Assembly: GCA_016713245.1 (NCBI GenBank) | Contig: JADJPM010000001.1 | Coordinates: forward strand, 1,679,076 to 1,743,075 | Source: Verrucomicrobiaceae bacterium | GTDB taxonomy: Bacteria; Verrucomicrobiota; Verrucomicrobiia; Verrucomicrobiales; Verrucomicrobiaceae | Length of the DNA: 64,000 nucleotides | Direction: 5' to 3' | In this document: one piece after another, positions 1 through 64,000 of the stretch | Position numbering within the stretch: position 1 is the first letter of the stretch | Layout of the letters: every line of letters begins with the position of its first letter | Notes under the pieces: generated by a model | Database searches by the model: none | Told to the model about the DNA's origin: nothing | Seen by the model: the letters and a program-made list of their open reading frames with translations, nothing else | Translations under genes and position numbers: made by a program

Positions 1-113
1 GCCGCAGAGGTGCCGAGAACGATCCATGAAACGAGTTTGATCACAATAGTGATCTACTACGCCATCACGAGATGTGCCTTTGCTTGCTAGCCAAAGTTCC
101 AGAGAAGCAGAAA

Positions 114-893
114 CTATTCTCCGCCTTGGACGGCGACCTTCTCACCGACTTCCTGATCACCCGAGATAGGCCAGAAGGCCTCCATGTTGAGTAGGTTCGG
201 AGGATTCATCTTCCATGCCTTGCCATCCTTGATGCCCACACCTTGATAGGTGATCGGCATGAGCGTCACGCAGAGGCGGTCATGATCAAACTTCTGCACA
301 TGAAGCGCAGCGGCGAAGCTGTTCTTCTTATCGAGTGTGATCTTGTCGCCCACTTGGCAGGGATCTGCCGCCTCCTTGAGTCCTGGGAGGACGATTTCCA
401 CATCCACATCTTCGAGTTCTACCGAGCGAGCTCGGATGACCCAGCCTTCGGTGATCACATCGGCGGAAGAAAGGGGACGGGTATTGAGCACCTGATACTC
501 CCCGGTGACGTAGATGGGCTGCTCCTGCTTGTAGTTACGGATGTAAGCCCGCTTGAGCATGTCGTTCTTCACAGCGAGCTGCTCATGTGAAAATGCAAAA
601 AATTCAGCGAGCAAATCGCGAGATGGTAAAAACTTCCCACCTGGGACCGAGTACTTCGAGAAGGGGCGGATGGGATCGAGTTTATCAAATTTCGCGAGAA
701 CACGATAATTAAAGGGCTTCTCGGGGTGCGAGAAGACCATAATGCTAAAGAACCAACAGAAAGTGGCCACTCCCATCAGGAACGTGATCAAAATGGTCCA
801 CCAAAAGATTCCCCCGGAATCTTTCTTTTTTGAGAAGCTACCCCCGCCGTAAGAGCGGTACTCGCTTCCATCACTCAAAAATCGAATATGCAT
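114..893 (-). CDS. Hypothetical membrane-anchored protein
   Basis: 259-aa ORF with one N-terminal hydrophobic helix (IFWWTILITFLMGVATFCWFFSIMVF); divergent from 1221 across an AT-rich intergenic region. Confidence 0.75.
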   Translation of the reverse strand: MHIRFLSDGSEYRSYGGGSFSKKKDSGGIFWWTILITFLMGVATFCWFFSIMVFSHPEKPFNYRVLAKFDKLDPIRPFSKYSVPGGKFLPSRDLLAEFFAFSHEQLAVKNDMLKRAYIRNYKQEQPIYVTGEYQVLNTRPLSSADVITEGWVIRARSVELEDVDVEIVLPGLKEAADPCQVGDKITLDKKNSFAAALHVQKFDHDRLCVTLMPITYQGVGIKDGKAWKMNPPNLLNMEAFWPISGDQEVGEKVAVQGGE

Positions 894-1220
894 GGCAAAT
901 CTGCGAAGATTTTTATAAAAACTGGATTAAGACTGCTTAAATTCTACAAGACTACGGCTATTTGAAAAGAAATTTTTGTGAACAACTGGCTTTTGAGGAA
1001 TTCAGAGCGGCGGCGACCCGGATAGCAGAAAACCGGCCACTTTGAGGTCACAATCTAGCACCCCATCATACGGCGGCGATCGGACGGGCTATATCATCCG
1101 CCTCAAAGAAGCCAAACAATGCATAGCGATGAATTTTTCGCGAACGAACGATTGACAAAGGAATGAAGATCCTTCGGCGGAAAAGAGCAGCCGAGTATCA
1201 CCGATATAAAGATCGCCCCC

Positions 1221-3302
1221 ATGAATGATCTATCCCCACTGCTCCATCGTCGTGAATTCTTTGCCCAGAGCGTTTTCACCGCGCTTGGATGCGCTGTCGG
1301 CTCGACGAACTCTCCAGTGCTGGCTCAAACCGATTCAAAGCCTGTCCAAGTATCGACGTTAGATACGCTAAACCGCTTTCCGCGAATGATGCAGGACTGG
1401 CTCGTCACCGAGGTGCGAGCTGCGGAAGCACGCGGGAATGTGAGACGGGCGAAATTGAACACGAAGGCCGATGCCGAGGCCTATGTGAAATCAGTGCAGG
1501 AACGCATTCGCGTGAGCTTTGGGCCATTCCCTGAGAAAACGGCGCTGAATGCCAAGGTCACGCGTGTGCTGGATCGCGATGCTTACCGCATCGAAAATAT
1601 CCATTTCGAGAGCCGACCTGGTTTCATCGTCACGGGAAATCTCTATCTCCCGACGAACACCCAAAGCAAGGTCTCCGGCGTGATCGGCGTGTGCGGCCAC
1701 TCGCTCAATGGCAAGGCGGCGGAGGCGTATCAAAGCTTTGCGCAAGGTCTCGCACGGCAGGGCATGGCGTGCTTCTTGATCGACCCCGCAGGCCAGGGCG
1801 AGCGATTTCAGTATTTGAATGAGAAACTCGGTTCGCGCCTCAGCGGCGGCACGACGGAGCACAATCAAATGGGCAATCCCATGCTGCTCGTGGGCGAGTT
1901 TCTCGGCGCGTGGTTCGCGTGGGATGCCATTCGGGCGCTCGATTACTTGCTGACGCGGCCTGAGATCGACGAGCGGCACATCGGTGTCACCGGAAACTCC
2001 GGCGGTGGCACGCAGACGACATGGTTGTGCGGTTTGGAGCCACGTTTCACGATGGGGGCGCCATCGTGCTTTGTGACCACCTTTCGACGCGATGCCGAAA
2101 ACGAACTGCCTCAGGACAACGAACAGTGTCCACCCCGCGTTTTGGCCTTCGATCTCGATCATTGTGACTTCCTTGCCGCGATGGCACCAAAGCCGGTGAT
2201 CATCATGGCGCAGGAAAAAGATTACTTCGATGCCCGTGGCAGCGCGGAGACCTACGAGCGGTTGAAGAAGCTCTACACCTTACTCGGCAAGCCGGAGAAC
2301 ATCGCGCTGCACACGGGCCCCGATCCGCATGGCTACTCGCAACCGAACCGCGAGGCGATGTATCGCTTCTTTGGCAAGGCCACTGGCCTCAAAATGGCTG
2401 ATGTCGAGCCAGCGATCATGATCGAGAAGGATGCGGATCTCCAATGCACGCCCCGAGGCCAAGTTGGTTCGATGGGCAGCCGCACGTTGATGTCGTTCAC
2501 GAAGGAGAAAGCTGAGTCGCTGGCCTCAAAGCGTCGCCAACTCGATCTCAACGTCGTGCGTGACGTGTTGAAACTGCCACCGATGCCAAAAACCGCGCCC
2601 GATTACCGCATCCTGCGAAGCGCGGGCAATCGCAAATATCCCGCGAAGGCCTACTGCACCTACGCGGTCGAGACCGAGCCGGAGGTGCATGCGTTGGTCA
2701 CGCGCTTGAGCGAGGAAGCGCTCACCTCCCGCCTGCCGCGTGGTTTAAAAAGGGCTGTGCTCTACATCTCCCATCACTCGGCGGATGCAGAACTGCGTGA
2801 CGAACCACTCGTGCAGGAGCTCCTTACCACCTCGTCGGACGCGGCGTTCTTCGCCTGTGATGTGCGCGGCATCGGCGATTCGCAGCCGGATACCTGCGGT
2901 GTGAACCAGTTTCTCGCTCGTTACGGCAGCCACTACTTCTACGCGGCCTACAGCTTCATGCTCGACCGCCCGCTGCTTGGCCAGCGCACGAATGATGTGC
3001 TGCGTGTGGTGCAATTGCTTGCCGCCGCAGGCCATGAGGAAATTCACCTCGTCGGGAATGGTTGGGGCGCCTTGCCAGCGGCGTTTGCCGCGCTGCTTTC
3101 ACCTGCGGTGAAGCAGGTGACACTGAAGCATGCGCTCACCTCCTTCCACGAGCTTGCCATCCATGAGGACCAGCAATGGCCGTATGCCACGATGCTGCGC
3201 GATGTGCTGGCGAGTTTTGACCTGCCGGAATGCTACGCGCAGCTCGCGGCGAAGAATCTCCGTCAAATCGAGCCCTGGGGCGCGGCGGACGGCATGAAGT
3301 AA
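1221..3302 (+). CDS. Tat-exported alpha/beta-hydrolase (acetylxylan esterase/glucuronoyl esterase-like, two hydrolase domains)
   Basis: RREFF twin-arginine motif; nucleophile elbow GVTGNSGGG; CGHS and second domain HLVGNGWG. Confidence 0.8.
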   Translation: MNDLSPLLHRREFFAQSVFTALGCAVGSTNSPVLAQTDSKPVQVSTLDTLNRFPRMMQDWLVTEVRAAEARGNVRRAKLNTKADAEAYVKSVQERIRVSFGPFPEKTALNAKVTRVLDRDAYRIENIHFESRPGFIVTGNLYLPTNTQSKVSGVIGVCGHSLNGKAAEAYQSFAQGLARQGMACFLIDPAGQGERFQYLNEKLGSRLSGGTTEHNQMGNPMLLVGEFLGAWFAWDAIRALDYLLTRPEIDERHIGVTGNSGGGTQTTWLCGLEPRFTMGAPSCFVTTFRRDAENELPQDNEQCPPRVLAFDLDHCDFLAAMAPKPVIIMAQEKDYFDARGSAETYERLKKLYTLLGKPENIALHTGPDPHGYSQPNREAMYRFFGKATGLKMADVEPAIMIEKDADLQCTPRGQVGSMGSRTLMSFTKEKAESLASKRRQLDLNVVRDVLKLPPMPKTAPDYRILRSAGNRKYPAKAYCTYAVETEPEVHALVTRLSEEALTSRLPRGLKRAVLYISHHSADAELRDEPLVQELLTTSSDAAFFACDVRGIGDSQPDTCGVNQFLARYGSHYFYAAYSFMLDRPLLGQRTNDVLRVVQLLAAAGHEEIHLVGNGWGALPAAFAALLSPAVKQVTLKHALTSFHELAIHEDQQWPYATMLRDVLASFDLPECYAQLAAKNLRQIEPWGAADGMK

Positions 3303-3345
3303 TCCACAACGCTTGCCTGCCACGCCGCAGCGCGTAGGAACGCGG

Positions 3346-4137
3346 ATGGATGAAACCTACCAGCAACGATTTGGCGGCATGGCGCGGCTCTATGGCGTGG
3401 CAGCTCTGCCACGGCTCGCGGCGGCGCATGTGGCGGTCGTGGGCGTCGGCGGTGTTGGCTCGTGGGTGGTGGAAGCGCTGGCACGCAGCGGTATCGGCCA
3501 GCTCACGTTGATTGACATGGATGACGTGTGCATCACGAACACGAACCGCCAACTCCCCGCACTCGCGGCCACCGTCGGCATTCCGAAGGTCGAGGTGCTG
3601 GCCCGGCGTGTGGTGGAAATCAATCCAGACTGCCGCGTGAACCGCGTGATCGAGTTTTTGACCGAATCGAATGCGAATCGCCTGGTCGATGGTGGCTTTG
3701 ATTACGTCGTCGACGCCATCGACCGCACCTCGATCAAGGCGTTGATCATTGCGAAGTGCGTACAGCGCGGCCTTCCCGTCATCACCAGTGGCTCCGCAGG
3801 CGGACGACGCGATGCCACGGCGCTGAAGCTGGCCGATCTCGGCTTTGCTGGAACCGATCCACTTCTCAAAGGCACTCGGCAGATCTTGCGACGTGATTTT
3901 GGCTTCGCGAAGAGCCTCGAAGGCCGTCCGATGGCGTTTGGCGTGCCGTGTGTGTTTTCTACCGAGCGAGCCATTTACCCTCAAGCCGACGGCTCCTGCA
4001 AACTCGAGCCCCAAGAAGGAACGGAAGTCGGCTTGAGGCTCGATTGCGCTGCGGGTTTCGGCGCGGCGACATTTGTCACCGGCACGTTTGGATTCGTGCT
4101 GGCCGGTGAAGTGGTGCGCAAACTCAGCGGCGTGTGA
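3346..4137 (+). CDS. tcdA: tRNA threonylcarbamoyladenosine dehydratase (ThiF/E1-like)
   Basis: RFGGMARLYG, VVGVGGVGSW, LIDMDDVCITNTNRQL, VFSTE and GFGAATFVTGTFG motifs. Confidence 0.9.
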   Translation: MDETYQQRFGGMARLYGVAALPRLAAAHVAVVGVGGVGSWVVEALARSGIGQLTLIDMDDVCITNTNRQLPALAATVGIPKVEVLARRVVEINPDCRVNRVIEFLTESNANRLVDGGFDYVVDAIDRTSIKALIIAKCVQRGLPVITSGSAGGRRDATALKLADLGFAGTDPLLKGTRQILRRDFGFAKSLEGRPMAFGVPCVFSTERAIYPQADGSCKLEPQEGTEVGLRLDCAAGFGAATFVTGTFGFVLAGEVVRKLSGV

Positions 4138-4985
4138 TGGATATGGCTGAGACGACCCGCTTTGCCCCAAGCCCCACCGGATGGCTGCACCTCGGTCATG
4201 CCTACGCGGCTCTTTTGCCGCTAAACAAGCGGATCGCAGACGCTTCTTGATTCGTCTGGAGGACATCGATGCCACGCGAGCACGGCCAGAGTATGAAGAA
4301 GCCATTTTTGAGGACCTGGCTTGGCTAGGCCTTTCATGGGAAAAACCGGTGCGCAGACAAAGCGATCACTTTGAAGACTATCGAGCCGCCTTGGGCCAGT
4401 TGGAGACCAAAGGGCCTGCTTTACCCATGCTTTTGCACGCGACGCGAAATCCAGGATGAGATCGCCAGAGCTGGAAACGCGCCGCAAGGTCCCGATGGGC
4501 CGCTTTATCCAGGCACCTGTCGGCATCTCGATGCAGATGAACGTCAAAACGACTCGTCAGCGGTGACGCCTATGCCCTGCGGCTCGATGTGACCCAAGCG
4601 CTGCAACTCATCGACACCCCGCTGACCTTCACCGAGCTCTCTCGCGGTGAAATCACCGCCGATCCGACGATCTTTGGCGATGTCGTGCTCGCCCGCAAAG
4701 ACACCCCTGCGAGCTATCACCTCGCCGTCGTCGTGGATGATGCGCTCCAAGGCATCTCGCTCGTCACGCGTGGCGAGGACCTGATGCCCGCCACGCACCT
4801 TCACCGTCTGCTTCAGCATCTTCTCAGCCTTCCTGTGCCCCGCTGGCATCATCACCGCCTCATCACCGATGAATCCGGCAAACGTCTCGCCAAACGTGAT
4901 GACGCCCGTTCGCCTCCGCAGCCTGCGCGAGGCTGGCTGGACGCCGGAGCGAGTGCGCGAGGAGTTGGGAATTCCGATTTGGTGA
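4137..4985 (+). pseudogene. gluQ: tRNA glutamyl-Q(34) synthetase GluQRS, split by about 4 single-base frameshifts (probably sequencing errors)
   Basis: Joined frames read TRFAPSPTGWLHLGH, FLIRLEDID, YPCFCTR, YPGTCR, SYHLAVVVDDALQGISLVTRGEDL, GKRLAKRD; shifts near 4218, 4415, 4545 and 4912. Confidence 0.85.
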
Positions 4986-5032
4986 AAACCTCGCTGTTCT
5001 GCGGTGGCCTCTGTGGTAAACCAGTCTCCACA

Positions 5033-6647
5033 ATGCACTCAACTGCCGTCTCCATTTTCAACGACGTCATCGGTCCCGTGATGCGTGGTCCGTCCAGCTC
5101 GCACTGCGCCGCCGCGCTGCGCATCGGCCGGCTGGCGCGGGATTTGATGGAGGGCGAAATCAGTGAGGTGCTCGTCGAGTTCGACCGCGCAGGCTCGCTG
5201 CCGACCACCCACGAGAGCCAAGGCAGCGACATGGGCCTCTTTGGCGGCCTCCTCGGCTGGGACGCCGATGACGAGCGTCTGCCAAACTCCGCGCAAGCTC
5301 TCGCCGATGCTGGCATCAAGCTCCGCATCGAAACCGTCGACGTCGGCGATCCGCATCCGAACACCTACCGCCTCACACTGAAGAACACGCGTGAAACGCA
5401 CACCCTCATCGCCATCTCGACCGGTGGCGGCATGATCGAAGTCATCGAGATCGACGGCGTGCCGCTGCACATGGACGGCGGGTATCACGAGACGTTGATT
5501 TGGGAAAGTGGCTGCGACTTTAGTCGCATTCAGGAATGATTCGGCTAAAGCCGAAACCACTTTCTCAGAAGACAAAGTCATCATCCACGAACTCGCTGAC
5601 AAACAGCTCACCCAAGTCAAAGCCGCCACTTTTGTCCCCTCCGTCCTTTTGGTCCCTTTAGGCCCTCTTTCGGTCAAAAAGCTTTCTCCCGTGCTTCCCG
5701 TCCCTTCCCGCAAAAACCTCCAGGTGCCCTTCACGAGCTGCGCCGACATGCTTGCCCACGACGGAGCCCAAAACACGCCTCTTTGGCAGCTCGCCATCGA
5801 GTATGAGCGTGCTCGCGGAAACTTCACCGAGGAGGAAGTCATCGCGAAGATGACCGATATCGTCCGCATCCTGCGCAAATCCATCGCCAGCGGCATCGCG
5901 GGCACGAGTTACGAAGATCGCGTGCTGCATCATCAAAGCGGGCGCTTTGCCGAAATGATGAAAGCGGGCCGTTTGCTCGATGGCGGAGCCTTGAACCGCA
6001 TCATCCTCTATGTCACCTCCATCATGGAAGTGAAGAGCAGCATGGGCGTCATCGTGGCCGCGCCGACAGCAGGGGCTTGTGCGGCGCTGCCAGGCGCGGT
6101 GATCGCGATGTCGGAGGAAATGGGCAAGGACGAGACCGAAATGGCCAAAGCGATGCTCGCTGCCGGATTGATCGGTGTTTTCATTGCCACGCGATGGACC
6201 TTTGCGGCGGAAGTGGGCGGTTGTCAGGCCGAAGGCGGTTCCGCAGCCTGCATGGCCGCCGCCGCGCTCGTCACACTCGCGGACGGCACACGGGATCAGG
6301 CCATCGCGGCGGCTTCGATGGCGTTTCAGAGCATGCTCGGCCTCATTTGCGATCCCATCGCGAATCGCGTCGAAGCGCCGTGCCTCGGCAAAAACGTCAT
6401 GGCAGCCTCGAACGCCCTTTCCTGCGCAAACATGGCCCTCGCCGGCTACGATCCGCTCATCCCGCTCGATGAAGTCATCGACGCCGCCAAAGCCGTCTCC
6501 GAACGCATGCCTCGCGAGCATCGCTGCACCTCCCTCGGCGGCCTCGCCGTCACCCCGACCTCCCTCGAAATCGAAAAACGCCAGCCGCGATCACGGCGTC
6601 AAAGTCATGCCCCGGCAGCAGACGCGGCTGCACATCGATCGCGATGA
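5033..6647 (+). CDS. sdaA: L-serine dehydratase (Fe-S type), beta and alpha domains fused; one frameshift near 5500, 3' end uncertain
   Basis: SIFNDVIGPVMRGPSSSHC (beta) and GVIVAAPTAGAC, AAEVGGCQAE, LGLICDPIANRVEAPC (alpha) motifs. Confidence 0.85.
5505..5563. repeat. REP-like inverted doublet inside the serine dehydratase interdomain linker
   Basis: AAAGTGGC-TGCGAC-TTTA-GTCGCA ... TTCGGC-TAAA-GCCGAA-ACCACTTT; same family as 12741-12802. Confidence 0.75.
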
Positions 6648-7305
6648 TCGACTCGTCCGGCGCACGGATGAAATTGCGATCATGCGTGTCCGCAAGCTGC
6701 ACGCCATCGCCGCGTTCCCACAGCATCAACGTGTCGTTGTAGGCAAAGCCAAGCGCATGCAGCAAGCCGTGGATTTCCTCCTCCGTCGGAATGAATCGCA
6801 CCGGATGCGGCTGGATGAAGGGCTGCGAGGTCACAATGCTCAGACCGCCCGGCCGCTTCCACATGCCCTCAAAGCGAACGTCATCACCGAAGATTCGATT
6901 GCTCAGCCGCAGCCTGCGCAAGTATCCCGCCGGCGTGTAGTAACCGAATTGCCCGAAACCGGCCTCGCCGGGGAAAGTGGACTTCCAAAACCTCGTGCCA
7001 CCACCAGCATGAAACACCTCATGCTCTCGCCCGGATTTTCCGAACGCACGGCTTGGGAGATCGCGCTCCTTCAGAGCACAGCCGCTGCTTTTTGCAAAGC
7101 TCGCGAGGGCTTCAAACTGGGCGGCGACTCGGGCTTCCCACTCGGCAACCGGATCCCGTGGCTGACCCACATTTGCCATTCGGCGGCTTGGTGGAGAAGG
7201 TCGATGTCCCGCTGCGAGAGCGGCTTGTTCTGCTTCTGCAAGGTCCATATCCGTTGCGCCTCCTCGAGGGGGATCGGTTGGGGGACGTCTGAGTTCATGG
7301 CGCAT
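6550..7305 (-). CDS. Standalone Ser/Thr/Tyr kinase of the polyvalent-protein type (Kinase-PolyVal-like); start uncertain
   Basis: SGREHEV, YLRRLRLSNRIFGDDVRFEG, IVTSQPFI, LADTHDRNFI and IIAID motifs typical of that kinase family. Confidence 0.65.
   Translation of the reverse strand: MRHELRRPPTDPPRGGATDMDLAEAEQAALAAGHRPSPPSRRMANVGQPRDPVAEWEARVAAQFEALASFAKSSGCALKERDLPSRAFGKSGREHEVFHAGGGTRFWKSTFPGEAGFGQFGYYTPAGYLRRLRLSNRIFGDDVRFEGMWKRPGGLSIVTSQPFIQPHPVRFIPTEEEIHGLLHALGFAYNDTLMLWERGDGVQLADTHDRNFIRAPDESIIAIDVQPRLLPGHDFDAVIAAGVFRFRGRSG
7071..7298 (-). CDS. Possible 75-aa protein overlapping the kinase 5' region in another frame
   Basis: MNSDVPQPIPLEEAQRIWTLQKQ..., helical-looking; ATG lies 5 nt after a TTGCCG-N17-CAAAAT promoter-like motif. 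Confidence 0.35.
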   Translation of the reverse strand: MNSDVPQPIPLEEAQRIWTLQKQNKPLSQRDIDLLHQAAEWQMWVSHGIRLPSGKPESPPSLKPSRALQKAAAVL

Positions 7306-7332
7306 TTTGCCCGACAGATTCCCGCCCGGCAA
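7304..7332 (-). promoter_or_regulatory. Candidate sigma70 promoter
   Basis: TTGCCG-17 nt-CAAAAT on the minus strand. Confidence 0.35.
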
Positions 7333-7516
7333 CCCCTTGTTTCATTCTGATTTCACTCACCCGACTGCTCATGCTCTTCGTCATCCGCATGATCAGCCGA
7401 GCCCGAATCCGCGAGGTTAATCGAACCACGAGAAGAAATCTGTTCAAAAACATCTTGCGTTTCGGCAACGACTTGTGAGCATCTATTCCCCTATGCATTT
7501 AGGGGCCGCCATCTTA

Positions 7517-7544
7517 CACAGCGCACAGCGCACAGCGCACAGCG
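7517..7544. repeat. Heptamer tandem repeat (CACAGCG)x4
   Basis: Four exact copies. Confidence 0.9.
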
Positions 7545-7590
7545 CGTGTAGCGGCTCGCGGACCCTCAAAGTGGGCGTTTTTCAAGGTTT

Positions 7591-7863
7591 TCAGGAGCTT
7601 CCCTCACGAAAAGGGACGATTCCCTCGCTCTCAGGGAGCTTTACCTCAGCGGGAGGGATTCGCGTCATGAGACGCGGGATTCATCCCCAACTCTCAGGGA
7701 ACGTTCCCTCGGCCCGAGGGAACGCTCCCTCACCGTTAGGGATTGTCACCTCAACCCGAGGGATTCCTCCCCACCTCCAGCAGGAACTTCCCTCGGCGTC
7801 AGGGATTCTTACCTTTTCTCCAGGGATGCATCCCTCAGCGCGGAAAGAGGCTCCCTTTTCCAA
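7591..7863. repeat. Array of 13 degenerate 21-bp units with palindromic core AGGGA-N4-TCCCT(C)
   Basis: Strict 21-bp period with no indels; e.g. agggacgattccctcgctctc, agggaacgttccctcggcccg, agggaacgctccctcaccgtt, agggatgcatccctcagcgcg. Confidence 0.9.
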
Positions 7864-7934
7864 ATCTCCTCTTCTCCCCCTCTCCCAGTCTTCTCGTCTG
7901 GCATATCACACTATCACCCGGAGGGCCGCCTGAC

Positions 7935-8738
7935 ATGCCCTGGGACCAAGGAAGCTGGGACAGCCAGTCCTGGGACTCTGATTCACTCAACTCCACATCC
8001 ACCACCAAGAAGAAAACGCCTATGACCCGCCAAGCCTATTACCCCGTCCGCATCGCCGATCAGATCCTCTGGTTGGAAAACCTCCGCAACAAGTTCGCCG
8101 GGCACGCCCCCACGCTCGGCATCTCCACCGCCAAGTGCGAGGCCGCCATCGCCGATGCCCGCTGGCTCGTCTATACCCTCGGCTCCTGGCTGCCCGCCGT
8201 GCGGGATTGGCAAAAAGCCTGCACCGCCGCTGCCGAGCAGGCCCAGAGCGGCACCGGAGCCGCCGCGCTCGTGCTCCCCGTCTTCGTCCCACCCGCGCTG
8301 CCCGCCGCCGCCGGAGGTCAGCCCGCCGTCGTCGCCCGTCCCCCTGGAGCCCTCGACCGCATCTTCGATACCGTGGGCGACATCAAATCCAGCGACACCT
8401 ACACCGACGCCATCGGCCAAGACCTCGGCATTATCGGCGCAGGCAAGACCGCTCCTGACCTCGCCACCCTCCAGCCCGTGCTGAAAGTCAGCCTCGCAGG
8501 CAACAAAGTGGAACTCGACTGGAGCTGGCAGGGCAACAGCGCCTACCTCGACCAGTGCGAAATCCAAGTGGATCGCGGCAGCGGCTACCAAGTCCTCACC
8601 TTCGACACCACCCCCGGCTACACCGACAGCACCCCGTTCCCTGCCACGCCCACGAAATGGAAATACCGCGCCATCTACCGCGTGGACGACCAACAAGTCG
8701 GCCAATGGAGCGCAGAGGTGAGCATCACTGTTGGTTAA
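7935..8738 (+). CDS. Hypothetical protein: helical N-domain plus C-terminal FN3/Ig-like beta-sandwich (alternative start 8022)
   Basis: C-terminus VELDWSWQG..CEIQVDRG..YTDSTP..WKYRAIYRVDDQQVGQWSAEVSITV resembles FN3 folds; strongly biased codon usage. Confidence 0.8.
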   Translation: MPWDQGSWDSQSWDSDSLNSTSTTKKKTPMTRQAYYPVRIADQILWLENLRNKFAGHAPTLGISTAKCEAAIADARWLVYTLGSWLPAVRDWQKACTAAAEQAQSGTGAAALVLPVFVPPALPAAAGGQPAVVARPPGALDRIFDTVGDIKSSDTYTDAIGQDLGIIGAGKTAPDLATLQPVLKVSLAGNKVELDWSWQGNSAYLDQCEIQVDRGSGYQVLTFDTTPGYTDSTPFPATPTKWKYRAIYRVDDQQVGQWSAEVSITVG

Positions 8739-8790
8739 TTTCCACAACTCCGCCTTCATCATGCTCTCCTCCCTTCGTCACCTCATCCAC

Positions 8791-8907
8791 ATGGCCCTGC
8801 GCAAATGGAAGTGCTGCAAATGTGGCAGCCACCACGAGTTCACCCGCGACTCCTGCACCTGTGGTCACAAACGCTGTAGCGGCTGTGCAGCCAGTTATGG
8901 CTGGTGA
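8791..8907 (+). CDS. 38-aa Cys/His-rich microprotein (putative zinc finger); not in ORF track; alternative start 8761
   Basis: MALRKWKCCKCGSHHEFTRDSCTCGHKRCSGCAASYGW*, 7 Cys and 3 His. Confidence 0.65.
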   Translation: MALRKWKCCKCGSHHEFTRDSCTCGHKRCSGCAASYGW

Positions 8908-8948
8908 TTTCGTTAGCATCACGATCCAAACCCAAACAACCAACAACC

Positions 8949-19270: not shown

Positions 19271-21004
19271 ATGAAGCCGACCATTCTCGCTCTCTCCCTG
19301 CTGACACTATCTGCGTTCGGTTTGGACCGACTCAAGCTGCAAATCCTCAACGCAGGCGACAGAGCGGTGGAGGTCTATTGGATCTCGCCGGATGGGGAGC
19401 GTGTTTCCAATGGCAAAATCGAACCGGGTAAGGATAGCATCATTGGCACCTCGCTAGGTCATCGGTTTGTCATCGTGGATGAGGCGCTAGAGACGGAAGT
19501 CGTCAGCAAGGTGCCGGTGCAGGCGTTCCGCCATGATCCGAAGGCGAAAGATGGCGTGCCAGCGTTTTACACCCAGGTCGTCCATGCGCAGGGCTACCCG
19601 ATCTGTGGTTCGGCCAAGGTGAGTCCGTTTGCGCTGAAGGAGGCGGCTTACCTCGCTGACCTCATGCTGGCAAAGCGGCCGGATGTGCGGGAGGCGATGA
19701 TTGCCAGTGGATCGCGGCTTTGCATCCTCGCGCACGACGAGTTCACGACCGATCAGCCGGAGTGGGCCTGGCTGGAAAAGGTGCCGGTGCCTGGTTTTGA
19801 AAGCGTTTCGATCAAAGACTACCGCGATGCCCGTGCCCGCGGCATGGGCGGCAGTGCCACGGACCCCTTTTGCTCCTGCGGAGAGGAGAATCTGCTGGCT
19901 TACGACGGCGATCCCTATTCGACCGAATGCATATTCATCCATGAGTTCGCCCACAACATCCATCTGCGTGGGCTGGCGAATGTGGACGCCACCTTTGACC
20001 GACGGGTTAGGGCATCCTACGACACCGCGATGAAAGCGGGCCTGTGGAAGGGCAAATACGCCAGCGTGAACCATCACGAAAGCTTCGCCGAGGGCGTGCA
20101 GAGCTGGTTCGACAACAACCGCGAAGACGATCACGATCACAACCATGTGAACACACGCTCCGAACTTCTGGCATATGACCCAGGCCTCGCGTCGCTCTGC
20201 CGTGAAGTTTTCGGAGACACCGAGCTGAAATACACGAAACCAACGACACGGCTGACTGGACATCTGGCAGGTTACGATCCCGCCAAAGCACCGACGTTTG
20301 CCTGGCCTGAGAGGCTAGAGAAGGCCAGAGCAGCTATCCGTCAGTCGGCGCAAAAACGTTCGGATGCTGCAGTCAGCACGAAAACGCATCACGAACGAGT
20401 CATCGAAGGATGGAAGGTGCATGTGAGCGTGAAGATGGATGCAGCGGCGCTCGCCAAAGCGTTGCCACTTCTCACGGCGCAGCTTCAGGAAATCGTGCGT
20501 GTGGTTCCGGCCAAGGCGGTGGCGGAATTGCAGAAGGTGCCGCTGTGGATCAATCCCGAGTATCCGAACGTGCGTCCGCGTGCCGAGTATCACCCGGGTG
20601 CCGACTGGCTACGCGAGAATGGTCGCGATCCGGTGATGGCAAAAGGGGTCGAGTTTACCAACGTGCGTATCTTTGAGGAAGAGGTACGTCGCATGCCCAA
20701 TTTCGTGCTGCATGAGCTGGCGCATGCCTTTCATGATCGGGTGCTCGGCTTTGACCATGCCGACATCAAGGCCGCCTTCCAACAAGCAAGCGCAGCAGGC
20801 ACCTACAATCGGGTGCAGCGTCAGGACAGCGAAGGCCGAAAGCGGCTGGATAGGGCTTACGCGATGACCAATCCCCAAGAATACTTCGCGGAGTGCTCCG
20901 AGGCTTTTTTCTCGCGGAATGACTTTTTTCCGTTCACGCGAGAGGAATTGAAAAAGCACGATCCGCAGGCAGTTACGCTGCTGGAGAGGCTTTGGGGGCA
21001 ATAG
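19271..21004 (+). CDS. Secreted zinc metallopeptidase-like protein with VHL-beta-like N-domain and two HExxH domains
   Basis: Signal peptide; IHEFAH and LHELAH; ESFAEG and EYFAE third-ligand motifs. Confidence 0.7.
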   Translation: MKPTILALSLLTLSAFGLDRLKLQILNAGDRAVEVYWISPDGERVSNGKIEPGKDSIIGTSLGHRFVIVDEALETEVVSKVPVQAFRHDPKAKDGVPAFYTQVVHAQGYPICGSAKVSPFALKEAAYLADLMLAKRPDVREAMIASGSRLCILAHDEFTTDQPEWAWLEKVPVPGFESVSIKDYRDARARGMGGSATDPFCSCGEENLLAYDGDPYSTECIFIHEFAHNIHLRGLANVDATFDRRVRASYDTAMKAGLWKGKYASVNHHESFAEGVQSWFDNNREDDHDHNHVNTRSELLAYDPGLASLCREVFGDTELKYTKPTTRLTGHLAGYDPAKAPTFAWPERLEKARAAIRQSAQKRSDAAVSTKTHHERVIEGWKVHVSVKMDAAALAKALPLLTAQLQEIVRVVPAKAVAELQKVPLWINPEYPNVRPRAEYHPGADWLRENGRDPVMAKGVEFTNVRIFEEEVRRMPNFVLHELAHAFHDRVLGFDHADIKAAFQQASAAGTYNRVQRQDSEGRKRLDRAYAMTNPQEYFAECSEAFFSRNDFFPFTREELKKHDPQAVTLLERLWGQ

Positions 21005-21013
21005 ACCACGAGG

Positions 21014-21781
21014 TCATTTGCCGAAGAGCTTCTTCAACTCGTTGACGCTTTGTTTGAGCTCTTGGGTATCGACTTTGATGTTGCCACCTTTGAGGAGGTT
21101 TTCGACAGCCCCGCCCGCACCGGCTTTGACGGCTTCATCGGCGAGTCGTGAAAGGATGAGGGCGGTGAGCTCAGCCGGAGTGACACCTTCTGGACCCGTG
21201 CCGAGGCTGGTGAGCTTGATCTCGGGCAGCGTGACGATGGCTTTGGCTCCGGGGAGAACGCCCGCGCTGGCATTCACCTTGGCACCAGTGATGAGCACTT
21301 CATCGACCTGGAGCTTCATTGCCTGCTGGGGGTTGGAGGGTGCGGGTGCTGTGCCGGAGGCCGGGGCGGATGGAGCGATGGCATCCGCAGTGGTTCGGGC
21401 ATTGCGAGCGATCTGGGAGAGATTCGTGCCGCCGGGGCCGAGCTCGAGATGGATGTCTGGCTCGATGACGCGGATGTGTTTGATGACGATGCGGTCCTCT
21501 TTGCTGGCGGCGGTATCGATGGCCACTTCAGTCTTGCCGATGCGGAGGGTTTTGGGGACGGAAAAGCCAGCGGGCGTGCCGATTTCGAGTCCCTCAAGGC
21601 TGCCCGCACCGGAGAAGACGGAGACGCTGGCTTTTTCGAGCTTCACCGGCACCTGCAAAGCCTCGCTCCCCGCTTTCTCAATGCCGAGCTTCAAGAGATC
21701 GTCGATCTTCGAGTAGCCAAACCACAGGAGTCCGAGGATGAGGACAGCGAGAACGATGAGGATGCGGATGAGCCATTTCAT
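21014..21781 (-). CDS. AsmA-like/DUF748-like membrane-anchored protein
   Basis: N-terminal TM helix followed by beta-rich domain (VKLEKASVSVFSG..LEGLEIGTP). Confidence 0.6.
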   Translation of the reverse strand: MKWLIRILIVLAVLILGLLWFGYSKIDDLLKLGIEKAGSEALQVPVKLEKASVSVFSGAGSLEGLEIGTPAGFSVPKTLRIGKTEVAIDTAASKEDRIVIKHIRVIEPDIHLELGPGGTNLSQIARNARTTADAIAPSAPASGTAPAPSNPQQAMKLQVDEVLITGAKVNASAGVLPGAKAIVTLPEIKLTSLGTGPEGVTPAELTALILSRLADEAVKAGAGGAVENLLKGGNIKVDTQELKQSVNELKKLFGK

Positions 21782-21857
21782 GGGTCGGCGAGTTTGGAAG
21801 AAGCCGCTGGAGGAGGCAAGAAAAGTCTGGTGGGAGAACCGCGTGATTTTTCAAGGC

Positions 21858-22618
21858 TCAGCCATTCGGGTAAAACTGCCGCCAGAACATCACCCCCGAG
21901 ATCACCAGCCCGATGGCGGTGATCATCTGCCGCACGCGGCGCGGCTCGATGCGTTGTGAAAAATGTGCTCCGAGGTAGTAGCCGATCAAAGCGCCCGCCG
22001 TGAGCGCCAGTGCCTGTGGCCATTGCACCATTCCCGCGGCGATGAACCATACCGCAGCCACCACATTGATCAGGCTGCCGAGCAGGTTTTTCAACGCGTT
22101 CATCTCATGGATATGGGTCATTCCCATGAAGCCAAAGGAGGCCAGCATCAGGATGCCGATACCTGCGCCGAAGAAGGCCCCGTAGATGGCCACGGGTAGT
22201 TGAAGGGCGAGGGAGAACCAGATCGTGCTGCGTTGGCTGGTCGCCCCCGGTTTCTTCAGAAAACCCTGCAAAAAGAACAGCACCGTGGCAAACAGCACGA
22301 GGAAGGGCACGAGCTTTGAAAACTGGTCATCACTCGTCTGCGTGAGCAGCCAGCTTCCGAAGGCCGCGCCCGCCGTTCCCACCGGGATGAACCACGGCAG
22401 CCACTGCCGCACGGCCTTCAAGTGGTGCCGGAAGCTCACGATGCTGCTCGAGGTGCCGATGACGAGGCCCACCGTGCTCGTGGCATTCGCCGCCACCGGC
22501 GGCACACCGCACATGAGCAGCACCGGAAAGGTTAGCAGCGTCCCGCCGCCCGCCACCGCATTTACCGCCCCGCCGCGCATCCGGCGGCACTGAGGGCAAG
22601 GGCATCGAAAAAGGTCAT
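21858..22618 (-). CDS. Sulfite exporter TauE/SafE family protein; frameshift near 22575
   Basis: AVNAVAGGGTLLTFP, ANATST, YGAFFGAGIG; restored start MTFFDALALSAAG. Confidence 0.8.
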
Positions 22619-22680
22619 GGAGATGCTTTTTGACGCTTTCGGACCTTTTCGCCAGCGGAAGCTGGTTTTAACCTCCCGCC

Positions 22681-23034
22681 ATGGATCTCGCCGATGTCAT
22701 CGACCTTTGCCTCAGCCTCCCCGCCGCCGAGGAAACGCAGCCTTTTGGACCTGAAGCCCTCGTGTATAAAGTCGGTGGCAAGCTCTTCGCCATCACCGTG
22801 CCGGAGGACTACCCTGCCCGCATCAACCTGAAGTGCGATCCCGAGCGCTCCCTGGAGCTTCGCGACCAATACAAGGCGATCAAACCCGGCTGGCACATGA
22901 ACAAGAAGCACTGGAACACCCTCGTCCTCGACGGGTCCGTGCCCCCCAAGCTCATCCGCGAACTCATCCAGCACAGCTACGACCTCGTCGTGGCCTCGCT
23001 GCCTGCGAAATTGAGGCCTAAGCCGAAGCCATGA
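22681..23034 (+). CDS. MmcQ/YjbR family DNA-binding protein
   Basis: PFGPEALVYKVGGKLFA, NLKCDPE, PGWHMNKKHWNT. Confidence 0.92.
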   Translation: MDLADVIDLCLSLPAAEETQPFGPEALVYKVGGKLFAITVPEDYPARINLKCDPERSLELRDQYKAIKPGWHMNKKHWNTLVLDGSVPPKLIRELIQHSYDLVVASLPAKLRPKPKP

Positions 23035-24181
23035 CCTCCATGATTTTCGCGGGCGGTTGTTGGTTCATGGCGAGCCAGGCCATGCCGCGGAGGCCGGGGT
23101 TGGCGTGGGTGAAGAAGCGTTTGTAGGCGGCGCAGAGGTAGTTGAGGCCGGGTTCGCCATCGGGCGTGTGGAGGAAGCGGTTCTTTGGGCACTCGCCGTG
23201 GCAGGCGAAGCGCACGTCGCACTCCTGGCAGTAGCGCGGCAGCGTGCTGGCCTTGTTTTGGCCGAACTCGCGCTGCTGCGGGCCGCGCACGAGATCGCCG
23301 AGGCTTTGATCGAGCAGATTGCCGAGGCGATGACGCGGCGTGACGAAGTGATCGCAGGAATAGACATCGCCATTGTGCTCCAGCGCCACGGCATCGCCGC
23401 AGGTCTCGCGGAAGAGGCACAGGCCGGAGGGCTGCCCCATCCACACGCCGAGCATTACATCGAAGAGTTGCACAAACACCCGGCCCACATCGTGGCGCAG
23501 CCAGTGATCCCAGATCGACGTCAAAAAGATGCCGTAATCCTCCGCCAGCACGCTCGCCTCGCTCACGGCCTCGCCGTCATCCACGCGATCGACGAGCGGG
23601 ATGAACTGCATGTGCGTGGAGCCGATGCTTTTGAGGAATTCATAGACCTCCAATGGCCGGCGAGCACTCTCGCGATGCACGACGGTGAGCGTGTTGAAGG
23701 TCACGCCGTGCTTTTGCAGCACGCCGAGGCCACGCATGACTTTGTCAAAGGTCGGTCGGCCGCCCTTGTCCACGCGGTAGAGGTCGTGCAGCTCGCGCGG
23801 CCCGTCGATGCTGAGGCCGACGAGGAAGTTCTCCCGCTTCAAAAAGGCTCCCCAGGCATCGTCGAGCAGCACGCCATTGGTTTGAAACGCGTTCGCGATG
23901 CGGCGACCCGCACCGTGCTGTTTTTGCAGCGCCACGGCCTTCTCAAAGAAGTCCACGCCCATGAGCGTCGGTTCACCACCCTGCCACGCGAAGAGCACCT
24001 CCGCACCATCCGGCTGCGCATGGATTTGAGCTTTCACGAAGGTCTCCAGCGCCTCATCCGTCATGCGATGGCTGCCTCGTGGATACAGGCCTTCCTTTTC
24101 GAGGTAGAAGCAATACTTGCAGTCGAGATTGCACTTCGAGCCCGAAGGCTTCGCCATGACGTGGAAAGGTTCTTGGTTCAT
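23018..24181 (-). CDS. Anaerobic sulfatase maturase (radical SAM/SPASM)
   Basis: KPSGSKCNLDCKYCFY, WQGGEPTL, LEHNGDVYSCDH, CxxC...CHGECPK. Confidence 0.92.
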   Translation of the reverse strand: MNQEPFHVMAKPSGSKCNLDCKYCFYLEKEGLYPRGSHRMTDEALETFVKAQIHAQPDGAEVLFAWQGGEPTLMGVDFFEKAVALQKQHGAGRRIANAFQTNGVLLDDAWGAFLKRENFLVGLSIDGPRELHDLYRVDKGGRPTFDKVMRGLGVLQKHGVTFNTLTVVHRESARRPLEVYEFLKSIGSTHMQFIPLVDRVDDGEAVSEASVLAEDYGIFLTSIWDHWLRHDVGRVFVQLFDVMLGVWMGQPSGLCLFRETCGDAVALEHNGDVYSCDHFVTPRHRLGNLLDQSLGDLVRGPQQREFGQNKASTLPRYCQECDVRFACHGECPKNRFLHTPDGEPGLNYLCAAYKRFFTHANPGLRGMAWLAMNQQPPAKIMEVMASA

Positions 24182-24255
24182 GGTTCTTTGTTCTTGGTGA
24201 AAGGCGATGGGTGGCGGTTTGGCGGATGAGGAACCAAGAACCAAACAACAACGAA

Positions 24256-26184
24256 CTAAGAACTCTGCACCCACTGCACGCGATAAAACGCCTTCACACC
24301 TGCGAGCGTGTCGCTCATCAACACGGGGCCGTTGTTGCCGGTGAGCGTGGAGCCGATGTTTGACCACGAGACGAGGTCGGTGGACTTTTGCAGTTGGTAG
24401 GTCGTGTTGATGCGCGAGAGGAAGGTGACCTGCACCTTGGCCTGCGGGCCGTTGGAGGGATCGGTCCAGCGTTTGATCTCGAAGCTCATCTTCTCCGGCG
24501 CGACGGAAGGTGTGTAGGCCCGCGGGGCGGGTCGCGTGCCTTCCAAGGTGGCGAGCTGGTTCATGAGCAGTGTGCGTGCGGCTTGCTGCGCGGTATTGGC
24601 GAGCGTGGGCTCGCTGTTCAGTGTGCGCAGTGCCTCGGCCCAGAGGGAGAGGTTTTTCTCCTCCAGCGGCAGACCATAAAGGGCGCTGAAATCACCGCCG
24701 GCCGGGCGCAGATCATAAAACTCCTGCTGGTCCGCCGCCACGCCATCGGCATCGAAGTAGCGGGCATATTTGAAGTCGCTCGTGCGGATCATGCGGATGC
24801 GATTGGGCGGCGAAACAGGGCCGGTGGGGAAGGTGGCGGCGTTCGAGGCGGCATAGATGTCGTCGAACATGAAGAGAATGTAGTCCTGCACCGGCGGCGC
24901 GGCGGGATTGAGCACGATGCTGCTGTAATCAACGCCCGCGAAGCCCTTCGACTGCCAGCCCGGCACGCCAGTGAGGGCGCAGAGCGTGGGCAGCAGATCC
25001 ACATGCGAGACGAGCGCATTGGTCGTTTGCGCGGTGGGATAGAGCACCGGATTCGACCAGATCATCGGCACGCGGATCGTCTCCTCATAGGTGACAAAGG
25101 TCTTCTGGCGCAGCGCCCCGTGGCACATGCCGTTTTCACCATGATCCGAGGTGCGGATGATGACGGTGCTGTTCAGCGCGGCCGTGCCAGCGCCGCCGAG
25201 ATTGTCAAAGACAGCCAGCAACTCGCCGATCTGGCCGTCGATCTTCTTCATGAGGTTGCCGTAGAAGTTGAGGTAGTTCTGCTGCACCTGCGGCGTGGCC
25301 ACCACGCCCAGCCCGCCGGCCATCACGCTCTTGATCTGCGCATGCGCGGTCGGCTTGTAGTTGGTGGCGAGGTTTTCATTCACCGTCGGCGGCAGTGGAA
25401 TGGGCGGCGTGGTGGGCACGAGCCACGAGGAGTCGTAGCCACCGACCTGCCATGGTTCTGGATTCCCTGCGCCGGGATAGGCGAGCACGTCGTGGGGATT
25501 CACCAGCGACACGATGAGGCAAAAGGGGCGCCCGGTCGGATTCTGGATGCGGTTTTGCAGGAAGGCCTTCGCGTCATTGATGAAGCGGGCGTCATGATCC
25601 GCCGTGCCGCCGCCGAAGTTGTGCGCGGCGGTGTCGCCACCCGCGTCCGGCGCGTCCCAGGCATCGAAGCCGTAGCGGCTGATGTCATCCTCCATGTAGG
25701 TGCCGTCCACACCGTCGATGCCGTGGCTCATGTGCCACTTGCCTTTGTAAATGACATCGTAGCCAGCCTCCTTCAGGCAAGTGGCCATGTTTGGCAGCGA
25801 GGGATCCATCTGCGGCTCCAGCGGTGTCTGCAAATAGTCCTCCGTGAGCGTCGAGTGTGCGTGGTTCTGCGCGGGAAACAGGCCGGTGAAGAGCGCATTG
25901 CGCGAGGGTGTGCACATGGCGGTGGCGCAGAAGGCGTGCGTGAAGGTGAGGCCGTTGTTTTTCAGGCGGGTGGTGTTTGGCAGGTTCGCCGCCTCCCAAC
26001 CCGCGGGAATCCACATCGGCGGACGCTCTTGATCCGTCATGATCAGCATCACATTCATCGGCGAGGCAAACTGCCCGCCCTGCGCCTCCTGCGTCACCAG
26101 GCCAAAGAACTGCGTGCCCGCCGCCGCGGCGGTGAGCTGCTGAAGGAAATCACGACGTGAGGTGGCGGCGATGGAGGCAGACAT
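24256..26184 (-). CDS. Tat-exported sulfatase with Verrucomicrobia-type C-terminal domain
   Basis: SRRDFL Tat motif; MTDQ, CTPSR (Cys-type FGly motif), GKWH, SDHG; C-terminus YQLQKSTDLVSW...FYRV. Confidence 0.88.
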   Translation of the reverse strand: MSASIAATSRRDFLQQLTAAAAGTQFFGLVTQEAQGGQFASPMNVMLIMTDQERPPMWIPAGWEAANLPNTTRLKNNGLTFTHAFCATAMCTPSRNALFTGLFPAQNHAHSTLTEDYLQTPLEPQMDPSLPNMATCLKEAGYDVIYKGKWHMSHGIDGVDGTYMEDDISRYGFDAWDAPDAGGDTAAHNFGGGTADHDARFINDAKAFLQNRIQNPTGRPFCLIVSLVNPHDVLAYPGAGNPEPWQVGGYDSSWLVPTTPPIPLPPTVNENLATNYKPTAHAQIKSVMAGGLGVVATPQVQQNYLNFYGNLMKKIDGQIGELLAVFDNLGGAGTAALNSTVIIRTSDHGENGMCHGALRQKTFVTYEETIRVPMIWSNPVLYPTAQTTNALVSHVDLLPTLCALTGVPGWQSKGFAGVDYSSIVLNPAAPPVQDYILFMFDDIYAASNAATFPTGPVSPPNRIRMIRTSDFKYARYFDADGVAADQQEFYDLRPAGGDFSALYGLPLEEKNLSLWAEALRTLNSEPTLANTAQQAARTLLMNQLATLEGTRPAPRAYTPSVAPEKMSFEIKRWTDPSNGPQAKVQVTFLSRINTTYQLQKSTDLVSWSNIGSTLTGNNGPVLMSDTLAGVKAFYRVQWVQSS

Positions 26185-26199
26185 GAAGGTAGAGGAATG

Positions 26200-26240
26200 G
26201 GTTCAAAAGGCTCCCACACGGTCTGTTTGGGGTTGTTACA
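26200..26240 (-). promoter_or_regulatory. Candidate ECF promoter TGTAAC-N14-CGTGT (copy 1)
   Basis: 41 bp, 38/41 identical to 30123-30163, upstream of the sulfatase. Confidence 0.65.
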
Positions 26241-26291
26241 GATGTTTGGAGACATTTTTCTGAAGGTGGGGAACATTGTTCCCGCCCCCAC

Positions 26292-29200
26292 TCACTGCGC
26301 CCCCACGCGATAAAAGCTCGGTGCGGTGCCCGGCGTGAATTCAAACTCAATCTGGCCGCTGCCGTTGATGGTGGTGGTGCCGCTGGTGAAGGGTAAGGGG
26401 GTGAAGTTGACGAGGTTGCTGCTCTGCTGGAGGCCAAAGCTGAGCTTGAAGGTGCCGGTGGCGTTGTTGCGCACGAGGACGGGCGTGCCGACATTGAGCT
26501 GCTGGAGCTGGCTTTGGTTGTAATAACTGGCGGTGTGCAGATTGCTGGTGAGCGTCTGCACGAGCGCGGTTTGACTGCTCTGCCAGTTAAAGCCGAGTGT
26601 GGACATTTGAAATTCGGCCACGTCGTTGAGACCATCGCCATCCGTGTCGTTGGCGGGGGAGAGGCAGGTGCCGAAGACGGTGAAAGTGAAGGGATTCTCG
26701 TCGGGATCGTCGCTCGGAATGCTGATGGTGGCGCTGGCGTTACCCGGCGTGAGCGGTGCCCAGCGGACTTGGAGAGTGGCAGAGCTGCCCGCCGCCAAGG
26801 TGGCCGCAGGTTGTGACACGATGCTAAAATCGGCGGCTTGAGCGCCCAGGACCTGCACGCGAGGGCTGCCAGTGAGATTCATCACCGCATTGCCTTGGTT
26901 TGAGAGGAGAAATGATAGCGTCGGTGGTGCGGCGACCGTGGTGGTGTAGCCGAAGGAGGTGGACGTGGTGCTGGTGTTGTAGCCGTTGGGGATATTGAAG
27001 GTGAAATTTCCGAGCACCTGACCCAGCACCGCGATGTCCGGTCCGGCGCCGCTTCCTGCGACGGCAAAGCTGAAGCTGCTCTCGTCCAAATCATTGTTGG
27101 TGAGGGTGACGGTGGCGTTGCGCACGCCTTGTGCGGACGGATCAAAGGTGACCTGAAAGGTGGTGCTGCCGCTCACCGCCACGGAGGCGGCGGGTTGCGT
27201 GGTGACGGTGAAGTCACCCGCGTGAGTGCCGCTGATCGTGACACGCGGCGTGCCGGTGAGATTCAGGACGCCAGTGCCGCTGTTGCTGACGGTGAAGGTT
27301 CGAGTGATGCTGCCGCTGTTGGCGTTCACGCTGCCAAACTGCGTGTGATTCGTGGTGGAGGTCGAGGTCGCGCCATGGTTGATGGCGCTGCCATTGCCGC
27401 TCAGGGCGATCTCCGGCGGCAGGGTCACACCGCTGTAGTTGATGACCTGCTCGATGATGCCTGAGCTGCTGTTGTGCCTGCCACCAGCCACGCGGCCACG
27501 CGCACGGAGGAGACCGCTGACCGGCAGCGTGGCACCCGTTATCTGCCAGCCGGATGTGGTGCCGATGCGTGAGATCGTCCCAGCCACCGCTGTGTAGGTG
27601 GCACCGCCATTCGTGCTGAGTTCAAAACTGACCTGCTCCACCAGCGGTGCTCCTCCGCCGCGCGTCCACTGCGCCCACGCCGTATTCGGAAAGCTGATCG
27701 TCTGCGTGGCGCTGGCGCTGTGCTGCACGCGGGTGAAGAGGCTGCGGGTGAAAGTATTCCCAGCTCCGCCGCCAGGCTGCATCGTGGTAAAGCTGCCCGC
27801 GAGCAGTGCTTTGCCATCGCCTTGCAGCATCACACCGAGCGCATCCCCGGAAATACCCGGATCGAAGCTGGTCTCGAGCGTGGCCGTGCCGCTGATCGTG
27901 GCGATGCCTTTGCGAACACTGCCATTGCAGCTCTGAAACGGTCCGGCCGCGATCAGCCCGCCGTCAGCGCGGGGTGCCAGGCTGTACACACCGCCCGGCA
28001 TGTTCGGCGCGAACAACACGTCCGCGTCACCTGCATTGTCGAGACGTGCGATGGCTTTGAGAGTCGTGTAGTTGTCCACATAGTCAAAGCTGCCACCGAG
28101 CAGCACATGCCCGTTCGGCAGCAGGGACAGGCAATGCACGTTGCCATTCGCCAGCGCGTTGAGCGGATCGCTGAAGGTGCCGTCAATCCCACCATCCGCG
28201 AGCAGGCGCACGGTTCCCCACCGCGCGACGCTGTTCACGGTCGTGAAAGTGCCGCCCAGGTAGATTTTTCCATCAGCCTGCAGGGCGATGCAGCGCACGC
28301 GCCCGTTCACCGAGGTGGCGAGACTGTCCGGCACGCCGCTCGTGGTCAGCCGCGCCACACGGCTCCTGGACAGGCCTCCCACATTGAGAAAATCACCACC
28401 GAGGAGGATGCTCCCATCCGGCTGCGGTGCGAGGCAGTACACTTCCGCGTCCGCATTCGGGTCAAAGCCCGTATCCAGCGTGCCGTCGCTCTTCAGCCTC
28501 GCGACGCGGTTGCGCGTGGTGCCATTCACCGAGGTGAAAAAGCCCCCGATGATGATTTTTCCATCCGGCATCACCGCGATGCAGTTCACCGTGTTGTTCA
28601 CGTCGGGGTTAAAGCTGGTGTCGAGCGTGCCGTTCGCGTTTAGTCGTGCGATGCGGTTGTGAGCCGCGCCGCCGACCACGGTGAAAAGACCACCGATGAG
28701 CATTTTCCCATCCGGTTGCAGCGCCGATGCGCGGACCTCCGTGCCGGTGATGCCGAGATCGGCGATCTCTGGCACGTCGAGCGCTCCGACGCCGGCCGAG
28801 CCGCCCTGGATCGCAAAGAAGTAGCTGCCGTTCGTCGCGTTGTCGCTCGGTAGCGTGAGGGTGGCGCTGCGCAGCCCGCTCGCGGATGGCGTAAAGCGCA
28901 CGACCAGCGTGGTGCTGCCGCCCGCCGCCACCGTGGCTGCTGGTGGCGTCTGAATGGCAAAGTCCGCCGCGTTGGTGCCGGAAAAGCTGGCCGTGCCCAG
29001 CGTGAGCAGGGCGGTGCCCGTGTTCGCGATGGTGAACGTGCGGTCCACGGTCGGTCCCCCGGTGCCAAAATCCGTGTGATCCACTGTCGAAGGCGAGGTG
29101 TCGCCGTTTGGGATGATCGTGCCATTGCCGCTGACGACGATGTTTGATGCCTCGCTGACATACAGCGCCGCCGCCTCCGCATCGCTGAGCGCACGATTGT

Positions 29201-30108
29201 ACACCCTCATGTCATCCAGGCTGCCATTGAAGAACTCACCCCCCCAGCCCAGGCACCGCGCCCATCAGCAAAGCCTGCGTGCCGTCCGTGTTCAGTGTCT
29301 TGGTAAACGAGTCCGTCGCGTTTGCCACCCGCGTGCCGTTGATGAACATCTTTCCCACGCCACCGCTCAACGTCAGCACGCAATGCTTCCAGCCACCGCC
29401 CGCATGTGTCCCCGTGGCGAATTCGTAGTCATTGAAACTGCCAATGAAGCTCGTCTGAAACGCCGAGTTGTAATTCGTCAGCAGAACGGAAAAGCGCTGA
29501 TTGCCCGGCGAGGCGGAGTTCACCCCGAACGAAAACAAATTCCCCGCGTGCGTCGTCGCCCTGAACCAGATCGACACCGTGCGGTTCGCATTTCCCGCCG
29601 GCCATCCCAGCGAAGTCGCCGCCGCCGACACATAACTGCTCGTCCCATTGAACGCATAAGCCTGTGCCGACTGGTTGAAACGGTCCGCCGCCGTCGTCGC
29701 GGCCGTCACCGTTCCGTTTCGCGCAAACACCGACCTGTCATTCGCGTCCGCGCTCAGTGGGTAGTAGCCCACCAGCCCCTTCCACAAGCCCGTCGTCACG
29801 CTCGTGAGCGTCACCGCCGCCACATTGCTCGTCACCGATCCCGAAGAATCCGTCACCACCACCGTGTAATCACCGATTTGCCACGGCTGGACACTCGGCA
29901 GACTGTAACTCGCCGAAGCCGCCGCCGGAATCGCCAGCCCATCCTTCCTCCATTGATAACTTAAAGCCCCCGCCGAAGCCGTCGCCGTCACCGAAAGGCT
30001 CGTGGACGCTCCACGGGCCACATTTCGCGGCACGGGTTGCGTATTGATCGTCGGCGCGGCAAGAGCAGCGGAGGCTGTGAGAGCGAGAAGGAGAACGAGA
30101 AATCGCAT
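26292..30108 (-). CDS. Large surface protein: Ig + LamG + choice-of-anchor D (ASH) Ig domains + delta-60 repeat propeller; frameshift at about 29236 in a C7 run
   Basis: Signal peptide; YQWRKDG Ig motif; LamG end FNGSLDDMRVYNRAL split across frames; repeated LQPDGK..GGxF..RIARL..G.LD.SF units; NxDxDE..F.F anchors. Confidence 0.8.
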
Positions 30109-30122
30109 GGGATGGAGGATGT

Positions 30123-30163
30123 GGTTCAAAAGGCTCCCACACGGCCTGCTTGGCGTTGTTACA
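30123..30163 (-). promoter_or_regulatory. Candidate ECF promoter TGTAAC-N14-CGTGT (copy 2)
   Basis: Near-identical to 26200-26240, ends 15 nt upstream of ATG 30108. Confidence 0.65.
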
Positions 30164-30210
30164 CAGGGAGGCAAGCTTTTTTGGGTCACACTCTTGCTCC
30201 TCCTGCTCGA

Positions 30211-32295
30211 TCACTCCAGCCGCCACACAAAAACCGCGCCCTCATCCGCCACCACCAGCCGCTTTCCATCCGCTGAAACGGCCACGCAGCCACGCATCAG
30301 CCTCCCGGTGAAGTTTTCCGCCAGCTTCTTCGCCAGCCACACATCACCACCGGTCTTCATCAGCCGAAAAACGGCCGCAGGTTCATCCGTGATCACATAA
30401 AGCGTGCCGTTGGCCACATCGGCAGCGACACCACGCACCGGTGGCAGCGGCTCCACGAGCTTCAGCGGAGTCAAAACGCCGTTTTGCACGCTCGCGAGCC
30501 GCATTTCGTCCTCCACGGCCACGACGATCTCATGTCGCGTCAGAGTCACATCAACGAGGGCCGCCTTGGCCTCGACGAGCACCTTCGGCGCGTGCTCGTC
30601 TTTTAAAGAAACCGCGAAAAGCTGCCTCTCCGCCACCACGAGCGCGGTTTGCGCCGTGATGGATGCATCTCCACTCCAAATCGCAGGCGGCAGCTCCACC
30701 GGGCCTGCATTTTTCACCGGCAGCGGATGATCTCCCCACGCCGAATCCGCCGCCAGCAGACGCGCCTCGCCGAGATCAGCCAGATCGACATGTGAGACAT
30801 AGCCGGGATGCGTCCACGCCATCCGCGCACCATCCGCCGTGAAGGCCATGCCGTCCGCGTGCGTCTCCCGTATCCACGCCGCAGGCTGCTCACCCTTCAT
30901 CAGCCACGCCATGCCGCTGCCCACCGCCAGCCACGCCCGGTCATCCCAGCGCGGATGCAGTGTCAGTGAGCGTGGAGACATCGCCGAGCCATCGTTCAGC
31001 TCCGGCACGTGTGCGCGGAACACCGTCGGCTTTGGCAGCTCGCTTTTCAGCGCGGCCACGCGTTGCCACTCGAAGTTCTCCCTCACGTCCCGCACGCTCG
31101 CGGCCTCTTTGGACTCATCCGACTTCTTCGTCGCATTCGTCCCATCTGGCTGCCGCAGTCCAAAATACGCCCCCAAGGCCAAAACAGCCGCCACAGCCCA
31201 CCACCGGCCTCTTCCACGCGAAGGCCTCGTTGTGTTCAAAACACGCGTCGTGGCCCATTTCCACTCCACCGGCTCTGCCGGAGGCATTTTGGCCATCAAA
31301 GCCTTCAAATCGTGCCCGGCGCAAAACGGCTCCAAAGCCTCCGCCACCTCCGCGCAGCTCGAAAAACGATCCGCAGGCACATGCGCCGTCATCTTGGCCA
31401 AAACCGCCGCCAGCGCAGCCGAAACGCCCGCGCAATGCGCCGCGATGTCCGCCAGCGGCTGCTGCGCGATGCGATTCAGCCTCTTCAACAACGACGATTC
31501 CTTTTCGCGATCCACCCGCGGCGATTCACCCGCCAGAAGATGCCAAAGCGTCGCCCCGAGGCTGAAAACATCCACGCGCAGGTCCGCCGTGCTCGGCGAC
31601 TCCACCTGCTCCGGTGCCGCATAGTCGAGCGTGCCCACGAACTCGCTGCTCATCGTCAAACTCATGCCGCCGAGCCCCGCATCTGCGGCTGCAAACTGCG
31701 CCAGACCGAAATCCAGCAGCTTCACGCCCTCCGCGCCCACCATCACATTCCCCGGCTTCACATCGCGATGCACCAGCCCGCGCTCATGCGCATGATGCAG
31801 CGCCAGCGCCGCCTGCCGCGCGATCTCGCACGCATCCGCCACGCGCAGCGCTCCGGTTTGCTCCAGCAGCCGGTTCAAACTCATGCCCTGGATCAGCTCC
31901 ATCGTCAGAAACCAAGTCCCCTCCCGCTGCCCGGCATCAAAGCAGCGCACCACGCCCGGATGATCCACCTGCGCCGCCGCCTGCATCTCACGCTCAAAAC
32001 GCGTCAGCGTCGCCGCATCCCCGCGAAACGTCGGTGCCAGCACCTTCATCGCCATCTCGCGCCCGAGATGCCGGTGCTTCACCCGCCACACCGTGCCAAA
32101 GCCCCCGCGCCCGATCTTCCCGCCAAACGCCAGCTCCGGAAACAGCCCCATCAACGTCTCCGACGCCACCTCCGAATCCGCCGCGCCCTTCGCCACAGTC
32201 TCGGAATCCTCCTTCACCAGCGCCAATCCCAACAAACCTGCCTCACGCCCGGAGAGGGCGTCTGGAGCTGATGGTGAGGAAGGTTGATCAGGCAT
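30211..32295 (-). CDS. Membrane Ser/Thr protein kinase with extracytoplasmic beta-propeller-like domain
   Basis: IGRGGFG, AMK, HRDVKPGN, DFG, GTLDYAAPE; TM WWAVAAVLALGAYFGL. Confidence 0.9.
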   Translation of the reverse strand: MPDQPSSPSAPDALSGREAGLLGLALVKEDSETVAKGAADSEVASETLMGLFPELAFGGKIGRGGFGTVWRVKHRHLGREMAMKVLAPTFRGDAATLTRFEREMQAAAQVDHPGVVRCFDAGQREGTWFLTMELIQGMSLNRLLEQTGALRVADACEIARQAALALHHAHERGLVHRDVKPGNVMVGAEGVKLLDFGLAQFAAADAGLGGMSLTMSSEFVGTLDYAAPEQVESPSTADLRVDVFSLGATLWHLLAGESPRVDREKESSLLKRLNRIAQQPLADIAAHCAGVSAALAAVLAKMTAHVPADRFSSCAEVAEALEPFCAGHDLKALMAKMPPAEPVEWKWATTRVLNTTRPSRGRGRWWAVAAVLALGAYFGLRQPDGTNATKKSDESKEAASVRDVRENFEWQRVAALKSELPKPTVFRAHVPELNDGSAMSPRSLTLHPRWDDRAWLAVGSGMAWLMKGEQPAAWIRETHADGMAFTADGARMAWTHPGYVSHVDLADLGEARLLAADSAWGDHPLPVKNAGPVELPPAIWSGDASITAQTALVVAERQLFAVSLKDEHAPKVLVEAKAALVDVTLTRHEIVVAVEDEMRLASVQNGVLTPLKLVEPLPPVRGVAADVANGTLYVITDEPAAVFRLMKTGGDVWLAKKLAENFTGRLMRGCVAVSADGKRLVVADEGAVFVWRLE

Positions 32296-32424
32296 GGGCT
32301 GGGTATCAAACAAGATCAAGGCTACGCCGTCAAAGGGTCAAGGTGTCAAGACACCCTGCTTGACCTATCGCCCCTCCTTCTTGACTCTCTTGACCACTCT
32401 TTGACCCGTCTTTGACCTCTCCCC

Positions 32425-33132
32425 ATGCCCGACTTCCCCGACACCCGCTGGACCATGATCGCCCGACTGCGCTCAGCGGATGAGGCGCAGCGGCAGCGGG
32501 CCTTTGAGGAGCTTTGCGAGGACTACTGGCAACCGCTTTACACCTTCGCCCGCAGCCTCGGCAGCGGACCGGAGGACGCCGCGGACCTCACGCAGGACTT
32601 TGTGCTGAAGCTGCTGCAAAAAGACGGCCAGAGCTTTGACAACGTGCTCCCCGAGCGCGGTCGCCTGCGCACCTGGCTGCGCACCATTTTCCGACATCAC
32701 CTCAGCAACCATCACCGCGACCAAAACACGCTCAAACGCGGCAGCGCCATCACCTTCCAGCCGCTCGATCTCGACGCTCTCGAACGCGAATTCACCGCGC
32801 AAGACTCCGCCCGCAGCCCCGACGAGGCCTTTGACCGCGTGTGGATGCGCGATCTGCTCCGCCGTGCCCTCGCCCGACTCATCGCGAAGCACGACGAACG
32901 CGGCCGCGGCGATTTCGTCCGCACTTTGGAGCCTCACCTCACCGACAGCGCCTCGCTCGACCACACCGCACTCGCCGAAAAACTCCAGATCAGCGAAAAC
33001 GCCCTCCGCACCGCCCTTCATCGCCTACGCCGCGAGTATGGCGAGATCCTCCGCACCGAGGTCGCTGCCACTTTGCCCGAAGGCGATGACATTGATGCCG
33101 AGCTTCGTCATCTGCTGGCCGTGGCGGGCTGA
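32425..33132 (+). CDS. ECF RNA polymerase sigma factor (kinase-associated PVC type)
   Basis: FPDTRWT, YWQPLY, DAADLTQDF, GRLRTWL, region 4 ALRTALHRLRREY. Confidence 0.85.
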   Translation: MPDFPDTRWTMIARLRSADEAQRQRAFEELCEDYWQPLYTFARSLGSGPEDAADLTQDFVLKLLQKDGQSFDNVLPERGRLRTWLRTIFRHHLSNHHRDQNTLKRGSAITFQPLDLDALEREFTAQDSARSPDEAFDRVWMRDLLRRALARLIAKHDERGRGDFVRTLEPHLTDSASLDHTALAEKLQISENALRTALHRLRREYGEILRTEVAATLPEGDDIDAELRHLLAVAG

Positions 33133-33218
33133 AAAGGGCTGCGAGGAGCCAAGTGGGCAAAAAATAGGTGTCAAACCTGCTCACATGGCTAAATCTCCGC
33201 CTCCCTCGATTTCCCTTC

Positions 33219-36000
<2,782 letters not shown>

Positions 36001-36003
36001 GCC

Positions 36004-36027
36004 GTAGAACGAACTTTCAGTTCGTTC
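36004..36027. repeat. GTAG-type REP hairpin / possible terminator after acnA
   Basis: GTA-GAACGAACT-TTC-AGTTCGTTC. Confidence 0.55.
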
Positions 36028-36074
36028 AGCGACACCCGCTTGCATAAAAAGTCTGCGGCATTGCCCAACCCTCT

Positions 36075-36111
36075 AAAATGTCTCTAATTAGCCTCTAATT
36101 AGAGACATTTT
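36075..36111. promoter_or_regulatory. Perfect 17-bp inverted repeat (operator-like)
   Basis: AAAATGTCTCTAATTAG-CCT-CTAATTAGAGACATTTT directly before ATG 36113. Confidence 0.7.
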
Positions 36112-36112
36112 T

Positions 36113-37096
36113 ATGCCATGCTCCCCCGATCCCCTGTCACCAAAACCATTTCCGAATGGGTTGATCTGTTTTATCGTCTCGAGCTTGGCCGCGATGGCTG
36201 TTTTCACGGTGACGGACAGATTCCGTACATACGGTTACTCGCTCTTCATCGGAGTGCCGCTAGGAATGGGCGTGCTACTAGGACTTCTTTATCAGCGTGG
36301 TCGTAGGTGGAAATGGTTGGAATCGCTTTATTTGCTGGTTTGCTCGCTCGGCATGGCATCAGTGTGGCTCATTCTCTGCCAGATCGAAGGAGTTATCTGT
36401 GTGCTGATGGCTGCGACGCTAGTTTCCTTCGTCGCGCTCGCAGGCATGCTGGTTTTTTGTTTCGTTGACTTTCTGCTACGAAGTTTTCGACACCGGAACA
36501 AGCTCCACTGCCTCGCCATCCTCTGCATCCCTCTCGCGATGAATTGGGAGGCATCCCATCGTCCGACGCCGCCAATGCTCGAACAAACTACCAGCATCGA
36601 AGTGAATGCCTCGCCAGAGGGCGTGTGGCAGTTCATTCCTTCATTCCCAGCGATCAAAGACGCTCCTGCAGGCTGGTTGGCGAGCGGAGTCGCCTATCCC
36701 ATCTCCTCGGAGATCGATGGCAGCGGCGTGGGTGCCACGCGGCGTTGCATCGTCTCCACCGGCACGATGCCGGAGGTCGTCACCGCCTGGGAACCCGGCA
36801 AAAAGCTCGAATTTGAGGTGAAGGAAACACCACCCGCCATGGTGGAAACGAATCCTTTCGGTGAGGTCCACGCACACCACCTCGAAGGCTACTTTCAGGC
36901 TCGTTATGGCCGTTTCGTGCTCGTTCCTCTCCCGGATGGACGCACACGCATCGAAGGCACCAGTTGGTTCGTGCATGACTTGTGGCCTCAATGGTATTGG
37001 GAACCCGTCACCCGCCACACCGTCTCCCAAATCCACACTCGCGTGCTCAAGCACATCAAGTCACTCGCCGAAAAAGCCGCCGCCGCTTCCCGGTAA
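36113..37096 (+). CDS. Membrane protein with C-terminal SRPBCC/START-like domain
   Basis: 5 TM helices with EGVICVLMA, then TSIEVNASPEGVW...EVVTAWEPG. Confidence 0.7.
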   Translation: MPCSPDPLSPKPFPNGLICFIVSSLAAMAVFTVTDRFRTYGYSLFIGVPLGMGVLLGLLYQRGRRWKWLESLYLLVCSLGMASVWLILCQIEGVICVLMAATLVSFVALAGMLVFCFVDFLLRSFRHRNKLHCLAILCIPLAMNWEASHRPTPPMLEQTTSIEVNASPEGVWQFIPSFPAIKDAPAGWLASGVAYPISSEIDGSGVGATRRCIVSTGTMPEVVTAWEPGKKLEFEVKETPPAMVETNPFGEVHAHHLEGYFQARYGRFVLVPLPDGRTRIEGTSWFVHDLWPQWYWEPVTRHTVSQIHTRVLKHIKSLAEKAAAASR

Positions 37097-37109
37097 CTCC
37101 TTCGTGATT

Positions 37110-37571
37110 ATGAGTTCCACCGTTTTCCCCATGATTCCCGCCGCCAGCAAGTCGCTGTGGTTCTTTGCCATCATCAGCCTCGTGCTGCTCGGCGTCCTCG
37201 TGCTGATGATCTGGCTGGCGTGGTCCATGCAGCATGTGCGCTTCACCGTCTCCCATGAAGGCCTGCGACTCCAAGGTGATCTCTATGGCCGCTTGATTCC
37301 TCTCCAATCACTCAAGCTCGACGAAGCCGTCGTCACCAACCTCAACACCGATACGGATCATCAGCCCACCCGCCGCACCATGGGCACCGGCCTGCCAGGT
37401 TACGCCGCTGGCTGGTTCACCCTGCGCAACGGAGCGAAAGCCCTGCTTTACGTCACCGACCGCACCCGCGTCGCCCGCCTTCCCACGACGGAAGGCTACT
37501 CGGTCATGCTCAGCGTGACTGATCCAGCGGCCTTGATCGCCGCACTGCGCAGCCAGTCGGAATCCCGCTGA
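37110..37571 (+). CDS. Bacterial PH-domain membrane protein
   Basis: TM helix then RRTMGTGLPGYAAGWF and ALLYVTD. Confidence 0.7.
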   Translation: MSSTVFPMIPAASKSLWFFAIISLVLLGVLVLMIWLAWSMQHVRFTVSHEGLRLQGDLYGRLIPLQSLKLDEAVVTNLNTDTDHQPTRRTMGTGLPGYAAGWFTLRNGAKALLYVTDRTRVARLPTTEGYSVMLSVTDPAALIAALRSQSESR

Positions 37572-37621
37572 TTGAGCCTCCCAAGGAGGCGCCAAGGCGT
37601 CAGAAAGGTTGCCAACCCTCT

Positions 37622-37658
37622 AAAACCTATCTAATTATACTCCAATTAGATACATTTT
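37622..37658. promoter_or_regulatory. Imperfect inverted repeat, paralogous to 36075-36111
   Basis: AAAACCTATCTAATT-ATACTCC-AATTAGATACATTTT; also shares upstream CAACCCTCTAAAA. Confidence 0.65.
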
Positions 37659-37664
37659 AGACAG

Positions 37665-39008
37665 ATGCGCCTCCCCGAACCCCCGCCACCCCTTCACTAC
37701 CTGCTGACCACTTCGGTCAGTCCGGCGCGGTGGTCGCAGGTGCTGAGCATGAAAAACCCGGTGCAGCCGTTGGAGGGGGAATATTTGCACTGGGATGATT
37801 TGGAGGCTCGAAAGCCCCCGGCGGACCTCTCCAAGGCCGAGTGGTGGTTGCTGATGAAAACGGGCAGGCAGTTTGCCCGGCAGGAAGTGCCGTTGAAGGA
37901 CAAAAAGGGTCAGCCATTCAGCTTCTCCATCGTGCCAGAGATGTTTGAGGCGCTGCATCACATCGACCAGCGTTGCGCGGGGAACATCGCCATGCCCGAG
38001 CATGTCTCGAAGGCCGCCGAAAGCTCCGGCATTCAGACGCGCTACAAAATCAACTCGCTCATGGAGGAGGCGGTGACCTCCAGCCTGCTCGAAGGAGCTG
38101 CCGTGACGCGTGAAAAGGCCCGCGACCTGCTCCGCAGCGGGCGCAAGCCGCGTGACAAAAGTGAGCGCATGATCGTGAACAACTTCATCACGATGCAGCA
38201 CCTTCAAAAGATCAAAGACCGGCCGCTCACGCCGGAGCTGGTGCTGGAAATCCACGCGATGATCTCCCGCGATGCCTTGGACAAAACCGATGGCGCAGGC
38301 CGCCTGCGCCGCGCGGATGAACGCATCGAAGTCGCCGATGATGAGGACAATGTCTTCCACATCCCTCCCGCCGCATCGCAACTGCCCGAACGCCTCGCCG
38401 CCATGTGCGACTTCGCGAACGATCAGCAGCTCCGCGGGTACCTGCACCCCGTCGTCCGTGCCATCATCCTGCATTTCTGGCTGGCCTACGATCACCCCTT
38501 TGTCGATGGCAACGGCCGCACTGCCCGAGCCTTGTTCTACTGGTCGATGTTGCGCGGCGGCTTCTGGCTCTTCGAGTTCATTTCCATCTCCCAGGCATTG
38601 CTGCGTTCCCCAGCAGATTACTACCGCGCCTTTTTGCTCACGGAGACCGACGACAACGACCTCAACTATTTCCTCCTGCATCAACTGCGCTGCATCGGTA
38701 CCGCGATCGAAGACTTGCACGCCTATCTCGCCCGCAAATCCGCCGAGCGGCAGACCTTGCAGACCAGCCTTCGCGATATCGGCTGGATCAATCCGCGCCA
38801 GCAAGCCCTCCTCGAACATGCGCTGGAAAACGCCAGTGCCACCTACACCTTCGACAGCCACCAGCGCAGCCATCAAATCTCCCTCATGACCGCCAGATCC
38901 GACCTGCTGGCCTTGGAGAACAAAGGATTGCTCACCTCTCGCATCGAAGGCAAACAACGCATCTTCCGCCCCGCACCCGGACTCGATCAAAAGCTCCGGC
39001 ACTCCTAA
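37665..39008 (+). CDS. Fic family protein with C-terminal HTH-like domain
   Basis: Canonical HPFVDGNGRTAR; SSLLEG inhibitory-type motif; C-terminal MTARSDLLALENKGLL. Confidence 0.9.
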   Translation: MRLPEPPPPLHYLLTTSVSPARWSQVLSMKNPVQPLEGEYLHWDDLEARKPPADLSKAEWWLLMKTGRQFARQEVPLKDKKGQPFSFSIVPEMFEALHHIDQRCAGNIAMPEHVSKAAESSGIQTRYKINSLMEEAVTSSLLEGAAVTREKARDLLRSGRKPRDKSERMIVNNFITMQHLQKIKDRPLTPELVLEIHAMISRDALDKTDGAGRLRRADERIEVADDEDNVFHIPPAASQLPERLAAMCDFANDQQLRGYLHPVVRAIILHFWLAYDHPFVDGNGRTARALFYWSMLRGGFWLFEFISISQALLRSPADYYRAFLLTETDDNDLNYFLLHQLRCIGTAIEDLHAYLARKSAERQTLQTSLRDIGWINPRQQALLEHALENASATYTFDSHQRSHQISLMTARSDLLALENKGLLTSRIEGKQRIFRPAPGLDQKLRHS

Positions 39009-39053
39009 AGTGGCCCCTTCGTCATTCCGCATTCGCCATTCGTCATTACTTCC

Positions 39054-40076
39054 ATGTCTCCCCACGACCTCCCCGACCTCGAAGAGCGCCTCTCACGCCC
39101 CACACCGGCGGTGATCGACCTGATGCGGCAGATTCCGGGCGATTTCATCGTGCTCGGTGCCGCAGGAAAGATGGGGCCTTCACTTTCCCGCATGATCAAA
39201 CGCGCCAGCGATGATGCCGGCACGCCGCGGCGCGTCATCGCCGTGTCGCGCTTCAGTTCACCCGGCTCGCAGGAGGAATTCAACGCGCATGGCATCGAAA
39301 CCGTCGCGCGAGATCTGCTCGATGCGAACGCCGTGGCCTATCTTCCCGCCGCAGCGAATGTCATCTACATGGCGGGCATGAAATTCGGTGCCACCGGCAA
39401 TGAATCGCTCACCTGGGCCATGAACGCATGGTTGCCCGGCATCGTGTGCGAGCGCTACAGCCGCAGCCGCATCGTCGCCTTCTCCACAGGCAATGTGTAT
39501 GGCCTCACGCCCGTCGAAAACGGCGGCAGCCGCGAGGAAGACACGCTCAATCCCGCCGGCGAATACGCCATGAGCTGCCTCGGCCGTGAGCGCCTCTTCG
39601 AGCACTTCAGCCACGCACGCGGCACGCCCGTCTCGCTCATCCGCCTGAACTACGCCTGCGACCTGCGCTACGGCGTGCTCGTCGATATCGCCCGCAAAGT
39701 GTGGGCCGACGAACCCGTCGATGTCACGATGGGCCACTTCAACACCATCTGGCAGGGCGATGCGAATGCGCTCTCCCTGCTCACGCTCGCCCACACCTCC
39801 TCACCAGCCACCGCCTTCAACATCACCGGCATCCGCACCCTCTCCGTGCGCGACACCGCGCTGCACTTGGGCGAACTCCTCGGCAAAACGCCGCAAATCA
39901 CCGGCACCGAGGCCAAGGACGCGCTGCTGAGCAATGCCACACGCTCCATCCTCTCCCTCGGTCCGCCTTTCGTCAGCGAAACCGACCTCATCGAATGGAC
40001 CGCCGACTGGATCAAACGTGGTGGCACCTCCCTCGGCAAACCCACTCACTTCGAGTCTCGCGATGGCAAATTCTGA
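39054..40076 (+). CDS. NAD-dependent epimerase/dehydratase family
   Basis: VLGAAGKMGP, FSTGNVY, YAMSC, IRLNYA. Confidence 0.8.
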   Translation: MSPHDLPDLEERLSRPTPAVIDLMRQIPGDFIVLGAAGKMGPSLSRMIKRASDDAGTPRRVIAVSRFSSPGSQEEFNAHGIETVARDLLDANAVAYLPAAANVIYMAGMKFGATGNESLTWAMNAWLPGIVCERYSRSRIVAFSTGNVYGLTPVENGGSREEDTLNPAGEYAMSCLGRERLFEHFSHARGTPVSLIRLNYACDLRYGVLVDIARKVWADEPVDVTMGHFNTIWQGDANALSLLTLAHTSSPATAFNITGIRTLSVRDTALHLGELLGKTPQITGTEAKDALLSNATRSILSLGPPFVSETDLIEWTADWIKRGGTSLGKPTHFESRDGKF

Positions 40077-41109
40077 TGCAACGCCCTTCGTAGCGGCGGG
40101 CGTCAGCACGCCGCCGAGCGTCCGCGCCGCCCTGCATCGCGGCCTTGTCATTCCCGCGTGCCCGTTGGCACTGAACGCCTCGCGCAGGCTCGACGAGCGT
40201 CGTCAACGAGCCCTGCTGCGCTACTACCATGCCGCCGGAGCGGGTGGCGTCGCCGTCGGCGTCCACACCACGCAGTTCGCCATCCGCGATCCGAAGCACG
40301 CGCTTTTTGAACCCGTGCTCACGTTGGCCGCCGAAGAGTTCAAAAACGATCCACGCCGCCTCGTCCGCATCGGCGGCGTGTGCGGACTCACCTCGCAGGC
40401 CGTTCACGAGGCCACACTGCTCCGCGAACTCGGTTACGATGCCGCGTTGATCAGCCTCGCCACCCTCAAATCGGCCACCGAGGCCGAAATGGTCGCTCAC
40501 TGCTGCGAAATCGCGCGAATCATCCCCATCGTCGGATTTTACCTCCAGCCCGCCGTGGGCGGGAAAGTGCTTCCGCGCTCGTTTTGGCAAAAATTCGCGG
40601 AAATCGAGAACGTGGTCGCCATCAAGATCGCGCCCTTCAACCGCTACCAGACGCTTGATGTCATCCACGCGGTCAAAGACAGCGGAAGGACCGACATCGC
40701 GCTATACACCGGCAATGATGACAACATCGTGCTCGATCTCATTTCGCCGTATCCGGTGCGTATCGTGGGCGGTTTGCTCGGCCACTGGTCCGTTTGGACA
40801 CAAAAAGCCGTCGAACTCCTCGCGAAGTGCCACAGCGAGCCTGTTTCGCCGGAAATGCTCCAACTCGCGAATGAAGTCACCGACAGCAACGCCGCCTTCT
40901 TCGACGCCGCGAACGCCTTTCACGGCTGCATCGCCGGCCTCCACGAAATCCTCCGCCGCCAAGGCCTCCTCGAAGGCCTCTGGTGCCTCGACGAGCACGA
41001 AACCCTCAGTCCCGGCCAACTCGCCGAGATCGACCGAGTCTGCGCCGCCTACCCGCACCTCAGCGATGATGAATTCGTCTCGGAGCATCGAGACGAATGG
41101 CTGCGGTGA
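40063..41109 (+). CDS. Dihydrodipicolinate synthase (class I aldolase) family protein
   Basis: GVAVGVHTTQF, GFYLQPAVGG, AIKIAPF Schiff-base Lys, LYTGNDD. Confidence 0.82.
   Translation: MANSDATPFVAAGVSTPPSVRAALHRGLVIPACPLALNASRRLDERRQRALLRYYHAAGAGGVAVGVHTTQFAIRDPKHALFEPVLTLAAEEFKNDPRRLVRIGGVCGLTSQAVHEATLLRELGYDAALISLATLKSATEAEMVAHCCEIARIIPIVGFYLQPAVGGKVLPRSFWQKFAEIENVVAIKIAPFNRYQTLDVIHAVKDSGRTDIALYTGNDDNIVLDLISPYPVRIVGGLLGHWSVWTQKAVELLAKCHSEPVSPEMLQLANEVTDSNAAFFDAANAFHGCIAGLHEILRRQGLLEGLWCLDEHETLSPGQLAEIDRVCAAYPHLSDDEFVSEHRDEWLR
40090..40116. repeat. GTAG-type REP-like hairpin within the aldolase 5' end
   Basis: GTAG-CGGCGGGCGT-CAGC-ACGCCGCCG. Confidence 0.45.
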
Positions 41110-41162
41110 TCGGGATCTCTCCGCCATTGATCCGTTCCAGCCTGAGGCTTACAGAAGCGAGA

Positions 41163-43286
41163 ATGAAACCCCTCCCCGCATGTCTTGCGCTATCGGTCAT
41201 CCAGACCCTAGCATCGGCTGCATCTCCCTCTGTGATCCCCGCTCCTGTCGCTGAACAACGTCCGCACTCTTTCACCCATCACGGGATCACCCTCGAGGAT
41301 CCCTGGCACTGGCTGCGTGACCCGAAGTATCCCAAGGTCACGGTCAAGGATGTGCTCGGCTATTTGAAGGCGGAGAACCGCTACTTTGAGGCCCACATGG
41401 CCGCTCAGAAGCCACTGGTAGAAAAGCTCTTCGAGGAGATGAAGGGCCGTATCCAGGAAGACGATAGTACCGTGCCGCAAAAAGACGGCGACTGGATTTA
41501 CTGGTCCACCTTCACCAAAGGCTCGCAGTATCGCCAGCACTACCGCAAAGCCGCAGCGGGAGGCGAGGAGATGCGCATTCTCGATCAAAACGAGCTCGCG
41601 AAGGGCAAGGAATACTTTCGTCTCGGCGACCTCGTCATCAGCCCAAATGGCAAGCTCATGGCCTACGCGTATGATGATGACGGCTCGGAGCGCTTCGCGG
41701 TGCATTTTCGTGATCTCACCACGGGCAAAAACCTGCCCGATGTCATCCCAGGCACGCTCTCCAGCCTCGTCTGGACCTCCGATAGCGGCGGACTCGTGTT
41801 TGGTTATGCGAATGACAACTGGCGCACGGACAACATCCACTACCACCGCCTCGGCGATGACGTGAAGAAGGCCAAACGGCTCTACAAAGAACCGGACATC
41901 GGCTTTAGCTGCGATGTTGACCTCAGCGTGCAGGAAGACTGGATCATCCTCGGCACCGGCGATCAGGTGACGAGCGAGGTGCGCCTCATCCCCGCCGCGA
42001 ATCCGCTCGCGGAGCCCATCCTCATCAGCCCGCGCAAGGTGGGCCGCGAATACGATGTCGATGTGCGTGACGGCGTGCTCTACATCCACACGAATGACGA
42101 GCACGTGAACTTCCGCATCGCCACCGCGTCGTTGGACAAGCCCGGTGAATGGAAAACGCTCATCGCAGGCAGCGATCGCCATTACCTGACCGACATCGGC
42201 CTCTTCAAAGATTTCTTCGTCACCGAAGGCCGCATCGACGGCCTCGACCAGATCGAGATCCGCCGCTACGACGCTCCTTTGAAGCCGGAGCCGATCGTTT
42301 TCCCCGAACCGAGCTACGCAGCCCAACTCGGTGCCAATCCCGACTACGCCATGTCAAAGCTGCGCATCGACTACGAATCGATGGTCACGCCTTCGACCGA
42401 CTACGACTACCACGTCGCCGAGAAGCGGCTGGAGACGCTCAAAGTGCAGCAGATCCCCAGCGGCTACGACGCCAGCCAGTATCAAACCGAGCGCATCATG
42501 ATCACCGCCCGTGATGGCGTGCAGGTGCCCGTTTCCATTCTCACGAAGAAAGGCTTCAAAAAGGACGGTAGCCAGCCGCTGCATCTCTACGCCTACGGAG
42601 CCTACGGCATGGCCACGCCGCCGGATTTTTATGCGAACCGCCTCTCGCTCGTCGATCGCGGTTTCGCCTATGCCATCGCCCACATCCGCGGCGGTGATGA
42701 CATGGGCTACCAGTGGTATCTCGATGGCAAGCTGCAAAAGCGCACGAACACCTTCAACGACTTCGTCGATGCCGCCCGCGGCCTCATTGAACGCGGCTAC
42801 ACCGCGAAAGGCCGCATCACCGCCAGCGGCGGCAGCGCCGGTGGCGAGCTCATGGGCGCAGTCGCGAACCAAGCGCCAGAGCTTTTTGGTGCCATCGTCG
42901 CCCACGTCGCCTTCGTCGATGTGCTGAACACGATGCTCGATGAAGAACTGCCGCTCACCCCCGGCGAATGGCCCGAGTGGGGCAATCCCATCACCGACAA
43001 AGCCGCGTTCGAGTTTATCCGCAGCTACAGCCCGTATGACAACGTGACTGCCAAAGCCTATCCGCCGATGCTTTTCACCGCCGGTTTGAACGACCCACGC
43101 GTCACCTACTGGGAACCCGCCAAAATGGTCGCCAAGCTGCGTGCGATGAAGACGGACAAAAATCTGCTCCTCCTCAAAACCAACATGGGCGCCGGCCACG
43201 GCGGCAAATCCGGCCGCTACGAGCACCTGCACGAGGTCGCTGAAGAAATGGCCTTCATCCTCTGGCAGATGGGCGTGGAGAAGTGA
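41163..43286 (+). CDS. ptrB: S9 family peptidase, oligopeptidase B (protease II)
   Basis: DPWHWLRD, YAYGAYG, AHIRGG, GGSAGG, EWPEWGNP, NDPRVTYWEPAK, GHGG. Confidence 0.9.
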   Translation: MKPLPACLALSVIQTLASAASPSVIPAPVAEQRPHSFTHHGITLEDPWHWLRDPKYPKVTVKDVLGYLKAENRYFEAHMAAQKPLVEKLFEEMKGRIQEDDSTVPQKDGDWIYWSTFTKGSQYRQHYRKAAAGGEEMRILDQNELAKGKEYFRLGDLVISPNGKLMAYAYDDDGSERFAVHFRDLTTGKNLPDVIPGTLSSLVWTSDSGGLVFGYANDNWRTDNIHYHRLGDDVKKAKRLYKEPDIGFSCDVDLSVQEDWIILGTGDQVTSEVRLIPAANPLAEPILISPRKVGREYDVDVRDGVLYIHTNDEHVNFRIATASLDKPGEWKTLIAGSDRHYLTDIGLFKDFFVTEGRIDGLDQIEIRRYDAPLKPEPIVFPEPSYAAQLGANPDYAMSKLRIDYESMVTPSTDYDYHVAEKRLETLKVQQIPSGYDASQYQTERIMITARDGVQVPVSILTKKGFKKDGSQPLHLYAYGAYGMATPPDFYANRLSLVDRGFAYAIAHIRGGDDMGYQWYLDGKLQKRTNTFNDFVDAARGLIERGYTAKGRITASGGSAGGELMGAVANQAPELFGAIVAHVAFVDVLNTMLDEELPLTPGEWPEWGNPITDKAAFEFIRSYSPYDNVTAKAYPPMLFTAGLNDPRVTYWEPAKMVAKLRAMKTDKNLLLLKTNMGAGHGGKSGRYEHLHEVAEEMAFILWQMGVEK

Positions 43287-43299
43287 GGCGGTGCATATT

Positions 43300-44460
43300 T
43301 CATGAGGCGACCAACTGCCCCTGCCACAGCATTTTCACAAAGCTCTGCCAGGGCAGGATTTCGATCTTGTCCTCCGTGATGCGGGCACGGGGAGCACGCG
43401 AGACGAGCAGGCAGCGACTATGCGGGTGCTCCTCCCTCCAGGCACGCAGGCCTTTGAGATGATCGCTGGTGATATTGTCGCTGGACTTTGCCTCGATGGC
43501 GATCTGGCCGTCGCCGAGGATGAAATCGACCTCCAGACCGGAGGCGGTGCGCCAGTAGGAAATGGGCAGCCCCCCCCGATAGCTGGTATGCGCACGCAGC
43601 TCCATGAAGAGGAAGTGCTCAAAGGCCGCGCCATATTCCGAAGAGCCCGGATGGAGTTTTCCACGATGGGAGAGATCATTTACGACGCCGACATCGAAGA
43701 AATAGAATCGAGGAGACTCGATGACACGTCGCTTTGCCCGCTTGGTCCAGGCTGGCACCCAGGTGGCGATGAGCGTGTCCACCAGCACCTCAAAGTAGCC
43801 GCGCACCGTGTTTGCAGCCACGCCGATCTCCCGGCTGATGCTGGTGAAGTTCACGATCTGCCCATTGCTGAATGCGGCTGCCTCAAGGAAGCGCTGAAAT
43901 GCCGGCAAACTGCGCGTCAGTGCCTCGGCGAGCACTTCCTCACGGAGATAGTCTCCCACATACGCATCTAGCAATGGGGCGGGCTTCGCAGATAGGTAGT
44001 GTCGTGGCAGCAGACCGTGGTTCAAAGCGCGGTCGAGATCGATATCCGGCACCTCGGCGCTGACTAAAGGGAACATCTCATGCCGCACCGCCCTTCCACC
44101 GAGGAGGTTTCCTCCGCCGCGCAGCAGTTTCCGCGGACTGGAGCCTGTGAGGATGAAACGCAGGCCGAGTCTGCTGATGAGAGCATGCACTTCATCGAGC
44201 AGCTCCGGTAGCTTTTGCACCTCATCGATGATGATGGGCTGTAGCTGGCTTTTCCTGCTCCAGCCCAGCGCCGCACATTCTTCCGCCAGCAGGCCAGGAT
44301 TGGCCGCCAGCCTGCGGTACTCCTTTGCCAGCAGCAGGTCGTAGTAGGGGGCCTCCGGGAAAAGCTCTCGTAGAAGGGTGCTTTTCCCTGACTGGCGCGG
44401 TCCCCACAAAAAGCAGGTTTCCTGGTCGAGGTGCTCTGGAGAAAGGATTCGCTGGAACAT
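43300..44460 (-). CDS. AAA ATPase with DUF4143-type C-terminal domain
   Basis: LWGPRQSGKST, IIIDEVQK, LTGSS, FYFFDVG, YWRT..EVDFI, IEAK. Confidence 0.85.
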   Translation of the reverse strand: MFQRILSPEHLDQETCFLWGPRQSGKSTLLRELFPEAPYYDLLLAKEYRRLAANPGLLAEECAALGWSRKSQLQPIIIDEVQKLPELLDEVHALISRLGLRFILTGSSPRKLLRGGGNLLGGRAVRHEMFPLVSAEVPDIDLDRALNHGLLPRHYLSAKPAPLLDAYVGDYLREEVLAEALTRSLPAFQRFLEAAAFSNGQIVNFTSISREIGVAANTVRGYFEVLVDTLIATWVPAWTKRAKRRVIESPRFYFFDVGVVNDLSHRGKLHPGSSEYGAAFEHFLFMELRAHTSYRGGLPISYWRTASGLEVDFILGDGQIAIEAKSSDNITSDHLKGLRAWREEHPHSRCLLVSRAPRARITEDKIEILPWQSFVKMLWQGQLVAS

Positions 44461-44585
44461 GACAATGTGCAGGGCTGCTGCGAATATACATGATAATGTG
44501 CAGTTGAATTGCGCATTGTCACCCGCGATTTTGAACTCACATGCACTCCAGTGCGTAGAGAGGCGCGGCCTCAAACCTCGTCCGC

Positions 44586-44789
44586 CTAGGGATCGAAAGG
44601 CTTGTTGAACTTCGGTCCGCGCTCGCCGCCGTAAGTCTCGCGAAGGTATTCATCGCCCTCACTTTTCGTCCGCCGGATGTTCTTCGGCGCCACGAGATTC
44701 CCCATACGGCGCCGCTGCGCGCGGCCCGCCTGCCATTGTTCCCAGGTCCAACGACGGTCGGGTCTGATGGGTAGTTTCGAAGGAGTCAT
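44586..44789 (-). CDS. Small hypothetical protein
   Basis: 67-aa ORF filling an intergenic gap. Confidence 0.4.
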   Translation of the reverse strand: MTPSKLPIRPDRRWTWEQWQAGRAQRRRMGNLVAPKNIRRTKSEGDEYLRETYGGERGPKFNKPFDP

Positions 44790-44893
44790 ACCGCGAGAAT
44801 ACCCTCAATCCGGCCTCTTCGGCAAGAGAGACGACGCGGAGCACAATTCCGGCATGAAAGATGCCCCGCTTTGTGCGTAGTCCTCAGCCCCCC

Positions 44894-47881
44894 ATGCGTC
44901 GTTTCGCCGTCTTTTTTGTCCCTTCGGTCCTTTTTGTCCTTCCAGCCCGCTCCGCCGACTGGAAGGCCGTCGAGCCCATGCTCGCCGCGAAGTGCTACGA
45001 GTGCCACAACGCCGACAAAATGAAGGGCGATGTCGATTTGAAGCAGTTCGCGGCCGATCCGAAGCTCGCGGCGGAATTTGAAATCTGGACCAAAGTCAAA
45101 GACACCATCGACAACGGCGACATGCCGCCGCGGAAGGCCAAACAGCTCACCTCCGAAGAAAAAGCTGGCATCACCGGCTGGGTGCAGCACAGCCTCGATG
45201 TGCTCGCCGAGGCCAAATCCGGCGATCCGGGCCCGGTGACGATGCGTCGGCTCACGAACGCGGAATACGATTACACCATCCGCGACCTCACCGGCCGCGA
45301 TTACGCCCTCGCGAAGGAATTCCAGACCGACGGCGGCGGCGGCGAAGGGTTCACCAATACCGGCGACGTGCTTTTCATGAGCCCGGCGGCCATCGACAAG
45401 TATTTCGCCGCGGCGCGGAAGCTCTCCGAGCATGCCACCATCATGCCGGGCACGGGCATCGTGTTTCATCCGCAGCGCATCGGCCTGCGCGGACCGGAGC
45501 AGGTCAAGGCGCAAGCGCAGCAGGGTCTTTACGTGTGGTATCAGCAGAAAGCCGCGCCTCATCTGCCGAAGGACTTCGATCCGATGCGCGAGGGCGATTA
45601 CATGCTCGCGTGCTGGAAGCACAAGACGCTCAAAACGCCGCTCGACCAGCTCGCGAAGGACATGAAGCTCAGCATTCACTTCCTCAGCAACTGGTGGAAC
45701 CTCGTGAACAGCGTGGAGCCGAAAAGCCGCTACCTCGACCTCGTGCGCGTGCCGTGGCGTGATCTGCCCGCCGATGAAAAATCCGCACAGGAGCGCATCA
45801 AGGCCATCGAGGCCGATCTGCTGAGCTGGAACAACCCGAAAAAACCCGGCAGCGGCGTGCAGCGCCAGCAGCAGGACAGCGACGGCATTCGTCCCTATGC
45901 GATGCAAAAACCTGTCGGCGGCAAAAAGCACATCCACCTCTGCTTTGGCGACACCGGCGATGGCAACAAGGGCGACATCGCGCTCGTGACCTACATCGAG
46001 GTCAGCGTTGGCAAACAGAAGCTCAATTACCTCCACTGGCTCGACAAAACGCTCGCGGAAAAACGCAAACAAACACCGCCTCCGCCGAACCTCGCCGAAT
46101 TGGAAAAGGCGCGTGCGCTTTATGGCAGGCATCCGCAGCCGGGGCGCAGCATCGAGCCGCAGGTGCTCGCCTTTGCTGCGCCGCAGGTCGTCACGCTGCC
46201 GCTGCCGGAGGGTGCGCACTGGTTGAAGGTGGACACGCGGCTCGACATGAAAAACCCCGAGGTCGATGAGGCCAGCATGCAGTGGACAATGACCACCGAG
46301 ACGCCGCGTGACGTCACCAAGATCATCCCCGGCGTGCTCACCATCTGGAAACGCAGCACGAAGAAGTCCGGCGAGACGATGAATGACTTCAACAAGATGA
46401 AGGCCGCCTTCCCAGACATGTTTGAGCGACGGCTGGAGGAGGTCGCGAACAATCTCTACCGCGGCGGCAAACCGAACATCACCGTCTATTACTTCAGCGA
46501 TGATCAACTCGGCCAGATCCTCGGTCAGCAGGACAAGGACACGCTGGCCGCGATGAAGAAAGACTGGGGCTACAACGCCACGCCGAACCTCAACAAGCAA
46601 CAGCAGCAGGAATACGACGGCGCGTTGCTCTGGCACCTGCAGCAGTTCACCCGCAAAGCCTGGCGCAGGCCCATCACCGACGAAGAGAAAAAGAAACTCG
46701 ATGCACTCTACTTCGCCAGCCGCGCGAAGGAGCTCGACCGCGAGTCCGCCGCGCGTGAGGTGCTCGTGCGCGTGCTCGTCTCGCCGAATTTCCTTTTCAA
46801 AGCCGAAACGCTGCCGCCCATCGCCGACGCGAAGACCACGGAGGTGCCGCTCAATACACACGAACTCGCCTCACGCCTCAGCTACTTCCTCTGGGCCTCC
46901 TTGCCCGACTGGCAGCTCCGCAAAGCCGCTGATGACGGCAGCTTGCTAAAGCCCGAAGTGCTCGCCGCGCACACGCAGCGCATGCTGCGCGATCCGAAAG
47001 CCTCCGCGCTCGCCAAAGAGTTCGCCGGCCAGTGGTTGAAGTTCAACGGCTTCGATGCGCACAACAGCGTGGACGAGAAAAAGTATCCGCAGTTCACCGC
47101 CGAGCTCCGCGCCGACATGCACCGCGAGGTCGTCGAGTTCTTCACCCATCTCGTGCGCGATGACCGCAACGTCTCCGACATCATCAGCGGCGACTACACC
47201 TTCATGAATGAGCGTCTCGGCTGGCACTACGGCGTGCCAGGCATCGTCGGGAACGACTTCCGCGAGGTCAAAGTCGGCCAGCATCATCGCGGCGGCCTTC
47301 TCGGCATGGGCGCGATCTTGACCAAGACCTCCCGTCCACACCGCACCAGCCCCGTCGTGCGTGGCGACTATCTGTATCAAGTCGTCCTCGGCTTCAGCAG
47401 CCCACCACCGCCGCCAAACGTTCCCGAGCTCAAAGAAACCAGCAAGCCGTCCTCCTTGCGCGAGGCCCTCATGCAGCACCGCACCGACTCCGCCTGCGCC
47501 GTCTGCCACGAGCGCATCGACCCGCTCGGCTTCGCCTTGGAGAGCTACGACCCCATCGGCCGCTTCCGTCCCACCGATGAAGCCGGCGGCAAAATCGACG
47601 ACACCGGCGAAATGATGGACGGCACCAAGTTCACCGGCCTCGCCGGCCTGCGCGACTACCTCAAAAAGAACGAGCCGCAGTTCCTCACCCAATTCACCCG
47701 CAAACTCCTCGGTTACGCCCTCGGTCGCCAAACCCTCCCCAGCGACAAAAAACTCCTCCAGCAGATGCAGGCCTCATTGAAGGCTCAAAACGGCCATTTC
47801 TCCGCCGCGGTGCTCGAGATCGTGAAGAGCCGCCAGTTCCTCAATCGCCGCGCGGAGCCGCAGGTGGCGGGGAATCCGTGA
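44894..47881 (+). CDS. Secreted DUF1592/DUF1588/DUF1585-type protein with cytochrome c motifs
   Basis: CYECH; MRRLTNAEY; ELASRLSYFLW; FAGQWL; TSPVVRG; CAVCHERIDPLGFALE; KLLGYALGR. Confidence 0.85.
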   Translation: MRRFAVFFVPSVLFVLPARSADWKAVEPMLAAKCYECHNADKMKGDVDLKQFAADPKLAAEFEIWTKVKDTIDNGDMPPRKAKQLTSEEKAGITGWVQHSLDVLAEAKSGDPGPVTMRRLTNAEYDYTIRDLTGRDYALAKEFQTDGGGGEGFTNTGDVLFMSPAAIDKYFAAARKLSEHATIMPGTGIVFHPQRIGLRGPEQVKAQAQQGLYVWYQQKAAPHLPKDFDPMREGDYMLACWKHKTLKTPLDQLAKDMKLSIHFLSNWWNLVNSVEPKSRYLDLVRVPWRDLPADEKSAQERIKAIEADLLSWNNPKKPGSGVQRQQQDSDGIRPYAMQKPVGGKKHIHLCFGDTGDGNKGDIALVTYIEVSVGKQKLNYLHWLDKTLAEKRKQTPPPPNLAELEKARALYGRHPQPGRSIEPQVLAFAAPQVVTLPLPEGAHWLKVDTRLDMKNPEVDEASMQWTMTTETPRDVTKIIPGVLTIWKRSTKKSGETMNDFNKMKAAFPDMFERRLEEVANNLYRGGKPNITVYYFSDDQLGQILGQQDKDTLAAMKKDWGYNATPNLNKQQQQEYDGALLWHLQQFTRKAWRRPITDEEKKKLDALYFASRAKELDRESAAREVLVRVLVSPNFLFKAETLPPIADAKTTEVPLNTHELASRLSYFLWASLPDWQLRKAADDGSLLKPEVLAAHTQRMLRDPKASALAKEFAGQWLKFNGFDAHNSVDEKKYPQFTAELRADMHREVVEFFTHLVRDDRNVSDIISGDYTFMNERLGWHYGVPGIVGNDFREVKVGQHHRGGLLGMGAILTKTSRPHRTSPVVRGDYLYQVVLGFSSPPPPPNVPELKETSKPSSLREALMQHRTDSACAVCHERIDPLGFALESYDPIGRFRPTDEAGGKIDDTGEMMDGTKFTGLAGLRDYLKKNEPQFLTQFTRKLLGYALGRQTLPSDKKLLQQMQASLKAQNGHFSAAVLEIVKSRQFLNRRAEPQVAGNP

Positions 47882-47895
47882 GTTCAGTCAAAAAG

Positions 47896-47969
47896 CGCAC
47901 CTGGCAGGGATCGAACCTGCGACCGACGGATTAGAAATCCGCTGCTCTAGTCCACTGAGCTACAGGTGC
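47896..47969 (-). tRNA. tRNA-Arg (anticodon UCU), CCA not encoded
   Basis: GCACCTG acceptor stem, D-arm GCTCAGTGGACTAGAGC, anticodon arm GCGGA-TTTCTAA-TCCGT, T-loop GGTTCGATCC. Confidence 0.93.
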
Positions 47970-48084
47970 ATGACGGAGTCGCGTCGCATGATGCACGGCT
48001 TTGCGGCGACGGCAACTCATCGCGAAGTTGATGAACTTCCTGCCGGACGGGCGTTAAGGTGGGCCGCAGCATCCCGACCCTCTG

Positions 48085-50097
48085 ATGAAAGCCACTCCGC
48101 TCCTTCTCGCCGCCCTTTTCGCCTCCATCGCCCATGCGGAGGATATCCGCCAACTGCCGCCGAAGGACCTGAATGGCTATTTCCCCTTCAATCCGCCTTC
48201 ATCGCTGAGTGAGTGGGATGAGCGCAAAGACTATGTGCGGCGCCAGATCCTCGTCGCGGAGGGTTTGTGGCCGATGCCAACAAAGACGCCGCTCAATCCC
48301 GTGATCCATGGCAAGGTCGAAGGTGATGGCTTCACGGTCGAAAAAGTCTATTTCGAGTCTGCTCCCGGGTTTTACGTCACCGGCAGCCTGTGGAAGCCGA
48401 AAGTGATCCAAGGCAAGGTCCCCGCAGTGATGTTCGCTCATGGCCATTGGCAGGATGCGCGGCTGTCGCTCACGGAGCCGCAAAAGGTGCGTGAGGAGAT
48501 CGCGATTGGTGCGGAGCGATTTGAAAAAGGCGGGAAGAGCATCTTCCAGGCGCTCTGCGTGCAGCTCGCCCGCATGGGCTGCATCGTGTGGCAGTGGGAC
48601 ATGCTGAGCGACTCCGATTCGGTGCAAATCCCGCGCGAGGTGGTGCACCGTTTCGACAAACAGCGGCCGGAAATGAACACGACGGAGAATTGGGGCCTCT
48701 TCAGTGCTCAGGCGGAGTCGAACCTGCAATCCATCATGGGCCTGCAAACGCTCAATGCCGTGCGCGGCCTCGATTTCCTGCTCTCGCTGCCAGAGGTCGA
48801 TCCAAAACGCACCGCCATCACCGGCGCCAGCGGCGGCGGCACGCAGACGATGCTCCTCGCGGCCATCGACGACCGCATCCAGCTCTCGTTTCCCTGCGTG
48901 ATGGTCAGCACGTCCATGCAGGGCGGCTGCACCTGCGAAAACGCCAGCCTGCTGCGCATCGGCACCGGCAATGTCGAGTTCGCCGGCCTCTTCGCGCCGA
49001 AGCCGCAGGGCATGAACAGCGCCGACGACTGGACCAAGGAGATGGCCACCAAGGGCTTTCCCGATCTGCAAAAGCTCTACGGCACCTTCGGCAAGAAGGA
49101 CAACGTCTTCCTCCTGCGCGGCGAGCACTTCAAACACAACTACAACGCCGTCACCCGCAGCGCCTTCTACACCTTCGTGAACAAGCACTTCAAACTCGGC
49201 CAGCCCTCGCCCGTCATCGAGCAGGACTACGAACCGCTCACCGCCGAGCAGCTCACCGTTTGGGACGACAAACATCCCGCGCCGAAAGCGGGCGATCCCG
49301 AGTTTGAGCGCACGCTGCTGAAGTGGTTCACCGAGGACACGAAGAAGCAGCTCGAAAGCGCCGATGCCGAAAAAGTGCTGCGCCCGGCCATCGAGGTTGT
49401 CATCGGCCGCACCTACGACCAAGCGGGCAGCGTCGAGTGGGAGCTGAAGGACAAGCAGGACCGTGGAGAGCACCTCGAAATGACCGGCACGCTGAAAAAC
49501 ACGACACACGGCGAGGAAATCAACGTCGCGTGGCTCTACCCGAAGAACTGGAACGGCCGCGTCGTGATCTGGCTCGACGACAACGGCAAGTCCGGCCTGC
49601 AAAACGACGACGTGAAAAAACTCGTCGCCGCTGGCAGCGCCGTTGTGGGTGCCGATCTGCTCTTCCAAGGCGAGAAGGAGACTCGTGTGGTCAAAAACCC
49701 ACGCGAATTCGCCGGTTACACCCACGGCTACAATCACGCCCTCTTTGCCCAGCGTGTGCATGACGTGCTCTCGCTCGTCTCCTTCCTGCGAAATACGAAA
49801 GTTGGCTCGCATCCGAATCCGAAGACCGTGTGCCTCGCCGCCTTCGGCCCTCAAACTGGCCCCATCGCCACGGCGGCACTCGCTTTGCTGCCCGGAGCCA
49901 TCGACCGCGCCGCCATCGACACGCACGGCTTCCGCTTTGGTAAGGTCCTCAGCTACCGCGATCCCATGTTCCTGCCCGGCGGCTCGAAGTACCTCGATTT
50001 GCCCGGCTTCCTGAAACTGGCGGGACCATGTGCTCTGTGGCTGAAAGGTGAGGGCAAGAAGCTTCCGGTAACGGCGCAGGCTTTTCTGTTGGATTAA
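48085..50097 (+). CDS. Secreted acetylxylan esterase-like alpha/beta hydrolase
   Basis: Signal peptide; VEKVYFES, HGHW, ITGASGGGTQT, GGCTCE. Confidence 0.8.
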   Translation: MKATPLLLAALFASIAHAEDIRQLPPKDLNGYFPFNPPSSLSEWDERKDYVRRQILVAEGLWPMPTKTPLNPVIHGKVEGDGFTVEKVYFESAPGFYVTGSLWKPKVIQGKVPAVMFAHGHWQDARLSLTEPQKVREEIAIGAERFEKGGKSIFQALCVQLARMGCIVWQWDMLSDSDSVQIPREVVHRFDKQRPEMNTTENWGLFSAQAESNLQSIMGLQTLNAVRGLDFLLSLPEVDPKRTAITGASGGGTQTMLLAAIDDRIQLSFPCVMVSTSMQGGCTCENASLLRIGTGNVEFAGLFAPKPQGMNSADDWTKEMATKGFPDLQKLYGTFGKKDNVFLLRGEHFKHNYNAVTRSAFYTFVNKHFKLGQPSPVIEQDYEPLTAEQLTVWDDKHPAPKAGDPEFERTLLKWFTEDTKKQLESADAEKVLRPAIEVVIGRTYDQAGSVEWELKDKQDRGEHLEMTGTLKNTTHGEEINVAWLYPKNWNGRVVIWLDDNGKSGLQNDDVKKLVAAGSAVVGADLLFQGEKETRVVKNPREFAGYTHGYNHALFAQRVHDVLSLVSFLRNTKVGSHPNPKTVCLAAFGPQTGPIATAALALLPGAIDRAAIDTHGFRFGKVLSYRDPMFLPGGSKYLDLPGFLKLAGPCALWLKGEGKKLPVTAQAFLLD

Positions 50098-50210
50098 CGG
50101 AGGCAATGACCGGTGCAGATTCAGCCCAAAGAGCATTCATCATACGATTTGGGAAACACACGAGTCCATTCTTGATTCGAGATGCTCGGCTGGGTTAGAC
50201 TTTGAGTTCT

Positions 50211-52124
50211 ATGCCGCTTCTCCCGAACGAGTTTGATCCAGGTATTTTGTATTGTGGCGTTACGTTGCTTGCTTTGCTCGCTCTTTGCTGGCTCGCGGGC
50301 ATCGGTCTCATGCCTGCGGCGCTGGCTTCGGAAGATGCCTTGGAAAGGTTCGCACTACGCTGCGCTAGCGGAATGCTGTTTTTATCGGGTGTGGCTGCTT
50401 TGTTCGTTTTGCAGCGTGCTTCATACGTTGCGCTGATTCCTGCCTCACAGGTGCTGATGGCTCTGTGGGCACGGAAACGTGAGAAACCTATGCAAGGGAC
50501 ACCGCGAGAAGTTTGGTCTGCAAAAGGGCGGTGGCTGATTCTTGCGGTGATTCTCGGTGGAGCGGCATTCGAATGGTGGAACACGGGATGGGTGGGCTGG
50601 GATGGTCGATTGAGCGTCCTGCACATGGATTTTGGCTTTTTCTCGAACCAAGCACGCGGCATGTTGGAATCCCGTATGGCAGATGGCTGGAGTTCAACCA
50701 TGGCTCAGCACGCTGCCGAAGTGCCGTCCAGCCGAGACGTGTGGTATCACTGGGGGCCGATGTGGATTGCTGGGACGGTGACATCACTCACTGGGATGAT
50801 GCCATTGGCTTCGCTCATGCATGTCACGGGTGCGCTCCTGGATATCATCTTGGTTTTTTGTGCTGGTGCCATTGTGCGTCGTATCAGCGGTCTCAGCCAC
50901 GGTCCTGCGCTACTTCTCGGTGCGGCCTCAATGATCAGTGTGCCGCTTTCGCGGAGCTTGGGGCAGCAGTGGTTCGGACTCACTGCCGCTACTGAGACGC
51001 TGCATCTGATGCGCATGAGCCTTGCCTACGTGTTTAGCTATAAGCTGGAGGCGGTGGCAGTTTTCGCGGCCGTGCTTCTGTGGTTACGAGCGGAGCGAGG
51101 CTTTGCCCTTGGGCTGCTGGGTTGCGCAGCCATCGCCTCGCCTCATGTGCTGGCGGTCGGGGGTGTGACGGCGGGCGTTTTGACTTTTGTTGGGCTGCTG
51201 CGCCGGGAAGGCGCTATGGTGAGGACAGGATCGGTGATCATTGGTGCGCTGCTCATCGTGTGGGGTGTGCTGCACTTCGGATGTGGCTCTTCTTTGCCCA
51301 GAGCGGAGGGCCAGGCCCTCATCCAGTTGAATGCCAGCCACCTCTTCAACAGCGTGCGGATGGGACTGCGTGACAGCGCAGTGGCGCTGGTGATCGGAGT
51401 ATTGTCTCTTCCAGGCATTCTTCTGCTGATCCGCGCAGCCGAGGAAATGAAAAGGCTGCTCGGCTGGTTGGCTTTGAGCTCTCTTTTCGGGTCGTTCTTG
51501 GGCTACCGGTTGGTCACGGAAATGGCGGATAACCAACTGCACTTCATCGTCATGGCCCATGCACTGCTGATCATGCCAGCGGGTGTCTGGGGGCTCGCGA
51601 TGATTGTCTCCCGGAAAGAGACAAAAGCCTGGCAGAGAGCGTGCGCCATTTTCCTCATCCTTCTTGGCTCAGGCATGGGCGTGGCGGACCTAATCCAGCA
51701 CCGCAGTGCTTATCAGCGCCCCTGGACGATCGATGAGCTTGCCCCCATCAAGAAGGCCCTCGCAGGACGTGCTTTTGGATACTACTCACGGAGAGATAGC
51801 GGCTGGTGGATGCCCATTCACGGTCCTCTGGCGGCCATGCTGGACGCACGCTGTGCCCGCATCGCGCCCATGAAGTCAGAGCTGCCTGGAGGTTGGGAGG
51901 CTGCAGGCACGCAGAAAGGAGTTCGCCCATTCGAGTTGGTGCCGCCGGTGGCGAATGAAACGTTGGAGGATTGGTCACTGCGCTATGCAGAGCGTATCGG
52001 AGTCACCTGCCTGGCCGAGTGTGCTGGAGATCGTCTGCCAACAGGCGTGATGCCTCGTGTGCGTGAAGTGGCGCGGGTGCCGGGTTTTGTGCTTTATGAA
52101 ATTTTGCCCAAAGCACCTCTGTAA
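50211..52124 (+). CDS. Polytopic membrane protein of unknown function
   Basis: Many TM segments; T/G-rich codon usage unlike neighbours. Confidence 0.65.
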   Translation: MPLLPNEFDPGILYCGVTLLALLALCWLAGIGLMPAALASEDALERFALRCASGMLFLSGVAALFVLQRASYVALIPASQVLMALWARKREKPMQGTPREVWSAKGRWLILAVILGGAAFEWWNTGWVGWDGRLSVLHMDFGFFSNQARGMLESRMADGWSSTMAQHAAEVPSSRDVWYHWGPMWIAGTVTSLTGMMPLASLMHVTGALLDIILVFCAGAIVRRISGLSHGPALLLGAASMISVPLSRSLGQQWFGLTAATETLHLMRMSLAYVFSYKLEAVAVFAAVLLWLRAERGFALGLLGCAAIASPHVLAVGGVTAGVLTFVGLLRREGAMVRTGSVIIGALLIVWGVLHFGCGSSLPRAEGQALIQLNASHLFNSVRMGLRDSAVALVIGVLSLPGILLLIRAAEEMKRLLGWLALSSLFGSFLGYRLVTEMADNQLHFIVMAHALLIMPAGVWGLAMIVSRKETKAWQRACAIFLILLGSGMGVADLIQHRSAYQRPWTIDELAPIKKALAGRAFGYYSRRDSGWWMPIHGPLAAMLDARCARIAPMKSELPGGWEAAGTQKGVRPFELVPPVANETLEDWSLRYAERIGVTCLAECAGDRLPTGVMPRVREVARVPGFVLYEILPKAPL

Positions 52125-52137
52125 GCATCACAAACCC

Positions 52138-52917
52138 ATGAAATCGATCTTTACCTTTCTTTGCCTCATCAGCCTGCTTTCCGCTCAGGAGGTCAAACTA
52201 CCGCCGAAGGAGCAGTTTCATCTGTTTTTGCTCGTCGGGCAATCCAACATGGCCGGGCGTGGCGTGGTGGAGGAGCAGGACAAGACGTCGCATCCGCGTG
52301 TGCTGATGCTGAGCAAGGACGGCCAGTGGGTGCCGGCAGTCGATCCGCTGCACTTCGACAAGCCAGCCGTGGGTGTGGGCTTGGGCAAAACCTTTGGCCA
52401 GCTCATCGCCGAGGCAAATCCGGGCGTGACCATCGGCCTCATTCCCTGCGCGGTGGGCGGCTCGCCGATTGATTCTTGGCAGCCTGGCGTGTTTTACGCA
52501 CCCACAAAGAGTCATCCTTGGGATGACACGGTGAAGCGTGTGGCGCTTTCTCTGCCGATGGGCACGATCAAAGGCATTCTGTGGCATCAGGGCGAGAGTG
52601 ATTGCAAACCGGAGCTGGCCTCCGCCTATGCGCCCAAGCTCCACGACCTCGTGAAACGCCTTCGCGAGCTGGTGAAAGCACCGAACGTGCCCTTCATCGC
52701 CGGGCAGATGGGCAAGTTCGACGAGGTGCCGTGGTCGCCGGAGATCGTGACGGTGGATCAGGCACATCAGGAGCTGCCCAAACACGTCTCCAACACCGCC
52801 TTCGTCACCGCCGAGGGCCTCAAGCACAAGGGCGACAAGATCCACTTCGATGCCGCGTCTTACCGCGAACTCGGAAAACGGTATGCGAAGGCATTCTCGA
52901 AGATGGCGGCCAAGTGA
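52138..52917 (+). CDS. Sialate O-acetylesterase (SASA/SGNH) family
   Basis: LLVGQSNMAGRG, GGSPI, ILWHQGESD, DKIHF. Confidence 0.88.
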   Translation: MKSIFTFLCLISLLSAQEVKLPPKEQFHLFLLVGQSNMAGRGVVEEQDKTSHPRVLMLSKDGQWVPAVDPLHFDKPAVGVGLGKTFGQLIAEANPGVTIGLIPCAVGGSPIDSWQPGVFYAPTKSHPWDDTVKRVALSLPMGTIKGILWHQGESDCKPELASAYAPKLHDLVKRLRELVKAPNVPFIAGQMGKFDEVPWSPEIVTVDQAHQELPKHVSNTAFVTAEGLKHKGDKIHFDAASYRELGKRYAKAFSKMAAK

Positions 52918-52928
52918 ATGCTCCACTT

Positions 52929-52956
52929 TTCACGCCGTCATTCGCACCAGCACGGC
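52929..52956. repeat. Direct repeat of the ilvA 3' end (att-like, left)
   Basis: TTCACGCCGTCATTCGC exact 17 bp, 24/28 extended, to 62829-62856. Confidence 0.75.
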
Positions 52957-53034
52957 AGCCCTTTAGCCATTGAGACAGCAGCAAACTTTCCTCACATGTT
53001 TGCCAAAGTGTGGCAGTCTGCTCTTTTTTCCGCA

Positions 53035-53769
53035 ATGACCCGGGAGCCACATCCGCCATCAAAGGCCGCCTCATTCCATACGACGAGGTGGACGCGTGTA
53101 GGCCTCGCCAAAACGGGGTCTGAGGATGGGAAGCGAGCCTTGGCGGATCTTTGTGATTCGTACTATGAGCCGGTCGTCGCCTTTCTGCGCTGGGAGTTGC
53201 GGGACGCGGACGCGGCACGGGACATGAGCCATGCGTTCTTCTCGGAGATGCTCGCTGGCGGCACGATTGCGGGAGTGGAGCAGGGGCGCGGGCGCTTTCG
53301 CTCTTACTTGCTGGGCGCGGTGAAGCATTTCCTCGCCAACCAGCGAGAAGCGGCTCGCCGCATGAAGCGAGGCGGTGGCGTGGTGAACGTTTCCCTCGAT
53401 GAGGACTTGTCCGGCGTGCTCAACTTACCTGATGAGAGGCAGATCTCGCCCGACGCAGCCTTTGACCGTGAATGGGCGCTGACCACGCTGGCGCATGCGA
53501 TGGAGACGGTCAAACAGGAGTGCGAGAAGGAAGGTAAGGCAGATTTTTTTCATCAAATCAAGCCCTGGCTGACGGGAGATGCCACCCATGGAGACCAGGG
53601 CGCGGTGGCGGAAGCATGCGCCATGAGTCCTGCGGCGCTGAAGATGGCCATTAGTCGCTTGCGCAGGCGATTTCGGGATTGCGTGCGAGCGGAGGTCGCC
53701 GGCACCTTGGATGATGTGGCGATGGTGGAGACGGAAATGCAGGAATTGTTCGCGGCTCTTTCATCATGA
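53035..53769 (+). CDS. ECF RNA polymerase sigma factor (kinase-associated PVC type)
   Basis: FHTTRWT, YYEPV, GRFRSYL, FDREWA, ALKMAISRLRRRF. Confidence 0.85.
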   Translation: MTREPHPPSKAASFHTTRWTRVGLAKTGSEDGKRALADLCDSYYEPVVAFLRWELRDADAARDMSHAFFSEMLAGGTIAGVEQGRGRFRSYLLGAVKHFLANQREAARRMKRGGGVVNVSLDEDLSGVLNLPDERQISPDAAFDREWALTTLAHAMETVKQECEKEGKADFFHQIKPWLTGDATHGDQGAVAEACAMSPAALKMAISRLRRRFRDCVRAEVAGTLDDVAMVETEMQELFAALSS

Positions 53770-53777
53770 ACTTATTT

Positions 53778-53803
53778 GGTTACCCATTCCGGCTCCTGCG
53801 TCA
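53778..53803 (+). promoter_or_regulatory. Candidate ECF promoter GGTTAC-N15-CGTCA (copy 1, kinase)
   Basis: Same motif and spacing at 56759 and 57344. Confidence 0.65.
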
Positions 53804-53812
53804 CTTGTCTGC

Positions 53813-56715
53813 ATGAGTGATTCGTCCCCCAGCTCCTGCCCGAAATGCCAAGCGGCCCTGCCCGCCCATGCGACGGAGGGATTGTGCCCGCGCTGCCTGA
53901 TGGCCCAGGTGATGCAGCCCTCACAGGTCTCCGCGCCTGAGGGGACACCACGACCCACGGGTGCAGCAGCGCCTGAGCTTCCCTTGCCGGAGGAGCTCAC
54001 CGCGTTGCTCCCAGCGGAAACCTATCGCGTGGATTATTTGATCGGTCGGGGTGGCATGGGCGCGGTTTACAAGGGGGAGCAGTTGCGGCTCGATCGCCCG
54101 GTCGCGATCAAACTCATGCGACGTGACCAGGGGCGGGACCATGGCTTTGAACAGCGTTTCCACCGTGAGGCGCTGGCCATGGCCAAGCTGAACCACCCGA
54201 ACATCGTGAGCGTCATCGACTATGGCGAGGCGGGTCCAGACTACCTCTACATCGTCATGGAGTTGGTGGAGGGTGCGGACATGATGGAGGTGCTCCGCAC
54301 CGGGCGCATGACGCAGGAGATGGCGCTGAGGCTGCTGCCGCAGATTTGTGACGCGCTCCAGTTCGCCCACGACCACGGCATCGTCCATCGCGACATCAAG
54401 CCGAGTAACATCATGCTCACCCGCGACGGTCGCATCAAGATGTGCGACTTCGGCCTGGCGAAGCGCCACGACGTGGAGAGCACCTTCCAGACCCGGAGCG
54501 GCACCGGGATGGGCACACCGGATTACGCCGCGCCGGAGCAGTTCAGCGCGGCGGACCAAGTGGATCACCGCGCGGACATCTATGCGCTCGGTGTGATGAT
54601 TTATCAGATGCTCACCGGCCATCTCCCTCGCGGAGCGTGGAAACCGCCGACACAGCACACGATGTGCGATCCGTTTTGGGATGAGATCGTGAGCCACGCG
54701 ATGCAGACCGATCCCAAGGACCGCTATCAGGCGGCCAGCGAGGTCAAATCCGATGTCAGCAGCATCCCGCTAGCCTCCGCTGATCAGCTTGGCCCGCGAC
54801 CAAGCACTGAGTCAGAGGGCCAGCACATGCCTACCCGCGCCGCCTCCCACACGCCGCTTATCCTCGGCATTGTGCTGTGCGTGGTCGTGCTCGCAGGCAT
54901 TCCCTTCTTTACCTCGCGGCCGGATGCTGGGGACAACGCTCCCGAGGCATCTCGTTCCGCCCCCGAGGCCGAAGTCCACACTTTCGCGGGTCATCGCTAC
55001 CAGTTCGTGCCCGGCGCGGACCGCTGGGAGGAGGCCAAGGCGAAGGCCGAGACGATGGGCGGGCACCTGGCGACGATCACGAGCAAGGAGGAGAACGAGT
55101 TCATCTACGCCACCTTTGGTGACAAACTCGATCCGGCCATCCGCGCCTCCAGCATCTGGATTGGCGGGTTTGCTGGCAGCATGGGCCAATCATTCAAATG
55201 GGTCACCGGCGAGCCTTTTGGCTTCACCGATTGGTCGGCGGGCGAGCCTGATTACTCCGGCACGTCGGGCCAGCCGATGCCAGGGACGTTTGGCGTGCTC
55301 ATCAAACACATGGGACGCTCAATTGGTTTGATGACCCCGTGAAGCGCTACGATTTGAAAGCTGGCTTCATCGTCGAGTGGGACGACATTGGCACCGCGAA
55401 GCTCGCACCGCTCTCCCCCGGCACCGTGGACTTGCTCGCACTGGCCGATTTCGTCAAAGATGCTGTAGGCGGCACCTGGCGTCGCGAGGGCACGGATTTG
55501 ATCGTGGCTGAAGATGAAGCCTCGTCCGGGAGAAAAGGGGTTCGTTTTGGTCTCGCCCTGCCGGTGCAGGTACAAGGTTCCTACCAGATCGAGGTCGAGT
55601 TCACGAGGCTCAGCCGAAAGCGAAACTCTGGGAATCTAGGCACGGTCTGCCTGCTCCTCCCGCTCCCGGACGGGCGCAGCGCGGCGGCGTTTTTCCAGGA
55701 GTCCAATCCCTACGCGGGGCTGGCGAGCGTGCGTGGCTACACCACCCGGCAGGCGGAAAATCCCACGCGCATCCCCAACCAGTTGGAGGATGACCGCCGC
55801 TACCGAGGCACTGTGAAGGTACTCATCAAGGGCGACCAAGTGGACATCGCCGCCACTCTGGATGGCAAACCTCTCTTTCAATTCCAAGGCCCGGTCACGG
55901 ATCTGGAGTCCCCGGATCTGTTAGTCATGGCGGACCCGGCTCGTCCCGGCATGAGAAGCATCGATCCCGTGGCGTGGCACAGCGTCCGCATCACCCCGCT
56001 GGACGGCGGCACGCTCACCCCGGTGAGGCCCGACGCCATTCCACCAGCAACCAGTGGGTCGGCGGCGGCCTCTGCGCCTCAGGCACCCGGAGCCGTGGAC
56101 CTGCTCGCCTTAGCTGATGTCGTCAAAGATGCGGAAGGCGGTGTCTGGCGTCGCGAGGGAGCGGATTTGACCACTGCCGACGATCCAGCCAAGCCCCGCG
56201 TCAAGAGCTCTGGCACCCGGCTCAGCCTCGCCCTCCCGGTGCGGGTGACGGGATCCTACCGTGTGGAGGTCGAGTTTACGAAACTTGGCCGCAGAGAAAC
56301 CGTCAGCGTGATCCTCCCGCTCGCGGACGGCCGGAGCGTGGTGGCGAATTTTCTGGAAAGCTCGGATTTCGCGGGGCTGGTCTACGTGCGTGGTTTCACC
56401 CTCAAGGACGCGGGCAACCCCACACGCACACTCCATCAGTTGGAGAACGAGCGCCGTTACCAGGCCTCGGTGGAGGTGCTCATCAACGGCGATCAAGTTC
56501 ACATCACCGCCACCTTCGAGGGCAAGCCGCTCTTTCGCTTCCAGGGGCCAGTGGCGGACCTCGACAGCCGCCAGTATGCCATGGCGGACCCGGCTCGGCC
56601 CGGCCTCAAAAGCATGGCCCCAGTGACGTGGCACACTTTTCGCCTCACCCCGCTGGATGGCGGCACGCTCACTCCGGTGAGGCCGGATGTGATCCTGCCG
56701 GCCACCAAGCCATAG
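53813..56715 (+). CDS. Membrane Ser/Thr kinase with C-type-lectin-like domain and two duplicated beta-sandwich domains; frameshift near 55317
   Basis: CPKC..CPRC N-terminus, IGRGGMG, HRDIKPSN, DFG, GTPDYAAPE; lectin motifs WEEAK..GGHLATI and NWFDD..GFIVEW split by the frameshift. Confidence 0.85.
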
Positions 56716-56758
56716 TGCGGGGGAGACCCGCGAGCCGCTGCCTGGCCGCAAAAAACCT

Positions 56759-56784
56759 GGTTACCTATCCCGGGCGGCGCGTCA
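56759..56784 (+). promoter_or_regulatory. Candidate ECF promoter GGTTAC-N15-CGTCA (copy 2)
   Basis: ctGGTTACctatcc...CGTCAggag. Confidence 0.7.
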
Positions 56785-56817
56785 GGAGCCTGCATGAGCC
56801 ACTCATCCGCTCTCGCC

Positions 56818-57318
56818 ATGAAAACCATCCTGTTCATCCTCGTCTGCGCATCCGCCGCCCTTTCGCCCGCCTTCGCCCAGGCGCAGGACACCGAAGTCAA
56901 GGTCCAGCGCCGCACTCTCGACCGGGAGGACAAGCTCAACCGCCCAAAGAAGAATGCTCAGGAGCTGACATGCGGCCTTCGCATCACCGTGAAGAACGCC
57001 ACCACCAAGCCGCTCGGGGAGGGCGAGATCGAGTGGGCCGTGCTCGTGCAGCGGCCGAGTGGCCAGCGCAAGGCGTTGTATAGCTCAGGGAAGGAAAAGC
57101 TCCCATCACTCCAAGCGTTGGCGGAGATGACGATGGATGTCGGAGCCGTCGCCGTGCAGCACGATGGGTCGAAACGCCAGGAAATGGAGTATCAAGTTAT
57201 CGTCCGCCGCGACGGGGTCGAGGTAGCGAAGGCGGAAAGCACCCCCAGCTTTTCCCAGCAGGCCGAATCGGCCAGCGGAGCCAAAAAGAAGAGCAAGGCC
57301 ACAGGAAAGCAGAAATAG
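56818..57318 (+). CDS. Secreted hypothetical protein
   Basis: Signal peptide MKTILFILVCASAALSPAFA. Confidence 0.7.
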   Translation: MKTILFILVCASAALSPAFAQAQDTEVKVQRRTLDREDKLNRPKKNAQELTCGLRITVKNATTKPLGEGEIEWAVLVQRPSGQRKALYSSGKEKLPSLQALAEMTMDVGAVAVQHDGSKRQEMEYQVIVRRDGVEVAKAESTPSFSQQAESASGAKKKSKATGKQK

Positions 57319-57343
57319 CCCGCCGGACGCCCTGAAAAAAACT

Positions 57344-57369
57344 GGTTACCAATCCGCTGGGGCACGTCA
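57344..57369 (+). promoter_or_regulatory. Candidate ECF promoter GGTTAC-N15-CGTCA (copy 3)
   Basis: ctGGTTACcaatcc...CGTCAggag. Confidence 0.7.
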
Positions 57370-57427
57370 GGAGTCTCCACGAGCCCGTCATCCGCCCTTT
57401 CGCTTCCCTCGGCCACCCACCCATTCC

Positions 57428-60400
57428 ATGAAAACCAAACATCATCGCCTGCTGCACCTCTGCCTTTTGATCGGCACCCTTTTACGTTGCCGCTTTGTTT
57501 CGAGAATCATCTTGAGCGGCTGTCTCGCTGCGCTCGGCTCGGCAGGGGGCACGCTACATTCTCAGGTGCCCAATCTCGTCAGCTACCAGGGCCGCGTCGC
57601 CGTCGGCACGGTGAATTTCGAAGGCACCGGCCAGTTCCGCTTCGCCCTGGTGAACACATCCGGCACCACCGTCTATTGGGGCAACGCGGCTGACACCACG
57701 CCCGCTGACGGCGTGCCGGATGCCGCCGTCTCCCTCACTGTGAGCAAGGGCCTCTACTCCGTGCTCCTCGGCGACACGAGCATCGCCAACATGGCCGCCA
57801 TCCCTGCAAGTGTATGGACCAATCCCGACGTGCGGCTCCGCGTTTGGTTCAACGACGGCGTGAACGGCAACCAGCTCCTCACCCCCGACCAGCGCCTCAC
57901 GCCCGTCGGCTATATCGCCGATGGCGCGGTTACATCCGCCAAACTGACCTCAGGCTCCGTGACGAGCACCCAGCTCGCCAGCGGCCTCACTCTTGGCGGC
58001 ACCACCAGCGGCACTTTCAGTGGCACTTTCAGTGGCAACGGGAATGCGCTCACCACCCTGAATGCCACCAGCCTCACCAGCGGCACCGTGGCCGATGCCC
58101 GGCTCTCGTCCAACGTGGCGCTTCGCAACAGCGCGAACACGTTCACGGGTGCCCTTTCCATGGGATCGAACAGCACCTTTATCGCGCCACACCGCCCCGG
58201 CAGCACGGGCAACGACAACAGTTTCATCGGCAACAACGCGGGCGGTTCCAACACCACGGGCGCATCGAACACCATCATGGGGAACACCAGCTTTGCGTAC
58301 AACACCACCGGCAGTTTCAATACCGGTGTCGGCCGCTACGCTCTCAACTTAAACATCGAGGGCCACGGCAATACTGCTGTGGGCATGAACGCGCTCCGTG
58401 CCACCACGAGCAGCAACAATACAGCGGTGGGCCGCGATGCGCTGATCAACAACACCACCGGCACTGGCAATATCGCGCTCGGCTATCTGGCAGGAAATGC
58501 GCTGACGACCGGCAGCAACAACATCCACATCGGAAACCTGGGGGTGGCTGGAGAAAGTGCCATCATCCGCATCGGCACGAGCCAGACGGATACATTCCTC
58601 ACCGGCATCATCCATGGCGACGGATCTGCGCTCACGGGTCTCAACGGCGCGAATCTGGCCGCAGGATCAGTCGCCAGCACACAACTGGCTGTGGGCGCTG
58701 TGCAGACGGCAGCCATCACGGATGGTGCCGTCACCGCCGCCAAGCTCGGGGCCGATGTCGGCCTCTGGTCCGCCGCTGGCGCGGATGTCTTCCGCAGCGC
58801 GGGAAATGTCGGCATCGGCACCGCCGCTCCTCTTGCGAAACTCGAAGTCTCCGACGGCACCGCAAGCCTTCAAATCCGCCCCGGCGAACTCAACGGCACC
58901 GTCTCCGCCGGTGACGTGACCTTGGAAATCTCCGGCAATCACACCCTCGGCATTTGGGACTCGCTCAAAGTCCACAGCAACCTCAACGTCGGAGGCGACT
59001 ACTACGGCCGCGGCCACATGTGGCTCCACGCCTTCGAGGGCGATGGAGTGAGCGGTACCGCTGTCCTCCAGGCCCGCGACACCAGCGGCACCTCCAGCAT
59101 CGGCCTCCAGCTCCGCACCCAATACACCGGCACCTGGCTGAACTCTCTGATGATCGCCCCGGACGGTAAAGTGGGCATCGGCACCAACGCACCCACGACC
59201 AGGCTCGAAGTGAGCGGCGACATCAAGGGCAGCGCCTTTATCGGCAGCGGGGCCGCGCTCACCGGCCTCCCGGGCGGCAACATCAATGCGGGCACGGTGG
59301 GAACCACCCAGCTCGCCGCCGCATCCGTCACCGCCGCCAAGCTCGGGACCGACGTGGGCCTTTGGAGTGTCAGCGGCGCGAATGTCTTCCGCAGCGCCGG
59401 CAACGTCGGCATCGGCACCAGTTCACCGGGGCGGCCACTGCAGGTTGATGGAACCTCCCCGGCGATGGTCATTGGCAACGAATTCATTCCAGGCAGGACC
59501 AGCCTGCTGATGGCAGTGACGGCGAATTCAGGAGGTCACTCCATCCTTCAGAGCACCAGCAGCGCGGGTGGCTCTTTTGGGGCGCTCAGCCTGCAGCCGA
59601 ATGGAGGTGATGTCGGCATCGGCACTGAAACACCCACGGCCAAGCTCGAAGTAAACGGCAGCATCAAAGGCACCTCATTCATCGGCAGCGGTGCAGGGCT
59701 CACCAACCTCAACGGGGCGAGCCTCACCGCAGGCAGCGTGAGCGGCACCCAGCTTGGGAGCAATCTCACCCTCGGCGGCATCACGACGGGCAGCTTCAGC
59801 GGCAACGGCGCGGGGCTGACAAACCTGCCCAATTCCGCCACCACCGGCACGGCGGCCAATACACCGAACACCCTCGTCCTGCGTGACGGCAGCGGAGACT
59901 TCTCCGCTCATTCCCTGTCCCTGAGCGGCAGCTTGAGCCTTCCCGCGACGACGGGCGGTGGTGACGGGGTGGTTTCCATCGGCGGTCAGCGTGTGCTCCA
60001 CACGCGCGGCTCCGGCAATGTCTTTATCGGCACGAACGCCGGCAACCTGACAATGACTGGCACCCATAACACAGCCAGCGGAAATAATGCGCTTGCCTTC
60101 AACACGACCGGCTACGCAAACATGGCCAGCGGAGAAAGTGCGCTTTTCTCCAACACGTCCGGCTTCTACAACACAGCCAACGGAAATAATGCGCTTTATT
60201 CAAACACGACCGGCTCCGGAAATACGGCCAGCGGACGTAGTGCGCTTTTCTCCAACACGACCGGCACCCACAACACGGCCAGCGGAACTAATGCGCTTGC
60301 CTTCAACACGACCGGCTCCGACAACACGGCCAGCGGACATAGTGCGCTTCGCTCCAACACGGAAGGCCACTTCAACACAGCCAGCGGAGGACAGGCGCTT

Positions 60401-61504
60401 TACTACAACACGACCGGCTCCGACAACACGGCCAGCGGAACTAATGCGCTTTTCTCCAACACGACCGGCTCCGACAACACGGCCATCGGAGAAGGTGCGC
60501 TTTACTACAACACGACCGGCTCCGGCAATATTGCGTTAGGCCAGGATGCCGGCGGCAACATCACAAACACCCACAACAACATCTGCATTGGCAATCTCGG
60601 TGTCACTGGCGACAGCGGGATCATCCGAATTGGCACGGATGGAACACACCAAAGAACCATCCTCGTCGGCAACGTGGGCATCGGCACGAACTCCCCCACG
60701 CAGGCGAAACTCGAGGTGAACGGTGGTGCCAGCACGACCGCCGGGCAGTTCGGCAACGTGCGCTACTTCAATCTTCAAATTGACGGCACCGTCAGCAACT
60801 GGGGCGGCGGACTCGTTTCCATCTATGCCTCCGACAACATCGTTGCCAGCGGCATCGGCCTCTTCTCCGATGCGCGGATCAAGAACATCACAGGCCGTTC
60901 CTCCTCGGTCACCGACCTCGAGACCCTACAAAAGATCGAAATCACCGATTACACCATGAAGGACACCGTCGCCAAAGGCACGGGCACCATCAAAAAAGTC
61001 ATCGCCCAGCAGGTCGAGAAAGCCTTCCCGCAGGCCGTCACCCGCGGCCAGGGCATCATCCCGGACATTTACCAAGCCGCCGCCGTGGAAAACGGCTGGG
61101 TCATGCTCGCCACCGATCTCCAGCCCGGCGACCGCGTGAAACTCCTCGGCGACAAGGACGAGGCGGTGCATGAAATCCTCGAAGTGGAGAAGGAGCGGTT
61201 CCGGCCCGCCGCGCTCCCCGCCGGTGGGAAGGTCTTCGTTTATGGGCGCGAGGTGAACGACCTGCGCCGTGTGGACTACGACGCCATCTCCATGCTCAAC
61301 GTCTCCGCCACCCAGGAACTGGCGAAGAAGCTCGCCGCGAAGGACGCGGAAATCGCCCGGCTCGCCGCGGAGAACGTGGAAATGAAGAGACAGCTCGTGG
61401 CGCAAGCCGAGCGGGACAAAGCCCTCGAAGCCCGCCTGGCCAGGCTGGAGCAAAACGTTCAGACCGCACGCGTGCAGACGGTGAAGGTGGCACTGAAGAA
61501 GTAA
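57428..61504 (+). CDS. Secreted tail-fibre-like beta-solenoid protein with peptidase S74 (intramolecular chaperone) domain
   Basis: Repeated GNVGIGT, NTAxGxxAL units; SDARIKN, GVIAQ-like KVIAQQV, VDYDAI; C-terminal coiled coil. Confidence 0.82.
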   Translation: MKTKHHRLLHLCLLIGTLLRCRFVSRIILSGCLAALGSAGGTLHSQVPNLVSYQGRVAVGTVNFEGTGQFRFALVNTSGTTVYWGNAADTTPADGVPDAAVSLTVSKGLYSVLLGDTSIANMAAIPASVWTNPDVRLRVWFNDGVNGNQLLTPDQRLTPVGYIADGAVTSAKLTSGSVTSTQLASGLTLGGTTSGTFSGTFSGNGNALTTLNATSLTSGTVADARLSSNVALRNSANTFTGALSMGSNSTFIAPHRPGSTGNDNSFIGNNAGGSNTTGASNTIMGNTSFAYNTTGSFNTGVGRYALNLNIEGHGNTAVGMNALRATTSSNNTAVGRDALINNTTGTGNIALGYLAGNALTTGSNNIHIGNLGVAGESAIIRIGTSQTDTFLTGIIHGDGSALTGLNGANLAAGSVASTQLAVGAVQTAAITDGAVTAAKLGADVGLWSAAGADVFRSAGNVGIGTAAPLAKLEVSDGTASLQIRPGELNGTVSAGDVTLEISGNHTLGIWDSLKVHSNLNVGGDYYGRGHMWLHAFEGDGVSGTAVLQARDTSGTSSIGLQLRTQYTGTWLNSLMIAPDGKVGIGTNAPTTRLEVSGDIKGSAFIGSGAALTGLPGGNINAGTVGTTQLAAASVTAAKLGTDVGLWSVSGANVFRSAGNVGIGTSSPGRPLQVDGTSPAMVIGNEFIPGRTSLLMAVTANSGGHSILQSTSSAGGSFGALSLQPNGGDVGIGTETPTAKLEVNGSIKGTSFIGSGAGLTNLNGASLTAGSVSGTQLGSNLTLGGITTGSFSGNGAGLTNLPNSATTGTAANTPNTLVLRDGSGDFSAHSLSLSGSLSLPATTGGGDGVVSIGGQRVLHTRGSGNVFIGTNAGNLTMTGTHNTASGNNALAFNTTGYANMASGESALFSNTSGFYNTANGNNALYSNTTGSGNTASGRSALFSNTTGTHNTASGTNALAFNTTGSDNTASGHSALRSNTEGHFNTASGGQALYYNTTGSDNTASGTNALFSNTTGSDNTAIGEGALYYNTTGSGNIALGQDAGGNITNTHNNICIGNLGVTGDSGIIRIGTDGTHQRTILVGNVGIGTNSPTQAKLEVNGGASTTAGQFGNVRYFNLQIDGTVSNWGGGLVSIYASDNIVASGIGLFSDARIKNITGRSSSVTDLETLQKIEITDYTMKDTVAKGTGTIKKVIAQQVEKAFPQAVTRGQGIIPDIYQAAAVENGWVMLATDLQPGDRVKLLGDKDEAVHEILEVEKERFRPAALPAGGKVFVYGREVNDLRRVDYDAISMLNVSATQELAKKLAAKDAEIARLAAENVEMKRQLVAQAERDKALEARLARLEQNVQTARVQTVKVALKK
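60068..60526 (+). repeat. Nine 51-bp coding tandem repeats (17 aa NTASGxxALxxNTTGxx)
   Basis: Direct reading of the DNA and protein period. Confidence 0.9.
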
Positions 61505-61522
61505 TCCCAATCACCCACGACC

Positions 61523-62557
61523 ATGGACACTTCCACCCTCATCGAACCCAATGGCGCGCAGCGCCCTGGACTGCGCGCAGCCCTGCTGCCGCCTTTCCGA
61601 GGCAGCCCTGCTGCCGCCGCAGTCTCCAAAGTTTTGAATCCTGATCCGCTGCCGCAGTCCAGGGGCTTCGCCCTCGCCTTCCTCATCCTCTTTGTCTCCC
61701 TCGCCTACGCCGGACCCCGCTCGTCCGCGAGCTACACCATCACCACCGACACCGTCAGCCATGGCGGCACCCGCATAACGAGCGCGGCTTACACGAACGA
61801 CGGCAGCGCTGGCGGCATCGTCGGCATCTCCACCGTCGCCGCTCCCGCGCAGATGGCCAAAGCGGGCTACACCGCCCAGCTCACCGAGGTCACCGCTCTC
61901 CAGCTCGCCGCCACGCCCACGACGATCAACGAAGGCACCACACGCCAGCTCACCGCCACCGCCACGCTCGATGATGCGACGACCACCGCGCTGCTCGCCA
62001 CCGATGTGACCTGGAGCGTGCCGAGCGGGCCGCTCACCAGCATCAGCACCAGCGGCCTGGCCACGGCGGGCATCGTGTATCAAAACACCGCCGCCACCGC
62101 GCAGGGCGTGTATTCCGGCATCACCGGCTCACTGAACCTCACCGTCATCAACACGAACACCGACGACATCCCAGGCTACTCTGGCGATGGTCTCGACGAC
62201 GCCTGGCAGGTCCAATACTTCGGTCTCAGCAATCCCAACGCCGCCCCGCTGCTCGATCCCGATGGTGATGGGCACACAAACGTGTTTGAAAACCTCGCCG
62301 GCATTGATCCCACCAGTGCCGCCAGCTTCTTCCGCGTGACGCAGAGCATGCTCAGCGCCAACAGCTTCCACCTGACCTTTCCCACCGTCCCAGGACGCAG
62401 TTACCAGCTCCAATCCTCCCCCAACCTCGCCCCTCCCTGGACGGACATCGGCACGGCGGAGGCTGGCACAGGAACCGCGCTGACACTACCTGTGAACGTG
62501 AGTGGCGAGACGCGTTACTTCTTCCGCGTGAGCGTTCAGCCGCTCCCCGAAGGCTGA
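61523..62557 (+). CDS. Secreted protein with Ig-like domain, DxDGDG motif and Verrucomicrobia-type C-terminal domain
   Basis: TQLTATATLDD, DGLDDAWQ, DPDGDG, YQLQSSPNL..W...YFFRV. Confidence 0.75.
   Translation: MDTSTLIEPNGAQRPGLRAALLPPFRGSPAAAAVSKVLNPDPLPQSRGFALAFLILFVSLAYAGPRSSASYTITTDTVSHGGTRITSAAYTNDGSAGGIVGISTVAAPAQMAKAGYTAQLTEVTALQLAATPTTINEGTTRQLTATATLDDATTTALLATDVTWSVPSGPLTSISTSGLATAGIVYQNTAATAQGVYSGITGSLNLTVINTNTDDIPGYSGDGLDDAWQVQYFGLSNPNAAPLLDPDGDGHTNVFENLAGIDPTSAASFFRVTQSMLSANSFHLTFPTVPGRSYQLQSSPNLAPPWTDIGTAEAGTGTALTLPVNVSGETRYFFRVSVQPLPEG
61564..61664. repeat. REP/MITE-like palindromic insertion in the 5' end of 61523
   Basis: CCCTGGACTGCG ... CGCAGTCCAGGG terminal inverted repeat; internal direct repeat GCAGCCCTGCTGCCGCC x2. 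Confidence 0.6.
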
Positions 62558-62609
62558 TTCCGCATTCGACACTCCGCTCAAAGACCTGCGCACCACCTAA
62601 AGCACCGCT

Positions 62610-62801
62610 ATGGCCAAAATCACCGCTGCGCGGGAAGCCAGGGCCGCGCCACTCGATGACATCTACCTCACCGCGCTCGATGTCTATGGGGCCGAGTTGA
62701 CCAAGGCAGGCAGGATCAAGGAAGCCAGCCAGATCCGCGTCCTCCGCGAAAGCACTTGGCAGTCATCCAAGTCAGCGCCGCCGCCCGTCACCAGCCCATA
62801 G
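62610..62801 (+). CDS. Small hypothetical ORF, possibly a gene remnant
   Basis: 63-aa helical ORF just inside the right repeat. Confidence 0.35.
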   Translation: MAKITAAREARAAPLDDIYLTALDVYGAELTKAGRIKEASQIRVLRESTWQSSKSAPPPVTSP

Positions 62802-62828
62802 ACCATGCCAGAGGCACCTGCCTCCATG

Positions 62829-62856
62829 TTCACGCCGTCATTCGCGCCAACGTGGC
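62829..62856. repeat. Direct repeat (att-like, right), coincides with the ilvA stop
   Basis: Matches 52929-52956. Confidence 0.75.
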
Positions 62857-63999
62857 CTCATCGACCGCTTTGCACGAGCGATAGCCTTCGCCCTGCTCGG
62901 GCAGATCAGCCAGGAAGGCATCGCGTTGAGCCGCTTCATGAAACGAGAGGCCGATGAGCGCACGACCGACACGCTCGCCGGACTGGCGGTAGTTGAAGTA
63001 GCAGAGGCTGGTGCGGTCGCGGATGAGGCGGGAGAGGAAGTCGTGCAGGGCACCGGGGCGTTCGTAGAAGTCGAGACGGAGGAAAAGCGGATGCGTGAGC
63101 AGATCACCGCGCAGCGGGATGGCGCGGAAGGCCACATCGACCGCGCCGCTGAGGTCCTGCCATTGGAAACCGCCCGCATCGAGCCGCGCGGGCAGTTCGG
63201 TGAGTTTTGCGGCGCTTTCGGCGGTGACGGTGAAGACAGGCCACGCCTCGTCGGGATGATGCAGGCCGTATTGGAAGTCGGCGATGTTCAGGCCCTCGAA
63301 ACAGGAGTCGAGCAGCGACAGCATCGCGCCGGGTCGCTCGGGAATGTTGATGCGCAGCGTGCGGGATACCGTGCTGGCCGCGCCTTCGCTTTGCGCGATG
63401 AGGCCGAGTTGGAGGAAGTCGATGTTTGCGCCGGTGATGACAATGAGAACCTTCTTGCCCGCCAGCGCCGCACGTTCCTTGAGCACCGCCGCGAGGCCCA
63501 TCGCGCCGCTGGGCTCGGAAATGCAGCGCAAGGTCTCCCACAGCACGCGGATGGCCGCGCTGACCTCCGCGTTCGTCACGGTGGAAATGCGATTGAGCAT
63601 CGTGCGGCAGATTTCAAAGGGCAGGGCACCTGCTTTTCGCACGGCGGTGCCATCGCAGAAGATGTCGAGGTCATGCAGCTCAACCGGCTTGCCACTTTCG
63701 ATGGCCGCTTTCATCGACGCCTGGCCCACACCTTCCACGCCGATGATTTCGATGCTGGGCCAGTAAGTTTTGAGCCAGTCTGCCGTCGCCGAGGCCATGC
63801 CACCGCCGCCGATTTGCAAAAACGCCGCGTCGAACGGTCCATGGCCCGAAAGCACGATTTCATCCGCCAGCGTGCCCTGACCGGCCATCACCGCGAGATC
63901 GTCGTAAGCATGCACATACACCGCTCCGCTGGCCTTTTCATGCTCGCGAGCCGCGAGCACCGCTTCGTCGTAACTGTCGCCCGTGAGCACGATCTGCAC
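62830..63999 (-). CDS. ilvA: Threonine ammonia-lyase, biosynthetic (5' part outside window)
   Basis: HAYDDLAVMAGQGT, IGGGG, FCDGTAV, EPSGA, GAN; ACT-like domains with PERPGA, FQY, FNYR. Confidence 0.9.
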   Translation of the reverse strand: MQIVLTGDSYDEAVLAAREHEKASGAVYVHAYDDLAVMAGQGTLADEIVLSGHGPFDAAFLQIGGGGMASATADWLKTYWPSIEIIGVEGVGQASMKAAIESGKPVELHDLDIFCDGTAVRKAGALPFEICRTMLNRISTVTNAEVSAAIRVLWETLRCISEPSGAMGLAAVLKERAALAGKKVLIVITGANIDFLQLGLIAQSEGAASTVSRTLRINIPERPGAMLSLLDSCFEGLNIADFQYGLHHPDEAWPVFTVTAESAAKLTELPARLDAGGFQWQDLSGAVDVAFRAIPLRGDLLTHPLFLRLDFYERPGALHDFLSRLIRDRTSLCYFNYRQSGERVGRALIGLSFHEAAQRDAFLADLPEQGEGYRSCKAVDEATLARMTA

Positions 64000-64000
64000 G

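Follow-up and report, generated by a model that had tools for sequence, protein, structure and literature searches.

A conserved non-coding array of phased 21-bp units upstream of an FN3-like gene family in Verrucomicrobiota

The window, a 64-kb stretch of DNA from a Verrucomicrobiaceae genome assembly, carries an array of 21-bp units directly upstream of an FN3-like gene (Table 1). Stepping through the sequence by 21 from position 7591 gives 13 contiguous units in a single register with zero indels, as an earlier note on this DNA had described. GGGA or AGGGA stands at unit positions 1-5 in 10/13 units, and positions 10-14 read TCCC, TACC or CACC in most of the 13. The two perfect dyads that the note had picked out are indeed 14-bp palindromes, AGGGAACGTTCCCT at 7696-7709 and AGGGATGCATCCCT at 7822-7835, and its estimate of about 70 bp between array and start codon becomes 71 bp when counted. 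The 64-kb window contains AGGGA-N4-TCCCT at four places (7612, 7696, 7717 and 7822), every one of them within the array and in register. Exact matches to GGGA-N4-TCCC number seven, six in the array and one outside, against an expectation of 1.15 +/- 1.05 per whole window, and 0/100 dinucleotide shuffles reach seven. Outside their arms the units are only about 55-70% alike, and Tandem Repeats Finder accordingly detects no more than the best 3.2 of them (7696-7763). An Rfam search returns no family at the array region, its sole match in the window being a tRNA at 47896-47969, and a tRNA search of the array region likewise returns none.

Table 1. Features of the array locus, in window coordinates
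Feature	Position	Strand	Remarks
ORF through simple repeat and array	7475..7933	+	gene frame +2; TGA at 7931-7933, 1 nt before the ATG
Simple repeat (CACAGCG) x 4.1	7517..7545	+	45 bp upstream of the array
21-bp unit array, 13 units	7591..7863	+	unit = (A)GGGA-N4-TCCC(T) dyad plus variable spacer of ~7 bp
Array-to-start spacer	7864..7934	+	pyrimidine-rich, purine-poor
FN3-like gene, 267 aa	7935..8738	+	matches no known family
Internal ATG (Met30)	8022..8024	+	invariant in the family; most representatives are called from here

The gene behind the array encodes a protein with a disordered, W/D-rich N-terminus (residues 1-38), a helical hairpin (40-105), two short helices and an FN3 domain (~180-267). 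The AF2 model, with a pLDDT of 87.6, contains the helical hairpin and the FN3 domain. Sequence searches with the product against Pfam, NCBIfam and the PDB yield no relatives, a structural search with the model yields neighbours for the FN3 domain only, and fold and profile searches reveal no recognisable DNA-binding fold. The family is large and multi-copy, with more than 2,000 sequence clusters, and judged by record titles it is essentially confined to Verrucomicrobiota. At one member locus, L229, the N-terminal W-rich part forms a separate small ORF. The gene appears to be very highly expressed in wastewater communities, and a full-text literature search found no description of such arrays.

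The surroundings of the array also recur. A 7- or 8-bp simple repeat lies at the equivalent position in about 20 related loci, for example (ACGGCACC)n at L229 and (GCGCCCCA)n at L231, and in the window the assembled contigs of all eight sequencing runs break at 7534-7545. The spacer between array and start codon holds no Shine-Dalgarno-like motif, and a sigma-70 consensus scan of 7250-9100 finds no promoter. An A/T-rich motif, ATTTAC-N-AAAAC, was spotted by eye after many arrays. A terminator-like hairpin with a T-run stands between array and ATG in 7/43 loci, compared with 4/43 on the other strand; this lack of enrichment speaks against a general attenuator built on a terminator behind the array.

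The earlier note had tied the array to the downstream gene family and proposed a search upstream of homologues, and that search finds it consistently. A segment with a 21- or 42-bp period precedes the gene in 63 of the 69 loci that have at least 250 bp of DNA upstream, across proteins down to about 45% identity. These arrays comprise 4-24 units and end 0-260 bp before the ATG. A scan of 749 kb of such loci places 65 periodic segments no more than 1.1 kb before the gene and five elsewhere; of the five, four were checked, and these turned out to be a run of N in one case and coding or simple repeats in the other three. When paralogues are duplicated, the duplicated block measures about 1.5 kb and takes in some 200 bp in addition to array and gene. 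Together the two make a self-contained cassette of about 1.5 kb, which would run from a 7-8-bp simple repeat through about 12 units of 21 bp and a short pyrimidine-rich spacer to the gene.

All-against-all clustering of the ORFs at 80 loci returns the FN3 gene only, with no other conserved neighbour. The window's ORFs from 8791 to 12310 lie in an insertion (8741-12327) that is missing from the closest relative, L001. Thus the proteins encoded at 8791, 9602 and 10513, proposed earlier as partners of the system, drop out, and an operon with these ORFs is ruled out. A small Zn-ribbon ORF follows the gene in the window and in L005 only. The loci are placed singly in chromosomes, among housekeeping genes such as those for ATP synthase, dnaN and aroA, with up to nine cassette copies per genome and on chromosomal contigs of up to 3.4 Mb.

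Comparison between loci shows what is preserved. The period is strictly 21 bp, while the arms vary by locus (GGGA/TCCC, GGAGG/CCTCC, GGGGG/CCCCC, GTGA/TCAC and others). Aligned with the arrays of L001 and L002, the window array differs by about 33% substitutions and only 0-4 indel columns in 270 bp, whereas the 50-90-bp flanks of the same alignments carry 21-65 indel columns. All 13 units are orthologous one to one, with number and order kept. Conservation in orthologous arrays reaches 0.70-1.00 in the arms (identity 0.93, 1.00, 0.70 and 0.87 at the GGGA positions, 0.80-0.87 at TCCC) against 0.37-0.67 in the centre and spacer. Selection acts on both arms and on the period.

The dyad itself is widespread: an inverted repeat in the unit consensus scores at least 6 in 32 of the 63 arrays, where shuffles lead one to expect 3.9, a column-permutation test being underpowered for G+C-rich units. 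A minority of arrays (L004, L016, L003 and L050) keep the 21-bp period without a dyad. Arms are constant within clades, as with CTGGAGG/CCTCCAG in about 10 loci, and differ between clades and even between paralogues of one genome, a pattern that fits a sequence-specific binder. The palindrome check suggested earlier thus came out as anticipated, the sequence changing from locus to locus with self-complementarity kept. In many palindromes the symmetry continues into the middle of the unit and leaves a loop of just 0-2 nt (with a slash at the centre, GGGGATC/GATCCCC, AGGGATG/CATCCCT and GGGGGC/GCCCCC), and complementarity extends to the central pairs in 44-50% of units. In some arrays the palindrome takes up the entire unit as 9+3+9 bp, so that half-sites alternate at a spacing of 10.5 bp. 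The two half-sites decay independently of each other (GG[GT]A, T[AC]CC), and G·A positions with no compensating change are preserved across orthologues.

The plus-strand frame through the array places the T of the right arm at a third codon position, as the earlier note had observed in arguing for selection on nucleic acid instead of a 7-aa peptide, and the substitution data uphold that argument. Substitutions in the array are flat over the three codon phases (37/26/27, 33/31/25 and 38/31/31), against 23/24/102 in the gene. Glycine is written GGC in 0.31 of array codons and 0.75 in the gene, leucine CTT in 0.25 and 0.03, respectively, and GC3 is not raised. The arms are held as GGG and CCC, with synonymous variants absent. 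Substitution phase, codon usage and these invariant arms rule out a coding heptad repeat. The array is neither chance nor a coding repeat; it is a conserved, non-coding cis-element.

The frame two positions from that of the gene (+2) is nevertheless open through 56 of 63 arrays, compared with 32 and 40 for the other plus-strand frames. One explanation, which we consider improbable, is a translated leader: ribosomes would read the simple repeat and the array in this frame and stop at or just after the gene start, and translation as such, whatever the peptide, would govern expression through termination-reinitiation or occlusion. If the 7-8-bp repeat slipped, this control would be switched on and off, giving phase variation. 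In keeping with this, the 150 nt upstream of the arrays contain 19 stops in the gene +2 frame, against 61 and 33 in the other plus-strand frames and about 59 expected. The distance from dyad centre to ATG is 1 mod 3 in 29/47 loci and is not fixed mod 21; a single nucleotide separates the stop from the ATG at four loci, with TGA in the window, L001 and L005 and TAA in L002; and the upstream repeat units are not multiples of 3 and mark the point where contigs of all runs break. However, the leader frames share no start codon or N-terminal motif, the upstream 'peptides' look unlike protein, and the flat codon phases and non-genic codon usage given above speak against translation as well. At most loci the open frame runs about 110 nt into the gene, where conserved gene codons alone bring it to an end. 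Furthermore, the loci are related by phylogeny, so the frame counts overstate their independence, and degenerate units upstream of the scored arrays could bring the open-frame property along.

The array is present in abundant RNA. In the RNA-derived libraries X1-X3, depth is 1600-2900 over the array, 430-1700 over the gene and 25-70 in the flanks, these reads being assembled contigs without strand information from libraries that also contain DNA, while DNA libraries are flat at 3-7 over the same region. A single contig of 1543 nt from a transcriptomic library covers 7421-8952; for a second locus, L013, RNA data come from one weak run only. Additionally, no more than 15 bp separate array and ATG in 9/47 loci, which leaves no space for a promoter between them. 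The sense strand has more C than G in 50 of 63 arrays, and ATG is depleted relative to CAT (139 vs 219).

These data make a 5' leader RNA the main alternative, which we rate as somewhat less likely than the DNA reading preferred below. The array would then form most of a leader of about 500 nt, folded into tandem short hairpins or longer inter-unit helices, and would act on mRNA stability, on access to a start codon that lacks a Shine-Dalgarno sequence, or through an RNA-binding protein present in many copies. Besides RNA depth, promoter room and strand skew, this alternative can point to arms that stay complementary as their sequence changes between loci, to a strain-level double change (7699 G>T with 7706 C>A) that restores pairing, and to folding of the plus strand at z = -4.1 relative to shuffles. 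Nevertheless, the minus strand folds even better (z = -5.7), as expected of any palindrome array, and the G·U wobble asymmetry that would mark RNA pairing is absent (236 G/T vs 277 A/C mismatches). The palindromes take in positions at which a hairpin could not pair, G·A mismatches in 5-bp stems are kept across orthologues, and an exact, almost indel-free 21-nt period has no reason in RNA structure. Judged from the sequences, the continuous palindromes, missing G·U bias and retained G·A mismatches fit duplex DNA better than a hairpin, and we lean towards DNA. The dyad-free arrays count against hairpins and dyad sites on DNA alike.

The reading that we prefer, tentatively and with somewhat less than even confidence, is that helically phased dyad sites on DNA control the gene through a putative cooperative dimeric binder. 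Such a sequence-specific dimer would find one operator-like dyad site in every unit. With units spaced at strictly 21 bp, equal to two helical turns, all sites would come to lie on one face of the helix. A single nucleoprotein filament of 10-20 cooperatively bound dimers could then cover the promoter and 5' region, or lie next to them, and set the transcription of a very highly expressed gene. Dyad-symmetric sites, conserved half-sites and helical phasing, the marks of an operator array, are all present. We infer that duplex DNA is the selected object, that a protein binds it and that transcription is what is regulated. No DNA-binding protein gene occurs among the cassette ORFs, and a separate binder specificity would be needed for each paralogue. 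The gene's own product is a speculative candidate, because it alone always travels with the array and the arms differ between paralogues. Against these DNA sites stand the depth of array RNA, which equals or exceeds that of the coding region, and the fact that no promoter has been located. RNA depth, missing promoter room, strand asymmetry and the open frame together point to constraints at the level of strand, RNA or translation that a pure duplex site does not explain.

Other accounts of the array fare less well. A pair resembling type III toxin-antitoxin systems, in which excess repeat RNA neutralises the cognate downstream protein with a private repeat for each paralogue, would match the order of array and gene, the level of array RNA at or above that of gene RNA, and the paralogue-private repeats of a multi-copy family. 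We rate it as very improbable: the protein is a helical hairpin with an FN3 domain and not an endoribonuclease of the ToxN/AbiQ type, terminator-like hairpins are not enriched behind the array, PADLOC gives no match, the loci lie among housekeeping genes and not in defence islands, and the 21-nt unit is shorter than the 34-45 nt of known systems. Comparably slight is the chance of a neutral minisatellite, a palindromic 21-bp unit that grows by slippage and is tolerated upstream of a gene. Variation in unit number from 4 to 24 between loci, and the same unit beside unrelated genes, would suit it; yet a neutral satellite would disappear or shift its period, and here the array persists across the family, unit number and order are kept between orthologues, and arms are kept while spacers drift and indels are excluded.

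Least credible of all is a centromere of plasmid or phage type, an iteron origin or a packaging site, the kind of platform that the earlier note had put forward. The formal likeness to parC, sopC and iteron arrays is real, since tandem units spaced by about two turns stand right before a gene. However, the cassettes are single chromosomal loci, present in as many as nine copies per genome; no gene for ParA/ParM, ParB/ParR, Rep or a terminase recurs in the neighbourhood; and the gene family is absent from 2.9 million viral contigs, so the proposal finds no support. A phage or plasmid origin is ruled out by the same lack of viral-contig matches, by weak PHROGs matches and by an empty PADLOC result. 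A search of viral contigs for palindromic arrays in general gave one hit at a 21-bp period, one at 18 bp and 23 at 24 bp, too few for a comparison of periods.

An unlikely but far-reaching extension of the preferred reading is that the cassette is a self-recognising module, in which the paralogue-specific palindrome array, as DNA or as transcript, is read by the cassette's own helical-hairpin/FN3 protein, polymerising along it. If so, Verrucomicrobia would hold array-protein pairs insulated from one another, up to nine or more of them. The cassette would then be a hard-wired case of a much broader class, so far undescribed, whose 21-bp palindromic arrays neighbour unrelated genes in bacteria with 30-75% G+C. 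A protein that reads its own array would also be a new DNA- or RNA-binding module.

At least 120 metagenome contigs carry arrays of GGGA-N4-TCCC with 21-bp spacing next to unrelated genes. Because arrays of this unit accompany unrelated genes in many bacteria, they may represent a device of general use, regulatory or structural, that current annotation pipelines overlook. The cassette itself would be an unusually clean natural case of a long, strictly phased palindromic array, with 10-24 sites, tied to one uncharacterised gene. Its arms differ by paralogue while the architecture is fixed, which makes the family a ready-made series for studying how a binder, be it a protein or an RNA structure, shifts its specificity. 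To our knowledge, the promoters, leaders and regulators of Verrucomicrobiota are almost unstudied, and the cassette offers an entry point to gene regulation in this phylum.

Comparison with known systems places the array more precisely. CRISPR arrays have repeats of 23-50 bp and unique spacers of similar length; here the whole period is 21 bp with only 4+7 variable bases between arms, no cas gene is conserved across the 80 loci, and Pfam searches of the neighbours find no Cas domain, so the earlier exclusion of CRISPR stands. REP and BIME elements are palindromes dispersed in large numbers, singly or in small clusters, mostly at gene 3' ends. They are ruled out, because a single GGGA-N4-TCCC lies outside the array in 64 kb and related arrays at the loci occur only upstream of the gene family. 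The upstream repeat at 7517-7545, but not the 21-bp array, recalls contingency loci such as the 7-bp repeats in Haemophilus hmw promoters and the 5-bp repeats of Neisseria opa: it is a 7-8-bp tandem repeat in a 5' region, not a multiple of 3, at which assemblies break, and copy-number switching would be its putative role.

Among RNA-based systems, ToxIN consists of 5.5 x 36-nt toxI repeats, a terminator and toxN. It shares with the cassette a tandem array directly upstream of a single protein gene, repeat RNA in excess and a locus-specific repeat, and differs in protein fold, unit length, genomic context and its consistent terminator. TRAP, which reads 11 spaced triplets in the trp leader, HutP, likewise a reader of repeats, and the multi-hairpin protein-sponge RNAs CsrB and RsmZ all involve many short, spaced motifs in a transcribed leader or non-coding RNA and an oligomeric reader, and the array here is similarly abundant in RNA. 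Unlike them, it has 21-nt units with locus-specific palindromes and no general terminator behind it, and we know of no binder of the TRAP or CsrB type in Verrucomicrobiota.

Other formal parallels are DNA platforms. In the sopC site of the F plasmid, SopB binds a 16-bp inverted repeat in each of 12 units of 43 bp, and the origin of phage lambda carries palindromic iterons; both share with the cassette a long tandem array with one dyad-symmetric dimer site per unit, putative here. The cassette departs from them in its period of 21 bp, which is neither 43 nor about 20-24, in the lack of an adjoining partition or replication gene and in lying within the 5' region of a chromosomal gene with high expression. 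Type II parC centromeres, with 2 x 5 repeats of 11 bp in R1 and 4 x 20 bp in pSK41, are bound by ParR and double as the operator of parMR. Unlike parC, the array is chromosomal and multi-copy, has 10-24 units that are true, paralogue-specific palindromes, and is linked to a helical-hairpin/FN3 protein with no gene of the ParM/ParR type. Like parC, it consists of helically phased tandem repeats directly before the gene they would regulate, suited to cooperative coating by a putative dimer and carried as a portable cassette.

The array preceding the FN3-like gene at 7935-8738 consists of 13 units spanning 7591-7863, each exactly 21 bp long with zero indels, and stops 71 bp short of the ATG (7935). 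The earlier note had described this register, the absence of indels, two perfect palindromes and the position before the ATG, and all of these details proved accurate. (A)GGGA opens ten of the 13 units, in most units TCCC, TACC or CACC follows nine bases on, and two contain perfect 14-bp palindromes (7696-7709 and 7822-7835). The pattern AGGGA-N4-TCCCT occurs four times in the 64-kb window, always inside the array and in register. Six of the seven exact GGGA-N4-TCCC matches fall within these 273 bp; 1.15 are expected window-wide, and none of 100 shuffles of the window reached seven. Tandem Repeats Finder calls only 3.2 units because the units are only loosely similar outside the arms. An abundant wastewater strain carries 7699 G>T and 7706 C>A, altering one arm pair on both sides within a single unit (AGGGA..TCCCT becomes AGGTA..TACCT). 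Elsewhere in the window, a 51/102-bp tandem repeat (60068-60528; 9 and 4.5 copies) lies within a 1,358-aa ORF (57428-61504) and presumably encodes a 17-aa repeat.

The array accompanies the gene family. Among 80 genomic loci retrieved, 69, counting the window itself, had enough upstream sequence, and 63 of these show a 21/42-bp periodic segment upstream of the FN3-family gene; the earlier note had proposed this test on homologues. Arrays contain 4-24 units (median 12) and end a median of 54 bp before the ATG, with 15 bp or less in 9 of 47 loci. Across 749 kb of loci, 65 periodic segments lie within 1.1 kb upstream of the gene versus 5 elsewhere; of four inspected among the latter, three were coding or simple repeats and one was a run of N. 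Two paralogues of one genome share 83% identity across about 1.5 kb: first about 200 bp, then array and gene, and lastly about 60 bp. No gene other than the FN3 gene itself is conserved at the 80 loci, which lie among ordinary chromosomal genes (ATP synthase, dnaN, aroA and the like), and the family is absent from viral contigs.

The surroundings of the window's copy are variable (see table). The ORFs at 8791-12310 sit inside a 3.6-kb insertion of lower G+C (0.50-0.55) that is missing from L001, the closest relative locus; the proteins starting at 8791, 9602 and 10513, once suggested as partners, are not part of the element. The insertion may be a small mobile or defence-like island. In other strains (RNA and DNA runs), identity to the window ends at 6584 and 8995 and gives way to unrelated sequence, so the flanks of the kinase-array-FN3 gene segment differ between strains; some contigs also skip 8996-9180. 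Kinase-PolyVal, the domain found in the upstream gene, typically occurs in the polyvalent proteins that phages and conjugative elements encode. The 3' ends of this gene and a serine dehydratase gene (5508-6647) overlap by about 100 bp, and at the related locus L081 the family member is preceded by a gene for a 1,143-aa Ser/Thr kinase, which adjoins an ECF sigma factor. By eye, many related loci show an A/T-rich motif, ATTTAC-N3-6-AAAAC, frequently after the last unit (e.g. L062 5819-5850, L040 5424-5455), and in many the 20-30 nt ahead of the ATG are C/T-rich, often ending ACC-ATG, without a Shine-Dalgarno motif.

Features around the array and in the FN3-family protein (bare coordinates are window positions; L numbers are loci with relatives of the gene)
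Feature	Location	Remarks
Divergent upstream gene, Kinase-PolyVal domain	6550-7332	Minus strand; PF18762, E 3e-10
7- or 8-bp simple repeat	Window 7517-7545; L010 5242-5345; L052 5063-5196; L231 ~905-975	Window: (CACAGCG)x4.1 by Tandem Repeats Finder
Zn-ribbon-like ORF, 38-48 aa	8791-8907	In insertion 8741-12327
TM/low-complexity protein	9602-10459	In insertion 8741-12327
P-loop ATPase	10513-11757	In insertion 8741-12327; weak AAA_22 and BrxC/BrxD similarity
Membrane protein	11576-12310	In insertion 8741-12327
Disordered W/D-rich N-terminus	Residues 1-38	AlphaFold2 model
Long helical hairpin	Residues 40-105	AlphaFold2 model
Two short helices, then C-terminal FN3 domain		AlphaFold2 model

The gene encodes a 267-aa protein without a match in Pfam, PHROGs, NCBIfam, PADLOC or PDB sequence searches. 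AlphaFold2 gave a confident model from 94 relatives (pLDDT 87.6), and structure searches with it matched FN3 domains alone. The family is large: one search yielded 729 clusters (90% identity), and exhaustive profile searching at E<=1e-3 yielded 2,140 representatives (50% identity). Verrucomicrobiota MAGs account for every named member and almost every genome record, and a single MAG carries nine family loci. Met30 is invariant, and the start is called there in most representatives. At locus L229 the conserved W-rich N-terminal part forms its own small ORF, split from the core: the segment (1336-1503; FTFDDPNLRWSDPSYILEPGDPGYPS) stops at a TAG about 37 nt ahead of the core protein's MKRQ start and its 5' part is frameshifted, so the N-terminal extension and the core are separable.

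Comparative analysis of the arrays shows what is conserved. The period is 21 bp in every array, and two unit types often alternate at 42 bp, while the unit sequence varies by locus: GGGA-N4-TCCC, CTGGAGG-N4-CCTCCAG, GGGG(T/C)GC(G/A)CCCC, GGGGGCGCCCCC, GGTGATGCATCACC, TCCCACACGTGGGA, CAGTGGACCGGTCCACTG, ATGACATGTCAT and others. The unit consensus reaches an inverted repeat score of at least 6 in 32 of 63 arrays, versus 3.9 expected from shuffled units; the arrays of L004, L016, L003 and L050 are direct repeats without a dyad. Each of the window's 13 units has a one-to-one counterpart in the orthologous arrays at L001 and L002. Identity is 0.70-1.00 in the arms versus 0.37-0.67 in centre and spacer, and about 33% substitutions coincide with only 0-4 indel columns per 270 bp (21-65 in short flanks). 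With arms kept, spacers drifting and indels nearly excluded, both arms and their spacing are under selection.

A coding repeat is rejected. Substitutions in the arrays fall evenly on the three codon phases in most comparisons, whereas the gene behind shows the usual third-position excess (e.g. 23/24/102). Open-frame codon usage also differs from that of the gene (GGC, 31% of Gly codons in arrays versus 75%; CTT, 25% of Leu codons versus 3%), and the arms stay GGG and CCC, synonymous variants being absent. The outcome that the earlier note had set as refuting, a 7-aa peptide preserved through synonymous changes, is therefore not what these arrays show; they keep the dyad, which bears out the earlier argument for selection at the DNA or RNA level.

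Ranked first, though held tentatively at somewhat under even chances, is an array of helically phased dyad DNA sites: sites two turns apart would be occupied by a candidate cooperative, locus-specific binder. Many palindromes run through the centre, leaving a 'loop' of 0-2 nt, and 44-50% of units have complementary bases at the central pairs. Mismatches are not biased towards G.U (236 G/T versus 277 A/C), the two half-sites decay independently of each other (GG[GT]A and T[AC]CC), and orthologues retain G.A positions that lack a compensating change. Several arrays are whole-unit palindromes (9+3+9) with half-site orientation alternating every 10.5 bp, and the exact two-turn period is retained without indels. 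A structured leader RNA ranks second and is somewhat less likely; several observations favour it or at least show transcription. Three RNA-derived libraries from wastewater have assembler depths of 158-620 over the upstream kinase gene, 840-2,900 over the array, 430-1,700 over the FN3 gene and 25-70 in the flanks, versus a flat 3-7 in four DNA libraries, and one transcriptomic contig covers 7421-8952. Promoter space behind the array is missing in many loci, 50 of 63 arrays have more C than G on the sense strand, and ATG is rarer than CAT (139 versus 219). Folding is more stable than in shuffled sequences for either strand (z = -4.1 and -5.7), an unavoidable property of palindrome arrays. Terminators between array and ATG are no general feature, occurring in 7 of 43 loci against 4 of 43 on the opposite strand, and a consensus scan found no sigma-70-like promoter.

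A leader translated without peptide selection, which slippage of a repeat might switch, is a minority hypothesis still in play. The plus-strand frame crossing simple repeat and array in the window (gene frame +2, 7475-7933) is open through 56 of 63 arrays, against 32 and 40 for the other plus frames, and its stops are depleted three-fold in the 150 nt upstream of arrays. Dyad centre and ATG lie 1 mod 3 apart in 29 of 47 loci, with no fixed value mod 21; a stop in gene frame +2 lies exactly 1 nt before the ATG in the window, L001 and L005 (TGA) and L002 (TAA). In about 20 loci (roughly one third) a simple repeat with units of 7 or 8 bp precedes the array by 30-180 bp (CACAGCG, CAACAGCG, CCGCGCAA, GCGCCCCA and others, with as many as 17 copies). 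In all eight sequencing runs the contigs break at 7534-7545, which suggests copy-number polymorphism of this repeat. However, loci share no common start, the upstream 'peptides' look non-protein, and the coding signature is absent. Together with toxin-antitoxin-like, neutral-satellite and centromere readings, the translated leader ranks below both DNA sites and leader RNA.

Similar arrays also occur outside the family. When metagenome contigs were scanned for three successive GGGA-N4-TCCC motifs at 21-bp spacing, at least 120 matched, and 80 of these were retrieved and analysed (L084-L163). They have 30-75% G+C and arrays mostly of 3-24 units, with one of 40 (e.g. L141 4796-5644, L105 492-922, L106 4188-4414). 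An FN3-family gene is present in only two of the 80, in one case as a 28%-identical relative preceded by the array; other adjoining genes are unrelated (TPR, MBOAT, MFS, DUF4835, RecF-like). Arrays in A+T-rich contigs are clearly non-coding, and the adjacent gene starts within 50 bp of the array end in 10 of 27 cases. The palindromes tend to reach past the bases fixed in the pattern, with outer pairs 36-49% complementary. A subgroup has whole-unit palindromes, TTCGGGA-N4-TCCCGAA, and the L141 array bears inverted repeats on its flanks and flips orientation midway. The breadth of this class is a lead rather than a result, because the scan covered the 21-bp period alone and viral contigs gave too few matches to compare periods.

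The array finding is real, and full-text literature searches found no description of such 21-bp palindrome arrays. No described system tested accounts for it: the array fails at least one defining feature each of coding repeats, Rfam families, type III toxin-antitoxin loci and REP elements. The same holds for CRISPR, as the earlier note had judged, and for partition centromeres and iteron origins, the kinds of site to which that note had likened the array.

Follow-up and report, generated by a model that had tools for sequence, protein, structure and literature searches.

How did a 9.9-kb block of genes, including those for an ECF sigma factor and a Ser/Thr kinase, come to lie between the end of a threonine dehydratase gene (ilvA) and a second, 28-nt copy of that end? 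The relevant features of the 64,000-nucleotide stretch of DNA analysed here (the window), and two features beyond its right edge in window-style coordinates, are as follows.

52135–52917, plus strand: sialate O-acetylesterase (SASA/SGNH; Pfam PF03629, E 3e-65)
52929–52956, minus strand: the relic, eight sense codons (AVLVRMTA) and TGA, 27 nt of ilvA end, with 1 nt past the stop; non-functional
52957–62828, all genes on the plus strand: cargo X, 9.9 kb, with genes assigned from ORFs and Pfam matches
52918–53769, plus strand: open frame of the ECF sigma factor, with the real start probably near 52995–53035
53711–55342, plus strand: Ser/Thr kinase with a C-type lectin-like tail
55339–56715, plus strand: 458-aa two-repeat protein
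56794–57318, plus strand: 174-aa secreted protein
57428–61504, plus strand: 1358-aa fibre-like repeat protein with a Peptidase_S74 chaperone domain
61523–62557, plus strand: p344, 344 aa, member of a large Verrucomicrobial protein family
62829–62856, minus strand: working repeat copy, made up of the final 27 nt of ilvA1, stop codon included, and 1 further nt
62830–64000, minus strand, continuing to 64377 beyond the window: ilvA1, threonine dehydratase (Pfam PALP and Thr_dehydrat_C)
about 64439–73285, outside the window: cargo Y
73286–74848, outside the window: ilvA2, the syntenic copy

The esterase start was read from the translation as the ATG at 52135 (MKSIFTF...); the listed open frame begins at 52057.

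A module between two ilvA ends

The 17-mer TTCACGCCGTCATTCGC is found exactly at 52929–52945 and 62829–62845 on the plus strand, and the extended repeat is identical at 24 of 28 positions (52929–52956 and 62829–62856). Its four mismatches (A/G, G/A, A/G and C/T) are transitions throughout and are confined to an 11-nt stretch flanking the exact 17-bp core. Our sequence search thereby reproduces the exact core, the 24/28 match and the transitions given in a preliminary description of this DNA. No third site occurs in the window with up to one mismatch, two matches were found in 0 of 100 shuffles, and the whole genome (G000; 7,128,469 bases) contains the same two sites only, again with one mismatch allowed. 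The repeat is therefore not a dispersed one, a possibility that the preliminary description had raised and that a count of two in 7.13 Mb rules out. An exact 17-mer is unremarkable by itself, since the window carries further chance exact 17-mers (I9 and I11). It is rare for the 28 terminal bases of a gene to be matched again: when the last 28 bases of 8,365 ORF ends were searched for within 15 kb, the real ends gave 141 matches and reversed 28-mers gave 1.

Read on the minus strand, the right copy ends the 515-aa open reading frame of ilvA1 with ATLARMTA*, and the left copy reads AVLVRMTA*, both endings as had been described; above the left copy only 10 codons are open. The relic fits the C-terminal consensus of ilvA in the genus, (A/E)(V/T)(L/M)ARMTA*, and it has a CGA arginine codon that is otherwise confined to the two ilvA copies of this genome. 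At three of the four positions where it differs from ilvA1, it has the base of ilvA2. The esterase stop codon (TGA, 52915–52917) is followed 12 nt further on by the antisense stop of the relic, and esterase orthologues in four relatives (G019, G003, G024 and L035) have no common sequence past their stop; conserved esterase-downstream sequence was thus rejected, and the relic belongs to none. Judged from these sequence features, the left copy is, with high probability, a real, dead ilvA tail, which supports the earlier view of it as a displaced gene end.

Comparison of the sequences also indicates that the bracketed gene, ilvA1, is an extra, lineage-specific copy, a duplication that the preliminary description had missed. 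ilvA1 and ilvA2 share 92.5% identity over 1613 nt, with homology beginning at the stop codon, and lie in the same orientation 10.4 kb apart. Read in the coding direction, ilvA2 comes first, followed by 8.9 kb, ilvA1, the 9.9-kb ECF-sigma/kinase module, the 28-nt relic, 12 nt and the convergent sialate esterase. The three ilvA ends, spaced by 9.9 and 10.5 kb, are in direct orientation, and in each the homology breaks exactly at the stop codon. Tandem duplication was rejected as the origin of the repeat because the DNA past the relic and the DNA past the ilvA stop are unrelated.

The ORF map places the ECF module exactly between the relic and the intact ilvA, and none of the six island proteins has a recombinase domain according to Pfam; both statements of the preliminary description hold. 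PF00589 matches point to about 10 or more tyrosine recombinase genes in the genome, none of them in or near cargo X; the nearest is at C1:1218358, at a distance of about 0.5 Mb or more. Pfam found no transposase in cargo X, and no terminal repeats were found. With neither transposase nor terminal inverted repeats, and with repeats of 28 nt here and 24–245 nt elsewhere, a transposon target-site duplication was rejected. A diversity-generating retroelement was rejected as well (no reverse transcriptase domain, a repeat of 28 nt, mixed-transition mismatches). Cargo X resembles its flanks in G+C content (0.60–0.67 in the cargo, 0.58–0.65 in the flanks).

An orthologous block of cargo X is absent from 105 genomes of the genus, which gave kinase-domain and weak sigma matches only. 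A core of sigma factor, small protein, S74 protein and p344 recurs in two MAG contigs (L111 and L112), and an exact-protein look-up of p344 returned no record. The view of cargo X as a transferable unit was rejected, as it was not found whole in any other genome searched. An Rfam search of 52000–64000 returned no known RNA element, and nothing convincing marks the repeat as a terminator or promoter. There is one weak terminator-like hairpin at 53000–53016, within cargo X.

Stranded gene tails elsewhere in the genome

We surveyed the genome for genes whose last 24 coding nucleotides and in-frame stop recur nearby. At 39 genes, cargo lies past the stop codon, and beyond the cargo the tail of that gene recurs in direct orientation; the corresponding counts were 9 for upstream copies, 6 and 4 for inverted copies, and 0 for reversed controls. 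Relative to the stop, the repeats start at -24...-245 and finish at about -4...+19; their length, 24–245 nt, varies by locus, and almost all of them finish at the stop codon. No tyrosine recombinase gene overlaps the 29 cargos that were checked. The cargos are mutually unrelated, except for kinase domains common to a few of the larger ones, have no common end motif, and carry PIN, MazF, SUKH and defence-type genes along with three ECF/kinase modules. One match (c8) was discarded as a false positive, being a REP-like palindrome where a gene ends.

For two of these loci, an empty site exists in relatives. At C4:995432, the Fe-ADH gene is followed by a 10.1-kb sigma/kinase cargo and a relic matching at 27 of 28 positions; in G096, the site has one copy, with the convergent neighbour 9 nt off. 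The cargo at this site differs between species, and other cargos there are present without any repeat. At the second locus, L128, the 2.9-kb cargo is missing from the 95% identical G108, where the tail occurs once, and G111 likewise has an uninterrupted, single-copy site. In G000, the last 36 nt of the L128 cargo are a stub from the end of the convergent neighbour, to which the 125-nt tail copy is fused. This permuted order is as expected from a donor fragment of the form gene1'-cargo-gene2' whose ends were joined. The joint is compatible with both circular integration and linear homology-facilitated joining, and does not separate the two.

The ilvA locus shares this anatomy: a direct-orientation copy of the resident gene's end, cargo between the copies, a distal copy that is non-functional, no conserved element ends or enzyme, and a repeat length that depends on the locus. 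Short, tail-only relics are the rule at the other survey loci, including the two with empty sites.

Origin of the ilvA scar

The scar at ilvA is of a known kind, an ordinary recombination scar. We consider it moderately probable that the locus arose by homology-anchored insertion-duplication without a site-specific integrase, presumably in the same way as its sister loci. DNA from a related cell would have brought the module beside a short ilvA tail. The donor DNA may have been circularised and entered through a single crossover between the homologous tails (Campbell type), or a linear piece may have been joined across sister chromosomes by one homologous and one illegitimate end. Either route would duplicate the tail, leaving one copy on the gene and stranding the other on the far side of the cargo, beside the esterase as the old neighbour. 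The module would thereby be placed directly behind the ilvA stop codon, with the 28-nt copy left at 52929, and the repeat would end at the stop codon because the likeness of donor and recipient stops there. A second event of this kind, with the whole gene as the repeat, could have given the order ilvA2, 8.9 kb, ilvA1; the sequence of events is likewise conjectural. It counts against this reading that a RecA-dependent crossover would have had to use a very short homology (28 nt, with 17 exact), and the relic could originally have been longer and later trimmed.

Searches around the locus bear on the insertion proposed in the preliminary description. No ilvA directly convergent on the esterase was found in the 105 genus genomes, 80 metagenome loci and the contigs with the closest p344 homologues, so that these searches gave no empty site for the ilvA locus itself; the tail, the module position and the two sister empty sites do support insertion at the ilvA 3' end. 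The nearest case is L035, where the esterase is convergent on an esterase–ilvA pair (Yest293–ilvA); a possible degenerate relic in its spacer was not significant (52–203 of 2000 shuffles reach the score). The same genomes, loci and contigs showed no ilvA followed by the cargo X module that could represent the donor, and the closest p344 homologues occupy other contexts. On the left flank, the gene mem_640 is absent from 40 of 40 relatives searched, and orthologues of the esterase and of AXE have other contexts in relatives. Gene order is conserved over only a few genes at a time in this clade, so the missing empty site and donor weigh little either way. There is no recognisable esterase stub at 52957–53035 beside the relic, so no closure joint can be recognised at the ilvA locus itself.

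Could a site-specific enzyme have made the scar instead? Cargo X would then be a degenerate CIME-like element, put into an att site overlapping the ilvA end by a tyrosine or serine recombinase whose gene lies elsewhere or has been lost, with the 17-bp core as the crossover. Direct repeats overlapping a gene's 3' end, as the 28 nt do here, are a classical att scar; the genome has the recombinase genes noted above, and the ADH site, with different cargos in different species, would suit this reading, yet other cargos at that site have no repeat. The exact core beside an 11-nt stretch holding all four mismatches has the look of a crossover site, but clustering outside the 17-mer is expected because an exact seed found the repeat. 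The module has no recombinase inside or nearby and occurs as a unit in no other genome searched. The 39 genes with differing tails, repeats of 24–245 nt and cargos without end motifs fit poorly with a few site-specific enzymes. The ilvA end as a recurrent att site was also rejected: the 7–12 kb searched past the end of ilvA in 12 relatives, and the 26 kb searched in G023, contain no second ilvA tail. We therefore regard site-specific integration as improbable. Of the two kinds of mobilisation offered in the preliminary description, in trans or by homologous recombination, the evidence favours the homologous, integrase-free kind over a recombinase acting in trans.

Two other explanations concern the relic itself. 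A third full or long ilvA may once have stood by the esterase and been mostly deleted or overwritten by the module, with 28 nt left. This would suit a locus that already has two ilvA genes 10.4 kb apart in like orientation, three ends at similar spacings and a relic with states common to both copies. Against it, nothing ilvA-like extends past the 28 nt, where an intact sigma gene region adjoins on the other strand, and relics of the tail alone are what the other loci usually have. We think it unlikely as a separate account, and it is largely a variant of insertion-duplication, since the 28-mer stays a displaced tail. That an intergenic stretch should match the end of ilvA by chance alone is a very remote prospect. 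The repeat is short, the window has other exact 17-mers, very many windows were screened at the first stage and no empty site was found. A chance match would still have to be direct, downstream and intergenic, 12 nt past the esterase stop, where left-flank homology to relatives ends; to agree with the paralogue at three of four mismatches (estimated at roughly 1 in 27); and to keep the family's C-terminal motif, while reversed queries gave one match for 8,365 ORF ends and 0 in the stricter survey. As a separate observation, a gene for a 314-aa XerC/D-type tyrosine recombinase adjoins ilvA in G023, followed by pyrF.

Known systems and significance

In Campbell-type insertion-duplication, a single crossover leaves the homologous stretch directly repeated around the insert. 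Homology-facilitated illegitimate recombination was reportedly described in 2002 by de Vries and Wackernagel and by Prudhomme et al., two papers cited in PMC2884548. The loci described here resemble both in that foreign or related DNA enters beside homology without an element-encoded enzyme, and L128 keeps a permuted donor joint. They differ in scale: the repeat at ilvA is 28 nt, whereas laboratory anchors for these processes exceed 150 nt. We know of no genome-wide count of natural scars of this type, and here about 39 are present in one genome, nearly all ending at a stop codon.

Integrative elements also use the 3' ends of protein genes, such as e14 and phage 21 at icd, and the ICEs, IMEs and CIMEs of Firmicutes at fda, rpsI, rpmG and others. 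These give the same arrangement of gene, element and displaced partial end, with the reading frame intact, and CIMEs are likewise integrase-free. In contrast to the ilvA locus, where none of these was found, such elements have their own recombinase with one target, recurrence as a unit and conserved att arms.

Touzain et al. (2010; PMC2884548) found that, in three species, 10–18% of the small segments that vary between strains lie between direct repeats, mostly <30 bp. The ilvA scar belongs to the same class of micro-diversity; the repeats of that study, in E. coli, S. aureus and S. pyogenes, are not presented as tail copies of the gene upstream (PMC2884548). In S. pneumoniae transformation, recombination of incoming DNA can yield merodiploid duplications rather than replacements (PMC3784515). 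Those are reported to be large tandem duplications between repeated loci, unlike kilobase cargos past gene ends (PMC3784515).

Taken alone, the ilvA relic is a routine scar of one sensory module gained by insertion. The tail-relic pattern is a simple, countable footprint of integrase-free gene gain, applicable to any genome, including those of phyla with few recognised mobile elements. It also carries a warning for annotation: short 'att-like' repeats at gene ends need not mean an integrative element.

A more speculative proposal, which we put forward as doubtful, is that gene tails serve as portable homology tags for integrase-free cassette traffic in this Verrucomicrobial lineage. Cargo between a working and a stranded tail (25–250 nt) could loop out as a circle when the two copies recombine and then re-enter the end of the same gene in another cell, perhaps assisted by a dedicated annealing or Y1-type enzyme. 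If this were true, a sizeable share of accessory genes, including the ECF-sigma/kinase sensory modules, would have been gained in this way, at about 39 sites in a single genome.

Ancestry of the relic and the ilvA copies

The preliminary description had reported that the 17-mer TTCACGCCGTCATTCGC occurs at 52929 and 62829; these plus-strand positions proved to be its only two sites in the window, and a genome-wide count found no further copy in the 7.13 Mb of the source genome, G000, in which the window is C1:1679076-1743075. The extended match (24/28, 52929-52956 against 62829-62856) is likewise as described, with all four mismatches being transitions. Read on the minus strand, the right copy indeed closes a 515-codon gene for threonine dehydratase (PALP and Thr_dehydrat_C domains; ilvA1) with ...ATLARMTA*, and the left copy, here called the relic, reads AVLVRMTA*, with ten codons open above it and no more. 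A sialate O-acetylesterase gene (PF03629) ends 12 nt short of the relic.

A 17-mer that recurs exactly is no rarity in 64 kb, since two other examples in the window are chance matches. What is unusual is a match to a gene's own tail: across 8,365 ORF ends, the real tails gave 141 hits within 15 kb and the reversed-tail controls 1. The relic conforms to the genus-wide ilvA C-terminus, (A/E)(V/T)(L/M)ARMTA*, shares with both ilvA copies of the source genome (G000) a CGA arginine codon found only there, and agrees with ilvA2, the second copy, at three of the four positions at which it differs from ilvA1. Nor is it a conserved esterase trailer, since the esterase orthologues of four relatives have no common sequence 3' of their stop codons. 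That the relic resembles an ilvA end by coincidence is, in our judgement, improbable.

Of the two ilvA copies, ilvA1 occupies 62830-64377 and ilvA2, 10.4 kb beyond it, 73286-74848 when counted in window-style coordinates. They share 92.5% identity across 1613 nt, with homology beginning precisely at the stop codon. The genus norm is a single ilvA flanked by genes for an FAD oxidoreductase and a BNR/FAD protein; as ilvA2 holds this context, ilvA1 is the extra copy. The sulfatase gene upstream of ilvA1 is common to one genus relative (G023) and two metagenome contigs. In a nucleotide tree ilvA1, ilvA2 and the loci L031 and L032 form one clade, with mutual identity of about 92-93.5%, and ilvA1 and ilvA2 agree at 99.3% of their first 150 nt, a pattern suggestive of gene conversion, perhaps still ongoing. 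The locus reads, in the coding direction of ilvA:

ilvA2 (73286-74848)
8.9-kb block: esterase, BNR/FAD protein, sulfatase and others
ilvA1 (62830-64377, minus strand)
9.9-kb module X
28-nt relic (52929-52956)
12 nt
convergent esterase gene

There are thus three ilvA ends in direct orientation, each of which drops homology at the stop codon. Recombination between ilvA1 and ilvA2 would remove the 8.9-kb carbohydrate-active block.

A hairpin-rich element of about 60-90 nt lies upstream of ilvA2 (74844-74928) and recurs inverted beside a 290-aa ORF adjacent to ilvA1 (about 1494-1582 of the extracted ilvA1-ilvA2 locus L003, window-style 65418-65506); a few more copies lie elsewhere in the genome, e.g. 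at C1:622530. In the fragmented assembly of G019 (C24, L015) the ilvA contig stops within the gene, near residue 361, and the assembly lacks the gene's 3' end, which might reflect a collapsed second ilvA copy.

Module X and the ilvA/esterase site

Module X encodes six genes:

Gene 1: ECF sigma factor
Gene 2: Ser/Thr kinase with a C-type lectin-like tail
Gene 3: 458-aa two-repeat protein
Gene 4: small secreted protein
Gene 5: 1358-aa fibre-like repeat protein with a Peptidase_S74 chaperone domain
Gene 6: 344-aa protein (p344)

The earlier statement that no recombinase lies inside agrees with Pfam, which shows neither recombinase nor transposase domains in the module, and a genome-wide profile search placed all tyrosine recombinase genes of G000 far from it. 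Its G+C is similar to that of the flanks. Genus genomes each hold dozens of paralogues of the kinase, and p344 belongs to a very large Verrucomicrobial family. The complete block was found in no other genome among the 105 searched in the genus; a core of sigma factor, small protein, S74 protein and p344 is also present in two MAG contigs, L111 (DAOMWZ010000012) and L112 (DPZU01000006), where two Y1 (IS200-like) transposase genes bracket the related cassette.

At 53711-56715 the ORFs of the kinase (543 aa) and of the 458-aa protein share a 4-nt overlap, GTGA, and the two-repeat domain of the latter corresponds to the C-terminal part of 836-1458 aa kinases in paralogues; the pair is therefore either a split gene or an assembly frameshift error. 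The gene for the 1358-aa protein contains ten tandem 51-nt (17-residue) repeats (59953-60630), with 'GNVGIGT'-type repeats also scattered elsewhere along it.

The expected empty site, with ilvA directly convergent on the esterase gene, was sought and found neither among the genus genomes nor in metagenomes, where 80 loci carrying ilvA relatives were covered; seven of these are at 94-96% identity and have at least five distinct downstream contexts. Esterase and acetyl-xylan-esterase (AXE) orthologues occupy other contexts in relatives. Synteny in this clade is disrupted every few genes; the missing empty site therefore weighs little. The most informative case, metagenome locus L035, has the order AXE, esterase, convergent alpha/beta-hydrolase gene, ilvA, FAD oxidoreductase gene. 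This is the G000 arrangement without 52906-72367, differs from the predicted empty site, and shows that at one time the esterase lay near the ilvA2 block.

The AXE and esterase genes stand side by side in G003 and L035; in G000 they are separated by a 640-aa membrane-protein gene (50202-52124) with a 75% paralogue at C4:1382495. The 40 relatives searched all lack this gene, which has the look of a further local insertion, its source probably intragenomic.

Sister loci and the proposed origin of the scar

Two further loci of G000 have empty sites in relatives. Behind the Fe-alcohol dehydrogenase (Fe-ADH) gene at C4:995432 lie a cargo of 10.1 kb, with genes for a sigma factor and an LRR kinase among others, and a relic matching at 27/28. 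The empty site, in G096 (92% identical), has a single 27-mer and the convergent neighbour 9 nt past the stop. G111, G108 and G105 carry different cargos at this spot, without a repeat, and divergence sets in right after the stop in every genome. The other locus, L128 (C4:3096500-3104500), is arranged as follows:

gene1 (EF-hand/redoxin), to its TGA
2.9-kb cargo: glutathionylspermidine synthase-like gene and a later ISL3
36-nt stub of the end of the convergent SDR gene
125-nt copy of the gene1 tail, to TGA
MazF cargo
SDR gene

In G108 (95% identical) the 2.9-kb cargo is absent and there is one tail; in G111 gene1 and the SDR gene are 15 nt apart. The repeat ends exactly at the true stop of gene1 in the right frame, an end at +51 having been apparent only, and the gene-proximal tail is closer to the relative than the distal copy (96% vs 91%). 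The stub of gene2 followed by the gene1 tail reverses the chromosomal order, and L128 is, to judge from its sequence, a fossilised junction of convergent genes. Had two tail-duplicating insertions followed one another, the opposite order would be expected. A donor fragment gene1'-cargo-gene2' whose ends were joined, followed by one recombination within gene1', would give exactly the L128 order. The product would be identical whether the intermediate was a circle or a linear fragment in a homology-facilitated event across sister chromosomes.

At ilvA, the anatomy and the analogy with these sister loci point to an integrase-free, homology-anchored process that would have set module X behind the ilvA stop, leaving an old or spare tail stranded beside the esterase gene. 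Most simply, the repeats terminate at stop codons because donor and recipient would cease to match there, as in the divergence at the Fe-ADH site. The earlier proposal that the module replaced the ilvA terminus and displaced the old one is partly supported, as regards the displaced tail; either tail may be the old one. On a larger scale, the whole ilvA genes that flank the 8.9-kb block repeat this form. Length is one weak point, since RecA-dependent recombination usually needs far more than 28 nt; later trimming may have shortened the relic. No donor arrangement was found near the closest p344 homologues, and the ilvA locus has no closure joint of its own.

The scar is of an already known type, having the form expected from Campbell-type insertion-duplication or homology-facilitated illegitimate recombination. 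Short direct repeats flank small variable segments in other species (PMC2884548). Integrase-borne elements at gene ends, and CIMEs, are similar in outline, but unlike these the locus is without a recombinase, recurrence as a unit or conserved ends.

Tail copies across the genome

We surveyed G000 gene ends for nearby copies of the final 24 coding bases (≤3 mismatches; an in-frame stop had to come next, and the copy could not end a long frame). Such copies were found downstream in direct orientation for 39 genes, upstream for 9, and inverted for 6 and 4, with 0 for reversed queries; the ilvA relic, with 4 mismatches in 24 bases, just misses the filter and is not among the 39. Some two dozen clean cases have a repeat that starts 24-245 nt before the stop and ends at -4 to +19 nt. 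Taken with the directional control and the permuted joint, the genome-wide count allows gene gain by an integrase-free route to be counted directly.

The cargos measure 0.57-13.8 kb. Weak similarity, chiefly in kinase domains, was seen among a few larger ones only, and none among 16 single-gene cargos; a common end motif was looked for across cargos and is absent, and none of 29 cargos overlaps the genome's tyrosine recombinase matches. Two more sigma/kinase modules are near module X in size. Pfam-assigned cargo genes include a YhcG-type nuclease, an SMEK/DUF2326 pair and FecR/cyclase genes, and small cargos, judged by sequence alone, read as putative toxins of the PIN and MazF types, a SUKH immunity protein, a DUF4143 ATPase and a class-D beta-lactamase-like gene. 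The gene ending at C4:622947 has two successive downstream tail copies, of 222 nt and 58 nt (relics at 619155 and 618297), which suggests repeated insertions at one gene end.

What the first reader, a model, noticed from the sequence alone, without database searches (positions are those of the whole stretch)
53035..61504. ECF-kinase module 2: three GGTTAC-N15-CGTCA promoters including one before the kinase
Seen: an identical bipartite motif with exactly 15-nt spacing at 53778 (kinase), 56759 (secreted protein) and 57344 (S74 fibre protein). Spacers differ, so this is a motif rather than a duplication. It is distinct from the module 1 motif. Inference: the cognate promoter of the adjacent ECF, giving positive feedback on its own kinase and orthogonal specificity between the two paralogous modules.
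Basis: partly seen in the sequence, partly recalled or inferred. Interest (0 to 1): 0.65.

Follow-up and report, generated by a model that had tools for sequence, protein, structure and literature searches.

The report
Kinase-linked sigma factor promoter set
Three copies of a two-box promoter sequence next to a kinase-linked alternative sigma factor in a Verrucomicrobium are real and conserved in related bacteria, and most likely let the sigma factor switch on its own activating kinase and a few secreted fibre-like proteins, which makes this a sound but fairly ordinary regulon prediction with one unusual wiring detail.

Summary
Observation confirmed. GGTTAC-N15-CGTCA occurs exactly three times in the window, with 0 in shuffles. 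Genome-wide there are 5 exact hits in 7.1 Mb, and 3 of them lie here.

The conserved core is GTTACCnAT-N11-CG[CT]GTCA. A weight matrix built only from orthologous loci of other organisms finds just four sites in 14.3 million genome positions. These are the three reported sites and a fourth on another contig.

The site before the kinase is conserved in position:
- in 11 of 11 orthologous loci;
- in 22 of 23 more distant relatives;
- in at least 68 of 78 Verrucomicrobiota species loci.

It always sits in a 41-51 nt gap, and the kinase ATG lies 9-10 nt after the -10 box. This predicts a leaderless kinase mRNA.

The sigma gene itself lacks the motif here, so any feedback acts on the kinase.

- Sites 2 and 3 are duplicates of one promoter-plus-leader cassette, which itself appears to descend from the kinase promoter and its first codons.
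- The leading G is not conserved.
- The kinase ORF carries a frameshift.
- Orthogonality between the two modules is untested.

No transcript data could be consulted. This is a new variant of a known kind, of moderate interest.

The parts
53035..53769 (+). Divergent ECF-like sigma factor (244 aa), called ECF2 here
   Evidence: Pfam gives a weak PF07638 Sigma70_ECF match (E 0.0017, below cut-off); 13 of 24 family members match it, best 1e-5. Public sources name homologues sigma-24/ECF. In the Foldseek search of the AF2 model, seven of the eight best hits are ECF sigmas, but E is 0.13-0.65 and the model pLDDT is 62.
53778..53803 (+). Site 1: promoter-like GGTTAC-N15-CGTCA in the 43-nt sigma-kinase gap; the -10 box ends 9 nt before the kinase ATG
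   Evidence: Conserved in position in orthologues and across the phylum. Scores 35.4 bits with the matrix built from other organisms.
53813..55342 (+). Hanks-type Ser/Thr kinase: N-terminal CxxC...CxxC motif, kinase domain, transmembrane segment, C-type-lectin-like domain cut short by a frameshift near 55300-55320
   Evidence: Pkinase E 8e-51, Lectin_C E 2e-7. tblastn with orthologous kinases switches frame at this point.
55339..56715 (+). Continuation of the kinase sensor region in another frame (end of the lectin domain plus two tandem about 220-aa domains); not a separate gene in orthologues
   Evidence: The 767-aa orthologous kinase aligns across the frame change at 61-76% identity. Internal tandem duplication: families D3, D5, D7, D10, D11.
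56759..56784 (+). Site 2: promoter-like GGTTAC-N15-CGTCA followed by the conserved leader GGAGCCTGCATGAGCCAyTCATCCGC
   Evidence: Homologous sites at the same place in orthologous loci L043, L046, L053 and L056. Matrix score 43.5 bits.
56794..57318 (+). Small secreted Lys-rich protein (signal peptide starts at the ATG at 56818; an in-frame ATG at 56794 lies 9 nt after the -10 box)
   Evidence: No Pfam match. One paralogue at genome contig C4:666004-666498, and no homologue in 40 related genomes.
57344..57369 (+). Site 3: lineage-specific duplicate of the site 2 promoter-plus-leader cassette
   Evidence: Absent from the equivalent gap in orthologues. Matrix score 29.4 bits.
57428..61504 (+). 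1358-aa secreted repeat protein with a C-terminal S74 intramolecular-chaperone domain (fibre-like)
   Evidence: Peptidase_S74 E 5e-5 at residues 1147-1205. S74 proteins follow the kinase in orthologous loci L046/L047, L050 and L056.
61523..62557 (+). 344-aa secreted protein, 18 nt after the fibre gene; probably the same transcript
   Evidence: No motif in the gap.
52929..52956 (+). Left copy of a 28-nt direct repeat that brackets the whole 9.9-kb module
   Evidence: family D14 (86% identity to 62829-62856). The right copy is the 3' end of the minus-strand ORF 62830-63999.
62829..62856 (+). Right copy of the 28-nt direct repeat
   Evidence: family D14.

Best explanation
The three sites are promoters of the ECF (group 4) sigma type. 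They are most likely read by the divergent ECF-like sigma factor encoded at 53035-53769. That sigma factor is in turn activated by the membrane Ser/Thr kinase encoded directly downstream.

Inferred working model:
1. The sigma and kinase genes are transcribed at a basal level from an unrelated, conserved upstream region.
2. The lectin-domain kinase senses an extracellular cue and phosphorylates the sigma factor.
3. The active sigma factor starts transcription at GTTACCnAT-N11-CG[CT]GTCA.

Site 1 lies inside the 43-nt sigma-kinase gap, and its -10 box ends 9 nt before the kinase ATG. The induced kinase transcript should therefore have no leader or almost none. The loop amplifies the kinase, not the sigma factor.

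Sites 2 and 3, and a fourth site on another contig, drive a small secreted protein, an S74-chaperone fibre-like protein with its downstream partner, and a 2336-aa secreted repeat protein.

Shown here: the motif, its uniqueness in the genome, its conservation in position and sequence, and the gene content.

Inferred: which sigma factor reads it, where transcription starts, phosphorylation, and the feedback loop.
For: Uniqueness:
- 3 exact hits against 0 in shuffles.
- A matrix trained only on sites from other organisms picks exactly 4 of 14.26 million positions above 15 bits.

Shape of the conservation:
- Across 18 aligned sites, information is concentrated in TT.GTTACC.AT.C and CGCGTCA, while the spacer is free and its length is fixed.

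Position:
- All sites are intergenic and on the coding strand.
- No sigma-70-like promoter is found anywhere in 52800-62900.

Orthologous loci (sigma 69-91% identical; synteny sigma, lectin kinase, small secreted genes and/or large S74/repeat protein in the loci long enough to show it):
- All 11 distinct loci keep the kinase site with N15 spacing and 9 nt to the start. The start is ATG in 10 loci and ATA in L053.
- Four keep a second site before the first gene after the kinase.

Wider family:
- 22 of 23 loci at 53-63% identity fit hexamer-N15-C[GAT][TG]CA-N9/10-ATG.
- So do 68 of 78 species loci across Verrucomicrobiota.
- Kinase alignments begin at residue 1 of that ATG.

Link to the neighbouring sigma factor:
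- The -35 hexamer differs between subfamilies and tracks residue 204 of the predicted sigma-4 recognition helix. Met goes with GTT/GTG and Val/Ile with GTA, in 96 of 96 loci.
- In 30 of 94 loci the same -35 core also precedes the sigma gene itself. A class-shuffled control gives a mean of 1.4 and a maximum of 7.

Alternatives that found no support:
- No anti-sigma domain in the module.
- No Rfam family and no excess RNA structure at the sites.
Against:
- The sigma identity of the 244-aa protein rests on weak matches: Pfam below cut-off, no PDB sequence match, and Foldseek E no better than 0.13 on a pLDDT-62 model.
- The Met/Val-to-base association reduces to only 2 independent changes on the tree, so it is not statistically significant.
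- The best-scoring site in the genome lies beside a different ECF/kinase pair on contig C4.
- About 24 paralogous sigma genes exist in the genome, so another sigma factor could read the motif.
- Sites 2, 3 and the C4 site are copies of one cassette. Their similarity to each other is partly inherited rather than independently selected.
- In sites 2, 3 and the C4 site, and in many distant relatives, AGGA(G) follows the -10 box at Shine-Dalgarno distance from the ATG. Part of that conservation could therefore serve translation rather than transcription.
- The kinase ORF is frameshifted. If that is real, the loop may be impaired in this strain.
Confidence: 0.72

Rival explanations
1. The sites are genuine ECF-type promoters but are read by a different sigma factor. 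Candidates are one of the roughly 24 paralogues or the PF07638-type ECF next to the fourth site on contig C4. On this reading, adjacency to this sigma gene is not a regulatory link.
For: - The best-scoring site (47.8 bits) sits beside another ECF (C4:665165-665725) and another kinase (C4:673628-677884).
- There are many paralogous sigma/kinase pairs in the genome.
- The sigma gene itself has no copy of the motif in this orthologue group.
Against: - The kinase-proximal site stays glued to this sigma family in at least 100 loci from many species.
- Its -35 hexamer changes together with the family's sigma-4 helix.
- In 30 of 94 loci the same core also precedes the sigma gene.
- The upstream regions of the C4 sigma and kinase genes carry no such motif.
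- The C4 site is a copy of the site 2/3 cassette together with the paralogous small secreted gene.
Confidence: 0.13
2. The sites are not promoters. They are inherited copies of an intergenic or 5'-UTR cassette, conserved for translation initiation or mRNA features (for example the AGGAG-N5-ATG in site 2), or simply not yet decayed.
For: - Sites 2, 3 and C4 share about 75 nt including the leader.
- The leader resembles the first codons of the kinase gene.
- An AGGA(G) follows the -10 box in sites 2, 3 and C4 and in many distant relatives.
Against: - Conservation is two-box with a fixed 15-nt spacer of free sequence.
- The kinase sites of the orthologue group have no Shine-Dalgarno-like sequence at all, yet keep CGTCA-N9-ATG.
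- The ATG after sites 2/3/C4 is not conserved: it reads ATG, ACG, GTG or TGA.
- There is no RNA-structure signal and no Rfam match.
- The hexamer varies between subfamilies in step with the sigma-4 helix.
Confidence: 0.08
3. The motif is the binding site of a non-sigma DNA-binding regulator (an operator).
For: None specific. The only point in its favour is that sequence analysis cannot say which protein binds.
Against: - The motif is asymmetric, strand-specific and always upstream on the coding strand.
- It has the ECF-typical CGTC -10 box and an AC-ended -35 box.
- No transcription-factor gene is conserved in the module.
Confidence: 0.04

Closest known systems
Autoregulated ECF sigma promoters (for example E. 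coli sigmaE GGAACTT-N16-TCAAA; B. subtilis sigmaX/sigmaM/sigmaW TGTAAC/TGCAAC/TGAAAC-N16-17-CGxx; cited from memory)
   Same: - Two-box motif with an AC-ended -35 box, a CGTC-type -10 box and a rigid spacer.
- Clustered next to the sigma gene and defines a small local regulon of exported proteins.
- Different paralogues use different -35 boxes.
   Different: - In this orthologue group the motif is not upstream of the sigma gene. It sits inside the 43-nt gap after it, so only the kinase and downstream genes are induced.
- The start codon lies 9-10 nt after the -10 box, which predicts a leaderless mRNA.
- There is no anti-sigma gene.
ECF sigma factors activated by Hanks-type Ser/Thr kinases: EcfP/PknT of Vibrio parahaemolyticus and EcfK/PknS of Xanthomonas citri (ECF43), and the kinase-linked groups ECF59-62, ECF217, ECF267 and ECF283 (PMC7826278, PMC8999054, PMC13147305)
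   Same: - A sigma gene next to a membrane Hanks kinase with an extracytoplasmic sensor domain.
- No anti-sigma factor.
- Targets are envelope or secreted functions.
   Different: - The sequence family is different. There is no match to TIGR02999 and PF07638 is below cut-off.
- Region 2.2 keeps acidic residues (ELRDADAAR-D/E), and the neighbouring Ser is not conserved. The ECF43 phospho-switch therefore cannot simply be assumed.
- I found no description of an internal kinase promoter for those systems in the papers read.
Kinase-linked ECF regulons noted by this scan in other Verrucomicrobia genomes (AI notes e1-2142856, e1-4599605, e1-3102766)
   Same: - Two-box ECF-type motifs near kinase-linked sigma genes.
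- Some end 7-11 nt before start codons and include kinase genes.
   Different: - The motif sequences and the target genes differ.
- Those notes are unchecked leads, not evidence.

Membership tests
ECF (group 4) sigma-dependent promoter | Two conserved boxes (-35, -10) separated by a spacer of fixed length and free sequence | tested here: met
   18 aligned sites: information peaks at TT.GTTACC.AT.C and CGCGTCA, and the spacer is always 15 nt from GTTAC. N15 spacing holds in 22 of 23 and 68 of 78 wider loci.
ECF (group 4) sigma-dependent promoter | Intergenic, on the coding strand, upstream of genes near the sigma gene; rare elsewhere in the genome | tested here: met
   four sites in 14.26 million positions, three of them in the module.
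ECF (group 4) sigma-dependent promoter | Transcription starts a few nt downstream of the -10 box | not testable with these tools
ECF (group 4) sigma-dependent promoter | Activity depends on the cognate sigma factor | not testable with these tools
   Indirect evidence only: co-variation of the -35 box with the sigma-4 helix in 96 of 96 loci but with 2 independent events, and the same core before the sigma gene in 30 of 94 loci.
ECF (group 4) sigma-dependent promoter | Classical autoregulation: the motif lies upstream of the sigma gene itself | tested here: not met
   There is no matrix hit upstream of 53035. The orthologue group conserves a different upstream pattern, TTTTCC...GTGGCAG. The feature is met in other subfamilies.
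ECF sigma factor (the protein at 53035-53769) | [quoted passage not shown] | tested here: inconclusive
   - PF07638 scores 18.7 bits against a cut-off of 21.1; 13 of 24 homologues match it; Sigma70_r2 matches 2 of 24.
- The PDB profile search finds nothing.
- Seven of the eight best Foldseek hits are ECF sigmas, but at E 0.13-0.65.
Kinase-activated ECF (ECF43-like) | Hanks-type kinase gene conserved next to the sigma gene, and no anti-sigma factor | tested here: met
   A kinase lies directly downstream in 78 of 80 species loci, in 23 of 23 relatives and in all 11 distinct orthologous loci. No anti-sigma domain in the module.
Kinase-activated ECF (ECF43-like) | Loss of the acidic DAED motif in region 2.2, with a conserved phospho-acceptor Thr/Ser (PMC8999054, PMC13147305) | tested here: inconclusive
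   The region reads ELRDADAAR(D/E)(M/L)(S/T/G/A)H. Acidic residues are kept and the Ser is not conserved. A conserved N-terminal FHTTRWT motif offers other candidate sites.
Kinase-activated ECF (ECF43-like) | Match to the family's sequence model | tested here: not met
   NCBIfam gives no TIGR02999 hit, only a 20-bit partial TIGR02989 match. ECF-Hub group models are not available here.
Leaderless mRNA (kinase transcript) | The 5' end lies at or within a few nt of an AUG start codon | not testable with these tools
   Geometry only. The -10 box ends 9-10 nt before the ATG in the 22 matching loci of 23 relatives, in all 11 orthologous loci and in most of the 68 matching species loci; the search there allowed 8-11 nt.
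Leaderless mRNA (kinase transcript) | AUG (not GUG/UUG) start and no Shine-Dalgarno sequence | tested here: met
   The start is ATG in 10 of 11 orthologous loci (one ATA) and in all 22 matching relatives. The orthologue-group kinase sites have no AGGA/GGAG. Many distant relatives do carry AGGA.

The most novel reading that the evidence does not exclude
In a phylum-wide family of kinase-linked ECF-like sigma factors of Verrucomicrobiota, the component under sigma control is the activating kinase. It is expressed as a leaderless mRNA from an ECF promoter packed into a 41-51-nt gap after the sigma gene. In some lineages, including this one, the kinase is the only one of the pair under this control. 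New regulon members arise by copying that kinase promoter together with the first kinase codons in front of other genes, as seen for sites 2, 3 and the contig C4 site. A single sigma-4 residue (Met204 versus Val) sets the third base of the -35 box.
Probability: 0.4. Interest if true: 0.55.

Novelty: new variant of a known kind. Interest (0 to 1): 0.42.

Why it matters
Kinase-linked ECF sigma factors are abundant in Verrucomicrobiota and Planctomycetes; this genome alone has about 24. Almost none has a known target promoter or regulon.

This locus offers:
- a precise, testable promoter (GTTACCnAT-N11-CG[CT]GTCA);
- a four-promoter regulon made of the kinase, a small secreted protein, an S74 fibre-like protein and a giant repeat protein;
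- a circuit in which the activator kinase, not the sigma factor, is amplified, probably from a leaderless transcript;
- a candidate one-residue/one-base specificity rule (Met204 or Val against T/G or A).

That rule could be tested directly and used to design orthogonal sigma/promoter pairs. Conceptually it remains an ECF regulon prediction, and similar ones have been noted repeatedly in this scan.

Tried and rejected
- Looking for further copies of each relative's kinase-site motif within about 13 kb of 22 related loci gave almost nothing except the copies before the sigma gene in L021 and L022. Multi-site clustering is therefore specific to this orthologue group.
- Homologues of the small secreted protein were sought in 40 related genomes; none was found.
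- Genome-wide searches with the two closest paralogues' motifs, allowing one mismatch, returned only chance-like scatter.
- The more distant sigma/kinase paralogues in this genome do not show the N15-CGTCA-N9-ATG layout.
- A profile search of the sigma family against PDB sequences found nothing.
- A phylogenetic contrast test of the Met/Val-to-base association had only 1-2 independent pairs and cannot reach significance.
- I considered CGTCA at 52936-52940 as a promoter for the sigma gene. I rejected it because it lies inside the 28-nt direct repeat copied from the 3' end of another gene and the -35 position does not fit.
- I considered a sigma-54 reading of the conserved GTGGCAG upstream of the sigma gene. 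I rejected it because the GG-GC spacing is wrong (read).
- A known RNA family or a structured RNA at the sites was rejected.
Full report
**Observation**

The pattern GGTTAC-N15-CGTCA matches exactly three times in the 64-kb window, at 53778, 56759 and 57344, all on the + strand. It had no match in 100 dinucleotide-preserving shuffles. The window is C1:1679076-1743075 of a 7.13-Mb, five-contig genome. Genome-wide the exact pattern occurs five times, and three of those are here.

All three copies are intergenic and on the coding strand:
- Site 1 begins 8 nt after the stop of the sigma-like gene, and its -10 box ends 9 nt before the kinase ATG (53813).
- Site 2 begins 43 nt after the stop at 56715. 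Its -10 box ends 9 nt before an in-frame ATG (56794) and 33 nt before the ATG that opens a signal peptide (56818).
- Site 3 begins 25 nt after the stop at 57318, and its -10 box ends 58 nt before the ATG at 57428.

CGTCA. Sites 2 and 3 also share an upstream A-run and about 25 nt of downstream leader.

**Genes**

- 53035-53769 encodes a 244-aa protein with only weak matches to ECF sigma models. PF07638 scores 18.7 bits against a cut-off of 21.1, and NCBIfam gives only a partial TIGR02989 match.
  - Its homologues number in the thousands and are named sigma-24/ECF by public sources, among them one in Chthoniobacter flavus Ellin428.
  - Of 24 aligned homologues, 13 match PF07638 and 2 match Sigma70_r2.
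  - A profile search of PDB sequences finds nothing.
  - An AlphaFold model is mediocre (pLDDT 62). Seven of its eight best Foldseek matches are ECF sigmas (AlgU, SigW, SigL, RpoE), at E 0.13-0.65.
  - I treat it as a divergent ECF-like sigma factor, with that caveat.
- 53813-55342 is a Hanks kinase with a C-type-lectin-like C-terminal part.
- The apparent next gene (55339-56715) is the continuation of the kinase's sensor region in another frame. Orthologous kinases of 534-767 aa align straight across a frame change near 55300-55320.
- Downstream lie a 166-aa secreted protein, a 1358-aa repeat protein with a C-terminal S74 chaperone domain, and a 344-aa secreted protein.
- No anti-sigma domain is present.
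- No sigma-70-like promoter or convincing terminator is found in 52800-62900.

**Orthologous loci**

A protein search found closer relatives of the sigma factor (69-91% identity) on metagenome and MAG contigs. I fetched 11 distinct loci. The longer contigs share synteny: sigma gene, lectin kinase, small secreted genes and/or a large S74/repeat protein. The flanking genes differ in every case.

- All 11 keep the kinase site as xGTTAC(C/T)nnT-N11-C(G/A)TCA-N9 followed by the start. The start is ATG in 10 loci and ATA in L053.
- Four loci (L043, L046, L053, L056) keep a second site before the first gene after the kinase. It has the same -35 box, N15 spacing, a (C/T)GTCA -10 box and the same leader as site 2.
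- The gap equivalent to site 3 is short and has no motif in orthologues. Site 3 is therefore a recent copy of the site 2 cassette.

Aligning 18 sites shows information concentrated in TT.GTTACC.AT.C and CGCGTCA, with a free spacer.

**Independent test of enrichment**

I built a weight matrix from the 14 sites of other organisms only and scanned both strands of this genome, 14.26 million positions in all. Four positions exceed 15 bits:
- C4:666518, at 47.8 bits;
- site 2, at 43.5 bits;
- site 1, at 35.4 bits;
- site 3, at 29.4 bits.

The fifth best scores 14.0 and lies just upstream of the closest paralogous sigma gene.

The C4 site follows a paralogue of the small secreted gene and precedes a 2336-aa secreted repeat protein. 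It is a third copy of the site 2/3 cassette. An nhmmer profile of the cassette finds only these three copies, plus site 1 weakly. The sigma gene next to the C4 site is of a different, PF07638-like type, and the upstream regions of that sigma gene and its kinase gene show no such motif.

**Wider family**

- Among 23 loci with sigma factors 53-63% identical (relatives plus two paralogues in this genome), 22 carry hexamer-N15-C[GAT][TG]CA-N9/10-ATG in the sigma-kinase gap. In all 23, the kinase alignment begins at residue 1 of that ATG.
- In 80 loci from species-representative genomes across Verrucomicrobiota (Verrucomicrobiaceae, Prosthecobacter, Chthoniobacter, Pedosphaera, Limisphaerales, Opitutales), 78 have the kinase directly downstream. 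Of those, 68 fit the strict pattern and most others are near-fits. The gap is 41-51 nt in most.
- The -10 box is nearly constant. The -35 hexamer falls into classes: GTAAC, GTTAC, GTTAT, GTTCG, GTAAG, GCAAC and others.
- More distant sigma/kinase paralogues in this genome lack the layout.

Two indirect lines point that way.

1. The hexamer class tracks the predicted sigma-4 recognition helix (SPAALK-M-AISRLRRRFR). Residue 204 is Met with GTT/GTG hexamers and Val or Ile with GTA hexamers, in 96 of 96 loci. On a tree built without those columns, each trait changed only twice. The association therefore rests on about two events and is not significant.
2. In 30 of 94 loci, a site with the same -35 core also precedes the sigma gene. 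A control with cores drawn from other classes gives a mean of 1.4 and a maximum of 7.

In the present orthologue group, the region upstream of the sigma gene instead conserves a different pattern (TTTTCC ... GTGGCAG) and has no matrix hit.

**Mechanism**

The best reading is that these are ECF-type promoters read by the adjacent sigma factor once its kinase has activated it. This is analogous to EcfP/PknT and EcfK/PknS (PMC8999054, PMC13147305).

Because the motif precedes the kinase but not the sigma gene, the feedback would amplify the kinase. Because the -10 box ends 9-10 nt before a nearly invariant ATG, and the orthologue group has no Shine-Dalgarno sequence there, the induced kinase mRNA would be leaderless or nearly so. 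This fits my recollection that ECF transcription starts lie about 6-10 nt after the CGTC box.

The leader of the site 2 family (ATGAGCCAyTCATCC) resembles the first kinase codons (ATGAGCGAyTCATCC). This suggests that target promoters arose by copying the kinase promoter with its 5' coding end.

No step of this mechanism has been shown experimentally. The ECF43-type phospho-switch cannot simply be assumed, because region 2.2 keeps acidic residues and the adjacent Ser is variable.

**Rivals**

- Another sigma factor reads the motif. The C4 context and the many paralogues argue for this; the tight linkage to this family argues against it.
- The elements are inherited 5'-UTR or translation cassettes. 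The AGGAG-N5-ATG in site 2 argues for this. The two-box conservation, the kinase sites that lack a Shine-Dalgarno sequence, the non-conserved ATG, and the lack of RNA structure or an Rfam hit argue against it.
- A non-sigma regulator binds the sites. Nothing specific supports this.

**Comparison and novelty**

Kinase-linked ECF groups are known from genome surveys (ECF43, ECF59-62, ECF217, ECF267, ECF283; PMC7826278), and two ECF43 pairs have been studied. Most ECF operons are autoregulated from a promoter upstream of the sigma gene (PMC8103513). In the papers I could read, I found no description of a promoter placed between the sigma and kinase genes or of leaderless kinase transcripts. Supplementary group descriptions were not available.

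Earlier AI notes of this scan report similar kinase-linked ECF regulons, one of them with near-leaderless layouts, in other Verrucomicrobia. The theme therefore recurs. I rate this a new variant of a known kind, of moderate interest.

**Module 1**

The other sigma/kinase pair in the window (sigma 32425-33132, kinase 30211-32319, divergent) has its own repeated motif, TGTAAC-N14-CGTGT, at 26216 and 30139 on the minus strand. The two motifs differ. Orthogonality between the modules is plausible but untested.

Noticed in passing
window 55290-55330: The kinase ORF changes frame inside its C-type-lectin-like domain. Orthologous kinases read straight through into what looks here like a separate 458-aa ORF (55339-56715). 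This is either a real 1-nt frameshift or a homopolymer assembly error (AAA/GGG runs).
   Followed up: partly
window 52929-52956 and 62829-62856: A 28-nt direct repeat (86% identity) brackets the whole 9.9-kb sigma/kinase/target module. The right copy is the 3' end of the minus-strand ORF 62830-63999. Orthologous modules sit in a different genomic context in every contig fetched, so the module behaves like a movable cassette, yet it contains no integrase.
   Followed up: partly
genome contig C4:665165-677884 (outside the window): A second locus contains a PF07638-type ECF, a paralogue of the small secreted protein, the best-scoring copy of the motif (C4:666518), a 2336-aa secreted repeat protein and a 1418-aa kinase. 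It also carries two copies of a roughly 200-nt repeat (GTAGGCCGGATGTGTTCGGTG...CCAAACACATCCGGCC), one after the sigma gene and one before the kinase gene.
   Followed up: partly
genome contig C1:2102754 minus strand (outside the window): TGTTAC-N15-CGTCA lies directly upstream of the closest paralogous sigma gene (59% identical; C1:2102729-2101992). It is the fifth-best matrix hit in the genome (14.0 bits). This could mean cross-regulation between paralogous sigma factors.
   Followed up: no
window 52960-53034 and the equivalent regions of orthologous loci: The region upstream of the sigma gene conserves a different pattern, cATTTTcC ... CAAG ... T-GTGGCAG-nCTG, about 20 nt before the ATG. It is neither sigma-70-like nor ECF-like by eye. 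The promoter of the sigma gene itself is unresolved.
   Followed up: partly
ECF2 protein residues 13-21 and 111-115 (window 53071-53097, 53365-53379): Two nearly invariant motifs mark the whole sigma family: an N-terminal FHTTRWT (three Thr conserved in over 90%) and KRGGG in the inter-domain linker. KRGG also occurs in the PF07638-type sigma factor on contig C4. Both are candidate kinase-docking or phospho-acceptor sites.
   Followed up: no
locus L053, 4510-4520: In one orthologous contig the kinase start codon reads ATA instead of ATG, at the conserved distance from the -10 box. It may be a sequencing error, a decaying gene or a non-AUG start.
   Followed up: no
locus L051, 10736 and 14552: A Prosthecobacter MAG carries two kinase genes in tandem after the sigma gene. 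Each is preceded by an identical copy of the promoter and the same first codons. This is a duplication of the promoter-plus-5'-coding unit, of the kind proposed as the origin of sites 2 and 3.
   Followed up: no
window 26216-26240 and 30139-30163, minus strand: The module 1 motif TGTAAC-N14-CGTGT is confirmed twice (0.03 expected by chance), each copy preceded by an A-run, as in module 2.
   Followed up: partly
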